Assembly: GCF_038025025.1 (NCBI RefSeq)
Contig: NW_027117341.1
Location: forward strand, 1,178,001-1,242,000
From: Phyllosticta citribraziliensis
Lineage: Eukaryota
Reading direction: 5' to 3'
DNA: 64,000 nt
Shown: in pieces, positions 1 through 64,000 of the stretch
Position numbering within the stretch: position 1 is the first letter of the stretch
Layout of the letters: the number at the start of each line of letters is the position of its first letter
The notes under the pieces: generated by a model
Seen by the model: only the letters and a program-made list of their open reading frames with translations
Database searches by the model: none
Told to the model about the DNA's origin: nothing
Translations under genes and position numbers: made by a program

Positions 1-338
1 CTACTTATAATGTAACGTTAACGTAATCACTTACTCTTATGGATTACCCTTATTGCCCTTATTACTTAAGGGTTAATTCTAGGGAATTCTAGAAAATCCT
101 TAGTAGATTAGTAAGATTTTTAGGAAATAATTACTAATTTTTTTTAGGTAGTATCAGCTTTTTCAAAATTCTGCCAGGTAATAGGAAAATTATATAGGAA
201 AGTAAATTAAGGTAACATAAGTAATTCCATACAATCTAACCTCCTAATTGCGCAACGCAATTGGCGTAGCCGATTGCGCTGGGCAATTCCACGCAATTAG
301 AGTCGATGTTGCGTTGCGTTGCGTTGCTTACAACACTG
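1..338. mobile_element. End of an AT-rich, RIP-like degraded repeat, possibly a DNA transposon terminus (hAT-like TIR)
   Basis: 1-248 is strongly AT- and TpA-rich (ttataa, ttaatt, tagtag), unlike the GC-rich rest of the window. 249-338 has short TTGCG/GCAAC repeats and reads CAGTGTTGTAAGCAACGCAACGCAAC on the minus strand. CAG-initial termini with subterminal repeats are typical of hAT elements. The partner TIR lies outside the window. Confidence 0.5.
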
Positions 339-1179
339 AGAAAGATATATAAGATACATACACATATTCTTCACACTCAGTCTCAGACCGGAAATGCCAT
401 CATCAGAAACGACGAGGACGCGTAACTAATACCAAGGGACTGAAGGTGCGCCGGGTAGGTAGGCAAGGAGTATGGGCTCGTTTATATTATTCAGAAGGGC
501 AATGGTTGCGGCAAGACATTCGTATAAACGAAGACGGGTAACCGCCATCTCATGAGTGATCCTCCCTCGGAGGTTTATAAGTTGAATGGCCCGCTCCGAA
601 CCGCGCTACCGCCTCGCTCCCAATTGAACTTTGCGTCCGAGGTTAGGTAAACATCCGATTCATGGGACAAGGTAACTGTAAAATCTTAAAAGAAAACCTA
701 AAGCACTAGCATAAGAGTAAAAAGTAGGAACAGCACGTCCACAGTGGATATTCGCTTCTGCTCTTGCCTATTTGCTGACTTAAAGGGAGATAGATCGCGG
801 GTTGAGCTGCATGCCCGACAAACAGGCTCACGACCGAGGCCCCGCGGGCGAAACCAAGACCTGAGTCTCCATCCGTCCACGGTGGGCGCGCCGGACGAGG
901 TACCGAAAATGGTCGGAGTTTTCGCGAGCGGCGGCTTGAAGATGGACGGAGCTGCCGTACCAGCAAGTGGACGCTGCTGGGAGGAAACACGACCACGTCG
1001 CTATGACGGCGACCCATTGTAGCAGCGACATGACGGTCATCGCGATGTCGCTATTTAAGAGAGCAAGTCTTTCGTGTCCTCCGCCGGCCGTCAAATCGGC
1101 AGTCGCTCTCTTTCCCGCCTTTGCATGCGCCTTGTTGCAAAAGCCAGCCAATACCCACATTGTTGTCACCATCGTCATC

Positions 1180-1533
1180 ATGAGACTTGGCAGTCTCTAC
1201 GCGGCCATATTGGCTACAGTCCTCTTTTCCATCACTTCGCTCGTCCACGGCCACGCCTGCCTCTCCTTGCCAGGGGCTTGTGACAGCGTCAAAAGCTCCT
1301 CGCAAACCCTTCAATATCTCTGCAATAATTGCGCCACTTGCGGCGACGACGGAGAGGGCTACACGTACGTACCTGATATGACGGTGGGCGGTTGGATGGA
1401 GAGCAAAAACAGAGATCTGACTCGGGGATACAAACGCAGTGTCTTCGCTTGCGACAAGAAAGGAATTGCGTGCGAAAAGGTCAAAGGCTCCGTGTCGGAT
1501 TGCAAGAATTGCCAGAGTCCGTACTGTCATTAG
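1180..1533 (+). CDS. Small secreted cysteine-rich protein, paralog 1 (candidate effector, 10 Cys)
   Basis: Signal-peptide-like MRLGSLYAAILATVLFSITSLVHG. Probable in-frame 75-nt intron 1365-1439 (GTACGT..CTGAC..CAG) at the same position as in the paralogs. Mature HACLSLPGACDSVKSSSQTLQYLCNNCATCGDDGEGYTVFACDKKGIACEKVKGSVSDCKNCQSPYCH. Confidence 0.85.
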   Translation: MRLGSLYAAILATVLFSITSLVHGHACLSLPGACDSVKSSSQTLQYLCNNCATCGDDGEGYTYVPDMTVGGWMESKNRDLTRGYKRSVFACDKKGIACEKVKGSVSDCKNCQSPYCH

Positions 1534-1972
1534 CCGCCTCAATGGAAGATGGGAAAACGCGCTGTGGTGGTGGCTCAGGATAGTTTCCTTTTGACAAACG
1601 CGTCTGCGCGCACACCTTCGACTGCAGTCTCGCAGTCATTTCTTGCTTGCTTGTTTGCTTTGGGGTCAGAGACAGTCCTATCGCCCAGACAGTTCTCTTG
1701 TTGGTTATACGTCTTATTATCGCCGTCTTGCGCACTTGGCGCGATGGCCTCAATCAAACTGTTTTCACACCGTCTTCGTCCATCATCACTTCCTTTTGCG
1801 CATGGCGTTAGTTGTGAGTTTATGGTATTCCTGTTGCCGATGTCATTCTGGATTCGGGGGAGCGGACGGACGGACGAATGAGCTGGACTGGTTTTGGACA
1901 GTCTTCTCCTTGATGCATTGATACTTCTGTTCGTGCAATCAGCTTCTTCGCTCTCGGAGAGACATAGGCTGC

Positions 1973-1982
1973 TGAATGACTG

Positions 1983-2016
<34 letters not shown>

Positions 2017-2061
2017 TTTTGAATGACTGACCCCCCCTTTTGAATTACTGACTCCCACCCC
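1973..2061. repeat. Poly-C tract (33 C, 1984-2016) within three short TGAAT(G/T)ACTGAC+C-run tandem units
   Basis: Read directly: tgaatgactga-C33-tttt-gaatgactga-C7-tttt-gaattactgactcccaccccc. Confidence 0.85.
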
Positions 2062-3697
2062 CGATTGGGATTAGTCCGCCCCTAAGTGCTCACTTGAATG
2101 CGCGCCGCACATTGTCGCCGCCGGCCATGGTTTTGAAGACTGTCGCTGCGACTGTTGTTGCCTAAGCAGCGTCGCGTAATTCTGCAGTGTGCAGGTGAAG
2201 CCATTGCGGCAGCTGTTTGTTGGTGAGGTGTGAAGTGTGAGATGTGGAATGTCAAGGTGGATGGTGAGTTGAGAGTTGCAACACCAAGGTCGGCGGCGGT
2301 GATGTATGACGTCAGTTGTGGTGACCGATTCAGCGGCGCCAGGCGCGCGCAATCAGCCAACCAATCAGGGCGCCATGGTTACAACTTCAAACGCCTGGCG
2401 GCGCGACAGTCGAGCGAGCAGTTGGCGACGCGGGCGCGGACTACTCCCGATCAGAGGGAGGTGTCAGTTATTCAAAAGGGAGAGCCGAGATATATACACG
2501 AATTCTTTACTTACGGAATGTAAATGCAATCAATAGCAATGACCACGTCAACCACGAGAGAAGTGCGGGCAAAATCTGATTTACAATGAATAGCATGTCC
2601 ACAAGGAACAAAGCTCTTATCTTACCTACTCCACCATGGATGCGGAGATGGGGATCGGCAACACCGAAGGACCAAAGGCACGTCGGGGGTGTCCCAAAGA
2701 AGCATATATGCTAGGGAATTTATGCTCAACAGCATTACCTAGAAGAGCAAGAGTTGCGGCAAAGCACACTTGCATGGCCAATGGATAAGCAACCGAGAAA
2801 GCTTAACTCGAAAGACCGAAGGACCGACCCGAGAGTGAAAAAAGACGAACTGAACGTTCATGGTAAGTATCTGCTGCTCATATGCTTATTTGGCTGACTA
2901 GAGGGGAAAGGGTTCGCGGGTTGGTTAGACGCCCGACATGCAAGGCAGACTGAATAGGCTCACCTTACGCGCAAGCAAGGCGGCTCAATGAGGAGTATCC
3001 GCCGGTCTCGATTAAGCTACCTTACCTATTGCTGCACTATAGCGGGCAGGCGATACGCGCAATGAAGGCGTGGTGACAGTGGCGGCACGGTCGCTGACTA
3101 ACGCGTCTACTGCGGAGAGGTGACCAGGTTCTCAACGAGCACTACAACTTTAGGCCAAAGAGCCATTAGAAATCCACAGCATGAGTACAGGTAAAGGAAG
3201 AAATTGAGGGAAGACACAGTCGGGAGGCCGCATTCATTGGCTGACGGCCGCTACCCCATTGGTCAGATGCCGTCGAAAGAATGAGAATATAAAACAAATG
3301 GCGTTTAACTCATGGTTTGAAGGCCTTGAGTGGACGGAATCAGTTGCTTCGGATCAGGGGCCGGGACCAAGTGGGTTGAATATAGTTAGAATAGTGCGAA
3401 CAGCGGCCTTTGAATGGACAGAATGGCCCTATCTACGAGGAGACGCTTCGGAGAGGGGAGGACCCAAACCAGGTACACTTCGTTGATGGGTCCTAGTCAG
3501 TGGCATCGCGATGGCCGCGATGACGTTGCTGCGATAGTTACTCAGCGTTGAGATGGCCGCTATTCAAAAGAACTACGTCTTTCACGTCTACAGATCGTTC
3601 GTCAAATCGACAGTCACTCTTTTTTTCCAACCTTTGGAGCGCTTTCGCCGTGTTGCAAAACCCGTTCCCAGGGACCATCATTTTCATCATCGTTGAC

Positions 3698-4130
3698 ATG
3701 AGACTCGGCAGTCTCTGCGCGGCCATCTTGGCCACGCTCCTCTCTCTCACTCCCCTCGTCCAAGGCTTCACCTGCGGCTTCGAAAGCCGCGCTTTAGGCG
3801 GGACGTGTGACAGCGTCTCCCAGTCCACGCGAACCTTGACAGATCTCTGCAAGAACTGCGTCAATTGCGGCAACGAGGATAATACGCACACGTACGTACA
3901 GCCAGCCAGCCAGCCAGCCAATACCCTGACACGACGAACGTGGGGCGGTTCGTTGAAAAGCAAAATTTCTCTGACGTACGGATACAAACAACAGTGTCTT
4001 CGCCTGTGATGGGAAGGGATCAAAGTGCGAAAGGGTCAGGGGCTCGTCGTCGGATTGTAGCAACAAATGCCAGGATCCGTTCACATCCAAGGGGTGTAAA
4101 AGTCCCCCTCGAAGGAGACGGGCAATGTAG
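3698..4130 (+). CDS. Small secreted cysteine-rich protein, paralog 2 (candidate effector, 10 Cys in mature part)
   Basis: Exon 1 3698-3891 MRLGSLCAAILATLLSLTPLVQGFTCGFESRALGGTCDSVSQSTRTLTDLCKNCVNCGNEDNTH. Intron 3892-3994 (GTACGT..CTGAC..CAG). Exon 2 TVFACDGKGSKCERVRGSSSDCSNKCQDPFTSKGCKSPPRRRRAM*. Confidence 0.85.
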
Positions 4131-4397
4131 GGTGGTGGCTCGGGGAAACCTGCGTGGTGTGAGCATTCATCAAGACTGAAGAGTCTTGGAGGGAGGGAAA
4201 GGGGCTAGAATGGTGCGAGAGACTTCCCGTCTACGAACATCATGTTGAGCCAAGAACCCCTCGCGACTGCAACTGGCATCAGTTGCGACACTGTCCTTTC
4301 AGGCATGTACTTAAAGTAGTACATCTTACATTCGTTTCGAGCCATAACACCTCTCCATCCTGAACTTGTCTAAAGCTTCGCCGCCGTTCTGTTCATC

Positions 4398-4818
4398 ATG
4401 AAAATCGGCAATCTATCCGCCGCCGCCTTGGCCACCCTTCTCTCACTTACTCCGCTCGTTTACGGCTACTCCTGCGGCTTTACAGCAGTGGTTGAGGGCG
4501 GTACGTGCGACGGCGGCGTCACGCCATCCAACAAAGACCTGCAAACGCTCTGCCGCACATGCGCCTCGTGCGGCAACAACGGAAAAAGCGAAACGTACGT
4601 ATACGAATGAATGAATACCCAGTCCGCGTGATGGGGGGGGTGTATGGGGAGCGTTCAATGCAGAAGAGCACAAAAGCTGACAGAGGGCACAAACCAGAGT
4701 CTTCGCGTGTGATGGAAAGGGCTACAAGTGCGAATCGGTCAAAGGCTCGTCGGACCAATGTACGAATTGCGTGGATCCATACAAGAGGAACTGCCATAAG
4801 AAGAAGAATCCTCCCTGA
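4398..4818 (+). CDS. Small secreted cysteine-rich protein, paralog 3 (candidate effector, 10 Cys)
   Basis: Exon 1 MKIGNLSAAALATLLSLTPLVYGYSCGFTAVVEGGTCDGGVTPSNKDLQTLCRTCASCGNNGKSE. Intron 4595-4697 (GTACGT..GCTGAC..CAG). Exon 2 TVFACDGKGYKCESVKGSSDQCTNCVDPYKRNCHKKKNPP*. Confidence 0.85.
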
Positions 4819-5580
4819 CGGAATGTGGGAAATGCGAGGAAGCTTGTGGGATCTGTGTGCTGCGAGCAGACTGAGGAGGTTTTACTGTAGAAAGGGGCTA
4901 GAATACGGCGAGGCACTCCCCCATATACGAACGCCGACGTCTAGCTGTCGCAAATGAAGCCAACTCGCTGCGGAGTCTTGGAAAGCGGGCGGTGGGGGGG
5001 GAAAGAAAAAGTTTATAGTTGGGGCGGCAGGTCTTGGGGATTCTGGAATACTGAGAAATATTTGGTCAGCCTTGTCGTTGGGTGGGTGATTGCCATGCAC
5101 GGAAGAAGCCTTTAATGCCCAAGTACTGTCGTTTTCATTAGTGGACTGACGGGTGCCAGTCTTCGCTTTGGCGCTGTGTGAATGTCGGACGATCTTTTGG
5201 GTAGAGGCGGCTTGAAAAGGACGGTATCCCAGAAGATAGACGCGGTCTTCCTTGCGCTGCTCATGTCGCTGCAGAAACATGCGCTGATTGTAGTAGAGAG
5301 GTAAGAACGTGCCCTCAACGGTCAATCAACACTTGCCCGGTGACTGATCGCAAGGCGGAAAATGGATTATGGCATGGTTATCTGTCAGCCAGAACAACAG
5401 CAAACAGGCTGCGCTTTGGCAGGGCGACGTCATGTTCAAAAGTTCGGTTCCTTGGAAAACGATGGAACAGTTGTTGGGTTGGGGGCTGGCCGCCGAAGAA
5501 GTGAGGTCTCGCTAGCGCCAGTCCCTGTCACTCGCAGATCTCCGAACCCAATCACCGTCAGGCCGACTGCCTTGTACATC

Positions 5581-7114
5581 ATGGTGCGATCAATGCCATC
5601 AGCGCTCACCTACGAGTCGGTGGCACGATGCTCCGCAAGTCGTCTCTCCAACTGCACACCGTACTATCGCTGACGCGCCCCAACAGACGACCAGAGCCCG
5701 GGCTGCCACGCTCCACCTTCCGCATGGCCCAGTTCCTCTGCCAATGTTCATGCCGGTAGCTACACAAGCTTCGCTCAAGGGCCTCACCTACGAACAGCTG
5801 GAAGACACGGGATGCAGGCTGTGTCTGAATAATACGTATCACTTGTGAGCGGGACGAGATTGATCTGGAAAGGCATTGGCTCATACTGGCTCCAGAGGCT
5901 TGAAGCCTGGACAGGCGACGCTCGACGCCGTCGGTGGTGCACACAAACTCCAAGGATGGTCGCATAACATCCTGACAGGTACATGATGGACAAGCACACA
6001 CGAATGAATGCCAGCAAGAGGCTGACTCGGTCGCAGACAGTGGTGGGTCGGTTATCACAGTCGTCCGCACACTCGGCGCATGCTGATGACTGGGCCAGCT
6101 TCCAAATGGTTTCGCTACTCAAACTAGCCAAGGTCACAGAAGAGGGCGTGAGATTCCTAAGCCCTCATGATGGCACGCCAATGTACGAACCGGCTTTGGA
6201 TTCGCCTGTATCGCGTCTGACAAAGCTACAGGCTGCTCACCCCCGAGCATTCGATATCGCTCCAAAACAGCATCGGCTCGGACATCATTATGCAACTGGA
6301 CGACGTCATTGCGACCACGTCTCCAGACCACGTACGGATCAAGGAAGCCATGGAGCGGTCGATTCGGTGGTTGGACCGTTGCATCGAGGGGCACAAGTAC
6401 CCGGAGCGCCAAAACCTCTTTTGCATCATTCAAGGCGGGCTGGACCTGGAGCTGCGCCGCAAGTGTTGCGAGGAGATGGTTGCGCGCGACACGCCGGGCA
6501 TCGCAATAGGCGGGCTCTCTGGCGGCGAGGCTAAAGAGTCGTACTGCGCCGTGGTCAAGGAGTGCACTGGCCTGCTCCCTGAGAACAAACCGCGCTACGT
6601 CATGGGCGTGGGCTATCCGGAGGACCTGGTCGTGTCGGTTGCGTTGGGCGCCGACATGTTTGATTGTGTGTGGCCAACGCGGACGGCGGTAAGTCGCGAA
6701 TGAGGCCCTTGCCTTTATATTTTCGAACAAGGACTGAATGACTCTCAGCGCTTTGGCAATGCACTCACTTCCAGTGGAGTGCTCAACCTCCGCCGCGTCG
6801 CGTTTGCCAACGACTTTGGGCCGATAGAAGAAGGGTGCAGGTGCACATGCTGTCGGCCGCGAGAAGAGGGAGGACTGGGGATCACCAGGGCCTTCATCTA
6901 CCACGTGGCGTCCAAGGAGACGGCGGCAGCGCACCTCCTGACTATGCACAATGTGCATTACCAGATTTCGCTTATGGCGTCGGTGCGCAGGTCGATTATT
7001 GAGGATCAATTTCCGCAGTTTGTGAGAGACTTTTTCCTCAAATTGTATCCGGACAAGAAGTATCCAGGGTGGGTCGTAGGAGCGCTTGGGGGTGTCGGAG
7101 TGCAACTGGCATAG
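5581..7114 (+). CDS. QTRT1: Queuine tRNA-ribosyltransferase catalytic subunit (tRNA-guanine transglycosylase), multi-exon
   Basis: Spliced translation gives TGT motifs [76 protein letters not shown], the Zn site CRCTCC and HNVHY. Start could also be ATG 5593. Confidence 0.95.
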
Positions 7115-7379
7115 TTGTGGGAGAGTGGTAGAATAATTATATGTGACTAGAGGGTTGTGGTCCTTGCGAGCTGTAGGGCTGAGTCGCTGGTGGTAGAAGG
7201 TTCAGGTTGTTGCCCCTCCCTCCCCTGCTCCCGCACCCGCCGACCATTCACCCGCGTCTCGTCTCCAGCTTCAAGACAACAAAAACAATGCGCCTCTGAC
7301 CTCGCTCCCAAACCACTACCACTGACCACCGAGAATCCCCCTGGCCCTCACCGCGACTGTGTCGCTCCCACCGCCAGCC

Positions 7380-10300
7380 ATGAGCTCTCCGCCTGAGGGC
7401 TCGCAGCTGCCCGACTATGGACAAGCAATCCGCAATCCGCAACCCGTAAACATTGACGCCGCCGACCAGCTCGACAAGTCCATGAAGCACCTCGCCATAA
7501 GCACCACTCCGCCCAAATCCTCCCTCTCCTCGTCCCCGTCTGCCATGGACTCGCCCCACCTCAGAGCCGCCGGCTTGCAACATGTCCCCAAGTCGCCGTC
7601 GCCCGCACTTCCTAGCCCAGTTCCGCGCAGCGCCAGCAGACTGAGCGTCGGTCGCGCCGCCTCGCCCGCTCTCTCCCGTCGAGGCTCCATGGCCTCGCTC
7701 CAAGGCGCAGATAATGCCCAAGGCCTGCGCAAAGTTTCCTCTCACAGGCGCCTCTCCAGCAACCGGAACACGTCGTCGCCCTTGTACCCGCCCAAATCGC
7801 CCCTCCCGGCCACCGCTGTCGACGAACCTCCGCCGCTCACCGCACAAAAGATTGCCGCAGACTGGTTTGCGAAGGAGCTGGAAAATCACAAGCAAGACCA
7901 ATCGACCCAGACCGTTGTCATTCTGCATGATGCATGTTATGGACATCGCTTCTCGCGGCTCAAGACGAGTAAGAGCCACTTGAGCATGATAGTGGAGCGT
8001 CCAGAGAGGGTTCTTGCCAGCATTCTCGGAATCGCAACGGCCTACGTCAGGTTCGGCGAGCGTCACGCTGGTGGACCGCATGCCCCGCATCCAAAGCGCG
8101 ATCCTGCTTCGGACGTGCCGTTTACAATCAAGCGCTCCTCTCGCGTGCAAGACATTACCTCGTCCGTGGTGGCCAATGTTCACGGAACAAAATGGATGAA
8201 AGAGCTGCAGGAAATGTGCAATCTGGCAGGGGAGAAGCTTGCGCAAAGCGCAAAGGAGGTTGCAAGGATTGACGAGGCCGATAAGCCAAAAAAGCCCGAA
8301 CTGCACCACGGAGACCTGTACCTGTCCGCAGAATCTCTCAACGCCTTGCAAGGAGCTTTGGGTGGAGTCTGCGACGGAGTGGATGCTGTCTTCTCGGGTC
8401 CCAAGGGCCAGCCGCGGAATGCTTTTGTCTGCGTACGGCCTCCTGGCCACCACTGCTCTTCAGACTGGCCGTCTGGCTTTTGTTGGTTGAACAATGTCCA
8501 TGTCGGCATAGAGTACGCGGCGCAACACCACGGACTTACCCACGCAGCGATTATCGACTTTGATCTGCACCACGGCGATGGATCGCAGTCGATTACGTGG
8601 GAGCGCAATGAGAAGGTGGCAAATATGCCGGCGAAGCAACCGAAGAACGCGCCGCCGCTTAAGAAGACTCAAATCGGCTACTTTTCGTTGCACGACGTCA
8701 ACTCTTTTCCTTGCGAAGACGGCGACTATGACAAGGTTTCGGCGGCAAGTCTTTGCTTGGAGAACGCGCACAACCAGACCATTTGGAATGTCCATTTGCA
8801 GCCCTGGAAGACTGAGGAGGATTTTTGGAATTTGTATGAGAAGAAATATGTCGTACTGCTACAGAAAGCCCGAGCTTTCCTGCGGTTACATACCCAGCGA
8901 CTTCGCTCCTCTCCCGGCCAGGTCCAGCCCAAGGCGGCCATTTTCATCTCTGCCGGATTCGATGCGAGTGAGTGGGAGGGTGCTGGCATGCAGAGGCACA
9001 AGGTCAACGTCCCCACTGAATTCTACGCCAGATTCACACGGGACATTGTCAAGATGTCGCAGGAGCCAGACTTGGGGGCGGAAGGACGGGTCATCAGTGT
9101 GCTCGAAGGCGGCTACAGCAACCGAGCATTGACGAGCGGTGTTTTGAGCCACATTAGCGGTCTTTGCGAGGGTCAAGGTGCCGCAGCAACAGACGCGCCA
9201 GCAGATCCGTTTGCTCAGGACGTACCCATGGGCAACACGGCGATCCCGCACATGATGGGAGAGACCGAGAAGAGGCTGCGATACAACGTCGAGTGGTGGC
9301 ACGAGGCCAGCCTTTATGCGTTGGAGACGCTTGTCTATCCGGATCCTCCACCCCCACCCAAGAAATCCCAACGCTCAGGCCCGCGGCCCAACTTTGCGAC
9401 GCCGACGCAGTCGTTCACGCGCAAAGTTGTCGACCCGGAGAAATTCATCAAGAACTCATCTGGCGAATGGGTGCCGGTAAGGGAGTATGCCAGGCCTCCG
9501 ACCCCGCCGCCGCCAGATGTCGATTGGGTTACGGCCGCGCACGAGCTGAGCAAGCTCCTCGTCCCAACAGACCGCCAAACTCTTAGCTGCAAGCCTGAGG
9601 AGCTGGCCGAGCCGCGCGTGAAGAAGGAGAAGACGCTTCCGCCCGAGGTGCCTGTCAACACGGGCAGGCAGCTGCGGGAGAGAAAGACCAAGGTCTCAAA
9701 CTACTCGGAGGTGCCGTCGGATGACGAGTCTTTCCACGCAAAAACATCGTCGAGGACTGACAGCGATCGGAGGAAGACGACAGATGGCGTGTCCATCAAT
9801 GCTGGCGACGACGACGCGGCTGCCATGTCCCAGCAGCGTCGAACAAGTCTTGCGTCAGACGTGACTACTGGCGAACGCCCAACAAGCAAAGGTTCCGCGG
9901 TGGCAGTGAGACAGCCTGCTGGAGCCACGGCTGGAAACGTGCAGGTCAAGAAGACGAGGCCTGCGCCAAAGAAGGAGGCGCCGGCCATGAAGCCCCCTCC
10001 CAGGCCAATCGCGTCGAGAATAGGAAGTCATGCCGACGGCAAGAGGATCAGCTCTGGAGCGTCTAGTTCTGCGTCTCAAGATGTGGACCAGTTGACCTCT
10101 GGTATCAAGAAAATCACACTGAAGATGCCGACAAAGGAAGAGCACGAAGCAAGACAAAAGGCGGCAGCAGAGGAGGAGAAGGCAAAGAGGAAGGCAGTGC
10201 CTACCAAGACTAGGGGAAAGGTGTGCGTGGCAAGGGGCGGAAAAACAACAACAGCTGCTGCTGCTGCTGGAAGGAAGCCAGCTTCATCAACAACTGGCAG

Positions 10301-11063
10301 TTCGACAGAAACAGGCCCATCAGTCGCCGCGAACAAATTGGCGCTGCCTCCCAGCGTCCCTGCGCGCACCAAGTCGGAAAACGACACCATAGCTCGGCCT
10401 CACAACAACAAGCCGGCCATGGAACTCCCCGAAGCGCGACGCCGCTCTCTCTCGCGCCAGTCCATCGAGAACATGGCCGAAGAAATCATGAACTCGCTGC
10501 CCACATCGCTGGGCTCGCCGTCTGAGCGCCTCTCCGCCGAGGGCACCACGCCCAATGGCATTCTCGAGACGGCCGAACACGTCCCGGCCATGGTGCCACG
10601 ACCAGACACGCCGCCGCCCCCGCCGCCCGCGACCATGCCGCACTTTGTGCATTACGAGCCTGGTACGGAGCAGCAGCAGAAGCCGCCGCTGCAGCACCAT
10701 CCGGCGTCTGCGCCTGCGCTGCCGACGCCGGCGACTTTGACGTGGGTGCCGGTGAACGCGGACGTTGATGCTGTGACGACGACGACGTCGACGACGACGA
10801 CTAGCAGTGGTGGTGGTGTTTCTTCTTCTTCTGCTGCTGCCCCTGCCCCTGTCCCAGCCCCAGCCGCCAAACCTCCTCTCCCCGTCTTCACGTCCAGCAG
10901 CCACATTCCGTTTGCGCCGGCGCCTGGAGCTGGAGCGCCGCCGCCACTGGCTGCGCTGATTGGACGGGAACCACTGGGTGGTGATGGTGGTGATGGTGGT
11001 GCTGGTGATGCTGTTGTGGACCGGGATACTGTGAGGGACCTGCCGCTGCAGCAGCAGCAGTAG
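7380..11063 (+). CDS. HOS3: Histone deacetylase, Hos3 type, with long low-complexity C-terminus
   Basis: HDAC motifs RPPGHH, GFCWLNNVHVG, DFDLHHGDG, SAGFDASE, VLEGGY. Hos3-type N-terminal VILHDACYGHRFSR..IVERPER. Confidence 0.92.
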   Translation: MSSPPEGSQLPDYGQAIRNPQPVNIDAADQLDKSMKHLAISTTPPKSSLSSSPSAMDSPHLRAAGLQHVPKSPSPALPSPVPRSASRLSVGRAASPALSRRGSMASLQGADNAQGLRKVSSHRRLSSNRNTSSPLYPPKSPLPATAVDEPPPLTAQKIAADWFAKELENHKQDQSTQTVVILHDACYGHRFSRLKTSKSHLSMIVERPERVLASILGIATAYVRFGERHAGGPHAPHPKRDPASDVPFTIKRSSRVQDITSSVVANVHGTKWMKELQEMCNLAGEKLAQSAKEVARIDEADKPKKPELHHGDLYLSAESLNALQGALGGVCDGVDAVFSGPKGQPRNAFVCVRPPGHHCSSDWPSGFCWLNNVHVGIEYAAQHHGLTHAAIIDFDLHHGDGSQSITWERNEKVANMPAKQPKNAPPLKKTQIGYFSLHDVNSFPCEDGDYDKVSAASLCLENAHNQTIWNVHLQPWKTEEDFWNLYEKKYVVLLQKARAFLRLHTQRLRSSPGQVQPKAAIFISAGFDASEWEGAGMQRHKVNVPTEFYARFTRDIVKMSQEPDLGAEGRVISVLEGGYSNRALTSGVLSHISGLCEGQGAAATDAPADPFAQDVPMGNTAIPHMMGETEKRLRYNVEWWHEASLYALETLVYPDPPPPPKKSQRSGPRPNFATPTQSFTRKVVDPEKFIKNSSGEWVPVREYARPPTPPPPDVDWVTAAHELSKLLVPTDRQTLSCKPEELAEPRVKKEKTLPPEVPVNTGRQLRERKTKVSNYSEVPSDDESFHAKTSSRTDSDRRKTTDGVSINAGDDDAAAMSQQRRTSLASDVTTGERPTSKGSAVAVRQPAGATAGNVQVKKTRPAPKKEAPAMKPPPRPIASRIGSHADGKRISSGASSSASQDVDQLTSGIKKITLKMPTKEEHEARQKAAAEEEKAKRKAVPTKTRGKVCVARGGKTTTAAAAAGRKPASSTTGSSTETGPSVAANKLALPPSVPARTKSENDTIARPHNNKPAMELPEARRRSLSRQSIENMAEEIMNSLPTSLGSPSERLSAEGTTPNGILETAEHVPAMVPRPDTPPPPPPATMPHFVHYEPGTEQQQKPPLQHHPASAPALPTPATLTWVPVNADVDAVTTTTSTTTTSSGGGVSSSSAAAPAPVPAPAAKPPLPVFTSSSHIPFAPAPGAGAPPPLAALIGREPLGGDGGDGGAGDAVVDRDTVRDLPLQQQQ

Positions 11064-11217
11064 ATTGAGGTTTTGGAGCTTGGCGGCGTTTGCGTGGCTT
11101 GTTCTGCCCTTTTTGATGTCTTTTCATGGTCTCTTTTCTCTGGCGGGTATCCCATTGCTTACCTGGAGAGCACCACACGGAGAAGGCGTTGAAGCGTCGT
11201 CCTTATCGTCGGTTGGC

Positions 11218-11244
11218 GGGGGGGGGGGGGGGGGGGGGGGGGGG
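11218..11244. repeat. Poly-G tract (27 G)
   Basis: Read directly. Confidence 0.9.
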
Positions 11245-11492
11245 AGCGGGGGTGTCGGAGGAGGTGCTGTCGCTAGCCGCACCGCACCGCAGTACTCGTA
11301 GTAAAGCGTCCGTTGCGTCTCTTTGTCTCGAGTCGAGCCGATCCGCAGTACCAACAGACGGGACGGCATCATGCGCCTCGCCGCTCGCTGCTTTTTTTTC
11401 TTTCTTCCCTTCTCCCCCTGAGAGTACAGAACGTACACGCATGGCCGCTGGGTTGGCGTTGCTTGTTGCTCGTCGTTGTGCTGCACTTTTCC

Positions 11493-11523
<31 letters not shown>

Positions 11524-11526
11524 CTC
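11493..11526. repeat. (CTT)n microsatellite
   Basis: Read directly. Confidence 0.9.
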
Positions 11527-13083
11527 TTGCCTAGCTCGTGGTGGTGGTTGTGGTTGTTTTGCCTGCAGTGTCGTATGAGGAGTGGCTTGCTGGCTTTTCT
11601 TTTGCAAGGAGAAACAAACAAACAGGAAAGGTGATGGCAGTGGGGCATGGATCTTGGCAATGGGGCCATGGGTATGGGGGAATGTACTCTGTAAAGCAGA
11701 TGATGGGCGTATCGGTGCAGCGTGCGGATGACGTTGTGCTCGCGTCCAGGAGGAAGCAAGCAGAGCGAAGACTACCCACGTGCACGTAGTTGGGGAATGC
11801 CCTTCTCTGTGCTAATTTCCATCGTCACCATTGTCCTGGTTATGGCCGGTCTCATCGCTAAACAAAACCTCTCTCGCTGCCTGACTGCCGACCTACCTAC
11901 CTCGTGCCTCGCACCTCCCACCCCCCGACCTATGGTCATGTCGTTGAGCGCACGAGCACGAGAACGAGCGCAATCGGTTGAGAGAGACGAGGGAAGACGG
12001 ACATGCCTGGTGATTGGCGAATTGGACCGGAGCGCCGGTGGAGTGGCGTCTGCAGTGCGAGCTGTGGTGCGGCGGTTGTGGGAGTAAGAGGGGGGTGACT
12101 AATGCAGAAGCGTTGAGGCTGCCTCGTACCGTAGGCACGAAATGGATGCATGTGCCTGCCAGGTGAATGGATGCATCCGTGTGGGAAGAGGGGGGTTGGT
12201 TGCGGGTTGCGGCGATTCAAATGGATGTTTCTAGCGATGTTGGTTTGACTGCCTACATACATGTAGGTTGGTGCTGGGAGTAGTAGGTATGTAGCGCGCG
12301 CCGGGTTTGGCTGGAGCGGTGGGTGCAGATGGGTGGCGAGAAACATGCTGTTTGCAGCAGCCAGGACTCGCCGCCCGCGCGCCCGCCCGCCGTTTTCCGT
12401 CGTGTTTCCTGGCTCGCGTCAAGCGTTTCGCGCCGTCGAAATTTCCCGACGCCCTGGGGTAGTACCTAGCTCTTCACCAGCAGTGGCACAAGAACGACAA
12501 CGAGGATCGAACGAAGACTCGACTGGTCAATTGATTCGCCCCGCGGTCGTCGTGAAGGAATGAGGAGGATTGGGCGCGTGGGCCCTCGAGCCAAGGGCGG
12601 CGTGCTGTCAGTGGCTGATGGCGAACTACATGTACTTGGCCCGCATGTAACTGGAGGTGGTGGTGATGGCGGTGGGTGGCACAAGTACCTGACAAAGTGC
12701 GGGGGCGGCTTGGGCTGTTGGCTGACAGAGCGGAGCAGATGGCAAAGTGGAAGAATGCCGTGTTCCTTGTGTGTGTGTGTGTGTGCATGTGAGTCGTCAG
12801 CTTGTTGCCTTGTTGCGTGAGGTGGTTCATGCGAGGTCGGGGCCGGGGCCTGTGAGGTGAGAGAGCGGGCCTCCATGTGGAGGACGTGGGTCCCCGCGTT
12901 ACGAGGCTGTCTGTTCTTGCGACGACAGGCGTGACGTGACGGCTTGACGATGGAGGAGAAGCCGGACAAAGGCAATGAGGCGCAATGGGAATGGCCATGG
13001 CCATGGCCATGGGGAGCTTGGGTTCCTTGTGGGAGCTGGAGCTTGGAGCTGGCTGAGGTGGCACCTTGATGAGCCTCAGCAGC

Positions 13084-13123
13084 ACCATCACCATCACCAT
13101 CATCATCATCATCATCACCACCA
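13084..13123. repeat. (CAC/CAT)n microsatellite
   Basis: Read directly; it produces a spurious poly-His ORF. Confidence 0.85.
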
Positions 13124-13424
13124 GATCAGGATTTTTTGCATTGCCTCTGGGACCCGCCCGCCAATTCGACGCTCTAGAGTCCCGTCGTCTCGCCCTCCTG
13201 TCTTCGTCACCCCGCCCGCTTCGTGCTAGCCAACCATCATCCACCATGGCCGACAACCACAGCTTTGTCACGCGCCTCCGCCATGGCGTACTCCAGTCTT
13301 CCTCCAGTCCTTTCCCTTCCCCTCTTCCCATCTTCCATCTTCCCTCTTCCCTCGTCCTCCCTCTCCCTCCCTCCTCCCTCCTCTACATCTCCCCTCCGCA
13401 ATTGACTCGTCCTTCTAAGCAAAA

Positions 13425-14414
13425 ATGCCTCTCGCCAACCCCTTCAAGGCCCACGAGGAGCACTCTCGCCGCGCCGTCAACACCCACAAGGTCCTGACGG
13501 CCGTCTCATACCTGCTGCTGCTCATCACCGCTCTCTACTACACCTTTGAGCGCCCACACGAGGGCAAGCATGCCCGCCGCACCATCTGGGGCCAGAACGA
13601 TGCCCATCCCTCGCCCTTTGCCCTCAACTCGGTCATCGTGACCATCTACTGGTACGTCCGCCACCGCCGGGCCGTCCAGCTCCCTCACCACAACTAATTC
13701 TCCGCCCAGGATCGTCCTCTTCATCCTCCAGATCGGATACCAGTGGCACCTGTACTCGAACAACGCCGTCTACGTCGCCGCCGCCGCCAACGTCGGCTCG
13801 CACTTCATCACGTCCAACCTGCTGCTGTTCGGCTTCGTCCACCTGTGGGTGCGCTCGCACTTTTGGCTGGCGCTGCTGCTGCTCGTCATCAACTTCTTCA
13901 ACCTGTCGGCCGCCTACTTCCGCCACAGCACCACGCCGCGCTTCATCCACATCCCCGTCGTCAGCGGGCCCTTGGCCTGGAACTTTGTCGCCCTCTACTG
14001 GGTCGGCGCCGTCGCCGTCCACGCCCACAACCTCCCCGCCCGCATCGTCGCCAACATCTTTGTCTGGGGCATCCTCGTCTACGGCCTGTTCTTCCTCGTC
14101 GCCTACAAGGACTACACCATTGGCTTCGAATTGTCTGTCCTGGCGGCCGGTACGTTTTTCTTCCCCTCCCCCACCAACTCCCCATGCACACGTAACCCCA
14201 CAACTAACGCTCCTCAACAACAGCCCTCGGCGTGGCCCAATTCTTCACCAAGGTCATTGCCTTCCAGTGGATCTTCGCCTTTGTCATCATGGCCCTCCTC
14301 TTCCTCACGTCCGTCGCCGTCGCCGTGCCCGGCGTCCTGGGCCGCGACCCCTTCAAGCGCGGCGAGATTGTCTCCGAGGACCGCGAGCGCGCCCCGCTGC
14401 TCGCCGACAACTAA
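13425..14414 (+). CDS. Fungal multi-pass membrane protein (DUF1774-like), 3 exons
   Basis: Joined ORFs NPFKAHEEHS..TIWGQN..PFALNSVIVTIYW / IVLFILQIGY..VGSHFI..RHSTTPRFIHIPVVSGPLAW..KDYTIGFELS / QFFTKVIAFQWIFAFVIM..ERAPLL. Introns at about 13652-13709 and 14150-14223. An upstream exon from ATG 13246 is possible. Family assignment from memory. Confidence 0.8.
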
Positions 14415-15108
14415 GCCACCCTCACCCACGCACATGCCGCGACCCGGCAAACGAGGCTCCGGCCGGGGCCTCGAAAGGCCCTTGGTGTCGTCGGTTCATA
14501 ATCGACGTCTGCATCTTCTCAGGCGCACGCACTCAGAGATCGGTATCCCATGGCGATGACGGTGTAACGGACCCTTTCTTCTCTCTTTGGCGAAAAATTG
14601 GCATTGACATGTGGCATGGATAGGACTTGACTCGGGGTGTGGAGTTGGCATGGAATAAGGAAGGGGAGGATGCGGTGGATTGTAAATGTAGCTTTGGACT
14701 CTGCTCTCTACGACGTAATGGAAAGGAAAAACTCATGACGGATTGCCTGGCTTGGATTGACTGACTGAATGGATGTGTTGTTGTTGCTGATGTGAGATGG
14801 GGTTGGCGTGACGTACCTGTGTATTGTCCCCCCACGCAAGCAACAGCAACACACCCCTCCCAAAGGAAAAGCCTACCGACGGCCCCCTTCCCTGTTTAAC
14901 ACCCAAGTCGGCAAGACTTTACCAAGATTTCCCACGAGACCAAGGACAAGGGTCAGGGTTTCGGGAAGTGTGTAAGGGAAGCACAGAGAGTAGGTCAAGG
15001 ATTAGCCTAGGTGCCGACGTTGCTGTAAACCGGGAGAGGGAGAGGCGTCATTAGATTTCTTTCGCCCTCCCAAACCCACCCCACCCCGACCAACATCCGT
15101 CTCGCCGC

Positions 15109-17395
15109 CTACCACGCCCTCAGCACACCCTCCAAAAACGCCCTCAACGCCCTCCCCTCCTCCAAATCCCCCACCCACGCCACAACCTGATCCGGCCTCA
15201 CCACCACCACCGCCCCCTTCTCTCCATCAACGCCCAGCCCCTCGTACGCCCTGTCCCACCCCTCGTGGTAGCTCGGCGCGTCCGCCCACACGCGCTCGTA
15301 GTCCCACCCCGCCTCCTCGCTGAACGGGTGCAGGATGGCCGGGAAGTGCTGCAGCAGCTCGACGCCCTCGCGCGGCGCGCTGTGGATCGTCAGCACCTGC
15401 AGCGGCGCGGCGGCGCTGTTGAGCGCCGTGCCGGCGGGCGTGAAGGCGCGCAGGAGCCCGGCTTCGCCTTCGAGGGAGGAATCGCAGAACGCGCGCACGC
15501 GCTCCGCCTGCGGCGCCGCGAGCACGTTGCCCGCGAACAGCAGGATGCGGAAGGGCGGGCTCGGCCCGGCGCTCGGCAGCAGCGCGTGCAGGTGCAGCGG
15601 CAGCGCCGACGCCTGGTTGACGACCTTGTAGCTGGGGATGCGCGTGCCAATCGGCACCCTCGCCGCGCGGGGCGAGCGCGGGGCGGGCGGGATGAGCTTC
15701 GGGGGCGGGTGGTTCGCGTGCGGGCTCTCAGGGGGCGGCGCGTCGGCGGGCGCGGCGTCGGGCGGGATGCTGATGAGGGCCGACGGCGCGTACGTGACGC
15801 TGAGGCCCGACGTGAAGAGGGCGTGGCGGTCGAAGGCGGCGCGCAGCGCGGCCATGCTGACGCCCTCCTTGTCGGCAATGTCGCGCGCCGGCCGCCCCGT
15901 GAAGAGCCGCGAGAACTGGTGGTCGAAGGCGATGAGCTGGTTGGCGATGGCGCGGCGCTCCGGGTCGTAGGTCGCGAGCAGCGCGGTGCGCGTGGCGCTC
16001 AGCTTCTGCACCGTGAGGGCGAGTTTCCAGCCCAGGTTGTAGCCGTCGGCCATGGAGACGTTCATGCCTTGCCCGGCTTTGGGCGAGTGCGTGTGCACGG
16101 CGTCGCCGGCGAGGAAGACGCGGTTGTGGAGGGCGAACGAGGGCGCGACGCGTTGGCCGATCTGTTGGTGGTTGGGTTAGCGTCAGGGGGCCCAGGGGGG
16201 GACGGCAAAAACGCCCACCTGGTATGCAGTCCACCAGTCGCAGTAGTTGTAGCGCAGCTGGTACGGACTGAGAATCTTCTGCGCCGCCTTGAAGATGATG
16301 TCGGGCGTGATTTTGGAGCGGTCGGCGCGGCCGCTGGCGGCGTCGGGCACAATCTCCTTCAGCTGGATGTACAGACGCACCAGGCCGCGCTCGCGCGGAA
16401 TCACCATCAGCGTGCCCTGGTCGGCGCTGTGGATGACGCAGCGCTGCCGGATGTCGGGGAAGTCGGTGATGGGGATGATGTCTGCGCGTCCATGTCAGAA
16501 AGGGTCGTCTGGACTCTCGATGTTGATCGGCTTACCCAAAACTCCCCAGATAAAGTCCGTCGCCTCGCCCTGCATCTCGAAGCCCAGTTGCCTCCTCGTC
16601 CAGCTGTGTGCGCCGTCGCAGCCAACCACGTACTTGGCCCTGAGCACCTCCTCGGTGCCGCCCTTTTCGCGGTTCTTCCGAATCAAGTCGTCCGTGTCGT
16701 CCGGCGACAGGTTGCTGCGATACAAACCATCGCCATTCGCGGTCCCCGACGCCGACTTGACCTGCTCAGGCATGGCCTCCTCGTCCGTCAAGTGCCGCAG
16801 CTTGACCGTGATGGGATGGGCATCCTCGTCCTCGACCTGCGCCTCGTCGACGTCCAGCGACACGGGCAGCACGCCGCGCTCCACCTCAATGTCCGAGTGC
16901 TCCTTCATGTGGTCCAGGAAGAAGCGCTCGATCCGCCCCTGCTGCAGCACGCACTCGGTGAAGCGCGAGATGCTGGGCGGCGTGTCTGGCACGCGGTCTG
17001 ACCGGCGAATCTTGCCATCACCGCCGGGATTCCACATGCAAATCTGCCTGTCGTTAGCTAGACCTCAGGGCAGTACATGGAGCCGTCTACTTGCCTCCAG
17101 CATGTGGTTCGACTCTTTCCACGCGCGGTCCGCAAAGCCGAAACTGTCAAAGATTTCGAGGCTGCGGCATTGCAGGCCATCGGCTTGCCCCGTGAAGATC
17201 TTGGTGCCCCGCTTGTCGACGATGCGTGTCTTGATGCCGCTGCGAGCCATCCAGGCCGCCGTCATCAGGCCTGCTGGCCCGGCACCTATGATAAGCCTGT
17301 GGCAAGCGTCAGTCGAAACCCATGCAAAATGAAACCAGCAGTAAAACTCACACGTCGCATTTGGACTCTGGCGTCTCGGTGACAGTCATCTTCAT
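15109..17395 (-). CDS. FAD-dependent phenol 2-monooxygenase (phenol hydroxylase family), multi-exon
   Basis: DVLIIGAGPAGL (GxGxxG), GQADGLQCRSLEIFDSFG, VVGCDGAHSWTR, FLAGDAVHTHSPKAGQGMNVSMAD, and C-terminal VVVRPDQVVAW thioredoxin-like domain. Upstream TATATAT near 17480. Confidence 0.93.
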
Positions 17396-18220
17396 CTCAA
17401 GAAACCGATGTGTATTGTCCAGGACGAGGGCTCAATGGACGAGCGTAGCACAGCTGCAATGTGAGCAGGCGGAGCCGCGATATATAAAGGTGATCGAGCC
17501 CATCGTGTTAGGTGCAGGCCCAAGAAACGTCTGTGTAGCGGCATCGACAATCGGTTCGAGCACGCAGCCATTCAACTACTGCGGGGACGTTGCTTGAGGG
17601 GTTGTCCGAGGGGCAGGGTCCACGACTCGGTGGGGGAAACGGCAGGGATATGACGTATTGACGATACTTAGCTCATCTTTACAAAGCCGCCTCGACTATA
17701 GGTTGCCGATCAAGTGGGTCGTCAATGTTGCTCACGTAAAACCACTGAATGCTGAGCAATGCGAATCGCAGTCCATTGCTGTAGAGGTTGGTAGTGTACA
17801 AGTACATTTCTGCGATTGTAAGCTTACAAATGCTGACATGCGAGGAAATGGAACATTCGCTGAAGAGTCCAAGGTGGAAGTAAAATGATGAAAACATTTC
17901 CTAAAGGGGTATCCTTCTCCAATCCTCCATACGCCGGTGAATGATTACATCCTCAGGTCCTGCTAGGATCGATGGATGGATGAAATGGCTGGGAACCGGT
18001 AATTCCGAATGCCTCTAGAAACCCTCCTGCAGGTTCCGAAACGGTCTAAATCCGACTCCATCTGTACCGCAACACCAATGTGAGTTTGCAGGCCTGACGA
18101 GCAACATGTCGAATATCCATGGGCCGTTGTGGACTGCGTCGGATTTACAGCCCGATGCAAAGGACTCATCTACCGTCTTCGGATGCCCACGTCCATCTTC
18201 TGCGCGATCAGGCATTGTCT

Positions 18221-19206
18221 CTATGCTTCGATCAAATCCGGGACTGGCGGACCTACTCCTCGGAGGAGCACAATGGTATTTCCGGTCTGGCATGCTTTGC
18301 CAATCTTCTCGCTGAAATCGAGCAGCCTGCCTCCTTCTACGTGGAAGACTCGCAGCCTGTCTTTTTCTCCTCCGCCCCGGTTGTTGACGTTTTCTACCTG
18401 CAGTTCCTTGGCTGCCATGTCGAGTATCCTGCCGACGCTCCACTCGACGTTGTAAAAGAACTTGCCTGTTGGGTATTTGGCAGTTGTTGTGTCGGCAGAT
18501 GCTTCAACGTGGAGGTATACGCGCTTTTCTGGAGGTAATTTAGCATCGCCCTTGGCCGTCTTTTTGAGATTGTTGATGGCGGCTGCTCGTGCTGCTGGAG
18601 AGTTGGTCTTTGGTCCCAAAGACGTCTTCTTTGCCGTTTCTGACACAGCTGCCCTTTTACTGGCACCCCAGGCTCTCAACTTCTCCAGCGCCGCCAGCCC
18701 TTTCTCCTTGGATGTTCCGCCCGGTCGCGCACCGAGTGGCGTCAGCTTGGCGCAATCATGCTCCTCGCGCATCCTGTGCTTCAGGCAGTAATGTCGATTG
18801 CAGTCCGGACAGTGTATTCCAGGGACGAGCGAGGTGTTGATCAAGGTCTTGCAAACGGGAGAGGAGCATTGTTGTTCGTGGGTGAGTATATTCGGTCTGG
18901 TAGCGGAGGAAACGGAGGAGGGTGTGGACGAGGCTTCGCGTCTTGAGCGTGCCCACGCGCCAGCCTTGCTGCACTTGTGAGCACTCTCGGTGCGGTGGTC
19001 AAGGCAAAAGGTCCTACATCATGTTAGACTGTCCACGGTCGAGAGGAACACGGCACCTACCCTTTGCAGCTCTCACATTTGAATGGGAGGAAATCTAGCT
19101 GGTGGCAGAATGCCATTTGGCAATGGGCGCCAATAGCTTCAACGTCGCCGACAGACATGCTGGTATAGCTCTGAGGATCGCCTCCGGGGGGTGTTGATGA
19201 AGCCAT
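18221..19206 (-). CDS. CUZ1: AN1-type zinc finger protein (Cuz1/ZFAND1-like), 2 exons
   Basis: AN1 fingers IGAHCQMAFCHQLDFLPFKCESCKG|TFCLDHRTESAHKC and CPDCNRHYCLKHRMREEHDC. C-terminal WSVGRILDMAAKELQVENVNN Ubl-like region. Confidence 0.8.
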
Positions 19207-19858
19207 TGCAAAGGAATCGGGTCTAATATTTATAAGTGTGGCAAACGAGTGAGCCGGAAGAGCAAAGTCATGAGTGTGGATGGAGTGAAAAGAGCACAGT
19301 AATCCGCAGGCAGTCAAGTCTGCGTAATCACGACGAGTTGGAAACTGCGAGAATGAGGCGCAAGTCAGCCACCTCAGCGCAGCGCGGGAGTTCCACTGGG
19401 CGGGCAGTCCGGCAGCGTTGATCCCGATATCCGCCCGAGAAGGGTCTCCAGGTCGTCTCGTCCCGACTTGCCTCTGACGAAATGATCAAAGTTGAGCCGA
19501 CTGCTCATCTTCGCAATCAATTACTCCAGACGATAGTAGGTTCGAGTTGCCGATTCTACCACCGTGAGACATCTTTGAGCATTCAAGACTGCCATGCAGG
19601 TGTGGGCCTGTTGTGAGAAGACTGGCGCAGGATGGACTATGGACTGCTGCGTGACGAAAGGTAGCGCACTGCGAGGAAGAAAAGGGATGGTGAGGAGTAT
19701 CGTCGGTTTTCTTTGTCGATTAGAGATCTTCCTGATCACTGGATATTCGAACAGTCCTAGAGGCTGTGTGCATTTTTCGACATCGCCCCGAGCACGACCA
19801 TCGGCTCACATCGACCACACCTGCTTGTCACAACCACCTCAACATTCAGAATACACAT

Positions 19859-21094
19859 TCAATAAAATTGCAGCGATATACTTGCGCCGCTCAAATCATC
19901 CTTGACGCGCCCCTCGACATCTTTCAACTCTTCAGTGATATAACTCCGCAGCTCATCCCTGATATCCATGATTCTATCTTCCAACTTCAGCTCCACCGCA
20001 TCATCCGCCTCACTAAGCACCTCTTCGGGCAGCAGGTCCAGCCGCTCACCGAGAGCGTCCATCTCGCTGCGCAGCTCCTCGCGTAGCTTCTGCACTCGCG
20101 CGTGCATCTGCGACTGCAGGGTGGCCGTCAGCCGCGACTCGAGCTCTTGTAGTCGTGAGGCGAAGGATCGCTGCGTTTCGGCGAGGATTTGCTCGCGTAG
20201 CTCGCTTTCTTTGCGCTTGAAGAGAGTGCCGAAGATTTCTGAAATGCGGTCTTCGTCCATGTGCAGCGCGTTTGCTTCTTCAACGCGCCGCCGCTTCGAT
20301 GGCGTCCCGGCGTCGACGGCCGAATCTGATTTCTGCGATTAATGGGCGAACGGGACAAGGTTGGGGGAACACCAACCTTTTTCCACAAACCGCGGCAACA
20401 GCGGGGGCGGTGTGGGAGCGAGCTCGTCATAGGACGGGGGGCTTTCGGCTGGATGGTTCTCCAGCAAAGAGACGGATGTTGGTGCATTGAATCTGAATTC
20501 ACCTCCGTCAAATGTCCTGGCTCCATTGCCGCCGTAGAGACTGGACAGGTCTGCGTCTTGTGGGTGCGCGTTCAGAATCGTCTCATCATTGACCGACCGG
20601 CACAGGACGTCCAACTTCTTCTTGGAGATGTATCTGCTAGGAATGTATATGGTGAAAGCGGTGCACTGGGCCAGCGACTGCAGCATCTCCAGCACGTCGC
20701 CAGACCTCTTGTTCTTGGGCGTCAAGGAGATGGAAGGAGTAATGACAAGAGGCGCTTTGCTGAGCTTGAACGAAAGACTCGTCACGTGGGTATTGAGCTT
20801 TGCGCGAACAACCTGCGGGACTAGCCCATCGCCATTACTGGACAAGGAAAGTATATGTGTCGGGGGAATTGAAAGGAAGACTGATGCCTTGGTTCGCTGG
20901 GCTTTTAACGCGACAGGGACGCGTAGTTTGAAAGAAGCAGAATTGGTAGCGACATCGAGACGGACAGCGAAAGTTACGTTACATGACGGATCGGGGTGAA
21001 CGAGATGCTGTGAAGCGTCGCTCTTTGTGCAGTGCCATTCAGCAACAGCGTAAGCGCCTGAGAAATGGATATTTTCGTCTGAAGATGAAGCCAT
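19859..21094 (-). CDS. Hypothetical protein with C-terminal coiled coil, 2 exons
   Basis: Exon 1 MASSSDEN..AESPPSYDELAPTPPP..EK. An intron GTTGGT..TTAAT..TCAG (about 20326-20376) restores frame into DSAVDAGTPSKRRRVEE..MDEDR..LQELESRL..GASISLQFY*. Confidence 0.7.
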
Positions 21095-22947
21095 TGTGAA
21101 GAGAAGACCCCAGAATTCCCACCAAGTATACGCACCGCCGGATATCACTTGAGCCCGTAACTTCCAACAGTCCCGCACCCAGTCCCTGAACCCAAGAGTG
21201 GCAAGCCGGCTGGTCGGTCGTCGAGTGAGCGCGCTCAAAGTCCCTGTATGTTTCGCCTCGCGGATACGTGAAGTAAAGTGACGCTGACGGCGGCCGAAGC
21301 CCCTTGACAGACCCCAGATCTTTCACGGAAGGTTGCCGCGCTGCGGTCGTTCCGTGAGTAGATTCTGGCACACTGGTCTGCCTCGCGAATGACGATGCTT
21401 CAGAAGAGCCGCAAAGCAGACATACACGGCCACCTGTCCGGACGGGTGCCTTGGAACTTGTACGATGGCGAGTCGAGATGGCGAGAGGGAGGCTGTCGAC
21501 GTATGGATGAAAGACCGATGAATGTTGATGAGATGGAGTGGTTGGAGAGGTGACCGAACGGCGCCGAAGTCGAGGGCGGCTGGTTTGGTGGTCTGTGCGT
21601 CGTATCTAGAAGTCGTGGCCGTCCAACTCCTCCATCTCTCTCCTCCAACGCCTTCGGCTTCCTCCGATCCGTGACCTCTTCGAAGCGAGGACATCATGAT
21701 TCACGAAGCCAGCAACATTGCGGCTCAGGTCCACCGACTCATCAAACCCTGAATCGTACGTACAGGCGGACAACCATGTGCCACTCTCGTTCGTAAATCC
21801 TGCCACTTTACCTTCCTCCTTGGGATGGACCAACAACCACCACACTGGCCAGCCTTGTTGACTCGGGTCGACTCACTTCCAACAGATGTTCACGGCGTGT
21901 CTTGTTTCTTTCAAAATCAATGGCCGTCGAAGCTATCGGTGTGAAAAGCCCCGAAGCCAGGCACTACAACTCCCCGAATGAACCTGATGGCTGGGTTAAG
22001 GCTCAAGACGTTCAACACGTTTCCGGTTCCCCGGGTTCGTTGCTACCAGGAGATTACCCAACCATGAAGCTCGAGGAATACCCGAAAAGTTTCTGGTGCC
22101 GTTGGATGTCCGGAAATGGTTGGTCCATTCCCATCAAAGTCGAGTGCCGAATCGACTTGAACAACACATTCAATTCCCAAGAAATATCCCGTTGACACCG
22201 CGACACAGCATGAGAGCAACTCCAACCATTTAGGCTGGATCCCCCGGCCCGATTCTTGTCTCGTGTTCGCTATTCTGGTGTTCTGAATGTGGGGCCCGAG
22301 CTTTCTGATAATACACCATGACCACACAGGGGCCGGTTTGACTGCTTGACTCCGAAAGCGCGGATGATCCTCAACTTAATCCTCTACTTTATCGGGACCA
22401 AAGACTGCAAGGTGGACGTAGGGCTACCGAAATTGACCGCTCGCCTACTGAAGCTTAATCAGGCACCCAAACCAAACCCAGGCCAAGGCATACGAGATGA
22501 CATGGCGCTGCTTCGTAGGGCACTTTTGCGCGTGTCAATCCCAACAGCAACTATTGGCCAGAGACTCGAAGCTGTGGCCCGACGGTGTACCTGACTGAAT
22601 TGCTACTCATCCGCCTTGAACGCATGACTACTGTCGATAAACTAATGGACCGGCCCGCCCTGCTTTAAACATTAAGGACTTAGCCGAGAGCTTGTGCTGA
22701 TTTCGCTTGGGCGTTTCTACTGGGTTTGGCTATCTTTAATTCTGCCCTCATTTGCCAACTACCCCTGGATGCCTTGGTGTACCTGAAAACTGACGAGGAA
22801 GAAGGTAGCCCCGACGACAGAGATGTGTTTCAGATTGCAAAAATGGATAGATTGATGATTCGATTCTCTAGCGATGTGTACAGAAGCCATCCTGTGTGCT
22901 CCCAGCAGTTCCCATTCCCTTCTCATAACCGACGACAGAAGCTTCTC

Positions 22948-23286
22948 TTACGGGCACGCAATGCCGATCTTCTTGCTAATCGAGCAGCAGTCGGCATCCT
23001 GTCAAAAGTCAGCATCAGAGACAACATCCCGAGCTGCGGGACTTACGCAATCCTTCAGGTACACTCCGCGGTTGTAGCAGATGTCGTCCTGGTAGCTCTG
23101 CCTTTCACAGACCCACGAAATGCCATGTTGGCGGTAACAAGCGTCCTCGGTGCTCCAGCAGCAGTCCTGCTCCTCGGAACACTTTCCCGAATGTTAGCCG
23201 TGTTCGAATCGCGAGGTTCGTGGTGTACTTACGGCGAGAGCCATTGAGGCGAGGGCGAGGGTCAGGAGGCTGGTGATGAACTTCAT
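22948..23286 (-). CDS. Small secreted cysteine-rich protein (79 aa, 10 Cys), 3 exons; candidate effector
   Basis: Exons 23286-23233, 23181-23047 and 22998-22948 with GTAAGT donors and CTAAC/CTGAC branch sites. MKFITSLLTLALASMALA-CSEEQDCCWSTEDACYRQHGISWVCERQSYQDDICYNRGVYLKDC-DADCCSISKKIGIACP*. Confidence 0.88.
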
Positions 23287-23738
23287 GATGAAGGACGATT
23301 CTGTGACGAGGAGATGGCAATTCAACGGTGTGTTCTGCACCTGGAGCGTTCTGGCGGTCTGAGATCTATTTATCTGTTGGGCTGAGTCGAAAGCTGATGT
23401 TGTTGTCCCTGCTGGACGATTCAGGTATTCCGCGGAACTACCCATACGCGATCATTTGCAAGTACGGCCATCCAACGCACGGTCCCACTGATGTGTTGAG
23501 CGACTCCATGCCAGAGGCCGACCATACGTCCATCATGGTCCATGTGACTGAGTCTGGACCAAGCGCTGGAAGATGGAGAGAGATACGGTGTGACTCGCAC
23601 GCTGGGGCCTCATCTCCACGACCGTCCATCTGTCCGTACCAAAGCGACTATAAAGGCACTTGAAAAGCCTAGCAGAAATCGCTCCATCAACTCCACCGAA
23701 ATCTTTCTTCAACAACAACGACCACTGCCACCATCATT
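23287..23738. promoter_or_regulatory. Bidirectional promoter region between two secreted Cys-rich genes
   Basis: 452-bp head-to-head interval. TATAAA at about 23649 (+) and ATAAATA at about 23366-23372 (-). Confidence 0.55.
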
Positions 23739-24196
23739 ATGCGTGCCTCGATCTTCCTGACTGTCCTCTCCGCCGTCATTGGCGGCACCAACGCCTGCGC
23801 TCTCTACATGGACTGCAAGTGCCACAACACCAAGACCGGCGTATATCAACCCCTCCTCTTCGACCATGTCCTCTTCTCTCTAACAAGTATCTCGCTTGTA
23901 GCAACAAGACGACGCCACGACACAGGCCGCCTGCAAGTACTACAACGACAACTACGCGCCAAACTACCAGTACACGCCCGAATCGCACCACGAGGTAAAT
24001 GCCCGGCCCATCCCCCGCTCTGTTCCGCATGAATGGAGAACGAGAGAGCGACACCCCGGCTGACCAATTTGCTGTTTAGTGCACCGTTCTCAAGGAGACG
24101 TCGGGACCGATCAACAACTGCGAGTGGGACCAAGCGTGTAAATACGCGGGCGGCCCGGACATGTACCAGTACTGCTGGAACAAGTTCCCTTTCTAA
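23739..24196 (+). CDS. Small secreted cysteine-rich protein (103 aa, 8 Cys), 3 exons; candidate effector
   Basis: Exons 23739-23840, 23902-23994 and 24080-24196, all phase-0 junctions with CTAAC/CTGAC branch sites. MRASIFLTVLSAVIGGTNA-CALYMDCKCHNTKTG-QQDDATTQAACKYYNDNYAPNYQYTPESHHE-CTVLKETSGPINNCEWDQACKYAGGPDMYQYCWNKFPF*. Confidence 0.88.
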
Positions 24197-24601
24197 GCGA
24201 AGTGGCGCGAAAGGGAATGCGTTGGTTGGATTGATTGAGATAATTTGCTGTATAAACCCTCTTATTTGTATAAATGTGCAGAAAGTGCTTTGAGAAATCG
24301 CCGCGCGTAGTCTCTTCAATCGTTCGATTTGCCTCCGCATTGAACTGTTGGGTATATAGATGAGAAAGATCTTCTCTCAGAGGGTGTCAAAGCAACGGAT
24401 GCTCCTTGGGCTCATCCGTAGTGCTCGAAGACAGCGTCCTGGATGTAGTCGTGACTGAATTGCAGCTCATTGCTATCACTTCGCTATTCGTTGACACATC
24501 CTCGGCCATGCCGTACTCCTCGATGCGCCGAAAGATGAGAGGTGATGAAAAATCTCACCCAAAAGGCCTTCAATTCGATATAATGCAGTGACTGCATCCT
24601 C

Positions 24602-26360
24602 TCAATCATTGTGGCCAGTCGCCACGCCCCAGAAATACGCGATCCAGGAACCGAGCATCAGAGCCAGTACAAAGCCAAAGCACGACATGCTAATGATCTT
24701 GTTGCGATGCCCAGCCTCCCCATCTTCAAACTTGGCTTTCTGCTCCTTGATGACGTCGCCGCGGACCAGTCGCTGCTTCCTTGTCCACTGCAGACGGCGC
24801 AAATCGACGCTGAAGAACGAGGCGATGAAAATGGCCCACGCAACGATGAGGGAGCCTGCAGCGAGAATGACGTAGACTATGACGACGCGATCGTAGCTGT
24901 TGTTGTCGTGGTCTTGGATGACGCCGGTGATGATACGGATAATGATGTTCATGCTGTTGTTGACAGCAATTTTGACGCCGTAAGCTGAACCGAATACGTC
25001 TTGATACCACATTGAGGTGCGGATGCCGTCGATGATGACGGTGGGGCCCAGAGTGAATGCGACGGCATAGATGCCGAAGCTGGCTGCAGTGCCGCTGACG
25101 GACGGACCCCACGCGCAGAGTGTCATGCTAAGGAGCATCCCCGTGCCGCAGATGCAGATGACGGTGAGGCGGTTGCCGAAAACGTCGATGAAGATGCCGA
25201 GGATTGGCACGAGGAAGAATCCAAGGTACTGACTGATTGCCGAGTACCAACCGGCCTTAACGGCAGACACATTAAATCTCTGCTCGGCGAGCTCGGTCGA
25301 ATTTTGGCTGAAGATGGACGCGGTTGAGGTCTGGAATAGGGAGAAGGCAATAAAAACCCAAAAGCTCCATGGAAGTCGCAGCATCTTCTGGATTTCGAAT
25401 TTTTTGTTGTTGTCCGTAAGTTTTTCTCCTGTTGCTGGGTCCCGGCTATTGGAAAACACGCGTATACTCCACCTCTTGAACAGCAGGAACAACAGCGACA
25501 CAAAGATTGTGAACAAGTTGACGAACACGGCGACCCAGTACACCCAGGCAAAATTCCCCGTCTTGGTTGCAATGACATTCGCTGTGGCCTTGCCGACAAA
25601 TGAGCCGATCTTTCCAATACCCAACTCTAGACCAAGAGTTGAAGCGAATCCATGGGATGGAGCAAACCAGGCGCAAAAAACCTTGTACTGCGAAACTTGC
25701 GTAGCGATATCGCCAAAGGCTGCCACGATCGTGCCGCCGACCATGCACTGGTAGGACTTGATGGTTGCACCTGCGGCAACGATGATGGATCCAACGAAAT
25801 AGAGGGCGTTGCCCCACAACATGGAATCTGAAGCTTATGAGCTGGGGGATTTTGAAGGACGGGGTGACACTGACCGACGCCACCAAACCGATCCGTCAGC
25901 ACCCCGGTAGCCAGAATCAGCGATACTTTGATAAAGTCTTCGCTGGCCTCAAGTACGGCGAACTGGGAGTTGTTGATATGAAGCTCCTGTCCAAGATAGG
26001 GGCGTCAGCTTCGCTTCGACAGTAAATAAGCGCGGGTTGATAATCAGGGGTCAATCCAACCTTTTTGATGGTAGACTTCATTGCAGAATTGAGTGCAGAA
26101 CTCCAGTGCGCGGCGAATCCGATCAATGACACAAGCAAGACGGCAATCATCTGCACGCGACGAGGCGTTGTGTCTCGACGTCCACTGTCGCCGCGGCTAG
26201 TCGAAGATGCAGCGTCAACTTCATCGCCAACTCTGGATACGTTGACCAGTCCATCGGGCTTGGGATATGAGGACAGCTGCTGCGGCGACTCGGAGGAAAA
26301 GACGCGTTCTTTTTCCTCGTCACCTTCCGAGCGTGTGCTCTGAGCCGGGTGAGAGGTCAT
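24602..26360 (-). CDS. Major facilitator superfamily transporter (MFSD1-like), multi-exon
   Basis: Many hydrophobic helices. SAMKSTIKK N-terminal segment, motif-A-like LTDRFGG and GIFIDVFGNR, and AWFAPSHGFASTLGLELGIGKIGSF. Confidence 0.88.
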
Positions 26361-29329
26361 TCGTACGGCAACGATGTTGACAGACTGAGGGCAGGTGGGC
26401 GGCGGCAGTCAGAAGTCGTGGAAAATCCTTTGGCGACATGTTGAATTTTGTACTGAATCATGCCGAAGATCGCATCTGGAGAGCGGAGAAGAGCGCCGTC
26501 TGATCTGACGCGCATTTTTCTGTACGTGCGTAGGTGCCGAGCGATAGTTCCAAGACGGAATCAGCCGGGCAAGGCTGATTTACTGAAAAGATTCGACTTT
26601 TGGACGTGAAATCCGGCAGAGACGCCCGGCTTGTGATTGACGCCGGCTCGGACATACGAGGGCCTGGAAGCGTGAGGAGTGCGGAGAAGGAACTGGGTTG
26701 CCAGATGGGGTAGGATTCCAGGTGGCATGGGCCATGAGCCAGGACGAGGATGGCATTGTTTGTTGGCGAAAGTGAAGAAGCGAGTCGAGGTTTCCGGCAT
26801 CGGCTTGGTGTTTTGGTGGATGGACTTTATTTCCGGCCGATTTACGGCCCGGGCAAACACCAGCCACGGCCCGAGGGGGCTTCATCGCCGATACGTCTGT
26901 CTCCATCTCTTATCAACGTCGCCTCATCTATCAACAACATCGCCAGATTCAGTCGGAGTGAATACGAAGCAGCGAAGCGAACAAGCCATCTCCGTGCAGC
27001 TTCCAACTCTCATACGCTGAATCTCCAGCCTTTCCGCGCTTTATCGTTGGATCGTCCTCTGCAGCCAAGGCTGTCATTCTCGTCAAATTGGGTCCCGGAG
27101 CTGCCATCATGCGCGAAGTCGCAGAGCGTGACGTTGAAACATCGCTTGACGAACTTTCAGGAAGCGTGTCGACAAGAAAGACCCAAGAGCCGCTGCAAGG
27201 AATTGCATCATGACCTCTTCATCCAGTATCGGCCCCGACGACGGAGCGTGATTGGTTACCGACACCAAACAGCCTTCCCCGGTACCATCCATTGTCCCAA
27301 TTGCCACCCTAAAATGGAGGACTACTGCGGCACGTGTAGTGAGGCGAAAATGAAAGCAACAAGCGAAATTCTGCAAGAAGCACGCGAGACAATCTGCTGG
27401 AAATGGTGAATGCCATCTCCCCTGGCCTGAAACACGGTGCCAGACCACTGTCTGTGGATCTGCTTGATCTTCCTTTAGCGCCGGCGGCCTCACACTCGCC
27501 CTATGAACGGGGCGTTTCAACGACTCGAACGACTCTTGATGCGCTGGTTGGCTGAGAGCCTGTAATTCAGCACGCCATTCCCGAATTTCACGCTTTCAGG
27601 CCCTGAATCCACTCGTACATCTCCCGCGACCCTGAGACCACGCCCATGAAAACTGGATCTGCTGCCATGTACACAATTTTTCTTTTGGAAACTCCACGCT
27701 ATAAATCTCGGCAGGCCACAGAATCATTTGGCAGTATGCTCGAGCTTCGCCCAGTTCCCAGGTCCAGCATCACACTCGCTTCGAAATGTTGGCTTCTCCA
27801 CCTTGGTGTCGTCGCGATTTGGATGACCGCTCCCGCATTGTACTCTCTCTGGTTGTGCTCCTGAGCCATCTCGCGAACCAACTCTGTCAGATGGCGTGTG
27901 TAGATCTCGGCGGATGCACCTGTTCATAAGGGCTTGATTTTCTGACTTCAGAAAGACTGCAATTCTCAACCCCAGGCAAAGCTATTGGAGCACACCGGTC
28001 TATTCTTTCCTCTCGATCATCGGCGACATTTAATAGGCCCAGTCCGGTGCAAGGAATGGCTTGAGATCAGCCCATTCGCCCCCAAAGGTTGTGAGACTTG
28101 GAAACGCAGCAAATCGTGTCTTCTGCATCCCCAGAAAACCGCTCATGTGGAGGCTCCATACGCTGACCTAAAGGTCAATTGGCCGGAGCGACCGGGCTTC
28201 AGCACTTTGCCTCCCCACACTCGGCAAAGGAATTGTACGACGGGCTTGTGTCTAGACTTTCCATCCCGAGTTTGGAGCGAGGCGAAGGTTATCACGCCAT
28301 TCTCAATATACTAAACCATCAAGGGTGTCACTATTTCATTTTCTGCAAAATCTCGACTGCATGGTATCTTTCATCAATTCTTGGAATTTTGGATTTGAGG
28401 AACAGAAGTACCTGCAATGGACGATCGCAAAGATGCCAATACCTACCTCGGCTGCGCGGCATCCGGCTGTCAGAGTGCAACTCGACGGACGGACTTTGCC
28501 TTGAGAGAGCACCATAAAGCGGGCAACTGTTGCCTTGTCGTATAGTTGTACGCCTGGAGTCGACCGGTGGCGTGCTCTGCGGCGGCTGTGCGGCCTCAGC
28601 GATCACGACTTGCCAGTGGAACGTCGGCATTGAAATTGCAATTGAGGACCTGACGACAGAGTTGACTTGGGCACATCATCTCCAAGGAGGATTGGTGTTC
28701 CGCTGCGATTCATTGACGACCAGAATTTTCATCGAGGTTTGGCACTCCTATTGACGTTGTTTACTGAAACAACAGGCGTTGAGGCGCGCGCCTCGAGACC
28801 GGTAAGCCGACATGTAAGCTGCATGCACGGCAGATGCGTTGGACAGTATTGACTGGATGCGCAAATTACACAAAGTCGGTGTGAACGTGCAGCAGCAACA
28901 GCCTCGAGACGCGTCTCCCCTGGAAACCCGAACGCGAGCCCGGCAGCTATGCATATAGTGCAGATCGGAGATATGCTTGCCGGCCAAAGTTGACGACGAC
29001 GGATCAGCAAGCCACCACTTCAATCGACAGTAGGCGCTGTCAGCCGGCGCAGCTCGTGCCCAGGACTCTCGAGCACCGGGAGCACGGATCAGCAAAAGCA
29101 GCCACCAGAGTGTGGGAGCACGCGGCGGGGATGCACCAATCACGACCATTTCTTGAGGACATTGAAAATTTGCTGCACCTTTTCATATTATATCAACCGA
29201 GAGACAAGCAATGACTAAGAACATAAACCAGCCAGTCAAATTATCCATGTTGCTTCTGCTCCCCATTCCCACTCATCCCCCGCTGTCCGACCCCAGCATG
29301 TTGGTGGATCCGAAATCCGGAGATTGGAT

Positions 29330-29785
29330 CTAGTATAGGCCAATGGCAATGTCACCGCGGACGCGGGCGGTCAAGTGGATCTCGGCATCGAGGTCGAGCT
29401 TGATTCCGAGGAGAAGGGCGGGGTCCTTCTGCTTGCCCTCGGCGTCGGTAGCGCCCTTGAGGAGCGTGCCTGTAGGTGGATTGGTCAGAGAGTGTTTTTT
29501 CACAAAAGAGAAGGCTTCAATATCAGGGAGATGTTCTGGGTCGATGAAGATGAAGGTGAAGGGTTCTGCCGTACCAGCGGGCTTGGTCAAGTGAGGCAGA
29601 GGCTCCTCAGAGGCGGGACCGACGTGGGGCGCAAGGGCCTTGGTGCGGCGGCCACCGCGAGCCTGGACATCAGAGTCGGACTCGGAGGTGTAGTTCCTGT
29701 TGAGGGGCTCGGTGGTGCTAACTGTGGGTCAGCAGAGGGAGACGGCCGAGGAGAGGAAGAGTCCGTACGCAGTAGGGGCGGACAT
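29330..29785 (-). CDS. Small hypothetical protein ending in an LDLDAEIHLTARVRGDIAIGLY beta-motif (as in fungal LEA-like proteins)
   Basis: MSAPTA|TTEPLNRNYTSESDSDVQARGGRRTKALAP..; introns at about 29718-29768 and probably 29470-29574 (GTACGG..CTGAC..AG). The C-terminus resembles the recurrent fungal LDLNLxVExxLxAxIHGDLTLxLL tail (from memory). Confidence 0.7.
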
Positions 29786-30562
29786 GTTGAAAGTGGGATT
29801 GGATGAAGCTGAGAAGCTTTGCTGGTTGTTTGTTGGTCTGGTTGGAATGAGATGTCTGGCTTGCTCTGGAGACTCAGACGAGGCCAACCGCCCTCCCTTT
29901 ATACAAGTTTGGACGGCATCGTGGTCAATTGGACTTGGATCGTGCTCGACTCGAGTCGGGCCCAGCCACGGAATTCGGACGCCGTCGACAGCATCGCGTG
30001 CCGGTGAATCTCAGCCAAATGCCGCCACGTAGACGTACATGATGGAGGACCGAGGACGACTGCGGGGTCGGGGACGATCTCGACCTTGGCGCGACGGTGA
30101 CATTGTAAGGATAGATTGCAAATATTTGCCAAGCTGATCTGAGCATCAGGAGATGGGCGAGGCCCGTGGCCGTGGTGTTGGAAAAGGAACTCGGGGAAGC
30201 GAGCGGTGATTGGCCTCGCGGACCGTCCCGTCTCCCGCCGCGCAGCACACAAGCGCGGGCCTTGCAGAAGACATGCACAACCTTGCTCACAGCTGTCAGA
30301 CCACTCCTGGGATTCACCACGCGAAGGATTTTCGTTGCGTGCAGCTGCCTCGCCTAGATTCGACGCCCTAGCAAAATATCAGACCACGGCCAAGCCATGC
30401 TCCACTCTGCTGGTGCACCCATCCTGGCCCTGCGCCTGGCTCATCTACACTGCTGCATGACCACGCCATCCGCTCGACCGACATGTACTCGTCCGCACGG
30501 TGAGTTATTTTTGACCGTTCCATCTTCAACTACCCAACCTGCTCCCTCTGCCCGGCGTTCTC

Positions 30563-33144
30563 ATGGTTGTGTCTATGCTTTTGGCCCTCAGCACTTGTCC
30601 AGCAATGCTAGGCAGTCAAGAGGCAATCCGCCAGGGCCAACAGAAGGAGAGACGCGAGGAGCATCGTGCTCGCCGCTGCCACTTGGTCGTCGGCTGCCTC
30701 ACGCTGTCGAGAAGAGGGCGTGCCATTGATGGTCGACAGATTGTGCTCAAGGACAATCGGGTTGGTACATTCTTTCAAAGTGAGGAATGATTGCTGATCA
30801 CTTGAAGCTTTGGATCGATACCGGCAGTCATGTCACCGAGGGACACCACCCCTTTACTGGCTATTATCTCCCCTTTCCCGATTGCAAGTACGAAGGCGTC
30901 GTCAGCACAATCACTTCAGTCGCTCCGATTCTGAATTGGATCTACATCGACAAAAGCACCTACCAAGTCAAATATGGCGTGCGAATCGACGCAGAGCCGA
31001 ACTTGACTGGGCCTTTTGACTGCACGCGACAAGACAGGCGCCTTACCTTTGAAGGGTGGGAGGGCTTTTGCGCGGTTGAAGAAGAGCCAGATCTCTGGGC
31101 TCTGTACTTTGACCGTGACGACAATGGCCTTGAAGGCAAAAAACCACCCCATGCAAGGGCGTTGGAGATTACCTTGTCGAGGAAGGAGATGAAGATCACG
31201 ACAGAAGAGCTTCGAAGACAGCAAGAACTCCAGTCGAACATCAAAATCGTCAACAGAGCGAACCAGCAGCCAGATGCTCCAGCTCCCCCCGAAGACCCCA
31301 AGGCGCAGCAAGAACAAGTGGAAGAAAACCTCAAAGCACCTCAAGCTTCCGCAGGAGCAGCAATCCCAGAGTCTATTCCTGAAGAGACCGAACCCGTTCT
31401 TGTCTCGTCATCATCAGACAATGCCAATCACGTGCCCAGTTCCCCAACTGAGGCATGGGGCAGCGGGTCCATATGGTCCCAGCAAACAGAGTCACGCGCC
31501 GAACCCACACTCCCGTTCACTCCTGCTAGCTCTGTCTACGCAGACGACCGTGCCAGCGAGAACGAAGGCAGGGCTCTTGAGCAAGAGACTCCCAGGGCTG
31601 GTAAGAAGTACAAGTCACCGTATATTGAAGATGCGGATGATGGAAAGGCTGAGGACGCCACTGTGGGTTTTAGTGCTCCAGCAATTGATCTCGAAAAGAA
31701 GTTCGAGGAGCACGCGAGCACGCATGAGCTGGGCCCACCGCCACCCCCGACTCAGAAAACTGAGGATGAGCCAAAGCCAACAATCAATATCGAGAAGTTC
31801 GAAGAGCGCGTGAGCACCGATGAAACTCCTCTGACACAGGAAACCGATGAAGCGAAGTCAGCCTCAGACAATTCGCAAGAGCGCCCAACCAATATCGACA
31901 GGGCTGCAGCGTCCGCCACGTTCGAGGCGGACATTGAGGGACGAGAAATTGCACCTCCAGAACAGGTCGAGGAGGTTCATCCTGAGCAACATGTGCCACC
32001 GGATGAATCGCCAGCGTCAGCTTCGGCAGAGAATGAGAAGCTCGCCGGGTCAGCGGAGCCGACAATGGACGAGGAACCGCGTCGCGACGTCCCAATGGCC
32101 AGCGTCGAGGCACCCGACGAAAAAGAAATTGGCTCAGTGGAACCACTGACGCCAACCCTCAAAACTGCCCAAGGCGACTTGAGCTCCGTGTCCGAAAAGC
32201 CACTCAGCCCATCACGGCCTGCTGCGGCCCCCACGACAGCAGACCCATCAGCCGCAGCCTTGGGACCAGCTCCAGGCGACGGCCAGCAAGACGCTGCCGC
32301 CGCCGCCACCACCGACGACATGCTCGCCTACCTGCGCCTGCTCCGCCTGCAAGACGCGCCAAACCCAAGCCCCTGGACTGCGTCCGAAGGGCCCCACCGC
32401 CCGCTTCCAAGCCCTTATGCCCCACTGCACCTCCAACAACAGCAACAGCACCAACAGGACCAGCGCGTGCCGCCAGAGTACGCCGCCGACTACGACGAGT
32501 GGTCCCAGACAGCGCCGACGCACCTGCTCAGCCCCAGCCCGACCGCCTCGCCGACGGGCTCCAAGGCGCCGACGACGCGCAGCGTGTCGCTCGCCAGCAC
32601 CGCGCCGCCGCGCTCCAGCGGGCCGTCGACCACGGCGTCGCGGTCCAGCTCGTTGACTATTTCGGCGCCTGCGCGGACGCGTTCGGTACAAGAAGATGAG
32701 AATGAAAATGAGGGCGGCGAAGCTACGACAGACTCGGTGCCGATTCCAGCCGTAGGTAATGCTAGGCCACTTCCCCCTCCTCCTCCTCCTCCGCCCCAAA
32801 CATCATCATCATCATCCGCACCTCCTCCTTCTCTTGCTCCTCCACCTCCACCACAACCTCTCTCTCTCCCCGACCCCGTTGCGTGGGATCACAACACCAC
32901 CGCAACGCTAGACTTCCTCTCGCAACCCTACTCGCTGGCCCAACAACAGCAACAACAATCAGTGACTGATCCCGCTCCAACGCAGAGGAATGAACCGACG
33001 GCATCACCGGCGGCCGTCGAAGAAGAGGGCAACGAGGAGGGTGATGGTGATGCCGACGCAGATGCAAAGGGCAAGAAGCGCTGGAGTGCGCTGCGCACGC
33101 GCATGAAGTCGTTGCGGAAGAAGTCGAGTCGTAAGATGAGATGA
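30563..33144 (+). CDS. Hypothetical protein: conserved-looking fungal N-terminal domain plus long acidic/Pro-rich disordered tail
   Basis: Exon 1 30563-30760 MVVSMLLALSTCPAMLGSQEAIRQGQQKERREEHRARRCHL. Intron 30761-30807. Exon 2 in frame LWIDTG..HPFTGYYLPFPD..PILNWIYIDK..GPFDCT..RLTFEGWEGFCAVEE..WALYFDRDDNGL. Confidence 0.8.
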
Positions 33145-34087
33145 TGATGAACTGGGGTTTCGCTGTTCGGGTCTGGAAAATTCGTGTTGAGGGCCGCCGC
33201 TGATGGGATGGCTCTCGCTGTACATGTATGGATTTTGACACATGTCTGATGTCTGTCTGATTGTCTGTTGTCTTCGCTTCTGCTGTTTCTGACGTTCTTT
33301 GTTTGTTCGTTGGTGCGGAATACGGAAGGTAGACACGGTATAGGATGGTATGGATCGGGAACTGGACTGGACAGTGGACAGGGGAAACAACGGAAGGAAA
33401 AGCAATCAACACATTCGTTTCTTCATTCAGTTTTTCTGTCAGTCAGCCACTCCACACTCCGTGTCCTCTTCCTATCCCTAAACTCTTTCTTTTGCAGCAC
33501 AGCCACCCACCACCACCATGGCCATCGCCAGGAGCTCGTGCCTGCATTGTTCCTCCAAGCCACTTGGCAGCCTCGAGCCAGTCAGCCACCACAAGTCGTC
33601 CAAGAGTGGCGCAGAAGCAGAAACAAATAACGACGGCCTGCGGCGTGGTGTGTCGTGCCGTGTGTCTCGCCTTGCCTTGCGCCAAACAACAAAACCAAAC
33701 AAACCAAGTGGAACGTAAGAAGTGCCGCGCCAAACGACCTGAATGCCGCGCCACACCCACCAACCCCTAGTCTGTCCATCCGTCCGGCTTGCATGAACAG
33801 CGCAGCCAGGCAGCCAGGCAGCCAGCCAGACAGAAGGAAAAGAAAGTGGGCGTTCAGTGGAGACGCAGGTGCCCGGGAGATCATACCACCACACTAAATA
33901 CGCGCCTCGTTTTACATGCCAATCCTGCGTTATAGTCGTTTTTGTCAAGCAAAATGATGTACCTCGTTCGTCAGTCTGTGAATACCATCAGTGCGTCCCT
34001 CGTGTCCAGGAGAAAGAGAGAAACGGAAGTCAAGCAGAGGAGCACATACTGTGTGGGTGGGGTAAGCCGAGGATAAGCGAGCTGTCC

Positions 34088-34109
34088 AGCTAGCTAGCTA
34101 GCTAGCTAG
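34088..34109. repeat. (AGCT)n palindromic microsatellite
   Basis: agctagctagctagctagctag. Confidence 0.85.
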
Positions 34110-34489
34110 TGAAAGCAAGAACAGCGCAGAGGAAAAAAGCAAAAACAGTGCAAAGGAGAAAAAGAAAATATACACATGCAGCGTACCTTGTACCTTGTTT
34201 CTCTGACTAATGGATTACAGGGGTAGTACTGCGGAGAGGGGGTGGGTGAGAAGTGAGTGGTGAGAGAGGGGGTGGAGGCTGGAGGGGGATGGGGCGGACA
34301 GAATCATAGGATGGAGGAGTACTATATTATAGGAGGAATGGTGGGATGTAGATGCCGTGTCCGGCTCTCTTGAGTACTAGATTGATAGACGGAGGGGGGA
34401 TAGATGGAGGGAAGAGGCGAGAAATCAATCGCACACGGCCAATGGAATCTGATATTGTGCACTCATCACGCGCCCGGTACCAACCCGCC

Positions 34490-36495
<2,006 letters not shown>

Positions 36496-37283
36496 TCAAG
36501 AGCAGTGTGTGTGAGGCGAGAGAGACGGCGAGTGAGGAGGCCGCGCGTGGTGCTATATAGGAGGGGTAGCTGGCTGGGAGCTGCGAAGCCGGGGCAGAGC
36601 AACGAGGGGCATGATTGGCGATGGGGATTACGACGAGTGCCCCCACCAAGGTGTATCAAGTAGAAGGGATGGGCAGGCGGTGAGGGGACTATCAGTCGAC
36701 GCGTAGTGGTGGTGCCGTGGTTGTGTGTGGTGGTCACGGGAGCTGCACGCCTTGGAGAGGACCACGGAAAAGCGGAGGAGCTGGAGAAGGTGGTGATGAA
36801 AGAAGACAAAGAGGTACGAGGAGGGTGACGCGGACGCGAGGCGCGAGAGGCGGCAGTTTTATCAGTTGAGCGAGCATCATGGCATGGGAGAGGTTGATGG
36901 CGTGCTGTTTGGGAGTGGGTCGGGAGCGGGAGGGCTTGCGGGCCGTGCGACTAGTCGAACGCGGGGTAGCGCTAACCACAAGCGGCTGAGCCCTGGAAGC
37001 ACGCAACATGGAGTGCCCATCACAACATGGCCGGGCTGACGTTGTTCTCTTTGCTGCTCAGCTCACTTTGGTTCCGCTTCGGGCCCTCAGGCTCGGCCTT
37101 GCCGCCATGTTTTGTTGTTTCGCCGCTGTACCCTGCCGCGTGAACGGAACCCCCCTCGCCCTATCTCTGCCTTGTTGATGCATTCCTCGCTCCTTATTTA
37201 TTCCCTTGGCCGACTTTTTTTTCCGTTCCTCTCGTCTCTTGCTGTCTAAGCGTTGCCATCCGCCGTCTTGTGTTTTGCCCATC

Positions 37284-39106
37284 ATGACTACCCTTGGGGA
37301 TCTTCGGGCATACTGGCTCGGCGCCGTTGTGTGCATGGGAGGCTTTTTATTTGGCTATGACAGCGGCATTATGTGAGTCTGGGCGCCCGTATTGCGCTAC
37401 CGTATCGTCGGACTGACAGCTGGAACAACCTAGCGGCGGAGTCATGACCTTTTCCACGTTTGAAGCCGACTTCGACTTCACCAAGAAACAAAAGACGCGC
37501 ATCTCATCGTTATGCGTCTCGCTGCAACAGTTGGGCGCCTTTGTAGCCTGCTTCTTCGTCATCCCCTTGACGGCAAAATACGGCCGCAAAAAGGCCATTT
37601 TGCTGTCGTCCCTGACCTTTTGCATCGGCGCTATGCTCCAAACAATCCCATCCCGCAGTCTGCCATGCTTCTACGTCGGCAGGGTCGTGGCCGGCCTGGG
37701 ACTGGGCACCATGACGTACGTCGTGCCCATGTACAACGCCGAAATGGCGCCCACGCACCTGCGCGCGCGGCTGGGCAGCTTCTTCCAGCTCTTCTACACG
37801 CTGGGCATCTTCACCTCGTACTGGATCGACTACGGGGTGCAGCAAAACCTGGCCGACAGCGGCTCCATGCAGTGGCAGATTCCCGTCGGCCTGCAGATAT
37901 TGTTTGCGGGCCTGCTCGGCCTGGGCGTGCTGTCGCTCCGCGAGAGCACCCGGTGGCTTGCCAATGCCGATCGCTACGACGAAGCTTGGGAAAGCTTGGT
38001 ATACATGCGTGCCGACTCGTCGGATAAGACGGCCCTGGAGATGGCCGAGATTCGCGAGTCGATCCAATACGAGCGGCAGGCCCGGGCCGGCTTGACCATC
38101 TCAGGTACGTGATTGCGCCATCAGAGCTTGTTGGCAGGAGTCGTCGCGGACCCTTTTTTCCTGGGAGTTGGAGTTTGGATGCTCCCCGTCGCCATCTCGA
38201 GCGACGTGACACTTCCACGTACTCTTTCATCTGCGTATCCACGTCTCGACAACAAGACCCCCTACTGCCCCAGCCACACATGGCCCCACATCCCACACAT
38301 CACTTCGCACCCGCTGACCCTTCCCCACAGAATTCCTCTCCTGGCCCATCCTCAAGCGCATCATCGGCGGCTTCACCGTCTTTCTGGCCCAACAAGCCAC
38401 CGGCGCCACCGCGACCGCCTACTATGCCCCACAATACTTCTCCCTCCTGACCAACGGCTCCGAGCACAAATCGCTCCTCCTCTCCGGAATCTTCGGCGCC
38501 GTCAAAGTCTTCGCCTGCGGCCTGTTCGTCTGGCTGGCCGCCGACCGCTGGAGCCGCAAAAGCAACCTGACCATCGGCGCGCTGGGCATGGCCGCGTGCC
38601 TCATCGTCGTGGCGGCGGTGCTCAAAACGCGGCCGGCGCCGTCCGACGGCAGCATCCCCGGCAGCAGCAAAGCCATGGTCGCGCTGCTGTACCTGTTCGT
38701 CATGGTGTACAACTTCAGCTGGGGCCCGCTGCCGTGGCCGTACGTCAACGAGCTGTACGCGACGCGCCACCGCGAGGTCGGCGTCGCCATTGCCGTCGCG
38801 TCGCAGTGGCTGTGGAACTTTGTCTTCACCGTCAGCACCCCCTACATGATTGATAGTATGGGCTGGGGCACCTTCCTCCTTTGGGGATTGTTCGATGTCG
38901 TTATTGCGGCTGGTACGTTTGTTTTTGCGACCGAGACCAAGGGCTTGACGCTTGAGGAGGCGGCGCATCCCGAGCTTTTTGCGGATAATGCGGCGGCGGC
39001 GGCGCGGAAGTTGGAGCACGAGCGCGCGCCGAGCAGTGATGGCGTGGGGAATGGGAAGAGCGTTGATGCAGTCGAGGAGCGCGATGTCGGTGCGAGGGTG
39101 TCGTGA
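37284..39106 (+). CDS. Sugar porter family MFS transporter (quinate-permease-like), multi-exon
   Basis: GGFLFGYDSG, KYGRK, VPMYNAEMAPTHLRARLG, RESTRWL, QQATG, ADRWSRK, SWGPLPWPYVNE, ETKGLTLEE. Confidence 0.93.
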
Positions 39107-39747
39107 GTGAGAGGGCTTTGTTGGCGGGGAGAAAGGGGGAGGACTTGGAAAGTGGACGTGAGAGCGGTTTGGAGCATGGGGAATAGAGAGGGATGGCGGC
39201 GAGCCTAGACCCACGTAGTGACAAGATACCAACCACACATACCCACCTTAATCAAGTATCAAGGCTCAAGTGCCACGTCTCCCATGAAGTTTCCCATGAA
39301 CAGGCACCGAAACGTCGAACCAGCATCACCAGCGGACTGATGCACAATTAGTCAAAATCGTGAGCAAGTAGAATATAAAGCGTCCATTGAAAATACACGC
39401 CCGAATGGAATGGAGAGAAGGTGAAAGAATAAGAAGACCTGAAGAAGTCAGGAATAAAGACGACACAATCATTACAAGGGAATACAACCAAGTCAAACAG
39501 TGCATATCCTCTTTGCTTGTCTGCGCCGTGCGTGCTGCGCCGCTCGCTCGTGTATTGGTAAGAAAAGTAGGGAAAAAGGCAAGGAAAAAGGACGACAGGA
39601 AAAGCGCGTCTGTGTATGCGGTGCGTGGGGTAGGGGGTATCAAACCGAAGAAAGCGTCAAAAGAAACCCTTCAACATGTCGCGGCGTTTTTCTCGTTACG
39701 ATAGTACCCCTCTCTTTGCCTTCAACTCTGCTGCCGCTCACCTCCTC

Positions 39748-41622
39748 CTACGCATGAATCGCCTGCTGCACATGCGGATACACGCTAACCATGCGGGCAT
39801 ACAAGTCCGGGTGGTCACGAATAAGCACCTCCGGATCCCACGCACACGCAACGAAAATAGTGTCAATGCCGGAGCTCAGCGGCGTGGTAAAGACGTGGCA
39901 GATCTGCATGCCGATGAGGAAGGCGAATGCGACGACGACGGCCGTGTACTCGCCGTTGGCGTTGTAGGCCGGGCTGGTGAAGATGAGGTAGAGGTAGGCC
40001 AGCAGCGCGCAGGCGTAGGCGATGAATACGGCTCCGAGCGAGAGGACGGGTCCGATGAGGCACTCGTTGACGAGCGCATCGATGCCGCGGTCTTTGATCA
40101 TCCGCCACGTGTCGCGCGCCGCGGCCACGTAGGGCTTGCCGTACAGTGCGATGTGCGAGAAGGCGTAGCGGTTGAGGAATTGGACGGCCCAGTCTAGGAT
40201 GCCGATGAAGCAGCCGAGCACGCAGAACAGGATGGTGCCGACGATGTTGCCTTCGGATGCTTGCTGTTGTTGCGCCATGCTGCACAGTTGGCGCGCGAAG
40301 TTGATGATGGCGACGACCAGGCTGCCGAGCGACACGCTGCCGAAGCTGTAGGTTGTCGCGCGGCGGAGTGCGCCGCGTGTCGCGCCCTTGGGGAAGTTTT
40401 GCGAGCAAAAGTACCACGATCCGTAAACGCCAGAAATCGTTACGTGGATCGTGTTTTTGAGCCACTCCGAAATCCAGTACATGGCAAAGGTGATGAAGAC
40501 GAGGAGGCCGATGACTTTGCCCTTTCCACACCCACCGGCTCCCGTGCTGCACGCGTCATTGTTGTTGCTCGGCTCGTACTTGACGTACACTGCCACGAGC
40601 GAAACGCTGTACCAAGCGCCGAGGGCCGTTGCCAGAATTCCACCGACGGCGGAGACCAGGTAGACATGCCCGTAGTGCTTGGACACGTCGATGGCGGTTT
40701 GCAGCATCAATGCCGAGAAAGGGATCCTTGGTATCCAGCTGATGAAGCAAATGACGGTAAAGATGGCAAAGAGGAGGAATACTATGCCGCCAGACCAGTA
40801 GTGGCGACTCAGCATGTAGATGGCAGTGACAAATCCAAAAATGATGTTCAGAATGCCCGTGATCCAGATGAATTGCTTGGTAAAGGCGCGCGCCAGCCAC
40901 ACATAGCTGTAGCTGAGGACTATTGCCACACAGAGGCAGAAGATGAAGAGGACGACGGTGTTGGTTGACAGACCAAAGTCGTTGGCGCCGTCATAGATAC
41001 CACCGCCGTTGAAGCCCTTGGTAGCCGCTAGTGAAAACTGACGTTAGCTCGTTTGTCCCCTTTTCAACTCGACAGACCCTGAGGTCTGATGACAAAAGTC
41101 ATGGCATACGCAACAATAGGCAGGGGAACAATGGGAGCATTCAAGCTACAGCCCCTGGAACCCATAGTTGCGGTGTGCTACGACTCTGCTCTCAAGCCTG
41201 GCACCCTCGATTTCCCGCGACGCAACGACTCACCATAGCCCTGGATCGCTATTCCCGACACTGCAACGTATGCGCCAAAGACAATCAGAAACTACCGCCA
41301 TGTCAATTGTGTTGTTCGTCGACGACGTGGAGCAGCGCAGCGTGCGCGGGCCGATTACCAGAATCCCTGCCCACAGATCATTCCACTTTGGCTTCTCAAT
41401 CTTGAATGCCTGGTCGAACGTCGGCTTCTCGGCGTATGCGTAATTGGGGTCTGCGCCGTTCGGAGGGCCGTAGTTCTGGCCGTAGTTGGGAGGAGGCGGC
41501 GCGCCGTACGGCGGGTACTCTTTCTGGCCGTCTGGGGCGGGCATGTTGTTGTTGTATGCGGGCTGTGGAGGTGGCTGCTGGTAGTAGCCGTCGGCCTCGC
41601 CGTGAGGAGCGCCCGTGGCCAT
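39748..41622 (-). CDS. PNS1: Choline transporter-like (CTL/SLC44) protein Pns1, multi-exon
   Basis: Pro/Tyr-rich N-terminus, FDQAFKIEKPKWNDLWAG, WISEWLKNTIHVTISGVYGSWYF, TYSFGSVSLGSL, NRYAFSHIALYGKPYV, SGIDTIFV. Confidence 0.93.
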
Positions 41623-42461
41623 GGTTGCGACAATGATGTTGGAGGGGTTGACGAGTGAAGCGGGGACGTGTGAAAGCGCGGCAGAAGACCGAGCGACGAA
41701 CGCAAACCAGGAAGGGTCGGGCCAGGGTTCGGTTGTCAGTGACCGCATCATCCCTGCACTTGCCCTAGCAACGATCGGCCTCGCCCCGAGCCCTATGGGG
41801 TTTAGCGGCCCGAGCTTAATTTCCACCACACCCGACGACTCCAACGACATGTCATGCCTCTCAGCCCTCACTTCCGCTTCCAACCCCGACTGTTGAGCAA
41901 AGACTGGCTGAAATTCGTGGCATGGTCGACTGTTTCTACCCCGTAGCTCAGTAATGACTGCCGTGTCACGGCTGTTGTAAGACCTTGGTAGCGTCTCAGA
42001 CACATGTTGCCATTTTCCACTTACCTCTGCTAATGCTCCATACTATCGTGTATGCCACGACTCTTGGATGAAGCCCTAGATCTTCAGAAATTCTGCGCCG
42101 CAAATTCTGTGAGCCGCAATCGCGCTGCCAACCCCCATGGCCATGTTGATCGCACGCGCAAGACGCTGCCAACGCATCACGGCTCAACGCCAGGTTTGCT
42201 TAGGTTCCTCTCTCATTTCGCTCTCAGGCTTTCTCTTGCCACGGATGGCGTCAAGATTTCAAATCCAAGATCTTTTTTCCTTCAGTCAAAGCACGTGTAT
42301 TTGTCTTTTCGTACTCCTGCTCTTCCTGTTGCTTGCAGAAATCATTGGCGAAGCCCTCTGATGTTTGATCTTTCACAGTTGTTTCGAAACAAAGCGCCCG
42401 GGACAAACTAGTTCAATCAAGAGCGTTAGCAAAGGGATGACTTTCGTTTTAAACCGTGCTT

Positions 42462-42468
42462 TATAAAA
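42462..42468 (+). promoter_or_regulatory. Candidate TATA box upstream of the coiled-coil ORF
   Basis: TATAAAA followed by a pyrimidine-rich tract, about 760 nt before ATG 43222. Confidence 0.35.
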
Positions 42469-43221
42469 GGACCATGGCCTTGCTTTGCTGTCCTTGTGTG
42501 TTGCCCGCCTTTCTTATATCTTGTATTCCACTATATACCCTTATCCTCTTGTTGCATGGCCCTTCCCTTCCGTCAATGTCCGAAGCTCGTCGGTCGATCA
42601 TGGGTTGCGCATATACGTCGCTTGCTGTTGACTTGGCGGGAGCTGAAGTGTCTGTAAGGCCCCAAACTCGAGCCCAGCAAGAACGGCTGGTATACCGACC
42701 TTGTAGCCAACCTATTGTGCGAGTCATTTGAGCTTCTCTCTTGTGCTTTTCTTCTTTATTGTTTGGTTCGAAATCGGATCGCGCGTCTTCTTGCCTCATC
42801 GAAGATGGGGTTCGGGCTTGGCTGGAGCTGCTCAACACCAAGTCAGTCACCTGCGAATAGAGGAGTCTCTCGAGCTTTCTTACCGTCCGGGAGCAATCAA
42901 TGGTTGAAGTGTGCTTGCAAGGCAATGAGCCTGTATAGTTTGTGCAGCACTGCCGGCGAGAAAGAGCTGGCGCTCTGCCCTGGAGTGCCCAGGCGGTTGG
43001 CTCGCAGCGCCCACGCAGCGCCCACGCAGGCGCTTCGGTTGCCCACCGCGTGCCTCCCCTCCGGCTCCCACTCCGCACCGAGGCGGCCTGTGCGCTCGTC
43101 CAAAATAAAACGCGACCACAACCCCGACTCCTCCTCCTCTCCTCTTCACCGACTTCGATCGACTGAACGAACGCCAGCATTGCCCACCGCTAGCAACCGT
43201 TCCTCCATCGAAACCACCACC

Positions 43222-45819
43222 ATGTCCACCGAGACCCCCCTTCCCACGCTGCAGTGGGTCACCTACCTTCTTCTCCTCGCCCTCACCTCCTCTGGGTGCG
43301 GCTGGGTGGTCCTGTCCACGACCCTCGGCCTCATTCGTAGCCCGACGAAGCCTTTCTCCTTCGTCACCATCCTCGGTCCCCTGTTCTCCCCCGGTTTCCT
43401 GTTCTCCCTCGGTGTCTTCTCCAAGCTCGCCTATGACCTCGGCATGGCTTTGGCTTTGTTTTTGCTCCCTCTGGTTCTTGCCCTGCTCGTCGCCCGGGGT
43501 TTCTGCGTCGCCTTCTGGCTTGACTGCAGATTCCCCTTCCGGTTCTCGCCCACCTTCGACGACTCTGCCGCCACCCAGATAAAGGACTTGCGCAATGAGA
43601 CCAGTACTCTTCGCAAGTACTTTAACGAGTACGTCGCCATGCTCGCCAACAAGGTCTGCACCATGGGTCTCGAGCTCCACGCCAAGGAGGTCGCCTTCGA
43701 CCGGTTCCGCCGCGCCAGCACGAAGACCGTCGCCGCCCTCAAGAAGGAGCTCTCCGACGCTCGCAAGCTCGCCAAGGCCGAGAAGCATCGCGCCATCGAA
43801 GCCAGGAAGCGTTACGCTGACTGGAAGGAGATGGAACTCTCGGGCTTGGAGGACGAGCTCGACAAGTACAGGCGTTCCCTGGAAGCTCTTCTTGAAGGTC
43901 GCCCCATGGACGAGGAAATTCTCGGCCGGATCAGTGACAAGTTCTTGTTCGGTGACCGCCTTCGCCTCATGGACTTGACCGACCGCCAGAAGAAGGATAT
44001 CGGCGCCCTTCGGACCCAAATCGACGGCCTCCAGAGGCAACTCGCGGATGCCGCCGTCACCGAGAAGGTTGTCGCCCTGGAACGTTCCCGCCAGCTCGAA
44101 GGCAAGATCACGGATCTCCAGCAGAAGATCCGCCAACTCGAGCACGCCAAGGACGTCTCCGCCGCCGAAATCTCTTTCCTCTCTCGCCAAGTGGCCGCCC
44201 AGGGTACCTTGTCCGACCAGTCTGCTTCCGATTGGGAGTTGCAGTTCGCTGCTGTCGACCACCAACGGAAGCTCGCGGAGTCCAACTCGAGGGATCTCGA
44301 CATCAAGCTGCAGTCTCTTCGTCGCGAGATGGAGAAGGCTGCCGAGTTCCAAGAGGAGGAGCTCTCCCGCGCCCAGGACAAGGCATACCGGTACTCGCAG
44401 GCTATCGACAGGGCTGAGGCCGACCGCGACCAGGCCAAGCAACTCGTCAAGTCTGCCGACCAGGAACGTCGTGCCGCTGTCGCCAGTGCCGACACTCTTC
44501 AGTCCGAGGTCAACTCGTTGACCGAGGAGCTCAAGATCCTCCGCGCCGGCTGCTGCTTGTGCATCTGTCCCTGTTGCCCGGACGGCTGCTCTGCCCACCG
44601 TTTCGGCGCCGCCTCGCCCTCGCCCGTCCCCGTCACCGTCCGTTCGCCCTCGCTCGCCTCGCTCCGCCAGGAGCTTGATCGCCTTCGCTCCGAGAACGAG
44701 ACCCTTCGCCAGCCCGTCCGTTCGCCCTCGCCCTCGCCCGAGCTCGCCTCGCTCCGTCAGGAGCTTGATCGCCTTCGCTCCGAGAACGAGACCCTTCGCC
44801 AGCCCGTCCGTTCGCCCTCGCCCTCGCCCGAGCTCGCCTCGCTCCGTCAGGAGCTTGATCGCCTTCGCTCCGAGAACGAGACCCTCCGTCAGCCTGTCCC
44901 TTCGTCCTCGCCGTCTCCCGAACTCGCCTCGCTGCACCAGGAGCTCACCCGTCTTCGTGGTGAGAACCAGCAGCTGAGCCATGTTCACGGCGAGAACTTG
45001 AGCCTCCGCCAGCAAATCGCTGCCCTCTCGCAAGAGAACACGACGGCTCGGGGGCTCATGGGTCAGGCTGAAGGTCAATGGGCCAGCCTGCAGGACACCA
45101 CTCGCCGCCTGGAAAGTGAGCTTGCCACATCTCGTGAGCAACTCGGCACTGCCCGCCGTGAGCTTGCCGCCTCTCGCGAGGAGGCTACAGCTGCTCGCCA
45201 GGAGGCCAGTTCCGTCGCCGCTCGTGCGGATTTCTTGGCCGAGCAACTCCGCCGCCAGGTCGCTCGCTCCACCGCCTCTCCCGTTGCTGCTCCCTCCGCT
45301 CCCCCGGCCGCCCCTCTCGCTGTCCCTCCCACCGACCAGATGCTCCTTGCCCAGCAGCAGGTCGACCAGTTGACGAGGCGCGCTGAGCAAGCGGAGCAGA
45401 AGCTCCAGGAGACTCTCGACCGCCTGGATGCCGCCAATGCCACCTTGGAGACCTACCGCAACACCCCGGGTGCTCTCTCGTTTGAGGAGCGCAACACCTG
45501 GGCTATGGAGCGTGGTCAGCTCAGTCTTCTGCTCGCAGGTCACGACTCCGAGGTCGCCAGCCTCAAGCGCCAGCTTGAAGATCTCGCCCACCAGCTTCAA
45601 GACAACGAGGCTGAATTGGAGGAGGCCGAAGTCAATCTGGCGAAGCTGGAGGTGGACCACAAGGCCGAGATCGACAACCTGGAAGACATCATCCAGGACT
45701 TCCAGGAGAGAATCGATGACCTCGGCAGCATCGACGACGAGATTGAACAGCTCCGAGAAGAGAACGACGAGCTCAAGGAGGAGTTGAAGGAGTGTTACGA
45801 AACCTTAGGGTTTCAATAA
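43222..45819 (+). CDS. Orphan intronless protein (865 aa): N-terminal hydrophobic/TM segments, long coiled coils, Cys cluster, internal 30-aa repeats
   Basis: CACCATG context and strong C-ending codon bias. About 3 hydrophobic stretches in the first 100 aa, heptad-rich E/L/R/Q regions, GCCLCICPCCPDGC, and an acidic C-terminal coil. The frame is open upstream to 42715. Confidence 0.85.
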   Translation: MSTETPLPTLQWVTYLLLLALTSSGCGWVVLSTTLGLIRSPTKPFSFVTILGPLFSPGFLFSLGVFSKLAYDLGMALALFLLPLVLALLVARGFCVAFWLDCRFPFRFSPTFDDSAATQIKDLRNETSTLRKYFNEYVAMLANKVCTMGLELHAKEVAFDRFRRASTKTVAALKKELSDARKLAKAEKHRAIEARKRYADWKEMELSGLEDELDKYRRSLEALLEGRPMDEEILGRISDKFLFGDRLRLMDLTDRQKKDIGALRTQIDGLQRQLADAAVTEKVVALERSRQLEGKITDLQQKIRQLEHAKDVSAAEISFLSRQVAAQGTLSDQSASDWELQFAAVDHQRKLAESNSRDLDIKLQSLRREMEKAAEFQEEELSRAQDKAYRYSQAIDRAEADRDQAKQLVKSADQERRAAVASADTLQSEVNSLTEELKILRAGCCLCICPCCPDGCSAHRFGAASPSPVPVTVRSPSLASLRQELDRLRSENETLRQPVRSPSPSPELASLRQELDRLRSENETLRQPVRSPSPSPELASLRQELDRLRSENETLRQPVPSSSPSPELASLHQELTRLRGENQQLSHVHGENLSLRQQIAALSQENTTARGLMGQAEGQWASLQDTTRRLESELATSREQLGTARRELAASREEATAARQEASSVAARADFLAEQLRRQVARSTASPVAAPSAPPAAPLAVPPTDQMLLAQQQVDQLTRRAEQAEQKLQETLDRLDAANATLETYRNTPGALSFEERNTWAMERGQLSLLLAGHDSEVASLKRQLEDLAHQLQDNEAELEEAEVNLAKLEVDHKAEIDNLEDIIQDFQERIDDLGSIDDEIEQLREENDELKEELKECYETLGFQ
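44638..44970 (+). repeat. 90-bp in-frame tandem repeat (PVRSPSPSPELASLRQELDRLRSENETLRQ), about 4 copies
   Basis: Near-identical copies start at 44713 and 44803, with a shorter copy before and a diverged copy after. Confidence 0.92.
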
Positions 45820-46036
45820 GCATTTCGCCATCTTCTCTCCCTCTCGTTTCTTCTTGGTTTGTTCTTCTGCCTGGTGCGTCGCAAGGTCGGACGCGACGTA
45901 AAACACGCTTGAGGACCGTCTTTCGACCGGCTTTTTCAGACATTCGGATCGACATTCTTGGATGACCCCAGCATTGCTCCCCTCTAGTGGTCTTCGGACC
46001 GCTGCCCTTCATTCTGGGTTGAGCTTCTTGCCGGCA

Positions 46037-46349
46037 GCAATCCCGTAGCACCCTTTGGGACCCCCGGATTGCATTTCCCTTCCTTGAACGACATCCAGTC
46101 ACGCCCCACGGATCCTCCTTGAGCAGCCTTCATGGCTTGCTTCCGTCCCCGCGAGTGGACGAGCACATCTCGCCTTGCAGTCCGTAGCACCTTTTGGGAC
46201 CCTCGACTGCAAGTTTCCAGCAGCCTATGACACGGCTATAAACTGCCCCAGCCCCAGACGGCCAGCCTTGGCACCGTTCGGTCCTTTGTGCAAGTGGACC
46301 AGCACATCTTGCACCGCAGTCCGTAGCACCCTCCGGGACCCTCGACTGC
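46037..46349 (+). repeat. Three about 139-bp-spaced modules: stem-CGTAGCA-CCY..GGG-ACCCYC-stem
   Basis: CGTAGCA at 46044, 46183 and 46322. Closing stems GCAATCC/GGATTGC, CTTGCAGTC/GACTGCAAG and GCAGTC/GACTGC. Confidence 0.85.
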
Positions 46350-46434
46350 AGAATTCGACAAAGCGCAAGGCAGAAGTTCCGGGGCGTGGTGAGTGGACAC
46401 ACCGCGTCTTTGGCCCCTTCAACGCTCTTTTCCA

Positions 46435-46705
46435 AGTTGTCTTGCGTCAGATAACAAAGCTTCTGAGGGACACTTGCCATCGTTCCTTCAATCCATGGAC
46501 AGGGCACTCGACGGCTTTGGCGGAGCTGTCTTGAGCCTGATGCGGGGTCACTTGTTCCCTGGAGGGCTTGAAAAACCGCGTCCACTGGAGGAACTGGTGA
46601 GTTGTCTTGCGTCAGATAGTGGCGTTACTGAGGGACACTTGATCCAGATTCAGTCCATGAACAAGGCGAACGACAAGCTTTGGCGGAGCTTGTTTTGTAG
46701 CTGAG
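46435..46705 (+). repeat. Two diverged about 105-bp direct repeats, 165 bp apart
   Basis: agttgtcttgcgtcagata..ctgagggacacttg..tccatg..gctttggcggagct at 46435 and 46600. Confidence 0.85.
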
Positions 46706-48282
46706 AATCGAGCAGTCAGTCGGTACCTCGAGGCCTTCCTAAACCATTCTCACGTTCATTGGACCGGACAATCAGCCCCCCGCGGATGGAGCAGCACATT
46801 CCGCACCTTCGGACTTTAGAAATCCGGACTAAACCCCAAAAAAAGATTGAAAGAACGGCAATAACCCACAAAAAACCTTTCCTGTACGGTGCTTTTACTT
46901 CATTCTGTACCTACCAGCGACCTTCTTTCGACTCCACTCAAACCGCAAACCAAAAACCACAAAAACACTTGCAAAGAACGACAAAATTACCCCAAAAACA
47001 TTCTGCGTCTGGCGACCGCTTTACCTGTTGTTCGATAGCACCTGCAGCCATCCTCGTCTCTCTTTTACCGAGGAGCATCGGAACCCGACGAAACAAGACC
47101 TCCCATCAAACAGTGTTCTGGAATCTTGCAAACGCCGCTCTCTACCTTCTGACGAGATCGTGGCAATTCCACTCACTTGGGTCTGTTTCTCGTGGCTTAC
47201 CTCTTCCGACACGGCTGTCACCTTTCACGTTCGTGGTTTACCTTCTGGCAAGCTTTAATACTCTTCCGAGCTTGCGCCTTGCGGTTTTACGACTTTCCTG
47301 CTGCTTTACGCCTGTACCTTTACGACATGGGCTCGCTGGCTGTACTTCTACGGCTTCTACCATACCGTCGACTGCTCCCTTTCTTCGCACCGACGACTCG
47401 GCCGTTCATGCTGGCAACTCCAGGGCTTTCGGGTTACGCCCTTTCTGCACCACGGAACGCTTTCCTCCCTCTGCATCCAGTGTTCCTGTGGCGATTTACA
47501 CGCGCTACGAACCGACACCCGGGCCGCTCTACGCTTGGGAATCTCTTGTGGCTGTTGATTGACATCTTCTTCGACGGCTCTCCCTCGCTGTATGAGCTCC
47601 CACGGTTCTTCATGGCCAATTTACATCCATCGATGGCCCTACTTGCGCCCTTTGTCGGCCTTTTGCTGTGGCAGATTCACAGCAGACGGACTCGTCTCCT
47701 CTCATTCGACGCATACGTCTTGCGAGCTTTCCTGGGTTTTGCTCGCATCCCCCGTTGTTCAATCACTCTTCGAACGACGATAAATCTACGCTTGGTTGTT
47801 GCTCCTACGGTCGTCACATCTGCTCTTCCTTCCCACAATTCTCACATTTCCGAAGACGAAGACGACCTCGACTAGCTCTCTTCTACGTCGACAGGAGCAC
47901 CCATTCTTCCGACGACTTGGTCCATTTTCCCTCGTTGTCTTGCCTGCTTTCTCTTCTCGGCAGGCTCCGAAATTTGACCGTGCTGCTGGTTTCTGGGTTT
48001 CCAGCACCGTGGTTGCGCTGTTCACAGCGTCTGGCTTACTCGTCCTGCTACTCTCCACGGCAGTTGACTTGTGAGCTTCCCTGGGCATTCAAATCTTCTG
48101 GTCGTCTCCCCATTCATCGACGACCGGAGCTCCTCACTCTTCCGGCTTGCTTTCCTTTTCTTGTCAAGCGGGATTCACTCACGACGTGCTGCCTTCTGGG
48201 CTGTACTTGCGGCACGTCATGTCTTCGCGCTCCATCTACCGCGCAAGACTCGTCTGATTACACTCCTCTCATCAGGCGATCA

Positions 48283-49979
48283 CGACCGGTTCAGTCTGGC
48301 TTCTATTCACTGGACTGGTCGCTACTCCAATCTACGACGACCTACACGGGCTTCTTGGTCGTCGGGGCTGCTGCTCGTTTCCTTCAACTTGGCTTTACAC
48401 GCCTGGCATGCAGTGGCTCCTCAACTCTTCTGGGCACTCTCCGCGGCTTTGTCGACGATTCCCTACCTCTTCTACGTCGACGAAGCTGCTACTCCTGCTG
48501 ACCGGTCCATTCAACCTTGCTTTTGCTTCTTTGGACTGGTCGGCTTCACAAATCAGCGACGATCCGGGTGGCTCCCTGGTTGTCTGCTTTGTTTCTGGCC
48601 ACTGCGAGCTTCTGCTTTCACAAACTACCTGGCTGGCTCTCTTTCTCTGGACTTGCTTGCGGCGGGCTCTCCTCTACATGGCGGCTCTGTCGAATCATCT
48701 TCTTCTGCACCCTTTCGACGGAGCTGCCCCTCTGGGCATTCTTTTCGGCTGACCGGTCCATCCAATCTCACTGACTGGTCGGCTTCTCAAATCTGCGACA
48801 AACGGGGTGGCTCCCTGGTTGTCTACTCCACTTCTACCACCGCTCGCTCCTCTCAATGGCTGACAATCTCTTCGGCAAAGCCTGCGGTGGAATCCTCCTT
48901 CAAATCTGGCTCCTCTGGAGCTTTGCGGCTCTGTCAAATCACCTCTTCTCTACGTTTTCGACGGGGCTGCACTCTGGGCATTCTCTTCGGCTGACCGGTC
49001 CATCCAATCTCATTGACTGGTCGGCTACTCAACAATTTGCGACAAACGGGGTGGCTCCCTGATTCTCTACTCCACTTCCAGCCACCGCGCGCTTCTCTAA
49101 ATGGCTGATCTCCTCGGCAACGCCTGCGGTGGCATCGGGCTCCTTCGGGGCCTTGCGGCTCTGTCGAATCATCTTCTCTACCCTTTCGACGGGGCTGCAC
49201 TCTGGGCATTCTCTTCGGCTGATCGGTCCATCCAATCTCACTGACTGGTCGGCTACTCAACAATCTACGACAAACGGGGTGGCTCCCTGATTGTCTACTC
49301 CAATTCCAGCCACCGCGCGCTTCTCTAAATGGCTGATCTCCTCGGCAACGCCTGCGGTGGCATCCTCCTCAACTTCGGGCTCCTTTGGGGACTTGCTGCT
49401 CTGTCAAATCACCTTCTTTTCTACGCTTTTGACAGGGCTGCACTCGGGCATCTCTCTTGCTGACCGGTCCATCAAATCTCACTGTGCTTGCTACATTTTG
49501 GACTGGTCGGCCTTCCACATTGACGACGACCTGGGTGGGCTCCCGGGGCGTCTGCTTCACTTTCGGCCGCTGCTTGCTTTCTACCTCAAAAACACTTGGC
49601 TGATCACCCCTTTGGCCTTGCTTGCAGCGGCCTTCCTCATCAAACGAATGTGTCACTCTGGGCAATTTCCAGCTTACCGGTCCTTCAACTTTCGCTGCTG
49701 CTACAACTTGGACTGGTTGGCTTTACACATCGAAGAAGACCTGGGTGGGCTCCCTTGTCATCTACGCTTTGGCCGCTGCTCGCTTGCAACTTCAACAACA
49801 CGTGGCTGTCATCTCTTTGGCATTGCTTGCGGCGGCCCTTACCCATCAAGCGAATGCTCCTTGGCGGCTTTGTCGATTCCCTCACTTCATCGACGAGGCT
49901 GCTTCACCTGATGCACACCTCGGGGCATTCACAGTGATCGGTTCAGCAAACTGCTGGCGCTACACTTTGAACCGATCAC
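48283..49979 (+). repeat. Tandem array of about 8 diverged 212-263-bp units, each with conserved hairpins
   Basis: Hairpin GCTGACCGGTC..GACTGGTCGGC or variants at 48283, 48497, 48747, 48989, 49217, 49459, 49671 and 49934. Confidence 0.9.
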
Positions 49980-51821
49980 GACACAACTTTACAACGACTT
50001 GGCGGGGCGGCTTCCCTACATCTTCAAGTAAGCCATCAATCACTCTGGGCATACGGCTTACTCGATTCGCAACTTGGATTGTCTCCCAAGCTGCCAAGAG
50101 CTCTCTCCTTTCGAACACCCACCAAACAAAGAGTGTTCTTCCCCTTCTCTGTGGAGCTCAGCCGCTCAGCCAAGTCGACCACCTTTCATTCCACTTCAGC
50201 AACTCGGTCACTCGACCAAGTTGTTTCCCTTTTGCTTTTTTGTTTTGCTTTTTCGTTTTTGCTTTCTCTCACAACCCTGGATGAACCCTGGATGGATGCC
50301 GGCTCCTTACCACCACAACTGCTGCTTTCCGAGGACGACAATGGCTTCTCCCAATGACCGCCAACAAAACAACCCGTCCTTGGAACCGGAGCCTAGCAAA
50401 TCTCAGCCGGACTGTAGACTTCTCTGGCAATATGATCCGCCAGATCAGGTTGGTTACTTTCTGCTTCAACATTTTCTCTTCAAACACTCTCGAAGCCTTG
50501 CCGGCCTAACCACTACTGCTACTGCTACTGCCGCTGCTACTACGAAAGATCCAACCAAGCCGAAGCTACAACCACTACCGGCTGGCCCATTATCAAACAA
50601 CTTTCCGCGGTCTTCCAAGACTTCGACTCCAAACAACCGGGCTGGCCGGCCGGCACAAACATCTCCCACTCCACGCGCTCCTCCGCGTCAAGAACACCCC
50701 TCCTCGCTCAAGCTTGTCATCCTCCGCTGTAGATTCTCCACATTCAATCGTTCGGCCGTCAAAAGGACAAGGTGCAAAAGCGCCTACTTCAATCTTCCCC
50801 GAACAGAGTCTCTTCCAGCACGACGAGCAGCGAACCCCCTCCGCGACGTGGTCAAAAGCTCCAACTACAAACAACCGAGCTAGCCGGCACAAACATCCAT
50901 CAATCCATTCATCCATCCATCCATCCATCCAGGGTTCAACGCAAAGCTGGCAGCCTCCAGGCCAGCATACGAGATGGTCAACCCTCAAAAGTAAGCTTCG
51001 CCCTGGAAAAGCTCATCGTCTTGAACCTTGCTAACCACTTGTACGACAGAACAAACTACGCGACCATCTCACGAACAACCCATACAGGGAGTGTTCACGG
51101 CCACTACAAAAGACCCTCAAAGCTTCGCGCTCTCGGCTTTTGCATCCGCCAAATACCAACATGGTGGCAAGCTGGTCGCCCCCAAAACGTAAGTCCTACG
51201 GTCCCTACGCCCCCAATTCGAAGTCGCATGCTAACACATTACACCACAGAATCATTAACACAACACCTTCACCAACAACAGCCATACTCAGCCAAAGCAG
51301 CCCTTCCACACACCACGGTCCACCAGTCCTTCTCGCACCCCCACCCGCCGACGCGGCGGCTTAGCAGCCTAGGGACGTCTGAGGGTTACCTCCACCCGAA
51401 AGGCAAGCTCGCCAATGCTGACGCGGGAGGGTGTGGGCGGGGCTGCGTGGCCGTGATGAGCAGGCGGCTTTCGCGCGCTTCGTGTTGCGGCTTGAGGTGA
51501 CCCTCGTCGTGCTCGGTCAAAGCGTTGCGTGCCGTCTGCTGCTGTGGCGGGGTTTGTGTATGGGCGCGGTGGGCTGGCGTTGGGTGCGAGGCCGGGGCGA
51601 CCACGGACGGCGCGGGACGTTGGACAATGGCATCGTTCACAGACACTTGAACACAAACAAAACGAGCCTTGTTCGACGGCGCCAGTCCACTCCACAAACA
51701 TCAAAAACATCAAAAAAGAAAGAAAAAACAAAGCCAAAAAGGCAAAGAAAAAACTCTCAACCCACGTCAAACACCAACACCAACATCACAAGCACACAAA
51801 CACAAACCGCACGCGCGCAAA

Positions 51822-51975
51822 ACCCAACTACATCACCTGAACGCAGAGTCAGTGATGGCCGGACCGAACGACGGCTCCGCCTTTGCGCGCGCGCACGCAA
51901 GACCCCAACTACATCATCGGGCGCAGAACCGGTGATGGACGGACCGAACGACGGTACCGCTTCTTGCGTGCACGC
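51822..51975 (+). repeat. Two 80-bp tandem direct repeats with a covarying hairpin
   Basis: cccaactacatca..gcaga..gtgatgg(c/a)cggaccgaacgacgg at about 51823 and 51904. Confidence 0.85.
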
Positions 51976-52074
51976 GGGCTGTGCTTGCTGATTGACTGAC
52001 TGGGTTGAGTGGGAAATTTGAGGAGGATAGTGGAGGGGGAGGGGCGGGGGAAGGAGAGGGGGATTTGGTGTCCG

Positions 52075-52395
52075 AAACTCTACATTCTACACTCTACACT
52101 ACACTCTACACTCGACTCTACACACTCGACTCAAACGACCACTCTACCAACAACGACAATTCAACCGACTCTACCACCCGACACAACCAACCAACCGACC
52201 GTCGCGACTCGCTGTCTCCGCCAACAACCAACTCTCTCAAATCGAATCAACTCAACCCACCATGTCGACAATCCAACACTCCAACACTGCAACACTCCAA
52301 CAATCCAACAATCCAATAACCCGACACCCCGACACTCCGACACAGACAGCGAGTCCGACGACACCAAACCAAACAAACAAAAAACAAAAAATAGA
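52075..52395 (+). repeat. A/C-rich low-complexity tract (ACTCTAC and CCAACA repeats)
   Basis: Read directly; very G-poor on the + strand. Confidence 0.8.
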
Positions 52396-53291
52396 AGGGC
52401 AGCCGGCCCCAGCGACGGGACCGAAATTCAGGCACAAAGCTTCAGCTTCAGCTTCAACTTCAACTTGACACGGAAGCGGTGGAGGGCATGACGGGCACGG
52501 CAGGGCAAGGCAGAATAAGGCAGGATAAGGCAGGATGAGCCTGACGGGCTGGAGCGAGACACGAGTGGCATCGAGGAGCATTTGATGAGAATGTCCCGGT
52601 GCGGAGCGGTTCAGGGTGAAGGGGCAGGACAAGCCTGGATGATTCAAGCGCGAGAGCGGAGTGGAGTTGAATGAAGAATTAACGACGCGTTTCTACCATT
52701 TCTGGTGCTGCTAGAGCTGTGAGAAGGGTACTTGGTGCTGTGTAGAAGAAATTCGCGATCTGCCTCCCATCCTTTTCTGCCACCATTGCACGTGACGAGT
52801 CCCTGAGAGTATCTTGACGGACAACTTTTACTTCAAGGCCGGACCATTTGGATGTATGAGAATCATGGCACTGGAGGTTTGGAAAGTATCATTGACCGTG
52901 ACGTGATTGAAGCTAAGTTTGATCAACGTGAAGCAAAATTGACCACATTTCCTAACTTCGTCCCTTTCCACGGCGTCACCACAGCGTTTGACTACCACCC
53001 TCTGAAAGCAAGATGTAACCTTAGATCTGACTCCCTTGTATGCGTAATTTGTTGGAATGCGCGTAGAAACCCGTCAAACACCGGTTGCGATTTGTCATGA
53101 ATGTCAAAGCAATCACACGAGCCAGTCATCACGATTCGATCGTGATGTGAACTGGGTACAGAGCAAGAAAGAAAACAGGAATAAGTCTTTTGAGGCGAAG
53201 ACTGATCTGCAGTCAATTGGACTTGTGATCGGAGGTCTGTCGAAGTCATCAGCGGAGAACATATGAAAAGCGCACGCTGGCTTACAAAGGT

Positions 53292-54374
53292 TTAGTCCTT
53301 GGGCTCCGTCTTTATTGAGACTTCCGCATTTTGTCTCTTGTCGCTGGGGTGAGAATGTGGCTGCTGATCTTCAGCATCTGTAAGGGAACTTGGGCCGTGC
53401 TTGAAGGACTCTAAAGTGCCATGGACTTTCGTAAATTCGTACAGTGAGAAGTATCCAGTGGGTTGGTTGAGCGGTTGCTCGGAATCATCGCATGTGTTGT
53501 TGCTTCCACGATTGCCATTGCCATTGTAGTCATCTTTGATTTGATAGTGACTCTCCTCCCGCCGACTTGTGAATGTGTTCTTTCTCTTGTGTCCAACATG
53601 TAGCTCGCTCTCTTCAGTAGACTTGTCGTGCTGCACTCCTCTTTGGAAAGCAGACGACTGTGCTTGTTTGAGCTCGGATACCTTGGATTCAAGCGTCTGT
53701 ATCCTCTGATCTTTTCCCTCCAGCGAGGCCTCGTGTGCGAGATTCTTCCGTTGCACAAAGGCCTCAAACCGGTTGTCCTTTTCGCGGAGAGCACTTTCGG
53801 ATGTTTCCTGTGCAGTCCGAAGGTCTTTGATGACTGCCGACGTTGAGCTGAGAGAGTTCTCGTAATTTTTGACTTGGTGTTGTAGCGCTTGTATTGCTTG
53901 GTCTTTCCGTTGGATGTTGTCATGAAGCTGCTTTGTTGCGGAGTCCAGCGTAACGATTGTAGGCATTACAGCGTAGATGGCGCTGCCAACACTTGGTCCC
54001 GTCAGGGGCACCAACGACGAGTCAATCCGAAAATACCCCAATCTCTCAAGCTCAGTCAAAAGTCCATCATAAATGACCGCAAAAGCCTCTTCGCGCCCTA
54101 GATTTCTAAAATCCGGCAATGAAAAGCGACCAGGCTCCAGAAGCTTGCGGAAGAAGCGATCTGCGGCGCCCGTGTTGTGGAAAGCTTTGGGGCGTTGAGC
54201 TACCGGGAGTTGCGAGTCGATCGTGGCTAGAGCCCGGCCTCTGTAGGCTTTTTTGACGCCTGTGCGTGTTAGGGGAGGTATGGGTGAAGGCTGGAGGAGA
54301 AGGGTACCTTGGAAGAAGCTGATGCTGGCGTTTCCTGAGAAGGAAGCCGGGACGTAGCCGTCGCGAATTGCCAT
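53292..54374 (-). CDS. Hypothetical coiled-coil protein
   Basis: Long ORF from MAIRDGYVP with a probable 48-nt in-frame intron (GTACCC..CTAAC..CAG). Coiled-coil segment KQLHDNIQRKDQAIQALQ..KDQRIQTLESKVSELKQ. True start uncertain. Confidence 0.65.
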   Translation of the reverse strand: MAIRDGYVPASFSGNASISFFQGTLLLQPSPIPPLTRTGVKKAYRGRALATIDSQLPVAQRPKAFHNTGAADRFFRKLLEPGRFSLPDFRNLGREEAFAVIYDGLLTELERLGYFRIDSSLVPLTGPSVGSAIYAVMPTIVTLDSATKQLHDNIQRKDQAIQALQHQVKNYENSLSSTSAVIKDLRTAQETSESALREKDNRFEAFVQRKNLAHEASLEGKDQRIQTLESKVSELKQAQSSAFQRGVQHDKSTEESELHVGHKRKNTFTSRREESHYQIKDDYNGNGNRGSNNTCDDSEQPLNQPTGYFSLYEFTKVHGTLESFKHGPSSLTDAEDQQPHSHPSDKRQNAEVSIKTEPKD

Positions 54375-54389
54375 GATGCAGTGGCCTTG

Positions 54390-54662
54390 CAGCAGACCGA
54401 GCGGGCAAGAGACCCGAAGGCGAGAGACGTGCACGTCGTGCCAGGCTTCAGAGCGGGAAATTGGAGCAATAATCGTGCACGACAGGCCTCAGAGCGAGAG
54501 ACTTGAGCGAAAGACCTGAGGGGGACGTGGCAAGAAATGTTCGCAGCGGCCTTGAGGCAGACTGAGCGGGCAAGAGACCTGAAGGCGAGAGACGTGCGCG
54601 TCGTGCCAGGCCTCAGAGCAGGAGAATTGAGAGGCAGCCTTGAGGGAGACGTGCAAGAGATG
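54390..54662. repeat. Diverged direct repeats about 164 bp apart
   Basis: gcagac(c/t)gagcgggcaagagacc(c/t)gaaggcgagagacgtgc(a/g)cgtcgtgccaggc at about 54393 and 54557, plus gaggg(g/a)gacgtg..caaga..atgt at about 54518 and 54642. Confidence 0.85.
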
Positions 54663-55098
54663 TCCCCGAGAGGAGTGGGTGAGAAGAAGGAACCCAGCAC
54701 TTGGGTGGGTGGGTCGATGACCACCTGCCAGTTGGAAAGAAGGAAGGCACCTCACCCAGCAGTCGCCACTGCCTCCAACCAGCAACACCACCAAAGCCGC
54801 AGCTCTCACATCACGAACCCTCCTCATCGTCTTCCACTCGCTAGGTACATAGTCTTGAATACGCACAGTTTTACTCCGCACGTCTGCTACCAGTACTCGG
54901 CATCTCACCCCTCCACAATTTCTACCGCTCGTTTTATACCGCAGCACGGTTGCGCCGCTGCGTGGCTTCTGGATCCGAATTACAGCAGAAAAGAAGACCG
55001 GTAAAGGCAGAGACCGTCGAGTCGTGAGCCCCAGCATTCGAGTCACTGAAGAGCATCTCACCGACGACTTACCTCCAGCACTCCCTCTCCAGACCACC

Positions 55099-55765
55099 AT
55101 GGCAGACTCCCGGTCAGACTCAAACGAAACCCGCGTCACCCACGCGTGGGCGGCAAACATGTCACCGCACGTCTCGCCTTCCACAGCGCAGAGCGCTGCC
55201 AACCCGGCGCCTGCAAGCTCGACTACGCACGGCAGCACCACTGCTGCAGCTGGAAGCGCTGCTGCGCAAACCGCAGACACCCCAGAGGGGGCCACGGGCC
55301 TCGTAGTCCACATGACAGTCGAAACAGTCACCTCGACCACCGCCGCTGCAGAAGAACCAGCACCACCGTCCAGCAGTGCGAGCCCACCGGGTAGGAGATT
55401 CCTCGCCGACCGCCGGCGCGTCTACAGAGTCAGCCAGCCCCATTGCACACCGCCCATCAAGCAACCCACCCAACTGACAGCACACGCAGCTCCACGAGCT
55501 CCCCGACGGCCGCCAAAGACTGACGCCTCGCGACGGCGTCGTGCCCGAGTGCGGCGACCCGGCGCTCGTCTACAACGAGGTGCTGCACATCCACTGGGGG
55601 GAGGAGGAGCTGCGCGTACACGTGCACGTGCGGAAGGACGGACGCATGGTGATTTTGCGCGCCCTCACGCCCGACGAGCAGGTCGTCTGGGAGGACATTT
55701 TGCGAGCGAATCAGGGCATTGAGCCTCGTCTCATCGCCATGGGGGGAGCGAGGTTGGAGCCATAG
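55099..55765 (+). CDS. Hypothetical protein, 2 exons
   Basis: CACCATG start and Ser/Thr/Ala-rich exon 1. A phase-0 intron GTCAGC..CTGAC..CAG (about 55429-55489) joins RRVYR to LHELPDGRQRL..EVLHIHWGEEELRVHVHVRKDGRMVIL..RLEP*. Confidence 0.65.
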
Positions 55766-56465
55766 AGGTGGGGCTCGTGAGGAGGGTGCTGGGACAGTTG
55801 GGGTTCTGGTGTCTGTGTGTTGGTTTGGTGTGGAGGCATGTTTTGCTGCTCGGGGTTGTTCCTGAAGAGGTTCTGCATCTTTCACTAAGTGAGAAAATAG
55901 TGGCAAGGGGCTTGGACAGAAGGCTGCATGTACAGAGGTCGAGCCTAAATGACGTTACGGCCTGCTGAGTGGGTACCAAGCAATCAACGCAAAACAAAGC
56001 GTCCATCTTCAAGAGCTGAAAACAAGGCCAAAGCGGGAGGTTGTAGTGTATAAACAAGAACTTTAATCTGCATCGCTGCCCTCATCGAGGGGTTTAGGTA
56101 CGACTGCTCGCTGCGCACCTTTTTCGCGCGTCAATCAACGTAGAGCCAGACAGCAAAAGCAGCCAATCTGCCGCGTCTCGCCGCGATCCAACTAGAGGGT
56201 TCTTTTACTTTTTGCTGGGCATGACTAGGACCGACCAACATTTTGACGCCGATGCTGATGCCGGAGTTGTTGGACCACCCACCCACCAAGTCGTGTACGT
56301 ACAGTGTGCGTTGCTCTTTCTTTTTGGTAAATGGCAAAAAGGGAGCAAAAAGTGTTTGAGAAGATAAAGACACGCGAGAAAAGAATTGGGCGAGGTTGCG
56401 AGACTGTACACGGGTTTTTTTTTGCATCGAAATCTTTTAAAAAGGGCCGGCAAGGCACGACCATC

Positions 56466-57395
56466 TCAATCGTCTTCGCTCAGCTGCCGCGCAAGGCCAC
56501 CAACAGCGGCGCCAGTGCTGGGGAACTCGAGCACCATGTCGACCCACTTGACGCCCTGAAAGTCGTTCTTGCTCAGCCCGCGGTTGACGAAGCCGACGGC
56601 CTCGTAGAAGGGGACGAGATGGTCGTGGGTGATGATGGCGATGCGGTCCGCGACGCCGGCGTTCTGGATGCGCTGGACGTACGCCTTGAGCAGGGTGCGG
56701 CCGAGGCCGCGCTTCTGGTACTCGGGCAGCACGGCGAGCGAGTGGATGGCGACGGTGCGGCCGTCCTCCTGGTGGCCGACGGGACGCGCGGCGTCGTGGG
56801 GTTTCTCGCGCCAGTTGTCGGGCACGGCCATGTCGTCGGTCGAGATGAGCTCGTTGCGCGTCTTGGTTGCTAGGACGTGGCCGAGCAGGATCTCTTTGCG
56901 CTCTGGGCTGCCTGATTCGACGATGTGGGCGGTGGATGTTGTGGGGACGCTGGAGTCGGGCGCTGTCGAGGTTGTGAAGAGGCCCATGCAGAGCTCGCCG
57001 CAGATGGTTAATCTGTAGAGGATCTGGGAGTGCGTTAGAAAGTGGCACGTGACTTGGTAGGTAGAAGGTTCCGTTGGAAGGAACGGAAGCGGGAGTGACA
57101 AGGCAGCGCCGAGGAAAATGTGACGATGGTTGGATGCGGAAAGAGGTAGAGATGGAGGTGTTACCTTGTCTCTGCTACCGCGCAGGGCCTCGTCAAAGGC
57201 GGCATTTTCGCATGTAACGCAGCTGTCGAGATACGAGGGATTCAAGGTGCCGGTGATTGGGTGCAGGTCGTTGGGGTCGCGGCCGTGGCGGTGCTCGTCG
57301 AGGGCGTCTTCATGGTCGAGAGAAGGGGGTGATTTGACGAGGGGGGGCATTCCGGCCAGGGTCTGGCGCCGTTCCTCGTCCAGGTTGCGAGGCAT
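56466..57395 (-). CDS. PAA1: GNAT-family N-acetyltransferase (polyamine/arylalkylamine acetyltransferase, Paa1-like)
   Basis: CENAAF, YRLTICGELCMGLF, LLGHVLATK, GHQEDGRTVAIHSLAVLPEYQKRGLG (acetyl-CoA motif), HLVPFYEAVGF, WVDMVLEF. One intron at about 57023-57164. Confidence 0.85.
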   Translation of the reverse strand: MPRNLDEERRQTLAGMPPLVKSPPSLDHEDALDEHRHGRDPNDLHPITGTLNPSYLDSCVTCENAAFDEALRGSRDKVTPPSLPLSASNHRHIFLGAALSLPLPFLPTEPSTYQVTCHFLTHSQILYRLTICGELCMGLFTTSTAPDSSVPTTSTAHIVESGSPERKEILLGHVLATKTRNELISTDDMAVPDNWREKPHDAARPVGHQEDGRTVAIHSLAVLPEYQKRGLGRTLLKAYVQRIQNAGVADRIAIITHDHLVPFYEAVGFVNRGLSKNDFQGVKWVDMVLEFPSTGAAVGGLARQLSEDD

Positions 57396-58298
57396 GACGA
57401 TGACGACGGAGGTGAGGTTGGTCGGGGCGGCGGTGACGACAAGGCAATCGAACAAGTGGTGAGACGGGCGGGCAGTCAGATTTGTTCTGGCGACGAGACG
57501 ACCGAGAGGATGAGGGGACGGGAGGTGTAGAGCAGAACTGAAGTGAGGTTGTTGTTGGAGGTTGAGGTGGTCGTGGTCGTGGTCGTGGTCGTGGCAGTGG
57601 TGGCGGGGCTCTCAGTGTCCCCTCAAGCAACCTGGACGGCGATGAAGTCACCGGCGGCCCATGCTCAACTCAAGCAGCGGGCGGCCGGCCATGTTGACAC
57701 GGACATGACATGGAGCTGCCGTGTCCTGAACCACAACCTGACGCGACGCAACGCAACGCTGCGCATAGGACTAACATTTGTAACTGCAGTCTGCATGCTC
57801 ATGGATGGACGGATGGATGGATGGATGGACTGCTGTCGTGGCCTCAACTCAACGTCGCAAGCCAAGGCAGGGCAGGGTGCCGTGGGTGGTTCCCAGTCGC
57901 AGGCCGGCCCGCACTGCGTCAGGTCAGCAACCATCAGATCCCTCCACGTCCTTCCGCTTCCATCATTCTCTCTGCTCTCCCAAAACCACATCGCCATCCT
58001 CTCTTCGCTAGAGCCCTCGCTGCTCCACTCTCCGCCATCCCCCCCGCCTTTCCTCCTCACCCACGCTCCCTCTCTCCTCCTCCCCCTCCAAGCTCCTCCT
58101 CGCCATCTCCCCGACTCCGACGCCGACGCCGACTCCGACTCCGCCTTTCCTCACCCCCGAGACCGTTGCATCCAAATTCCCGATCCTCACCTGCGCACTG
58201 CTACACGGCCCTTAGAACCATAAACACTCTCTCCTCCCGTGTACCACCCTCATCTATCCTCTTCGAGCTCCGCCTGCATACCAGGCAAGGAGTCCGTC

Positions 58299-60300
58299 AT
58301 GTAAGTCCACTCCCACCTCACCACCATCCGCTGCTCCTGTGCAACCCCGACATCCTAACTCTGCTCGTGCAATAGGCCGCGTATAACCATATCAATTACC
58401 GCCCCAGACGACCCCGCCGACTCGAGCATAGTCTCCCTCGACCTGCCCCCCGGCCTGACCATCCTAGACCTCAAGAACTTTGTCCAGTCCGAGACAAAGT
58501 TCCCCGTCGAGTCCCAGCAGTTTTACCTCAACGGTTCCATCCTGAATGGCGACTCCAAGACACTCGAGGAGGCCGGCCTCAACGACGGCGAGATGCTGGC
58601 CCTGCTCATAAAGCGCCCTCAGCGTGCCGCCCACGCCCAGCCTAGGTCCGGCACACCCCAGACACAGCCCGGCGGCATGCCTCGCAACGCTGCCGACGAG
58701 ATTGAAACCATACGCTTGCGCATTCTGGGCGACCAAAATGCTCTGACGCAGATACAACAAGGGAACCCACAACTCGCGGCTGCCATAAACGACCCGAACC
58801 GCTGGAGGGAAGAGTGGACCAATGCGCGCCGCGACGAGCAGCGCCAGCAGCGCGAACACCAGAGGCAGCTGGAGCTCCTCAACGCTGACCCCTTTGACGT
58901 CGAGGCCCAGGCCAAGATTGAGGAAATCATTCGCCAGGAGCGCGTCATAGAGAACCTGCAACATGCGTACGAGCACATCCCAGAAGGCAAGTTGGACATT
59001 CCCTTTGGTTCCGTTTTTGTTCTCGTGTTTCCACTTCACCACCTTCATATTGATTTCCCGTTTCGTCCGTGTCTTGGCTACATCGGCTGCGGGAGCGTTT
59101 TTGTGTCGCAAAAGAGAAGGGGTCACCGGTCTGGCCTCCTGGACCAGAGTGCGAGCAGCTTGGAACTGCGCGCATCCTTGCACAGTCTAGCCACCGCGGC
59201 CAAGCCCGGTATGGATGGTCCAGGGTGTGCAAGCAAGAGGCCAACTTGTCCCCCTCGCGCAACGCCTTACCAGGGTTGACAAATCCGGCCGCTCCCACGC
59301 ACAAACTCCGAAGTAAACCTGGACCGGAAAGGTCGTGATGCCCAAATGGGGAGACGTGCATATCTTCGCGTCTTCCCCGAGCCGTTTCGTTCGTTTCTTT
59401 GGCGAGCGTTGCTAGGACCCGTCGAGCAAGACACGGTCCTGCCATGGCCTTTTCTTTCCTGGAATGCCTGCAAGAGGCATTGCATCATGGTCGTTTCACG
59501 ACGCCCAAGTTGTTGGGTTTCTATTTTCTATAAGATTGCAGCTCTGGTGGGCGACCGTCAGCTAACATGTTCCTCCAGTGTTTGGCCGCGTCAGCATGCT
59601 CTACATCAACTGCGAAATCAACAACCACCGCATCAAGGCTCTCGTCGACTCTGGCGCGCAAGCAACCATCATGTCTCCCGGATGCGCCGAAGCGTGCGGC
59701 ATCATGCGCCTGATTGACAAGCGCTTCTCTGGAATCGCGCGCGGCGTCGGCACGGCCAAGATCCTCGGACGCGTCCACCACACGGAGATTCGAATCGGCG
59801 GCGCCGCCATGCCATGCGCCTTTACCGTCATGGAGGGCAAGGCCGTCGACCTCCTCTTCGGCCTCGACATGCTCAAGCGCTACAAGGCCAAAATCGACCT
59901 CGAAAAGAACGCCCTGTGCTTCGAGGGCATCGAGGTGCCGTTTCTCCCCGAATCCGAAATCCCCGACTCGTTCGCCGAAGAAGACGAGCCGACCGTCCCC
60001 GGCCCCAACGGCATGGAGGTGGGCGCAAAGACGGGCGCCGTCAAGCCCGCCGGCGACTCGTCGTCTGCGGCCGCCGGTCCTTCTGGCTCTGGTTCAGGCG
60101 CGTCGGGTGCTGGTCCGTCGAATGCTTCGCCGGCGCAGCGACAACAGCCGCCGCAGCCGCCGTCGGGCAGCAAGTTTGCGCCGGCGGATATCGAGCGCCT
60201 CACGGAGCTGGGCGTCTCGAAAGCGCAGGCCATCAACGCGCTAGAGGCTTGCAATGGCGATGTGGAGGCCGCTGCTTCCATCTTATTTCAGATGATGTGA
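58299..60300 (+). CDS. DDI1: DNA damage-inducible protein 1 (UBL - retroviral-like aspartyl protease - UBA), 3 exons
   Basis: UBL (LDLPPGLTILDLKNFV..SKTLEEAGLNDGEML), LLNADPFDVEAQAKIEEIIRQ, PEVFGRVSMLYI, catalytic VDSGAQATIMS, DLLFGLDMLKR, and UBA (ALEACNGDVEAAASILF). Introns 58301-58375 and 58987-59578. Confidence 0.95.
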
Positions 60301-60710
60301 TGGAGTGGGGAATGTTGACGGACGGACGGACGGACGGACGAAGCTTGCAATAGATACCACGGAAAAAGACGTTTAAACGATGATGGCTGGCTGGATGGAA
60401 GCGGTGGATTTGTGGATTGGGTGAATGGATGGATGGATGGGTCGGTGGGAGGCATCTTACGGAGTGGCTGGCCGGCTTTCCGGGCCTTGTTTTTTCTTCT
60501 TCACTTTCCAACAAGAGATTTACTCGACTGTGCTTGGTGTTTGCTCTCTCGATGCTTCGCTTGCTCGTTTCGATGAGCGTGATGTGATGCTTCCATCCAT
60601 GCCCACCTTTTTTGATCTGCCATGTGGCCTGACGGAGTAGAGCCGACAGCTTTCTGATGGGCTCATGAACGGATGGGTGCATTCCCCCTTCTCCCTAGGC
60701 CACATGCCTA

Positions 60711-62390
60711 CTACCGCAGCTTATACACACACGGCTTCAACAACGCCGCCTCATCAACCTCCTCCTCTCCCTCCTCCTCGACAAACTTCTTGGCCTTCGC
60801 CCTGCCACCTCCCATCCCCCCTCCTCCCGCCTTGCCCCCTTCCGCCTCCCTGCCACTCCGCACATTCTTCCCCTTGGTCGGCGCCGCCGCCTTGACGAAC
60901 TGCATGCGCACAAACATCTTGTTGCGCAGGTCGACGGGTGCCGCGCTCTCGGCATCCAGCACGAAGCCGCGCGCGCGCAGCGCGGCGACGAAGGCCGACA
61001 CGTCCGTCTCGTTGCCGCGGGAAGGGACGGCGCCGTCGATCTCGACGGCCAGCGCCTCATCGTCTGCGGCCGCGGCGTCGGCGGCGTCTCTGTTGGCCTT
61101 GTTGTGCTTTGCGGCGGCGCTCTTCTGGCGGCGGCCGACGCTGTGGTCGACGACCTTGTTCTGCTTCGCGTCTTTGGCGCCGGCGCCGGCGACGCGGCCA
61201 AAGCGGCTCTTGATCTCGGCGACCCACAGCTCGCCCTTCCAGCGCAGCACGCGGTACGCCTCGTCGACGAAGTCGGGCCAGTTGGTGCCCATGAGCGCGA
61301 GGCAGAAGATGGCCACGTCGACGGCGCCGTCGCGCAGCGGCAGCGCGCTGATGTCGGCTTTGGTGATCAGCGGCGACGGCGCCGCCAGGTCGAAGCTGTG
61401 GATGGCCAGTTTGAGTTTGCGCAGCGAGGGTTGCAGCGAGGACGAGAGCGTCGCGTCGCCGCAGCCCAGGTCGGCGATGGTGCAGACGTGCGAGCGGAAG
61501 TCGCGCGGGAGCGGTTTGAGGGCCTTTGACGCCGTGCTATCGTCCTCGCCCTCTTTGCTTTGCAGCGCCTTCCTGCGCCCATCCCCGCGCACCGCGCCGC
61601 GCCGCTGCACCAGCTGCACAAACGTGTCGACGGGGTTCTCGGGCCACACGGCGACCTGCTGGCGGAAGCCGGCGTGGTACTCGTTGAAGATCTGCGGGTC
61701 GTCTTCGATCAGCGCCAGCGAGTGCGCCGACGGCGTCGTGTACAGCGTTTGGTTCAGGTGCCGGAAGCGCGCTGACGCGAGCTTCTCGCGCATTTTGGCT
61801 TGCAGGGGCGTGAGCTTCGCATTGTTGGTGGGGGGGAGAGGAGAGGGCGCGGCGACGGCGGCGGCGGTGGTGGTATTGGAAGTGGTGTTGGGCTGCTGCT
61901 TGGTGTCCTTCTTCTTTTGCTTCTTGCCCTTGGCCGGCGTCTCCTGCTTGGACGCATCGGGACCTTTCGTCGCATCGCCCTCCTCCTCCTCCTCCTTCTT
62001 AGAACCCGCGGCATCCTCCTCGCGCCTCTGCTTCTTGCTCTTCGGCGGCTTGCCGCTCTCCTTCTCCTGCTCCTTCTCCAGCTTCTGCTTTGCCTGCATC
62101 TCCAGCTTCTGCGCCGCCTTGTACTCCTGCTTCTGGCTCCTCATCTTCTTCTCTGCGCCCTCCTTGTCCTTGCTCTTCGACGTGCCCTCCACCACCTCCG
62201 CCCACATATCGGCGACATTCTCGCTCGTCACGTTGGCCCCTTTTTCCTTGCCCTCATCTTTGCCATCATCTTTGTCGCCGCCCTTCTTGCCCTGCCTCTT
62301 CCTCTTTTTCGAGTTGGCGGCAGCGGAGGCCGCCGCCTCGGATTCCGTCTTCAGCGGCGCCGAGAGGTTCCACCCGGGGACGGCGAACAT
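60711..62390 (-). CDS. RRP8: 25S rRNA adenine-N1 methyltransferase Rrp8
   Basis: MFAVPGW start, LTPLQAKMREKLASARFRHLNQTLYT, EYHAGFRQQVAVWPENPVD, IADLGCGDA, FCLALMGTNW, LWVAEIKSRF, LKPCVYKLR. Confidence 0.96.
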   Translation of the reverse strand: MFAVPGWNLSAPLKTESEAAASAAANSKKRKRQGKKGGDKDDGKDEGKEKGANVTSENVADMWAEVVEGTSKSKDKEGAEKKMRSQKQEYKAAQKLEMQAKQKLEKEQEKESGKPPKSKKQRREEDAAGSKKEEEEEGDATKGPDASKQETPAKGKKQKKKDTKQQPNTTSNTTTAAAVAAPSPLPPTNNAKLTPLQAKMREKLASARFRHLNQTLYTTPSAHSLALIEDDPQIFNEYHAGFRQQVAVWPENPVDTFVQLVQRRGAVRGDGRRKALQSKEGEDDSTASKALKPLPRDFRSHVCTIADLGCGDATLSSSLQPSLRKLKLAIHSFDLAAPSPLITKADISALPLRDGAVDVAIFCLALMGTNWPDFVDEAYRVLRWKGELWVAEIKSRFGRVAGAGAKDAKQNKVVDHSVGRRQKSAAAKHNKANRDAADAAAADDEALAVEIDGAVPSRGNETDVSAFVAALRARGFVLDAESAAPVDLRNKMFVRMQFVKAAAPTKGKNVRSGREAEGGKAGGGGMGGGRAKAKKFVEEEGEEEVDEAALLKPCVYKLR

Positions 62391-63122
62391 GTTGGCTGTG
62401 TGGCTGGTGTTGTTGTTGGTGTGAGGGAGGCGCCGTCGTAGTGTGGGAAAATCTGGAGGAGCGAGGGAGGGAAGAATTACGCGCGATGCGGTGGGTGGAG
62501 CTTGGACCACGCGAAGGGAAATTTTGGCCGGGGTACGGGAGGGCGGTGAGCTTAGCGTGATTGTCGGGGAACCAGCATTATTCGGGCTTAGTCAGAAGTT
62601 GAGGTTGTATAAATAAGGCAGGTTGGTTACTGTGAATATTCCCTAGGAATACTTTGGTCAGATGAGTAAATGCTTTGCAAATGTAATAAGTAGGAGGAGC
62701 TTGCATGGTCCTTGTTTGTCACTGACTTGGCTATATTCCCTGGACTATAATGACTACACAAAAGGTCTTTTTACTTAACGACACACACAACAATGAACCC
62801 AATTCTCACATGCAATGTCTGTATCTGACAGAGCAGACTTGTCGACGCGCGAAACATTGTAAGGTTGTGTCGTTTAAGGTAGCAGCATTCCAGAAAGATG
62901 CTCATATTGTACGACTAATAGGTATATAGGTATATTGCGGAAGAAGCAGCACCAGAAGCAGAGGTAGAAGCAGATGAAAAGTCGCAAGACACGACAAAAG
63001 GAAACTTCGTAAAACGTGAGGGAGACGAGGGTACGAAAGAGGCAGAGGGATGGAAACAAAGGCAGAGGTGTCGTCGGGGGTATAAAAAGCATGCCGGAAT
63101 CAGCGTGGAAACAGCAGAGCCA

Positions 63123-64000
63123 TCAACGCCGCGGATCGTCTGCCACTTGGCATGCAGCTTCAGACTGCTGCTGCAAGTCCGGTGGAGCTGCCGTCCTTTC
63201 CATTCCGCGCACCGCAGACGCGCCGTCCGGTGGTTTGCTCTCGTCGTCTGCCGCGAGGGTGCCAGGCGTCATGGTCGAATTCGACTCGCGTCGATCCAGA
63301 TCCCCCTGCACCCGCACCCCCTCCTTCCCCTTCTCGCGCTTCTCCGCAAAGCAGTCGTACGTCCTTAGCGCCTGGGCGCGCTCATCCGACGCGCGGCCGC
63401 GAAACGGCAGCAGCGCCGCCTCCCCCTCCCCATCCTCGTCATCATCGTCGAGATGGATCTCGTGCGTGGCGGTCGCCAGGTCGGGCACGTCGCCCAGCCC
63501 CATGTCCCACTCGTGGAACCCCGAGTCCTGGTGCATGGGCGGGCTGAAGAAGCGCGGCGACGACGAGCGGCGCGAGCGGCGTGGGGGGTCGTCCAAGGCG
63601 CGCGTAAGCCCGACGAGGTCGTGCTCTTGCGAGAAGCGGGTTGACAGTGAGAGCGGCGGGAGCGTGAACGCGGGATCGTCGCCCTCTAGGTCGAGCGAGG
63701 AGGGGGGCAGGGGGACAGACATGTCGACGTCTTGCACGCCGCCGACGCCGGCGAGGTCGGTGGGGAAGAGTGCGTGGTGGTAGTGGTGGGTTTGGTCGTA
63801 ATTGTGGTGGTCTAAGAAGTCGAGCGGCTCGTGGCGTGGTGTTGTCGAGAGGCAGACGGTTTCCTGCTCGACTGCGTTTCCGCGGTGGTCCAGCCGCAGC
63901 GCGCCGTTGTTGACGAGCCGCGTATTGCCGTCTTCGTAGATGCGCTCCCACGCCCGCTCATGCCGGTCCGGAACGTCTGCAGATGTGGAGGGGTCGTGGC
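63123..64000 (-). CDS. 3' part of a hypothetical protein (5' end beyond the window)
   Basis: The frame of the 63123-63737 ORF stays open to the window edge (..HERAWERIYEDGNTRLVNNG..). GC3-biased codons; no recognisable domain. Confidence 0.6.
   Translation of the reverse strand, partial: HDPSTSADVPDRHERAWERIYEDGNTRLVNNGALRLDHRGNAVEQETVCLSTTPRHEPLDFLDHHNYDQTHHYHHALFPTDLAGVGGVQDVDMSVPLPPSSLDLEGDDPAFTLPPLSLSTRFSQEHDLVGLTRALDDPPRRSRRSSSPRFFSPPMHQDSGFHEWDMGLGDVPDLATATHEIHLDDDDEDGEGEAALLPFRGRASDERAQALRTYDCFAEKREKGKEGVRVQGDLDRRESNSTMTPGTLAADDESKPPDGASAVRGMERTAAPPDLQQQSEAACQVADDPRR

Follow-up and report, generated by a model that had tools for sequence, protein, structure and literature searches.

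Strand-specific tandem hairpin modules, possibly a structured RNA, downstream of a Phyllosticta-restricted coiled-coil gene

The window analyzed here is a 64-kb stretch of Phyllosticta citribraziliensis DNA, and all coordinates are positions within it. An intronless ORF of 865 aa, P0001, occupies 43222..45819 on the + strand as a single uninterrupted reading frame. Its predicted product has hydrophobic segments at the N-terminus followed by a long coiled coil, which bears out the membrane-anchored coiled-coil ORF described in an earlier note on this DNA, and it carries a Cys-rich motif (CPCCPDGCS); the coding sequence includes a 90-nt repeat in 3.4 copies (44644-44945). Comparison with Pfam returned coiled-coil matches below threshold and nothing else, and comparison with the ESM Atlas returned generic coiled-coil neighbours only, every one scoring <0.9. 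The ORF had been called an orphan, and this description was abandoned: because collinear homologues exist in Phyllosticta (a P. paracitricarpa hypothetical protein at 48% identity and a P. capitalensis homologue at 27% identity), P0001 is better described as lineage-restricted. In the protein search, its family was found in Phyllosticta only, and homologous genes in public assemblies of the genus encode KAK7608371.1, KAK7543043.1 and KAK8223787.1.

P0001 is followed on the + strand by a spacer of unremarkable folding (45820..47599; 2 stems, 1.1 per kb), which contains two pairs of direct repeats (46151-46211 / 46290-46350 and 46435-46527 / 46600-46690) and in which windows over 45.8-47.4 kb gave folding z-scores of +2.69 to -1.67. 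Beyond the hairpin domain described below lies an A/C-rich, low-complexity tract with microsatellites and no hairpin array (50251..52500, + strand; 0.9 stems per kb), including (CATC)n at 50894-50931 and ACACTCCA-type repeats at 52077-52343. Four of 11 windows in 50.2-52.4 kb reached a z-score of -2.27, reflecting isolated elements or low complexity; the A/C-rich character previously assigned to 50.3-52.4 kb was retained, but its description as a stem-loop array was not. Within this tract, a twin direct repeat of ~80 nt (51808..51975, no strand assigned), each copy with a predicted Y-shaped, G+C-rich fold, gave z-scores of -5.26 (+) and -3.20 (-) and is overlain by contigs from both RNA runs described below (X2, 51521-52013; X4, 51618-51847). 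Another stretch (52265..52742) lies under one X2 contig, which carries no strand, just beyond the 3' end of a minus-strand gene occupying 52.9-55.4 kb.

Folding was assessed in 200-nt windows against 30 dinucleotide shuffles on both strands. On the + strand, z-scores of -2.27 to -5.65 were obtained in 13 of 13 consecutive windows from 47601 to 50001, whereas the minus strand of the same windows gave -0.29 to -2.75 and was weaker than the + strand in every one, so that the proposal of a + strand folded molecule stood up to comparison with shuffled sequence on both strands. Among flanking windows (38001-47401 and 52401-57801), 4 of 76 were at or below -2.27. An independent tool returned z-scores of -7.60 (+) vs -1.53 (-) for 48748-49217 (470 nt; -175.6 vs -141.1 kcal/mol) and of -3.67 (+) vs -1.87 (-) for 47640-48033. 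The excess is relative to the G-poor composition of the array and is not absolute: folding energy per kb is no better in the array (-236 kcal/mol) than in the remaining window (-239 kcal/mol). With a strand-symmetric stem finder, 23 stems were recovered in the 2651 nt of 47600-50250 (8.7 per kb) vs 3.15 ± 1.74 in 20 shuffles, and stem density elsewhere in the window was 0-6 per kb. A folded RNA of ~7 kb with almost continuous stem-loops had been proposed; excess strand-specific folding is real, but it spans ~2.6 kb, so that the length was overstated about threefold, and the ~1 stem per kb in 45820-47599 and 50251-52500 is at odds with continuity.

The core of this domain is a tandem array (48034..50060, + strand) of nine units with four hairpins (H1-H4) each, delimited using TRF, self-BLAST, nhmmer and a covariance model. 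A weak first unit (48034-48227) is followed by seven well-delimited units at 48281-48496, 48497-48747, 48748-48989, 48990-49217, 49218-49460, 49461-49671 and 49672-49922 (216, 251, 242, 228, 243, 211 and 251 nt, respectively; TRF period, 228) and by a partial ninth (49933-50060), all on the + strand. The covariance model, R1, detected the units at E-values of 9e-74 to 6e-3 and bit scores of 241 to 10.6, with full-length matches on the + strand only and the edge units most diverged. Stems in the array are 10-15 bp and tolerate G-U pairs, and loops are 12-27 nt, nearly free of G and C/U-rich. Upstream of the array, 47600..48033 (+ strand) holds ~8 hairpins whose stems are 7-10 bp and whose loops are pyrimidine-rich (window z-scores, -2.27 to -4.47), has no recognisable repeat, and yielded no nhmmer or covariance-model match to the array unit below E 0.7; the last hairpins, at the 3' edge, lie at 50061..50250 (+ strand; window 50001, z -3.66). 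The domain as a whole (47.6-50.25 kb) contains ~40 hairpins. Pyrimidine-rich loops had been described for 47-50.2 kb, and this is correct from 47.6 kb on, but 45.8-47.6 kb is not unusually folded. Self-BLAST, nhmmer and covariance-model searches of the 64-kb window found no other copy of the array.

Mismatches within the stems are strongly biased, as the earlier note had remarked. Stems located by the strand-symmetric finder contain GT and AC mismatches at 18:1 in kb 48 and 9:0 in kb 49 (27:1 combined), compared with 51:64 in the background (1-42000), and at 10:2 when each repeat family is counted once (hand count from the stem list). At 50061-50250, where three stems give GT 1 : AC 4, the bias is gone. 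G accounts for 7% of unpaired positions in the folded hairpin domains and for 38% of paired ones, and the loop words CTTCT and TCTTC are merely pyrimidine-rich.

Conservation among units follows the pairing. The consensus structure of the unit has 49 pairs, and 95.4% of 325 cells are paired in seven units (94.7-95.4% overall, with seven or eight units). Changes on both sides of a pair with pairing kept were found in 9 of the 49 pairs in seven units, vs 3.8 ± 1.3 in shuffles (0 of 500 reach nine) and 0-2 with slid partners, and in 12 of 49 in the eight units fitted by the model, vs 4.7 ± 1.6 in shuffles and 0-3 in slid controls; the compensatory substitutions reported earlier among repeat copies are therefore present. 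Of the nine pairs changed on both sides, seven carry a transition in each partner, and the same G-U pairs are retained in 5-7 of seven units. Pairwise identity is 82.6% in stem columns, with 4.5% gaps, compared with 59.0% and 24% in unpaired columns, a contrast that no circular shift of the mask matched among the 92 tried. Most of this signal is contributed by units descended from a single ancestor, so that the raw counts overstate the independent evidence. Pyrimidine-tract loops are also prone to slippage, which could account for part of the stem-versus-loop contrast. RIP was considered as a source of the double transitions and is not favoured, as the changed Cs lie outside CpA (one case, judged by eye: hairpin 1 of unit 49933-50060) and G+C remains at 51-58%.

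Known RNA and protein families were sought across the region. Rfam 15, covering rRNA, tRNA, snRNA, snoRNA, telomerase RNA, RNase P/MRP, SRP and ribozymes, gave 0 matches to either strand of 40000-56000 with cmscan at E <= 1. The telomerase template motif TAACCCTAA, complementary to TTAGGG repeats, was found five times in the window (<=1 mismatch; 3.45 expected) and not once on the + strand of 45.8-52.8 kb, so that telomerase RNA was rejected and the earlier exclusion of rRNA, tRNA, snRNA and telomerase RNA was upheld. No H/ACA-type pockets were seen among the simple stem-loops of the array. None of 25 stop-to-stop ORFs of >= 100 aa in 45.8-52.9 kb reached a curated Pfam cut-off (sub-threshold matches to HicA and US29 were dismissed), and the translation of 48071-48991 had no match among 5.8 billion proteins, the called genes of the source assembly included; these searches agree with the view that no credible ORF follows P0001 and argue against a protein-coding gene, intact or decayed, as there is neither a homologue nor a Pfam family. 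Three of the seven well-delimited units have lengths divisible by three, the chance expectation. For transposable elements (LTR, LINE, DNA transposon, Helitron), Pfam showed no transposase, RT, integrase or Rep relic among these ORFs, and no long repeats flanking the array were found in the window; a known TE or a decayed gene that would explain the repeats, which had been named as a possible outcome, was not found in these searches. The exact hairpin-1 pattern had 0 matches in viral contigs, and its metagenome matches (12 loci, one match each) were attributed to chance, lying in DNA of 49-72% G+C with no BLAST similarity.

Introner-like elements of Dothideomycetes are short, have predicted folds of unusual stability and proliferate in the genome. 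The array shares with them the fungal class and the short, stably folding units, but its units are tandem and intergenic rather than dispersed within genes, and they lack a 5' splice-site motif (GTRNGT, 0 on the + strand of 47600-50250 vs 4.1 ± 1.9 in shuffles); with no ORF or homologue around the units, introner-like elements and introns were set aside.

Two runs, X2 and X4, were taken to be RNA because they contain spliced joints at neighbouring introns. X2 word depth over the array is non-zero in every bin, and one X2 contig ends inside it, at 49577; cover by both runs is thin and patchy there, and the contigs give no strand, start or end. Such thin cover could come from DNA carry-over or from read-through of the convergent gene. 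The first 1.2 kb of P0001 has no X2 or X4 cover, uncovered parts counting as evidence neither way. Two readings of a rise in depth toward 52.8 kb, a long + strand transcript covered more heavily at its 3' end or read-through fading with distance from the convergent gene, were considered and dropped, since contig depth cannot rank parts; reading the strand from adaptor orientation at loose ends was dropped as well, with too few ends and no library type given. A relative, X3, carries the region at ~95% identity (34 differences in 639 nt and 36 in 672 nt), with indels of 54-229 nt in the A/C tract (joints at 50666-51696). Because this divergence of 5.3-5.4% equals that of an intergenic stretch (41/766), the sequence as a whole shows no sign of constraint.

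Hairpins, strand specificity, and conservation with compensation among the units are shown by the analysis. Taken together, the folding z-scores, the difference between strands, the stronger conservation of stems than of loops and the compensatory substitutions support, at the level of sequence, a predicted + strand structured RNA over ~2.6 kb. The reading that we consider best, tentatively and at somewhat under an even chance, is that this RNA would act as a multivalent scaffold, its transcription being something that we infer. A four-hairpin module of ~230 nt would have multiplied head to tail until it numbered nine copies or more (48034-50060), and the hairpins at 47.6-48.0 kb would be older ones for which alignment is no longer possible. 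The ~2.6-kb domain would then have been kept as a string of ~40 independent stem-loops in a + strand RNA that may be made at a low level or in particular conditions only. By analogy with repeat-module lncRNAs, a single kind of RNA-binding protein could occupy the many equivalent hairpins in multiple copies, with scaffolding or sequestration as the outcome, and selection would probably act on RNA rather than DNA.

The main rival, quite possible if a little less so, is a neutral minisatellite in which a hairpin-prone unit of ~230 nt spread by unequal crossing-over, with stems made and repaired in the DNA by template-switch or quasi-palindrome mutation, the G:T excess stemming from a strand-biased mutation spectrum tied, for example, to transcription or replication, and no functional RNA. 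Like an ordinary minisatellite or satellite, the array is a head-to-tail series of 211-251-nt units with the most diverged units at the edges, and it sits in a 7-kb gene-poor tract rich in other simple repeats, where RNA-run cover is only thin and divergence from X3 is that of an intergenic stretch. Template switching is documented as a DNA-level source of reverse-complement arms, perfect stems and multibase compensatory changes, the latter possible in a single event (PMC8794818). That process is a mutation mechanism rather than an element, however, and it predicts neither conserved G-U pairs nor a deficit of A:C: template switching gives perfect Watson-Crick arms, yet the G-U pairs persist among the units. 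Context-dependent mutation could likewise strike both arms, because inverted-repeat partners share sequence context. On the G:T bias, de-duplication to just 10:2 works in favour of neutrality, but a strand-symmetric process predicts equal G:T and A:C, contrary to the stems seen, and a + strand C-to-T bias would deplete C, whereas the + strand is C-rich (C 32.6%, G 21.9%). The array further departs from an ordinary satellite in its conservation of stems over loops and its compensatory changes, and the exclusion of G from loops and the hairpins that continue beyond the alignable part into the flank also weigh against neutrality.

Within the structured-RNA scaffold reading, a separate lncRNA is preferred, with a clear lean, over a very long 3' UTR of P0001 in which the array would lie distally. 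The latter sub-case, in which the array belongs to a structured 3' UTR of ~7 kb as the earlier note had suggested, is unlikely: the array shares its strand with P0001, no other gene was recognised between the two, and the C-over-G skew is unbroken from the ORF to 52.5 kb, but 1.8 kb of unstructured spacer intervenes and no listed contig bridges 45.8-47.6 kb, although contigs cannot prove absence. Several kb of 3' UTR would also be exceptional in a fungus whose introns are short and whose neighbouring genes lie close together. The same spacer and lack of a bridging contig count against the earlier treatment of the ORF and the RNA as one system.

Strand-specific hairpins alone do not separate RNA from single-stranded DNA, in which G:T is likewise the most tolerated mismatch. 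Hairpins formed by the + strand as a cis-acting DNA element (a replication origin or pause site, a recombination hotspot, a fragile site, or part of a regional centromere) would suit a tract that is unusually gene-poor and low in RNA cover, but we know of no fungal DNA element with ~40 hairpins and G-free loops, and we regard this explanation as improbable. Most improbable is that the array is what remains of a mobile or foreign element (a non-autonomous retroelement, Helitron, MITE array or integrated RNA replicon, the last suggested earlier together with a retroelement) or of a decayed coding gene, for although the surroundings are repetitive and lineage-specific and the P0001 family is confined to Phyllosticta, neither RT, RdRp or another Pfam domain, nor a protein homologue, an Rfam family or ribozyme, a second copy in the window or a viral-contig match was found, and the metagenome matches are those of chance.

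A secondary structure that is both demonstrated and backed by evolutionary evidence is available for few fungal lncRNAs, and none is known to us that consists of a long tandem array of hairpin modules. Among the matches listed in the literature search, no fungal tandem hairpin-array lncRNA was described, and those listed for Phyllosticta lncRNAs were unrelated reviews. The animal repeat-module lncRNAs include NORAD, with ~300-nt repeat units, and Xist, with repeats A and E. These resemble the array in having modules in tandem, none longer than a few hundred nt, with conserved short hairpins and U- or pyrimidine-rich single-stranded stretches, in the conservation of stems while linkers drift, and in a proposed multivalent protein binding, which is extended to the array by analogy. 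The array differs in its fungal lineage, its four hairpins per module, its large G-free loops and the absence of a recognised protein-binding motif, and it has no sequence or Rfam relationship to them. Tandem modules with conserved hairpins, one of the features expected of repeat-module lncRNAs, are present in the array, the class being functional rather than a homology family. The fullest form of the scaffold reading is doubtful as a whole: a fungal modular architectural RNA of at least 2.6 kb with ~40 hairpins, its structure under selection, that would nucleate or titrate an RNA-binding protein as an independent counterpart of the NORAD and Xist repeats, and that may be co-inherited with the adjoining fast-evolving, genus-restricted membrane-anchored coiled-coil gene.

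If the RNA is real, the locus would offer a compact, genetically tractable model for the building of a multivalent RNA by repeat amplification. If it is untranscribed, it would show, in a clean example from nature, that processes at the DNA level can imitate the features usually accepted as proof of RNA structure, namely negative z-scores, G-U bias and compensatory changes, and genome-wide structure screens would have to be read with that caution. Among the 40 listed of the 1236 differences in X3, five fall in the array (one in a stem, three in loops and one in a spacer, too few for a test), and the stem change, at 48936, restores a G-C pair.

Folding energies were compared with those of shuffled sequence (z, more negative values denoting a better fold than the shuffles) in 200-nt windows across 38-58 kb, on both strands and with 30 dinucleotide shuffles per window. 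Within 47601-50001, all 13 windows gave z of -2.27 to -5.65 on the + strand, and the minus strand was weaker in every one (-0.29 to -2.75). A z of -2.27 was reached in 4 of 76 windows of the flanks (38001-47401 and 52401-57801) and in 4 of the 11 windows of 50201-52201, these last being isolated elements. Folding of 48748-49217 with a second tool gave -175.6 kcal/mol (z -7.60) on the + strand and -141.1 kcal/mol (z -1.53) on the minus strand, and the non-repeated stretch 47640-48033 gave z of -3.67 (+) versus -1.87 (-). With a stem finder that treated G:T and A:C equally, 23 stems (8.7 per kb) were found in 47600-50250, against 3.15 +/- 1.74 in shuffles (n=20), 0-6 per kb in the rest of the window and approximately 1 per kb in each of 45820-47599 and 50251-52500. 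The structural signal is real; it is specific to one strand and concentrated within 2.6 kb. Of the ~7-kb folded RNA proposed in the earlier note, the structure stands, yet it is confined to 47.6-50.25 kb. Absolute folding energy is equal in array and background (-236 vs -239 kcal/mol per kb), and the excess comes from G-poor, pyrimidine-rich array sequence with almost all G in stems. Inside folded hairpin domains G makes up 38% of paired versus 7% of unpaired positions, the latter being 42% T and 34% C.

The array (48034-50060) was resolved by TRF, self-BLAST, nhmmer and a covariance model into nine tandem units of 211-251 nt, with full-length unit matches on the + strand only. Central units are most alike (241 bits) and edge units weak (22.6 and 10.6 bits). 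Each unit carries one copy of four hairpins: H1, a stem of 11-13 bp; H2, a short hairpin; H3, a long-range stem around a small hairpin; and H4, a stem of 12-15 bp. Upstream, at 47.6-48.03 kb, lie about eight more hairpins in the same style that are no longer alignable; no further array copies were found elsewhere in the 64-kb window. The branch-point-like motif RCTRAC occurs seven times on the + strand of 47600-50250, mostly at the very start of H1, and not at all on the minus strand.

Across seven units, pairing holds in 95.4% of 325 cells, and 9 of 49 pairs are double-changed yet still paired, a count reached by 0 of 500 column shuffles (3.8 +/- 1.3); sliding the partner by 1-3 columns left 0-2 such changes. 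Inclusion of an eighth unit, whose alignment to the model leans towards structure, gave 12 of 49 pair-preserving double changes versus 4.7 +/- 1.6, with 0-3 in slid controls. Pairwise identity is 82.6% in stem columns (4.5% gaps) and 59.0% in unpaired columns (24% gaps), a contrast that none of 92 circular mask shifts reached. Stem mismatches are G:T rather than A:C by 18:1 in kb 48 and 9:0 in kb 49 (27:1 together), against 51:64 in 1-42000; since unit copies are not independent, each hairpin family was also counted once, giving 10:2. Identical G-U pairs are retained in 5-7 of 7 units. Both the mismatch bias and the compensatory changes described earlier are thus borne out.

Stems that are conserved while loops drift, double changes that preserve pairing, and tolerance of G-U with exclusion of A-C are each predicted by selection on a + strand RNA. 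We tentatively read the array as a + strand structured RNA that would act as a multivalent protein-binding RNA, 3' UTR variant included; this is the closest functional analogy, matched on the array side by a large number of equivalent hairpins whose pyrimidine loops are G-free. The main rival, a neutral minisatellite prone to hairpins, is possible and only somewhat less probable. Template-switch mutation can act on the DNA itself to generate stems and mend them (PMC8794818), inverted-repeat partners share sequence context and hence mutability, pyrimidine tracts slip, and de-duplicating copies leaves less independent evidence; a minisatellite does not, however, predict conserved G-U pairs, the A:C deficit, a C-rich + strand or hairpins lasting past the alignable array. 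Transcription of the + strand would follow from either putative cause, selection or a mutation bias linked to transcription. We class the locus as a candidate for a new repeat-module structured RNA.

No Rfam family was found at E <= 1, and telomerase RNA was rejected as its template is absent from the + strand of 45.8-52.8 kb. Introns or introner-like elements were rejected because GTRNGT, the 5' splice-site motif, is absent from the + strand of 47600-50250 (0 vs 4.1 +/- 1.9 in shuffles; minus strand 3). Pfam gave nothing at cut-off on 25 ORFs, hence no visible TE or other protein relic, and the translated ORF over the array was without a protein homologue. The H1 pattern had 0 matches in viral contigs; its 12 metagenome matches were attributed to chance, in unrelated 49-72% G+C DNA.

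Four sequencing runs were compared with 39000-57000. Runs X2 and X4 derive from one organism with sequence identical to the window, and contain RNA, as their spliced joints show (41027/41234, 41291/41359, 53236/53286 and 54258/54307 in both; 55428/55490 in X2 only). The window is fungal, G+C-rich DNA with short GT..AG introns (48-67 nt) by the joints of these two runs. Contigs lie over neighbouring genes and over 51521-52013 (X2), 51618-51847 (X4) and 52265-52742 (X2). Word depth over the array in X2 is small but non-zero in all bins, and one contig ends at 49577; this strandless signal is compatible with a rare transcript, read-through or DNA carry-over. X3 comes from a relative, shows no spliced joints and has cover in all 30 bins. 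It differs from the window at 34/639 and 36/672 positions in the hairpin region, about the same as in an intergenic stretch (41/766), and less at the ORF 3' end (17/784). Among the joints listed, X3 skips 54-229 nt at least six times and steps back by 227 nt once in 50.6-51.7 kb, with a single 16-nt skip in 47.2-50.3 kb.

Upstream on the same strand, the intronless ORF described earlier is an unbroken frame of 865 codons (43222-45819, +). In its product, P0001, hydrophobic segments near the N-terminus are accompanied by an extended coiled coil, and a coding repeat of 30 residues (90 nt x 3.4) is also present; Pfam gave coiled-coil families only, all sub-threshold, and ESM Atlas neighbours were generic coiled coils only. 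The ORF is no orphan: a word-indexed search among 5.8 billion proteins found a Phyllosticta paracitricarpa hypothetical protein with 48% identity, collinear from the membrane segments through the C-terminus and sharing the CPCCPDGCS motif and coding repeat. Exhaustive phmmer with residues 1-327 against 1.84 billion representatives returned two clusters only, this one and another at 27% identity, with members from P. citricarpa, P. paracitricarpa and P. capitalensis. This is a real, fast-evolving gene confined to the Phyllosticta lineage. Adjacency and common strand are all that was found to connect it with the array. Of the earlier proposal, the + strand structured RNA is supported, over 2.6 kb. 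The Cys-rich CPCCPDGCS (residues 443-452, mid coiled coil; conserved in the Phyllosticta homologue P0002) may bind a metal or undergo palmitoylation. Over 43603-44269 (667 nt of the ORF) X3 has two contigs, with 14 and 81 differences from the window, so its organism has two diverged gene copies or haplotypes. An antisense 974-codon frame (42880-45804, -) would encode Gly/Leu/Arg-rich junk and was rejected as a gene; it is a mirror frame of the sort typical where G+C-rich sequence codes for a coiled coil.

Between ORF and hairpins, 45.8-47.6 kb is unstructured spacer; beyond them, 50.25-52.5 kb is A/C-rich and of low complexity, with microsatellites. A separate element, a twin ~80-nt direct repeat (51808-51975), has a G+C-rich, Y-shaped fold in each copy, folds on both strands (z -5.26 on +, -3.20 on -), lies beneath the X2 51521-52013 and X4 51618-51847 contigs and is without an Rfam match; it may be a separate small structured RNA.

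The PNS1 neighbour named earlier is present as a choline-transporter-like gene (39751-41043, -; PF04515, E 8.5e-99). Between it and the ORF, 41864-42851 lies under an X2 contig and 42054-42540 under an X4 contig; ORFs 41233-42042 (-) and 42052-42408 (+) are without a Pfam family, and the stretch represents a long 5' UTR or else a transcript that has not been annotated. On the far side, the PAA1-type GNAT acetyltransferase (56.5-57.6 kb) is likewise present, but past one uncharacterised gene (52.9-55.4 kb, -). A single X2 contig (52896-56583) spans minus-sense CT..AC introns (53236/53286, 54258/54307) and a plus-sense GT..AG intron (55428/55490); opposite-strand transcripts overlap or abut near 55.4 kb. 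At 55925, X4 has a loose end running into adaptor and then a T-run, which suggests that a minus-strand transcript is polyadenylated there.

Follow-up and report, generated by a model that had tools for sequence, protein, structure and literature searches.

Few structured cis-acting RNA elements are, to our knowledge, known in filamentous-fungal mRNAs. The window analysed here, a stretch of 64,000 nucleotides of Phyllosticta citribraziliensis DNA, contains downstream of a coiled-coil protein gene a small array of repeated sequences that can be folded into hairpins and, in two places, into a candidate pseudoknot. The question raised by this locus is what the array represents: RNA structures kept by selection, and then of which kind, or hairpin-prone DNA that was neutrally duplicated in tandem and has no RNA function, the covariation having come about by chance, gene conversion or palindrome maintenance and the copy number drifting. 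Invariant unpaired residues on covarying helices point to selected RNA structure. We tentatively prefer to read the repeats as a few related RNA modules under selection on the + strand, located in a long 3' untranslated region or in an adjoining downstream non-coding transcript and likely forming a protein-docking array; the neutral account we consider rather unlikely. The structural evidence consists of two to three paralogous copies at one locus and of its close relatives, and such a small number of copies, confined to a single locus, is a point in favour of neutral duplication.

The upstream gene and its surroundings

The array is preceded by a single protein-coding gene on the same strand:

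43222..45819, + strand: coding sequence of a membrane-anchored coiled-coil protein of 865 amino acids, with its TAA stop codon at 45817-45819

This coding sequence is enclosed in an open reading frame spanning 42715-45819, residues 170-1034 of which correspond to database protein P0002 (865 amino acids) with 100% identity and coverage. Only one outside relative was found for it, a hypothetical Phyllosticta paracitricarpa protein with 48% identity. A Pfam search with the coiled-coil protein gave weak coiled-coil matches below the cut-off and nothing else. The RNA modules sit 3' of the gene, at the start of a gene-free stretch of 7.5 kb that separates two convergent genes, the next convincing gene being located at 53292-54434 on the opposite strand. 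Further tandem repeat families crowd the 7.5 kb around the array, as might be expected if the modules were neutral repeats as well. The GC content of the window is 50-65%, and intron-like GT...AG segments are present, as in the nuclear genome of a filamentous fungus.

In an earlier note on this DNA, the array was placed just downstream of the stop codon. It is indeed downstream, but "just" is a loose description: the distance from the stop codon is 166 nt for the first hairpin, which has a UUCG loop, 218 nt for the first internal-loop hairpin and 325 nt for the first candidate pseudoknot. No Pfam match was obtained for the open reading frames overlapping the modules, nor for long + strand open reading frames up to 51.5 kb. 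The repeat period of 139 nt is not a multiple of three, so a reading frame cannot be kept across the units.

Architecture of the array

The elements of the array and its vicinity are the following, where S1 and S2 are the two candidate pseudoknot helices and L1 and L3 are loops:

45985..46004, + strand: UUCG-loop hairpin of 8 bp, UAGUGGUC-UUCG-GACCGCUG, present in the MFE and centroid folds
46037..46072, + strand: internal-loop hairpin, copy 1, GCAAUCC / CGUAGCA / CCC-UUU-GGG / ACCCCC / GGAUUGC
46122..46137, + strand: spacer hairpin of unit 1, AGCAGCC...GGCU, a weakly supported predicted fold
46144..46173, + strand: candidate pseudoknot, copy A, S1 CGUCC/GGACG, L1 CC, S2 GCGAG/CUCGC, junction U, L3 AGCACAU
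46174..46213, + strand: internal-loop hairpin, copy 2, CUUGCAGUC / CGUAGCA / CCU-UUU-GGG / ACCCUC / GACUGCAAG, present in the MFE and centroid folds
46280..46314, + strand: candidate pseudoknot, copy B, S1 GGUCC/GGACC, L1 UUU, S2 GUGCAAG/CUUGCAC, junction U, L3 AGCACAU
46315..46351, + strand: internal-loop hairpin, copy 3, (C)GCAGUC / CGUAGCA / CCC-UCC-GGG / ACCCUC / GACUGC(AG)
46782..46804, + strand: third AGCACAU hairpin, GCGGA-UGGAGCAGCACAU-UCCGC, S2 only

Copies A and B, the internal-loop element that follows each of them, its third copy at 46037-46072 and the cUUCGg hairpin had all been described in the earlier note, and each was recovered from the sequence as quoted there. The third AGCACAU hairpin had been missed.

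The core of the repeat, CCGTAGCACC-N4-GGGACCCNCG, occurs three times, starting at 46043, 46182 and 46321, with a spacing of exactly 139 + 139 nt. Units 2 and 3 have a 61-nt block in common (85% identity), and a blastn comparison within 45800-47000 recovered the same repeat pairs and no others. Aligned in register, the units have 88-92% identity over the 24-nt core but only 21-38% over the other 77 nt; ungapped 77-mers of the region have a background identity of 25%, with a 99th percentile of 38%. The pseudoknot-and-stem part of unit 2 is 71% identical to that of unit 3. With this difference between core and spacer, the units do not form a uniform tandem repeat. It looks like an old tandem duplication in which the spacers drifted to near-randomness and the cores were retained. 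Such uneven identity fits selection on the cores and is not expected of neutral decay.

In copies A and B, no linker separates S2 from the stem that closes the following hairpin, and each full module is therefore a single uninterrupted domain of about 70 nt. The half-modules also stand alone, as internal-loop hairpin copy 1 and as the third AGCACAU hairpin. The AGCAC string, present in both halves, is found seven times in 1086 nt here versus 88 times in the whole 64,000-nt + strand, the local copies not being independent of each other. The spacer hairpin of unit 1 has a counterpart in unit 2 at another offset (46219-46237), the AGCAGCC string starting at 46122 and 46219. A 14-nt inverted pair at 45864/46363, 86% complementary, flanks the array; this is about what is expected by chance.

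The internal-loop hairpin

In the internal-loop hairpin, a closing stem encloses the invariant CGUAGCA strand on one side and ACCCYC on the other, with a mini-hairpin at the top. An ungapped three-way alignment shows that five of the seven closing-stem pairs are altered on both sides: at five pairs, both residues of copy 1 differ from those of copies 2 and 3, and the strands are still complementary. Standard pairs are formed in 29 of 30 cells, a share that falls to 17-40% if the 3' strand is shifted by one to three columns, and the observed score was reached by two of 500 shuffles. The mini-stem of three base pairs is invariant, apart from one C-G to U.G change in copy 2. Copy 3 contains one C.A mismatch, which would read G.U on the - strand. 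A covariance model built for this hairpin (R1) scored copy 1 at 55.7 bits, copy 1 being a training sequence.

The AGCACAU hairpin and a candidate pseudoknot

The S2 helix presents a loop of 13 nt, U-GGA-NN-AGCACAU, which is the same in all three copies. The invariance of the AGCACAU linker, noted before for copies A and B, thus extends to the hairpin at 46782-46804. Three of the five S2 pairs are altered on both sides among the three copies, and all 15 cells are paired; a slid partner strand pairs in 31-53% of cells, and the score was reached by 18 of 500 shuffles. The corresponding covariance model (R2) gave 46.2 bits for the third copy, again for a training sequence. Taken over both hairpins, eight stem pairs have changed on both sides with complementarity kept, an observation that argues against neutral repeats.

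In copies A and B, the strands are interleaved in the order S1a-S2a-S1b-S2b, with 5+5 and 5+7 Watson-Crick pairs, respectively. Mechanisms that maintain DNA palindromes do not explain such interleaving, which is a further point against the neutral account. The covariation from C-G to G-C in S1 and from G-C to A-U in S2, on which the earlier note had relied, is real. S1 is present in copies A and B only, and one of its five pairs is compensatory (C-G to G-C); this was counted by eye, as MAFFT misregistered the 5' strands of S1. The GUCC string is retained in the otherwise diverged 5' flank of both copies. The third hairpin lacks an upstream S1 partner for its GGAGC, as well as a downstream CGUAGCA hairpin.

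Folded as separate hairpins, S1 has energies of -6.7 (copy A) and -8.4 kcal/mol (copy B), and S2 of -5.4 and -7.6 kcal/mol, respectively. The two helices are thus similarly stable and would have to form a pseudoknot or alternate with each other. In the nested MFE fold of all three copies, S2 gains two UG/CA pairs within the loop, making use of loop residue G14, and this fold competes with S1; the energies were calculated with ViennaRNA, which has pseudoknots outside its model. The loop lengths of 2-3, 1 and 7 nt are fine for an H-type pseudoknot with helices of 5 and 5-7 bp. An H-type pseudoknot formed by S1 and S2, as the earlier note had proposed, is therefore plausible in view of the interleaved Watson-Crick strands but weakly supported, since S1, with its single compensatory pair, is found in two copies and missing from the third.

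Fold energy and strand

Taken as a whole, the 391-nt stretch at 45975-46365 folds no better than its shuffles (z = -1.13 for the + strand and -0.45 for the - strand), which is in line with neutral repeats. The structural signal comes from the local comparison of copies and not from thermodynamics. G.U wobbles that are possible on the + strand only occur in the UUCG hairpin (two), in the mini-stem of internal-loop hairpin copy 2 (one) and in a neighbouring repeat hairpin family. This strand-specificity speaks against repeats maintained as DNA. The + strand is the sense strand of the upstream coiled-coil gene; we infer that the stretch is transcribed and that + is the active strand.

Variation in close relatives

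Nine public runs contain parts of the stretch, with a best word share of 0.47. Four of these, all in the form of contigs, were compared. In the run designated X4, one contig extends across 45718-46771 (1054 nt), with 37 differences (about 3.5%) and no gaps. None of the 33 listed differences of these 37 falls within the 178 nt of the modules (P=0.002); if all four unlisted differences were in modules, the value would become P=0.23, and to this extent the test is not robust against the neutral account. Three of the 33 listed differences (37 in total) are located in 46031-46365, where 10.5 are expected (P=0.002). A conserved coding exon at 46495-46597 (34 codons), followed by a GTGAGT...TAG intron at 46598-46700, was also considered and rejected, five of six X4 differences being amino-acid-changing in a manual codon count.

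The run designated X1 represents a more diverged haplotype, with at least two in-module variant sites among the differences listed. A G is inserted behind 46150, in L1 of copy A (in one haplotype); this G can pair with C46174, leading to a longer S2. A T is found at 46333 and 46334, in the apical loop of internal-loop hairpin copy 3. All in-module X1 variants listed are at predicted unpaired places, and the listed variants in the relatives all avoid paired and invariant positions, which would not be anticipated for neutral repeats. The UUCG tetraloop itself is not conserved: 45993 is a C instead of a T in X1 as well as in X4.

In a minor X1 contig, 46073 is directly followed by 46289, so that the 215 nt of 46074-46288 are missing. 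Array length is therefore variable, as is the case for tandem repeats and in agreement with neutral duplication. Peaks in X1 depth were examined as possible extra genomic copies and discarded, as they are overlaps of adjacent short contigs (45998-46025, around 46150-46180 and 46792-46800). Adapter sequence flanks one fragment only, 46088-46223, represented by a lone contig in a third run, X2, for which the library type is not stated. None of the runs listed is recorded as RNA, and the run guessed to be RNA has three short contigs here and no more.

Searches for known families and further copies

The earlier note had suggested a search of Rfam for a known class. A scan of the whole 64 kb against Rfam 15 yielded nothing that reached gathering score. 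With E<=10, four chance-level hits far below gathering were obtained over 45800-47000 (CRISPR-DR45, Afu_513, Glutamine and SMAD5-AS1_2), with no ribozyme or xrRNA family among them. Afu_513, a fungal C/D snoRNA, matches 46491-46590 with 17 bits versus a gathering score of 48 (E=0.53), without intact C and D boxes. The Glutamine riboswitch hit is on the minus strand at 46116-46162, with 14 bits versus a gathering score of 35 (E=9.9).

When the two covariance models were run over the 64 kb with filters off, only the training copies were found, the next best hits scoring 11.6 (R1) and 12 bits (R2). With regard to a mobile repeat of the MITE or SINE kind, the element is not densely dispersed within the 64 kb. 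Metagenome contigs contained two motif loci, bacterial-looking and without the closing stem, and a scan of prokaryote genomes gave one motif locus with a 4-bp chance stem. Viral contigs contained three hairpin-core loci, chance matches without stems, and 87 stretches with the loop motif; in those scored, the flanks were complementary over 4 bp or fewer, and no S1 partner was present. These three collections are poor in fungi, and the scans say little on fungal relatives.

Literature searches with the exact motif strings returned microRNA and coronavirus papers only. The main text, as far as accessible, of fungal structured-RNA surveys and xrRNA papers contained no matching motif, and in the fungal structured-RNA literature searched, likewise in part, no tandem array of pseudoknots and internal-loop hairpins was found. 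A likeness of GUAGCAC to a dianthovirus xrRNA was pursued and dropped, the string being absent from the text of the preprint.

A proposed function and its alternatives

We read the modules as lineage-restricted and as probably constituting a protein-binding array. Tandem duplication with a period of 139 nt would have created them, after which the spacers may have drifted while cores and pairing were kept. In a full module of about 70 nt, the S2 hairpin (5-7 bp) would present the 13-nt U-GGA-NN-AGCACAU loop, and in two copies GGACN of this loop may also pair with the upstream NGUCC strand (S1), resulting in an H-type pseudoknot. Directly after S2, a predicted stem of 7-9 bp would enclose the asymmetric CGUAGCA / ACCCYC internal loop and the 3-bp mini-hairpin. 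The helices could in this way display AGCAC-containing unpaired motifs at fixed spacing, providing repeated docking sites for an RNA-binding protein. A protein of this kind, specific for both sequence and shape, would set transcript stability, localisation or translation. S1 may either fix the loop in a pseudoknot or alternate with S2 in a switch between two states, in both cases modulating access to the loop; simultaneous pairing of S1 and S2, like the binding of a protein, is put forward here from sequence considerations. That half-modules occur on their own is more easily reconciled with independent binding sites than with one catalytic or ligand-binding core.

If functional, the array would offer a natural and compact case of a multivalent RNA scaffold within a fungal 3' untranslated region, in which the invariant loop residues are clear targets for mutagenesis and protein pull-down. 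A bolder version, which we regard as distinctly unlikely, is that the 70-nt domain belongs to a new class of nuclear-encoded functional RNA, either a decay-resistant fungal xrRNA or an S1/S2 switch operated by a ligand or protein, within a multi-kilobase non-coding transcript made up of repeated hairpin families (45.8-52.5 kb). Were the modules to block exonucleases or sense ligands, mechanisms known mainly from RNA viruses or bacteria would be extended to a fungal nuclear gene.

The earlier note had seen in the array the signature of a ribozyme, an aptamer or an exonuclease-resistant RNA. The invariant unpaired residues on covarying helices stand, but neither Rfam nor the tests of the respective cores support any of these classes. 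By analogy with flaviviral 3' untranslated regions, xrRNA-like modules might stall Xrn1 in 5'-to-3' decay and leave stable RNAs derived from the 3' untranslated region, their duplication ensuring robustness. The compact, duplicated pseudoknot and hairpin domains and their 3' untranslated-like position would accord with this, as would the second hairpin of unit 2 after a spacer of 8 nt. A plain H-type pseudoknot alone does not form a ring around the RNA's 5' end, as known from structural work on xrRNAs, and copies A and B would, by inference, be no exception. Considering also the lack of any kind of Rfam match and the single contig that represents the sole adapter-flanked fragment, we judge stalling of Xrn1 improbable.

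Somewhat less probable still is that the module controls 3'-end formation or transcript stability, either as a self-cleaving ribozyme or, in the form of a tandem riboswitch, as a ligand-binding aptamer. Invariant unpaired nucleotides in internal and pseudoknot loops on covarying helices are typical of such cores, and some aptamer classes are known to be arranged in tandem. Against this, no Rfam family was found, the small ribozymes twister, pistol, hatchet and hairpin included, the only riboswitch hit being the Glutamine one on the minus strand, and the half-modules occur separately, so the two halves are not obligate parts of a single core. The upstream gene offers no metabolic clue for an aptamer. 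The hammerhead misfit pointed out in the earlier note is borne out by the absence of CUGANGA from either strand and of GAAA from the + strand (45975-46365). The same is true for HDV, the nested double pseudoknot of which is incompatible with the single nucleotide between S2a and S1b, leaving no room for P3/L3. An array of independent small RNA genes, be it a tandem snoRNA-like cluster or an array of processed small RNAs, is highly improbable: the 139-nt period is within the snoRNA size range and the weak Afu_513 match lies 140 nt downstream, but that match has no intact boxes, RUGAUGA, UGAUG and CUGA are missing from both strands of 45975-46365 and ANANNA from its + strand, the pocket of 7+6 nt has an upper stem of 3 bp and, where such a box would be expected, neither ACA nor H, and no T-runs of four or more follow the units, so a reading with pol III terminators was rejected.

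Comparison with known systems

The strands of copies A and B follow each other in the same order as in classical H-type pseudoknots, small pseudoknot aptamers among them (S1a-L1-S2a-L2-S1b-L3-S2b). Their dimensions are also similar, with helices of 5 and 5-7 bp, an L1 of 2-3 nt, a junction of 1 nt and an A/C-rich L3 of 7 nt. Like the H-type pseudoknots of viral 3' untranslated regions, the copies are arrayed in tandem and would be in a 3'-untranslated position. They are unlike frameshift and readthrough pseudoknots in being located at least 325 nt past the stop codon. They match no Rfam pseudoknot family, and their S1 has one compensatory pair and is missing in one of three AGCACAU hairpins.

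Coremin xrRNA-C, as described in the part of PMC10520033 available to us, occurs in plant and fungal RNA viruses and is built from hp1 (4 bp, with YGAD or YGNNAD as its loop), hp2 and, between the two, a conserved spacer of 8-10 nt. Internal-loop hairpin copies 2 and 3 resemble hp1 in that their stem closes with GUC...GAC and the enclosed strand starts with CG, a likeness that favours an xrRNA (PMC10520033, same part). The second hairpin of unit 2, which follows after 8 nt, is also reminiscent of coremin. In place of the 4-8-nt YGAD/YGNNAD loop there is, however, a 22-nt segment with its own mini-hairpin and C as its last residue. The spacers are unrelated among the units, the second hairpin following after 8 nt in unit 2 versus about 50 nt in unit 1. 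The coremin host is an RNA virus, whereas the modules are in cellular DNA. The loop, the conserved spacer and the regularly placed hp2 that define coremin xrRNA-C in this part of PMC10520033 are thus absent from the modules, which argues against an xrRNA of this type.

With the tandem xrRNAs and dumbbells of flaviviruses, and with the tandem pseudoknot domains of plant-virus 3' untranslated regions, the modules share the duplication of pseudoknot modules and conserved unpaired residues on variable helices, as far as these elements are covered by the sources at hand. Unlike the flaviviral elements, they have no three-way junction, no Rfam match and a fungal nuclear locus; the likeness is conceptual. 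Closer in host are the structured motifs of Pezizomycotina 3' untranslated regions, which are about 50-170 nt long and were defined by covariation, with a function that is not known (PMC8216456 and PMC5640933, in the parts accessible to us). These are found with other genes: those for thioredoxin, a RING finger protein, a thioesterase, GLY1, MET13 and ribosomal proteins. The word "pseudoknot" does not occur in the accessible text of PMC8216456 and occurs twice in that of PMC5640933, the one instance consulted concerning HDV; "tandem" occurs in neither. The P. citribraziliensis modules are like the motifs described in the accessible parts of these two papers in being fungal, structured and, as we presume for the modules, associated with an mRNA.

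Length variation of the array

The array of three CGUAGCA internal-loop hairpins varies in length among relatives. In a minor contig (depth 10.8) from X1, a public sequencing run whose contigs carry a more diverged haplotype, position 46073 is fused to 46289; the 215 nucleotides skipped amount to the loss of one array unit. In another haplotype the sequence near 46231-46244 is replaced. From these two observations together we conclude that the length of the array is polymorphic.

Repeats in the surrounding sequence

The stretch from 45820 to 53291 separates two convergent genes by 7.5 kb. Its forward strand is rich in C (31%, with G at 23%), and it contains several tandem-repeat families that are mutually unrelated. 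A Pfam search of eight long forward-strand reading frames within it returned no families. The stretch may be a single long, modular non-coding transcript, or else a decayed element.

A second repeat family, with a spacing of about 165 nucleotides, adjoins the array on its 3' side (46430-46700). Positions 46435-46476 and 46600-46641 form one such pair and are 83% identical. The family also carries a hairpin whose UUGGCGG loop is invariant, present in two copies:

46510-46530, first copy, stem GACGGCU/AGCUGUC
46673-46693, second copy, stem ACAAGCU/AGCUUGU

By an eye count only, the stems differ between the copies at four of seven positions with pairing kept, one pair being G.U.

Further downstream, the TTTAC pentamer occurs eight times in 711 nucleotides of the forward strand (46990-47700), frequently in the form G-N-TTTAC, compared with 35 times on that strand over the entire 64 kb. 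At 48490-49730, units of 228-243 nucleotides are arranged in tandem (TRF period 228, 3.4 copies, 85% matches). All five copies folded contain a hairpin of 12-13 base pairs (GCUGACCGGUC...GACUGGUCGGC) that includes G.U wobbles, pairs possible on the forward strand only; a C-to-U change in one copy preserves pairing as U.G. Upstream of the array, the coiled-coil gene itself contains an in-frame 90-nucleotide tandem repeat (44644-44945; 3.4 copies, 93% matches), encoding a repeated 30-residue peptide.

A small reading frame and a weak snoRNA match

A frame of 34 codons with an ATG start runs from 46495 to a GTGAGT 5' splice-like site at 46598, with a TAG 3' site downstream at 46700. In the relative represented by X4 (about 3.5% diverged), five of the six differences in 46495-46597 would change the amino acid, with codons counted by hand; therefore this frame is unlikely to encode a conserved small protein. 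Afu_513, a C/D snoRNA family of Aspergillus fumigatus, is weakly matched at 46491-46590 (17 bits against a gathering threshold of 48, E = 0.53), with degenerate C and D boxes, and the match is probably due to chance or to a decayed copy.

Follow-up and report, generated by a model that had tools for sequence, protein, structure and literature searches.

Introduction

To our knowledge, few structured non-coding RNAs are known from filamentous fungi. Repeat-built lncRNAs (long non-coding RNAs) are represented in animals by NORAD and by the 280-nt repeats of hsr-omega, whose units of about 300 nt carry repeated protein-binding features and are defined mainly by linear motifs. The A-repeat of the mammalian lncRNA Xist consists of units of tens of nucleotides, each with one or two small hairpins. 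Passages of a report on this A-repeat describe tandem short structured units with pyrimidine-rich spacers, which are thought to form a multivalent protein platform (PMC6917512). For Pezizomycotina, comparative screens have yielded conserved non-coding hairpin structures supported by covariation (PMC5640933; PMC8216456). In the searched passages of these two reports, the motifs are single elements, not arrays, and the words "tandem" and "repeat" occur 0 times.

Here we analyzed a stretch of 64,000 nucleotides of Phyllosticta citribraziliensis DNA (the window; all positions are counted from its first letter), which harbors a tandem array of hairpin modules. The array resembles the Xist A-repeat, as described in those passages, in its tandem structured units and pyrimidine-rich spacers. 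However, its units are ~240 nt long with four long hairpins, it has no sequence relation to Xist and belongs to another kingdom, and its binding of protein is a prediction. With NORAD and hsr-omega it shares a unit size of hundreds of nucleotides and a tandem or near-tandem arrangement; in contrast to these, the array is conserved in its stems, shows no homology to them, and is only presumed to be transcribed. Unlike the motifs described in the passages of the fungal screens (PMC5640933; PMC8216456), it is an array of hairpin modules, and it matches no Rfam family. Minisatellites and promoter repeats are similar in their head-to-tail order, in their young central units and in the probable change of copy number between relatives, but strand-specific fold stability and compensated stem substitutions set the array apart from ordinary minisatellites. 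A literature search found no comparable fungal array. Its hairpins remain paired on a single strand as the intervening sequence drifts, which suggests a structured RNA of a kind so far undescribed.

Results

A head-to-tail array of eight units

Tandem Repeats Finder, a repeat search, nhmmer and a covariance model concurred in detecting a head-to-tail array on the plus strand. Tandem Repeats Finder reported a period of 228 bp at 48681-49484, and the repeat search reported families at 206-256 bp spacing. A profile built from six units was used for an nhmmer search over the 64-kb window. Seven plus-strand copies were obtained at E <= 5.4e-14 and an eighth, at 49935-50016, at E 0.071; there were 0 matches outside 48098-50036 (nine rows at E <= 10). 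The covariance model, run with filters off, returned 42 rows at E <= 10. Eight of these are plus-strand units spanning 48279-50054 with scores of 16.2-239.5 bits (Table 1), and 22 lie on the minus strand with a maximum of 10.8 bits, all but one being single array hairpins read backwards. The initial annotation of this DNA had claimed a tandem array of about eight modules at 48283-49979 with units of 212-263 bp. Both statements were borne out, with unit lengths of 211-264 nt in the covariance model and an additional partial copy of 123 nt.

Units are 55-92% identical to one another in pairwise comparison. Within the central group, u2-u4, identity is 87-92%, and these units, judged from their sequences, appear to be the youngest.

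Each unit carries four hairpins and a linker

Folding of single units, and RNAalifold run with a plain MAFFT alignment, revealed a unit of four independent hairpins in the order B, D, C, A, followed by the linker CTCTGGGCA; all four helices were recovered by RNAalifold. Pyrimidine-rich single strands, together with this linker, connect the hairpins. Hairpin B has 11-13 bp, hairpin C 8-10 bp plus an inner 4-bp stem, and hairpin A 13-15 bp. Hairpin D is small (about 9 bp) and bears a GGGTGGCTCCC element at its tip. A small extra hairpin, E, is confined to u2-u4 and has a UUCG loop in u3. Two units depart from this plan: hairpin A is missing from u5, where it is deleted in alignment A2, and u0 differs in order, with the linker (48430) located 5' of hairpin A.

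The initial annotation had listed stems of two long hairpins per unit, A and B. All of the quoted stems were recovered by single-unit folding and RNAalifold; the number was too low, as hairpins C and D bring it to four, and the list of A hairpins, correct as far as it went, had missed two further copies (~48926-48969 and ~49156-49197). The loops had rightly been called variable, that of hairpin B measuring 13-27 nt. A small recurring element noted at the same time is present as GGGTGGCTCCC, but it is really the tip of helix D and not a separate element.

The linker CTCTGGGCA is conserved and single-stranded, as exemplified by plus-strand positions 48972-48980. It had been noticed before as a recurring motif, and a motif scan located exact or variant copies at nine positions. 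Even the decayed copies at the two ends still carry it (48081 and 50043). Furthermore, a self-complementary 8-mer, GACCGGTC, lies within most of the hairpin B 5' arms. Hairpin B of u7 is a perfect 12-bp inverted repeat (49934-49945 / 49968-49979) in which the self-complementarity of the 8-mer is gone and the complementarity of arm to arm is retained. Three of its pairs are changed on both sides, in agreement with the earlier description of this stem (49934-49979) as re-sequenced yet perfect.

Table 1. Positions of the array units, their linkers and neighboring features in the 64-kb window
Feature	Position	Strand	Details
Coiled-coil ORF, left flank	42658-45819	+	ORF list/Pfam
Structured pyrimidine-rich domain (array and degenerate flanks with further hairpins)	~47750-50200	+	sliding 200-nt z-scores; C+T 0.617
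Candidate ninth unit, decayed, lying upstream	48030-48235	+	8.6 bits, E 0.012; hairpins on folding; CTGGGCA linker at 48081
Variant linkers	starts 48081, 48430, 49443, 49919	+	motif scan, alignments
u0, 212 nt	48279-48490	+	142.3 bits; B 48283-48321, A ~48444-48488, linker 48430
u1, 250 nt	48493-48742	+	207.1 bits; B 48497-48544, D 48558-48584, C 48598-48666, A 48682-48726
Exact CTCTGGGCA linker copies	starts 48730, 48972, 49200, 49656, 50043	+	motif scan
u2, 241 nt	48744-48984	+	239.5 bits; B 48748-48783, D 48797-48823, C 48837-48891, A 48926-48969
u3, 227 nt	48986-49212	+	221 bits; B 48990-49025, D 49041-49067, C 49081-49133, E 49137-49153, A 49154-49199
u4, 242 nt	49214-49455	+	225.8 bits; B 49218-49253, D 49269-49295, C 49309-49361, A 49396-49440
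u5, 211 nt	49457-49667	+	166.7 bits; B 49459-49511, D 49525-49552, C 49566-49631; hairpin A deleted
u6, 264 nt	49668-49931	+	193.6 bits; B 49672-49721 (one U-U mismatch), D 49735-49762, C 49772-49836, A 49865-49901
u7, partial, 123 nt	49932-50054	+	16.2 bits, E 3.7e-5; B 49934-49979, linker 50043
T-rich tract between array and downstream unit	50224-50270	+	sequence, short tandem repeats
Putative small spliced orphan unit	50341 (or 50281)-51364	+	intron-pattern scan, frames read by eye
Two canonical intron-like elements	50991-51049, 51189-51249	+	intron-pattern scan
Second structure, two tandem ~83-nt copies, each an outer stem enclosing two hairpins	51812-51975	+	z-scores, alignment A5
Coiled-coil ORF, right flank	53292-55421	-	ORF list/Pfam

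Stems are conserved and substitutions are compensated

Sequence constraint was examined in the old-lineage units u0, u1, u3, u5 and u6. Identity amounted to 80.7% in paired columns, 57.5% in hairpin loops and 56.0% in other unpaired columns. Cells with a gap against a base made up 14% of paired columns as compared to 33-35% elsewhere; the stems are avoided by indels.

Pair counts were taken from three tool alignments. Alignment A2 is the MAFFT alignment, which was fitted to no structure; the 5' arm of hairpin B is misaligned in its u0 row, and the paired counts from A2 are therefore slightly lowered. Alignment A4 corrects this arm for helix B only. Alignment A3 was produced with the covariance model; u5 is absent from it, and one of its rows is spurious (61320-61397, minus strand, 9.2 bits); because it is fitted to the structure, it was given less weight than A2.

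In A2, 94.7% of 320 cells pair as compared to 91.2±0.6% in shuffles (0 of 500 reach this value), and sliding the partner by 1-3 columns left only 29-49% of cells paired. Nine of 49 pairs are changed on both sides and still paired, against 3.9±1.2 after shuffling (0 of 500) and 0-2 with slid partners; the corresponding figure for A3 is 11 of 49 against 4.3±1.4. G-U occupies 44 cells and A-C five, and one position of hairpin B is G-U in seven of the eight units and G-C in the remaining one. Broken cells in A2 number 17 of 320, including a U-U in hairpin B of u6 and a U-U in hairpin A of u4; A-C mismatches occur in hairpin A of u2 and in hairpin C of u1. A count of further standard pair types was not significant in any of the alignments, with 19 against 18.9 in A2 (reached by 327 of 500 shuffles), 25 against 22.3 in A3 (30 of 500) and 10 against 8.9 in A4 (178 of 500).

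Hairpin B was also evaluated by itself with u7 included (A4). Of 105 cells, 92.4% are paired, a value reached by three of 500 shuffles, and four pairs are changed on both sides as compared to 1.7±1.0 expected (22 of 500); three of the four come from u7. The covariation thus supports hairpin B alone modestly. All of this covariation was obtained from paralogous units of one locus and compared with a shuffle control that ignores relatedness, and the number of independent lineages is small, about 4-5, because u2-u4 are 87-92% alike.

Substitutions between units are therefore not random with respect to pairing, as judged from the pair counts in A2, A3 and A4 and from the identity of the stems. The structural part of the initial annotation, which had proposed covarying hairpins in tandem modules with variable loops, is hereby supported and extended.

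Fold stability is specific for the plus strand

Compared with shuffled sequences, u3 (48972-49199) gave a z-score of -4.96 on the plus strand and -0.83 on the minus strand, and u5 and u6 together (49443-49918) gave -5.13 and -1.59, respectively. The surrounding region was scanned in 16 overlapping 200-nt windows with starts from 47751 to 50001. On the plus strand, 14 of the 16 reached z <= -2 (range -1.3 to -7.25). The same windows ranged from +1.1 to -3.0 on the minus strand, where four of the 16 reached -2. In the background region 1-33200, z <= -3 was found in one of 168 strand-windows (84 windows). Hence, fold stability is specific for the plus strand.

The base content of the array region is C 0.33 and G 0.23; since C exceeds G, a simple C-to-T excess on the plus strand is argued against as the source of the G-U pairs. 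The excess of G-U pairs and the missing fold signal on the minus strand suggest that pairing is RNA-like and acts at the level of RNA rather than DNA.

Repeats located upstream of the array, at 46030-46360, showed no significant structure on either strand (z -0.89 and -1.06).

The array has no coding potential and matches no known RNA family

Stop codons are present in all six frames within 48280-50036, with 6-28 per frame, and the unit lengths are not multiples of three apart, leaving no shared reading frame. Codon log-odds between the flanking genes reached at most 9.7 bits as compared to 9.7-23.1 bits in a known coding frame. Pfam searches with 10 and then eight frames around the locus returned no matches in the non-coding stretch save weak rows at chance level. 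A 308-aa plus-strand frame over the array (48068-48994) had 0 homologues at E <= 0.001 among proteins of 169-539 aa, of which the 8000 candidates with most shared words were compared. A protein-coding tandem repeat was rejected on these grounds, and the stops, unit lengths and codon bias likewise leave no single conserved frame to explain the conservation, a reading that the initial annotation had named among those that would speak against structure.

A search of the 64 kb against Rfam 15, which includes ribozymes, snoRNAs, microRNAs, telomerase RNA and the U, SRP, RNase P and MRP RNAs, returned 0 matches at gathering score. At E <= 5, the region 46500-51000 yielded one row only, at chance level, namely RAGATH-32 on the minus strand, whose 17.2 bits fall short of its gathering score (41.8), and no self-cleaving ribozyme, snoRNA or microRNA family. 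Several known classes were considered and rejected. A ribozyme-bearing satellite of the hammerhead type does not fit, with no ribozyme family at E <= 5, but an unknown class of ribozyme is possible. Ascomycete telomerase RNA was rejected because the window is without an exact template motif and without an Rfam match; the template is matched with one mismatch at five places, a chance-level number (3.45 expected; five or more in 26 of 100 shuffles). The stems of 11-15 bp are shorter than the ~20 bp required for duplexes of ~19-25 nt and do not agree with a cluster of Dicer-type, microRNA-like hairpin precursors. Among the features of repeat-built structured lncRNAs, tandem structured units, signs of selection on stems and non-coding character were found, and transcription and multivalent protein binding are predicted.

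Neighborhood of the array

The array lies in a stretch of 7.5 kb (45820-53290) between two convergent coiled-coil ORFs. A neighboring ORF was assigned by Pfam to the plasma-membrane choline transporters (PF04515, E 8.5e-99); among the long or fused forms, which were the ones searched, its best relatives are from Pezizomycotina (filamentous ascomycetes), with 72% identity to Monosporascus. The plus strand at 47000-50200 is pyrimidine-rich (C+T 0.62, A 0.16), and the GC content at the array is normal, about 55%. Tandem repeats also occur in neighboring genes and spacers of the window.

Downstream on the same strand, the array ends 100-300 nt before the putative start (50281 or 50341) of a small spliced unit. 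Judged from the sequence, the T-rich tract in between could signal the 3' end of the upstream RNA or serve the downstream promoter as a pyrimidine box. By our reading of the frames, the ORF of the small unit (50341/50281-51364) stays open across the proposed splices. Its codon signal is weak, it has no Pfam match, and the putative exon 2 has no homologue among longer proteins or in an exhaustive HMMER search of 1.84 billion representatives; it is therefore a candidate orphan gene, or else it may form part of a non-coding RNA that is spliced.

The second structure at 51812-51975 gave z -5.15 on the plus strand as compared to -1.24 on the minus strand, and paired positions differ between its two copies. 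It may belong to the same putative transcript as the array and, because of it, the array is perhaps one part of a larger plus-strand structured RNA locus.

Relatives of the locus

The contigs of run X3 (organism B) extend over the flanks and over portions of the array, and a relative therefore keeps the locus. The contigs differ from the window in 34 of 639 letters at 47268-47906, in 23 of 396 at 48193-48586 and in 36 of 672 at 49647-50318. Two joints inside the array skip from 49178 to 49458 and from 49512 to 50053; from these sequences, the arrangement of units in the relative is probably different. Contigs of runs X2 and X4, which may be RNA, overlap parts of the stretch as well and were given no weight in either direction.

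A metagenome scan for two hairpin B arms with a variable gap returned 27 loci. None of them resembles the unit profile or 45800-53300 (nhmmer, blastn), and they were therefore regarded as chance. No homologue outside the lineage was found in Rfam or by the metagenome pattern scan.

Discussion

Repeats, hairpins, fold stability on one strand, compensated substitutions and the lack of coding potential were established directly for this locus. We read the array as a plus-strand RNA domain in which four-hairpin modules follow one another in tandem and selection acts on the stems, and assign this reading a probability of a little under 0.6. A ~240-nt module would have undergone at least eight tandem duplications. 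Selection would have preserved pairing of the hairpins as RNA, in which G-U pairs are acceptable, and loops and spacers would have drifted and changed in length.

The same array could in principle have arisen as a neutral minisatellite, in which chance palindromes were amplified by unequal crossing-over and the hairpins are relics without function. The youth of u2-u4, which share 87-92% identity, the skip joints in the contigs of run X3, which fit a change in copy number, and the tandem repeats in nearby genes and spacers are all compatible with such a history. However, neutral drift should not leave stems 81% identical as compared to 56-58% elsewhere. Under neutrality, one would also not expect some 95% of cells to pair between units with 55-70% identity, 9-11 pairs to be changed on both sides where about four are expected, or G-U to occupy 44 cells against five for A-C. 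We therefore regard neutral amplification as unlikely, though as the least unlikely of the alternatives.

A function at the level of DNA was also considered, with the array lying in the promoter of the downstream plus-strand unit and acting there through activator or repressor sites, or as DNA that forms cruciforms or hairpins. Yeast promoter tandem repeats tune expression, and both the position of the array, which ends ~100-300 bp upstream of 50281/50341 with the T-rich tract in between, and the possible dimer site offered by GACCGGTC in most hairpin B 5' arms agree with such a role. On the other hand, the arms are separated by variable distances, with loops of ~13-27 nt, which misfits sites for a dimeric factor, and u7 is without the self-complementary 8-mer but keeps the complementarity of its arms. 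Moreover, a cruciform needs both strands to fold, whereas the stability of the array needs G-U pairs and is lost on the minus strand. A DNA-level role thus appears improbable, slightly more so than neutral amplification.

Furthermore, the array might be a polycistronic precursor, giving rise either to Dicer-type small RNAs or to ~240-nt monomers released at the linker. Many hairpins in tandem would suit a precursor, as would the survival of CTCTGGGCA in the decayed end copies, which a processing signal might show just as a binding signal might. Dicer products require roughly 20 bp or more of stem; the stems of the array have only 11-15 bp, which makes Dicer-type small RNAs less likely, and no ribozyme, snoRNA or microRNA family was matched at E <= 5. 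We consider a precursor of either type very unlikely.

Least credible is a remnant of a mobile element, with the array forming tandem repeats inside, for example, a non-autonomous DNA transposon or Helitron: hairpin-rich repeats occur in some mobile elements and the region is without conserved genes, but no terminal inverted repeats flank it (the sole inverted pair of at least 18 nt in 44000-55000 is the local one at 51885/51962), no other copy of the array family exists elsewhere in the 64-kb window, Pfam searches of the frames revealed no transposase-like ORF at the locus, and the GC content, about 55%, is normal.

If the array is a domain of selected RNA hairpins, as we prefer to read it, two settings are conceivable, because the domain ends 100-300 nt before the spliced unit on the same strand: it would form part of a non-coding RNA of its own, located upstream, or of a leader of the spliced unit, which would then be structured and very long. 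As a leader, with eight upstream ATGs and 1.7-2.5 kb of stable hairpins, it would make an odd 5' UTR. We infer from sequence and predicted structure that the array is transcribed, that its RNA binds protein and that it might exert a regulatory effect. The most likely mode of action would be multivalent binding, in which the repeated hairpins and the linker are offered to one RNA-binding protein, so that the RNA would serve as a scaffold or a sponge. The initial annotation had suggested either such a platform, which is still a reasonable proposal, or precursors of processed small RNAs, of which the Dicer kind is less likely. Alternatively, upstream transcription or structure could possibly act in cis on the downstream unit.

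A more far-reaching picture can be drawn tentatively, and we regard it as doubtful in its entirety: an undescribed fungal non-coding RNA built as an array of a ~240-nt four-hairpin module and grown by duplication under selection for pairing, in which the linker CTCTGGGCA would be a docking site for protein or a cleavage site for monomers. This array, the second duplicated structure (51812-51975) and, between the two, the spliced orphan unit would jointly form a multi-kilobase structured RNA locus between convergent conserved genes.

Should the hairpins be relics, the locus would call for caution about covariation signals within tandem repeats. If a fungal RNA domain built from repeats is indeed present, it would provide a tractable model for the origin of lncRNA scaffolds by duplication, and also for the relation between hairpin valency and function. 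Its paralogous units constitute a built-in record of covariation, and the locus is small enough for deletion, shortening and compensatory mutation.

Tandem duplications and fold stability around the array

Fold stability was expressed as a z-score against shuffled sequences, more negative values denoting more stable folds. The tandem pair downstream of the hairpin array formed a stable fold on the + strand only (z = −5.15 vs −1.24 on the − strand), in which each copy contains an outer stem around two hairpins; paired positions of this structure differ between the copies. The 139-bp and 165-bp repeat families share the intergenic spacer with the array, and small hairpins are present in both. 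The fold z-score of the 139-bp array (46030-46360) was not significant on either the + or the − strand, and the 165-bp repeats, which were covered by the sliding scan, scored −1.93 (+) and −0.95 (−). Tandem duplications are generally abundant around the array locus; those within the flanking coiled-coil ORFs have periods divisible by three.

Features in and around the spacer
Feature	Window position	Strand	Remarks
Repeats in flanking coiled-coil ORF, 90-bp period, four copies	44554-44981	+	
Repeat family, 139-bp period, three copies	46043-46350	+	
Repeat family, 165-bp period, two copies	46435-46690	+	
T-rich tract with short 7-19-bp repeats	50224-50270	+	Between array and downstream unit
Putative small spliced unit	50341-51364	+	Introns 50991-51049, 51189-51249
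Tandem pair, ~83 nt per copy	51812-51975	+	Fold z-scores, alignment of copies
Repeats in other flanking coiled-coil ORF, 165-bp period, two copies	54378-54631		

In a background scan of 200-nt windows over positions 1-33200 on both strands, 12801-13000 (+) was the sole unusually stable fold (z = −5.8); re-scoring with 200 shuffles gave −3.2. Long − strand ORFs at 12466-13382 overlap this window.

Putative transcription unit downstream of the array

The T-rich tract might act as a terminator-like element, or it might be the pyrimidine box of a promoter. In the putative spliced unit, an intron-pattern scan revealed canonical donor, branch point and acceptor signals for both introns, and frames read by eye were uninterrupted over both proposed splices. 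The codon signal was weak, no Pfam domain was detected in the frames searched around the locus, and an exhaustive HMMER search of 1.84 billion representatives returned no homologue of putative exon 2. The unit has two readings, as an orphan gene or as a lncRNA that is spliced.
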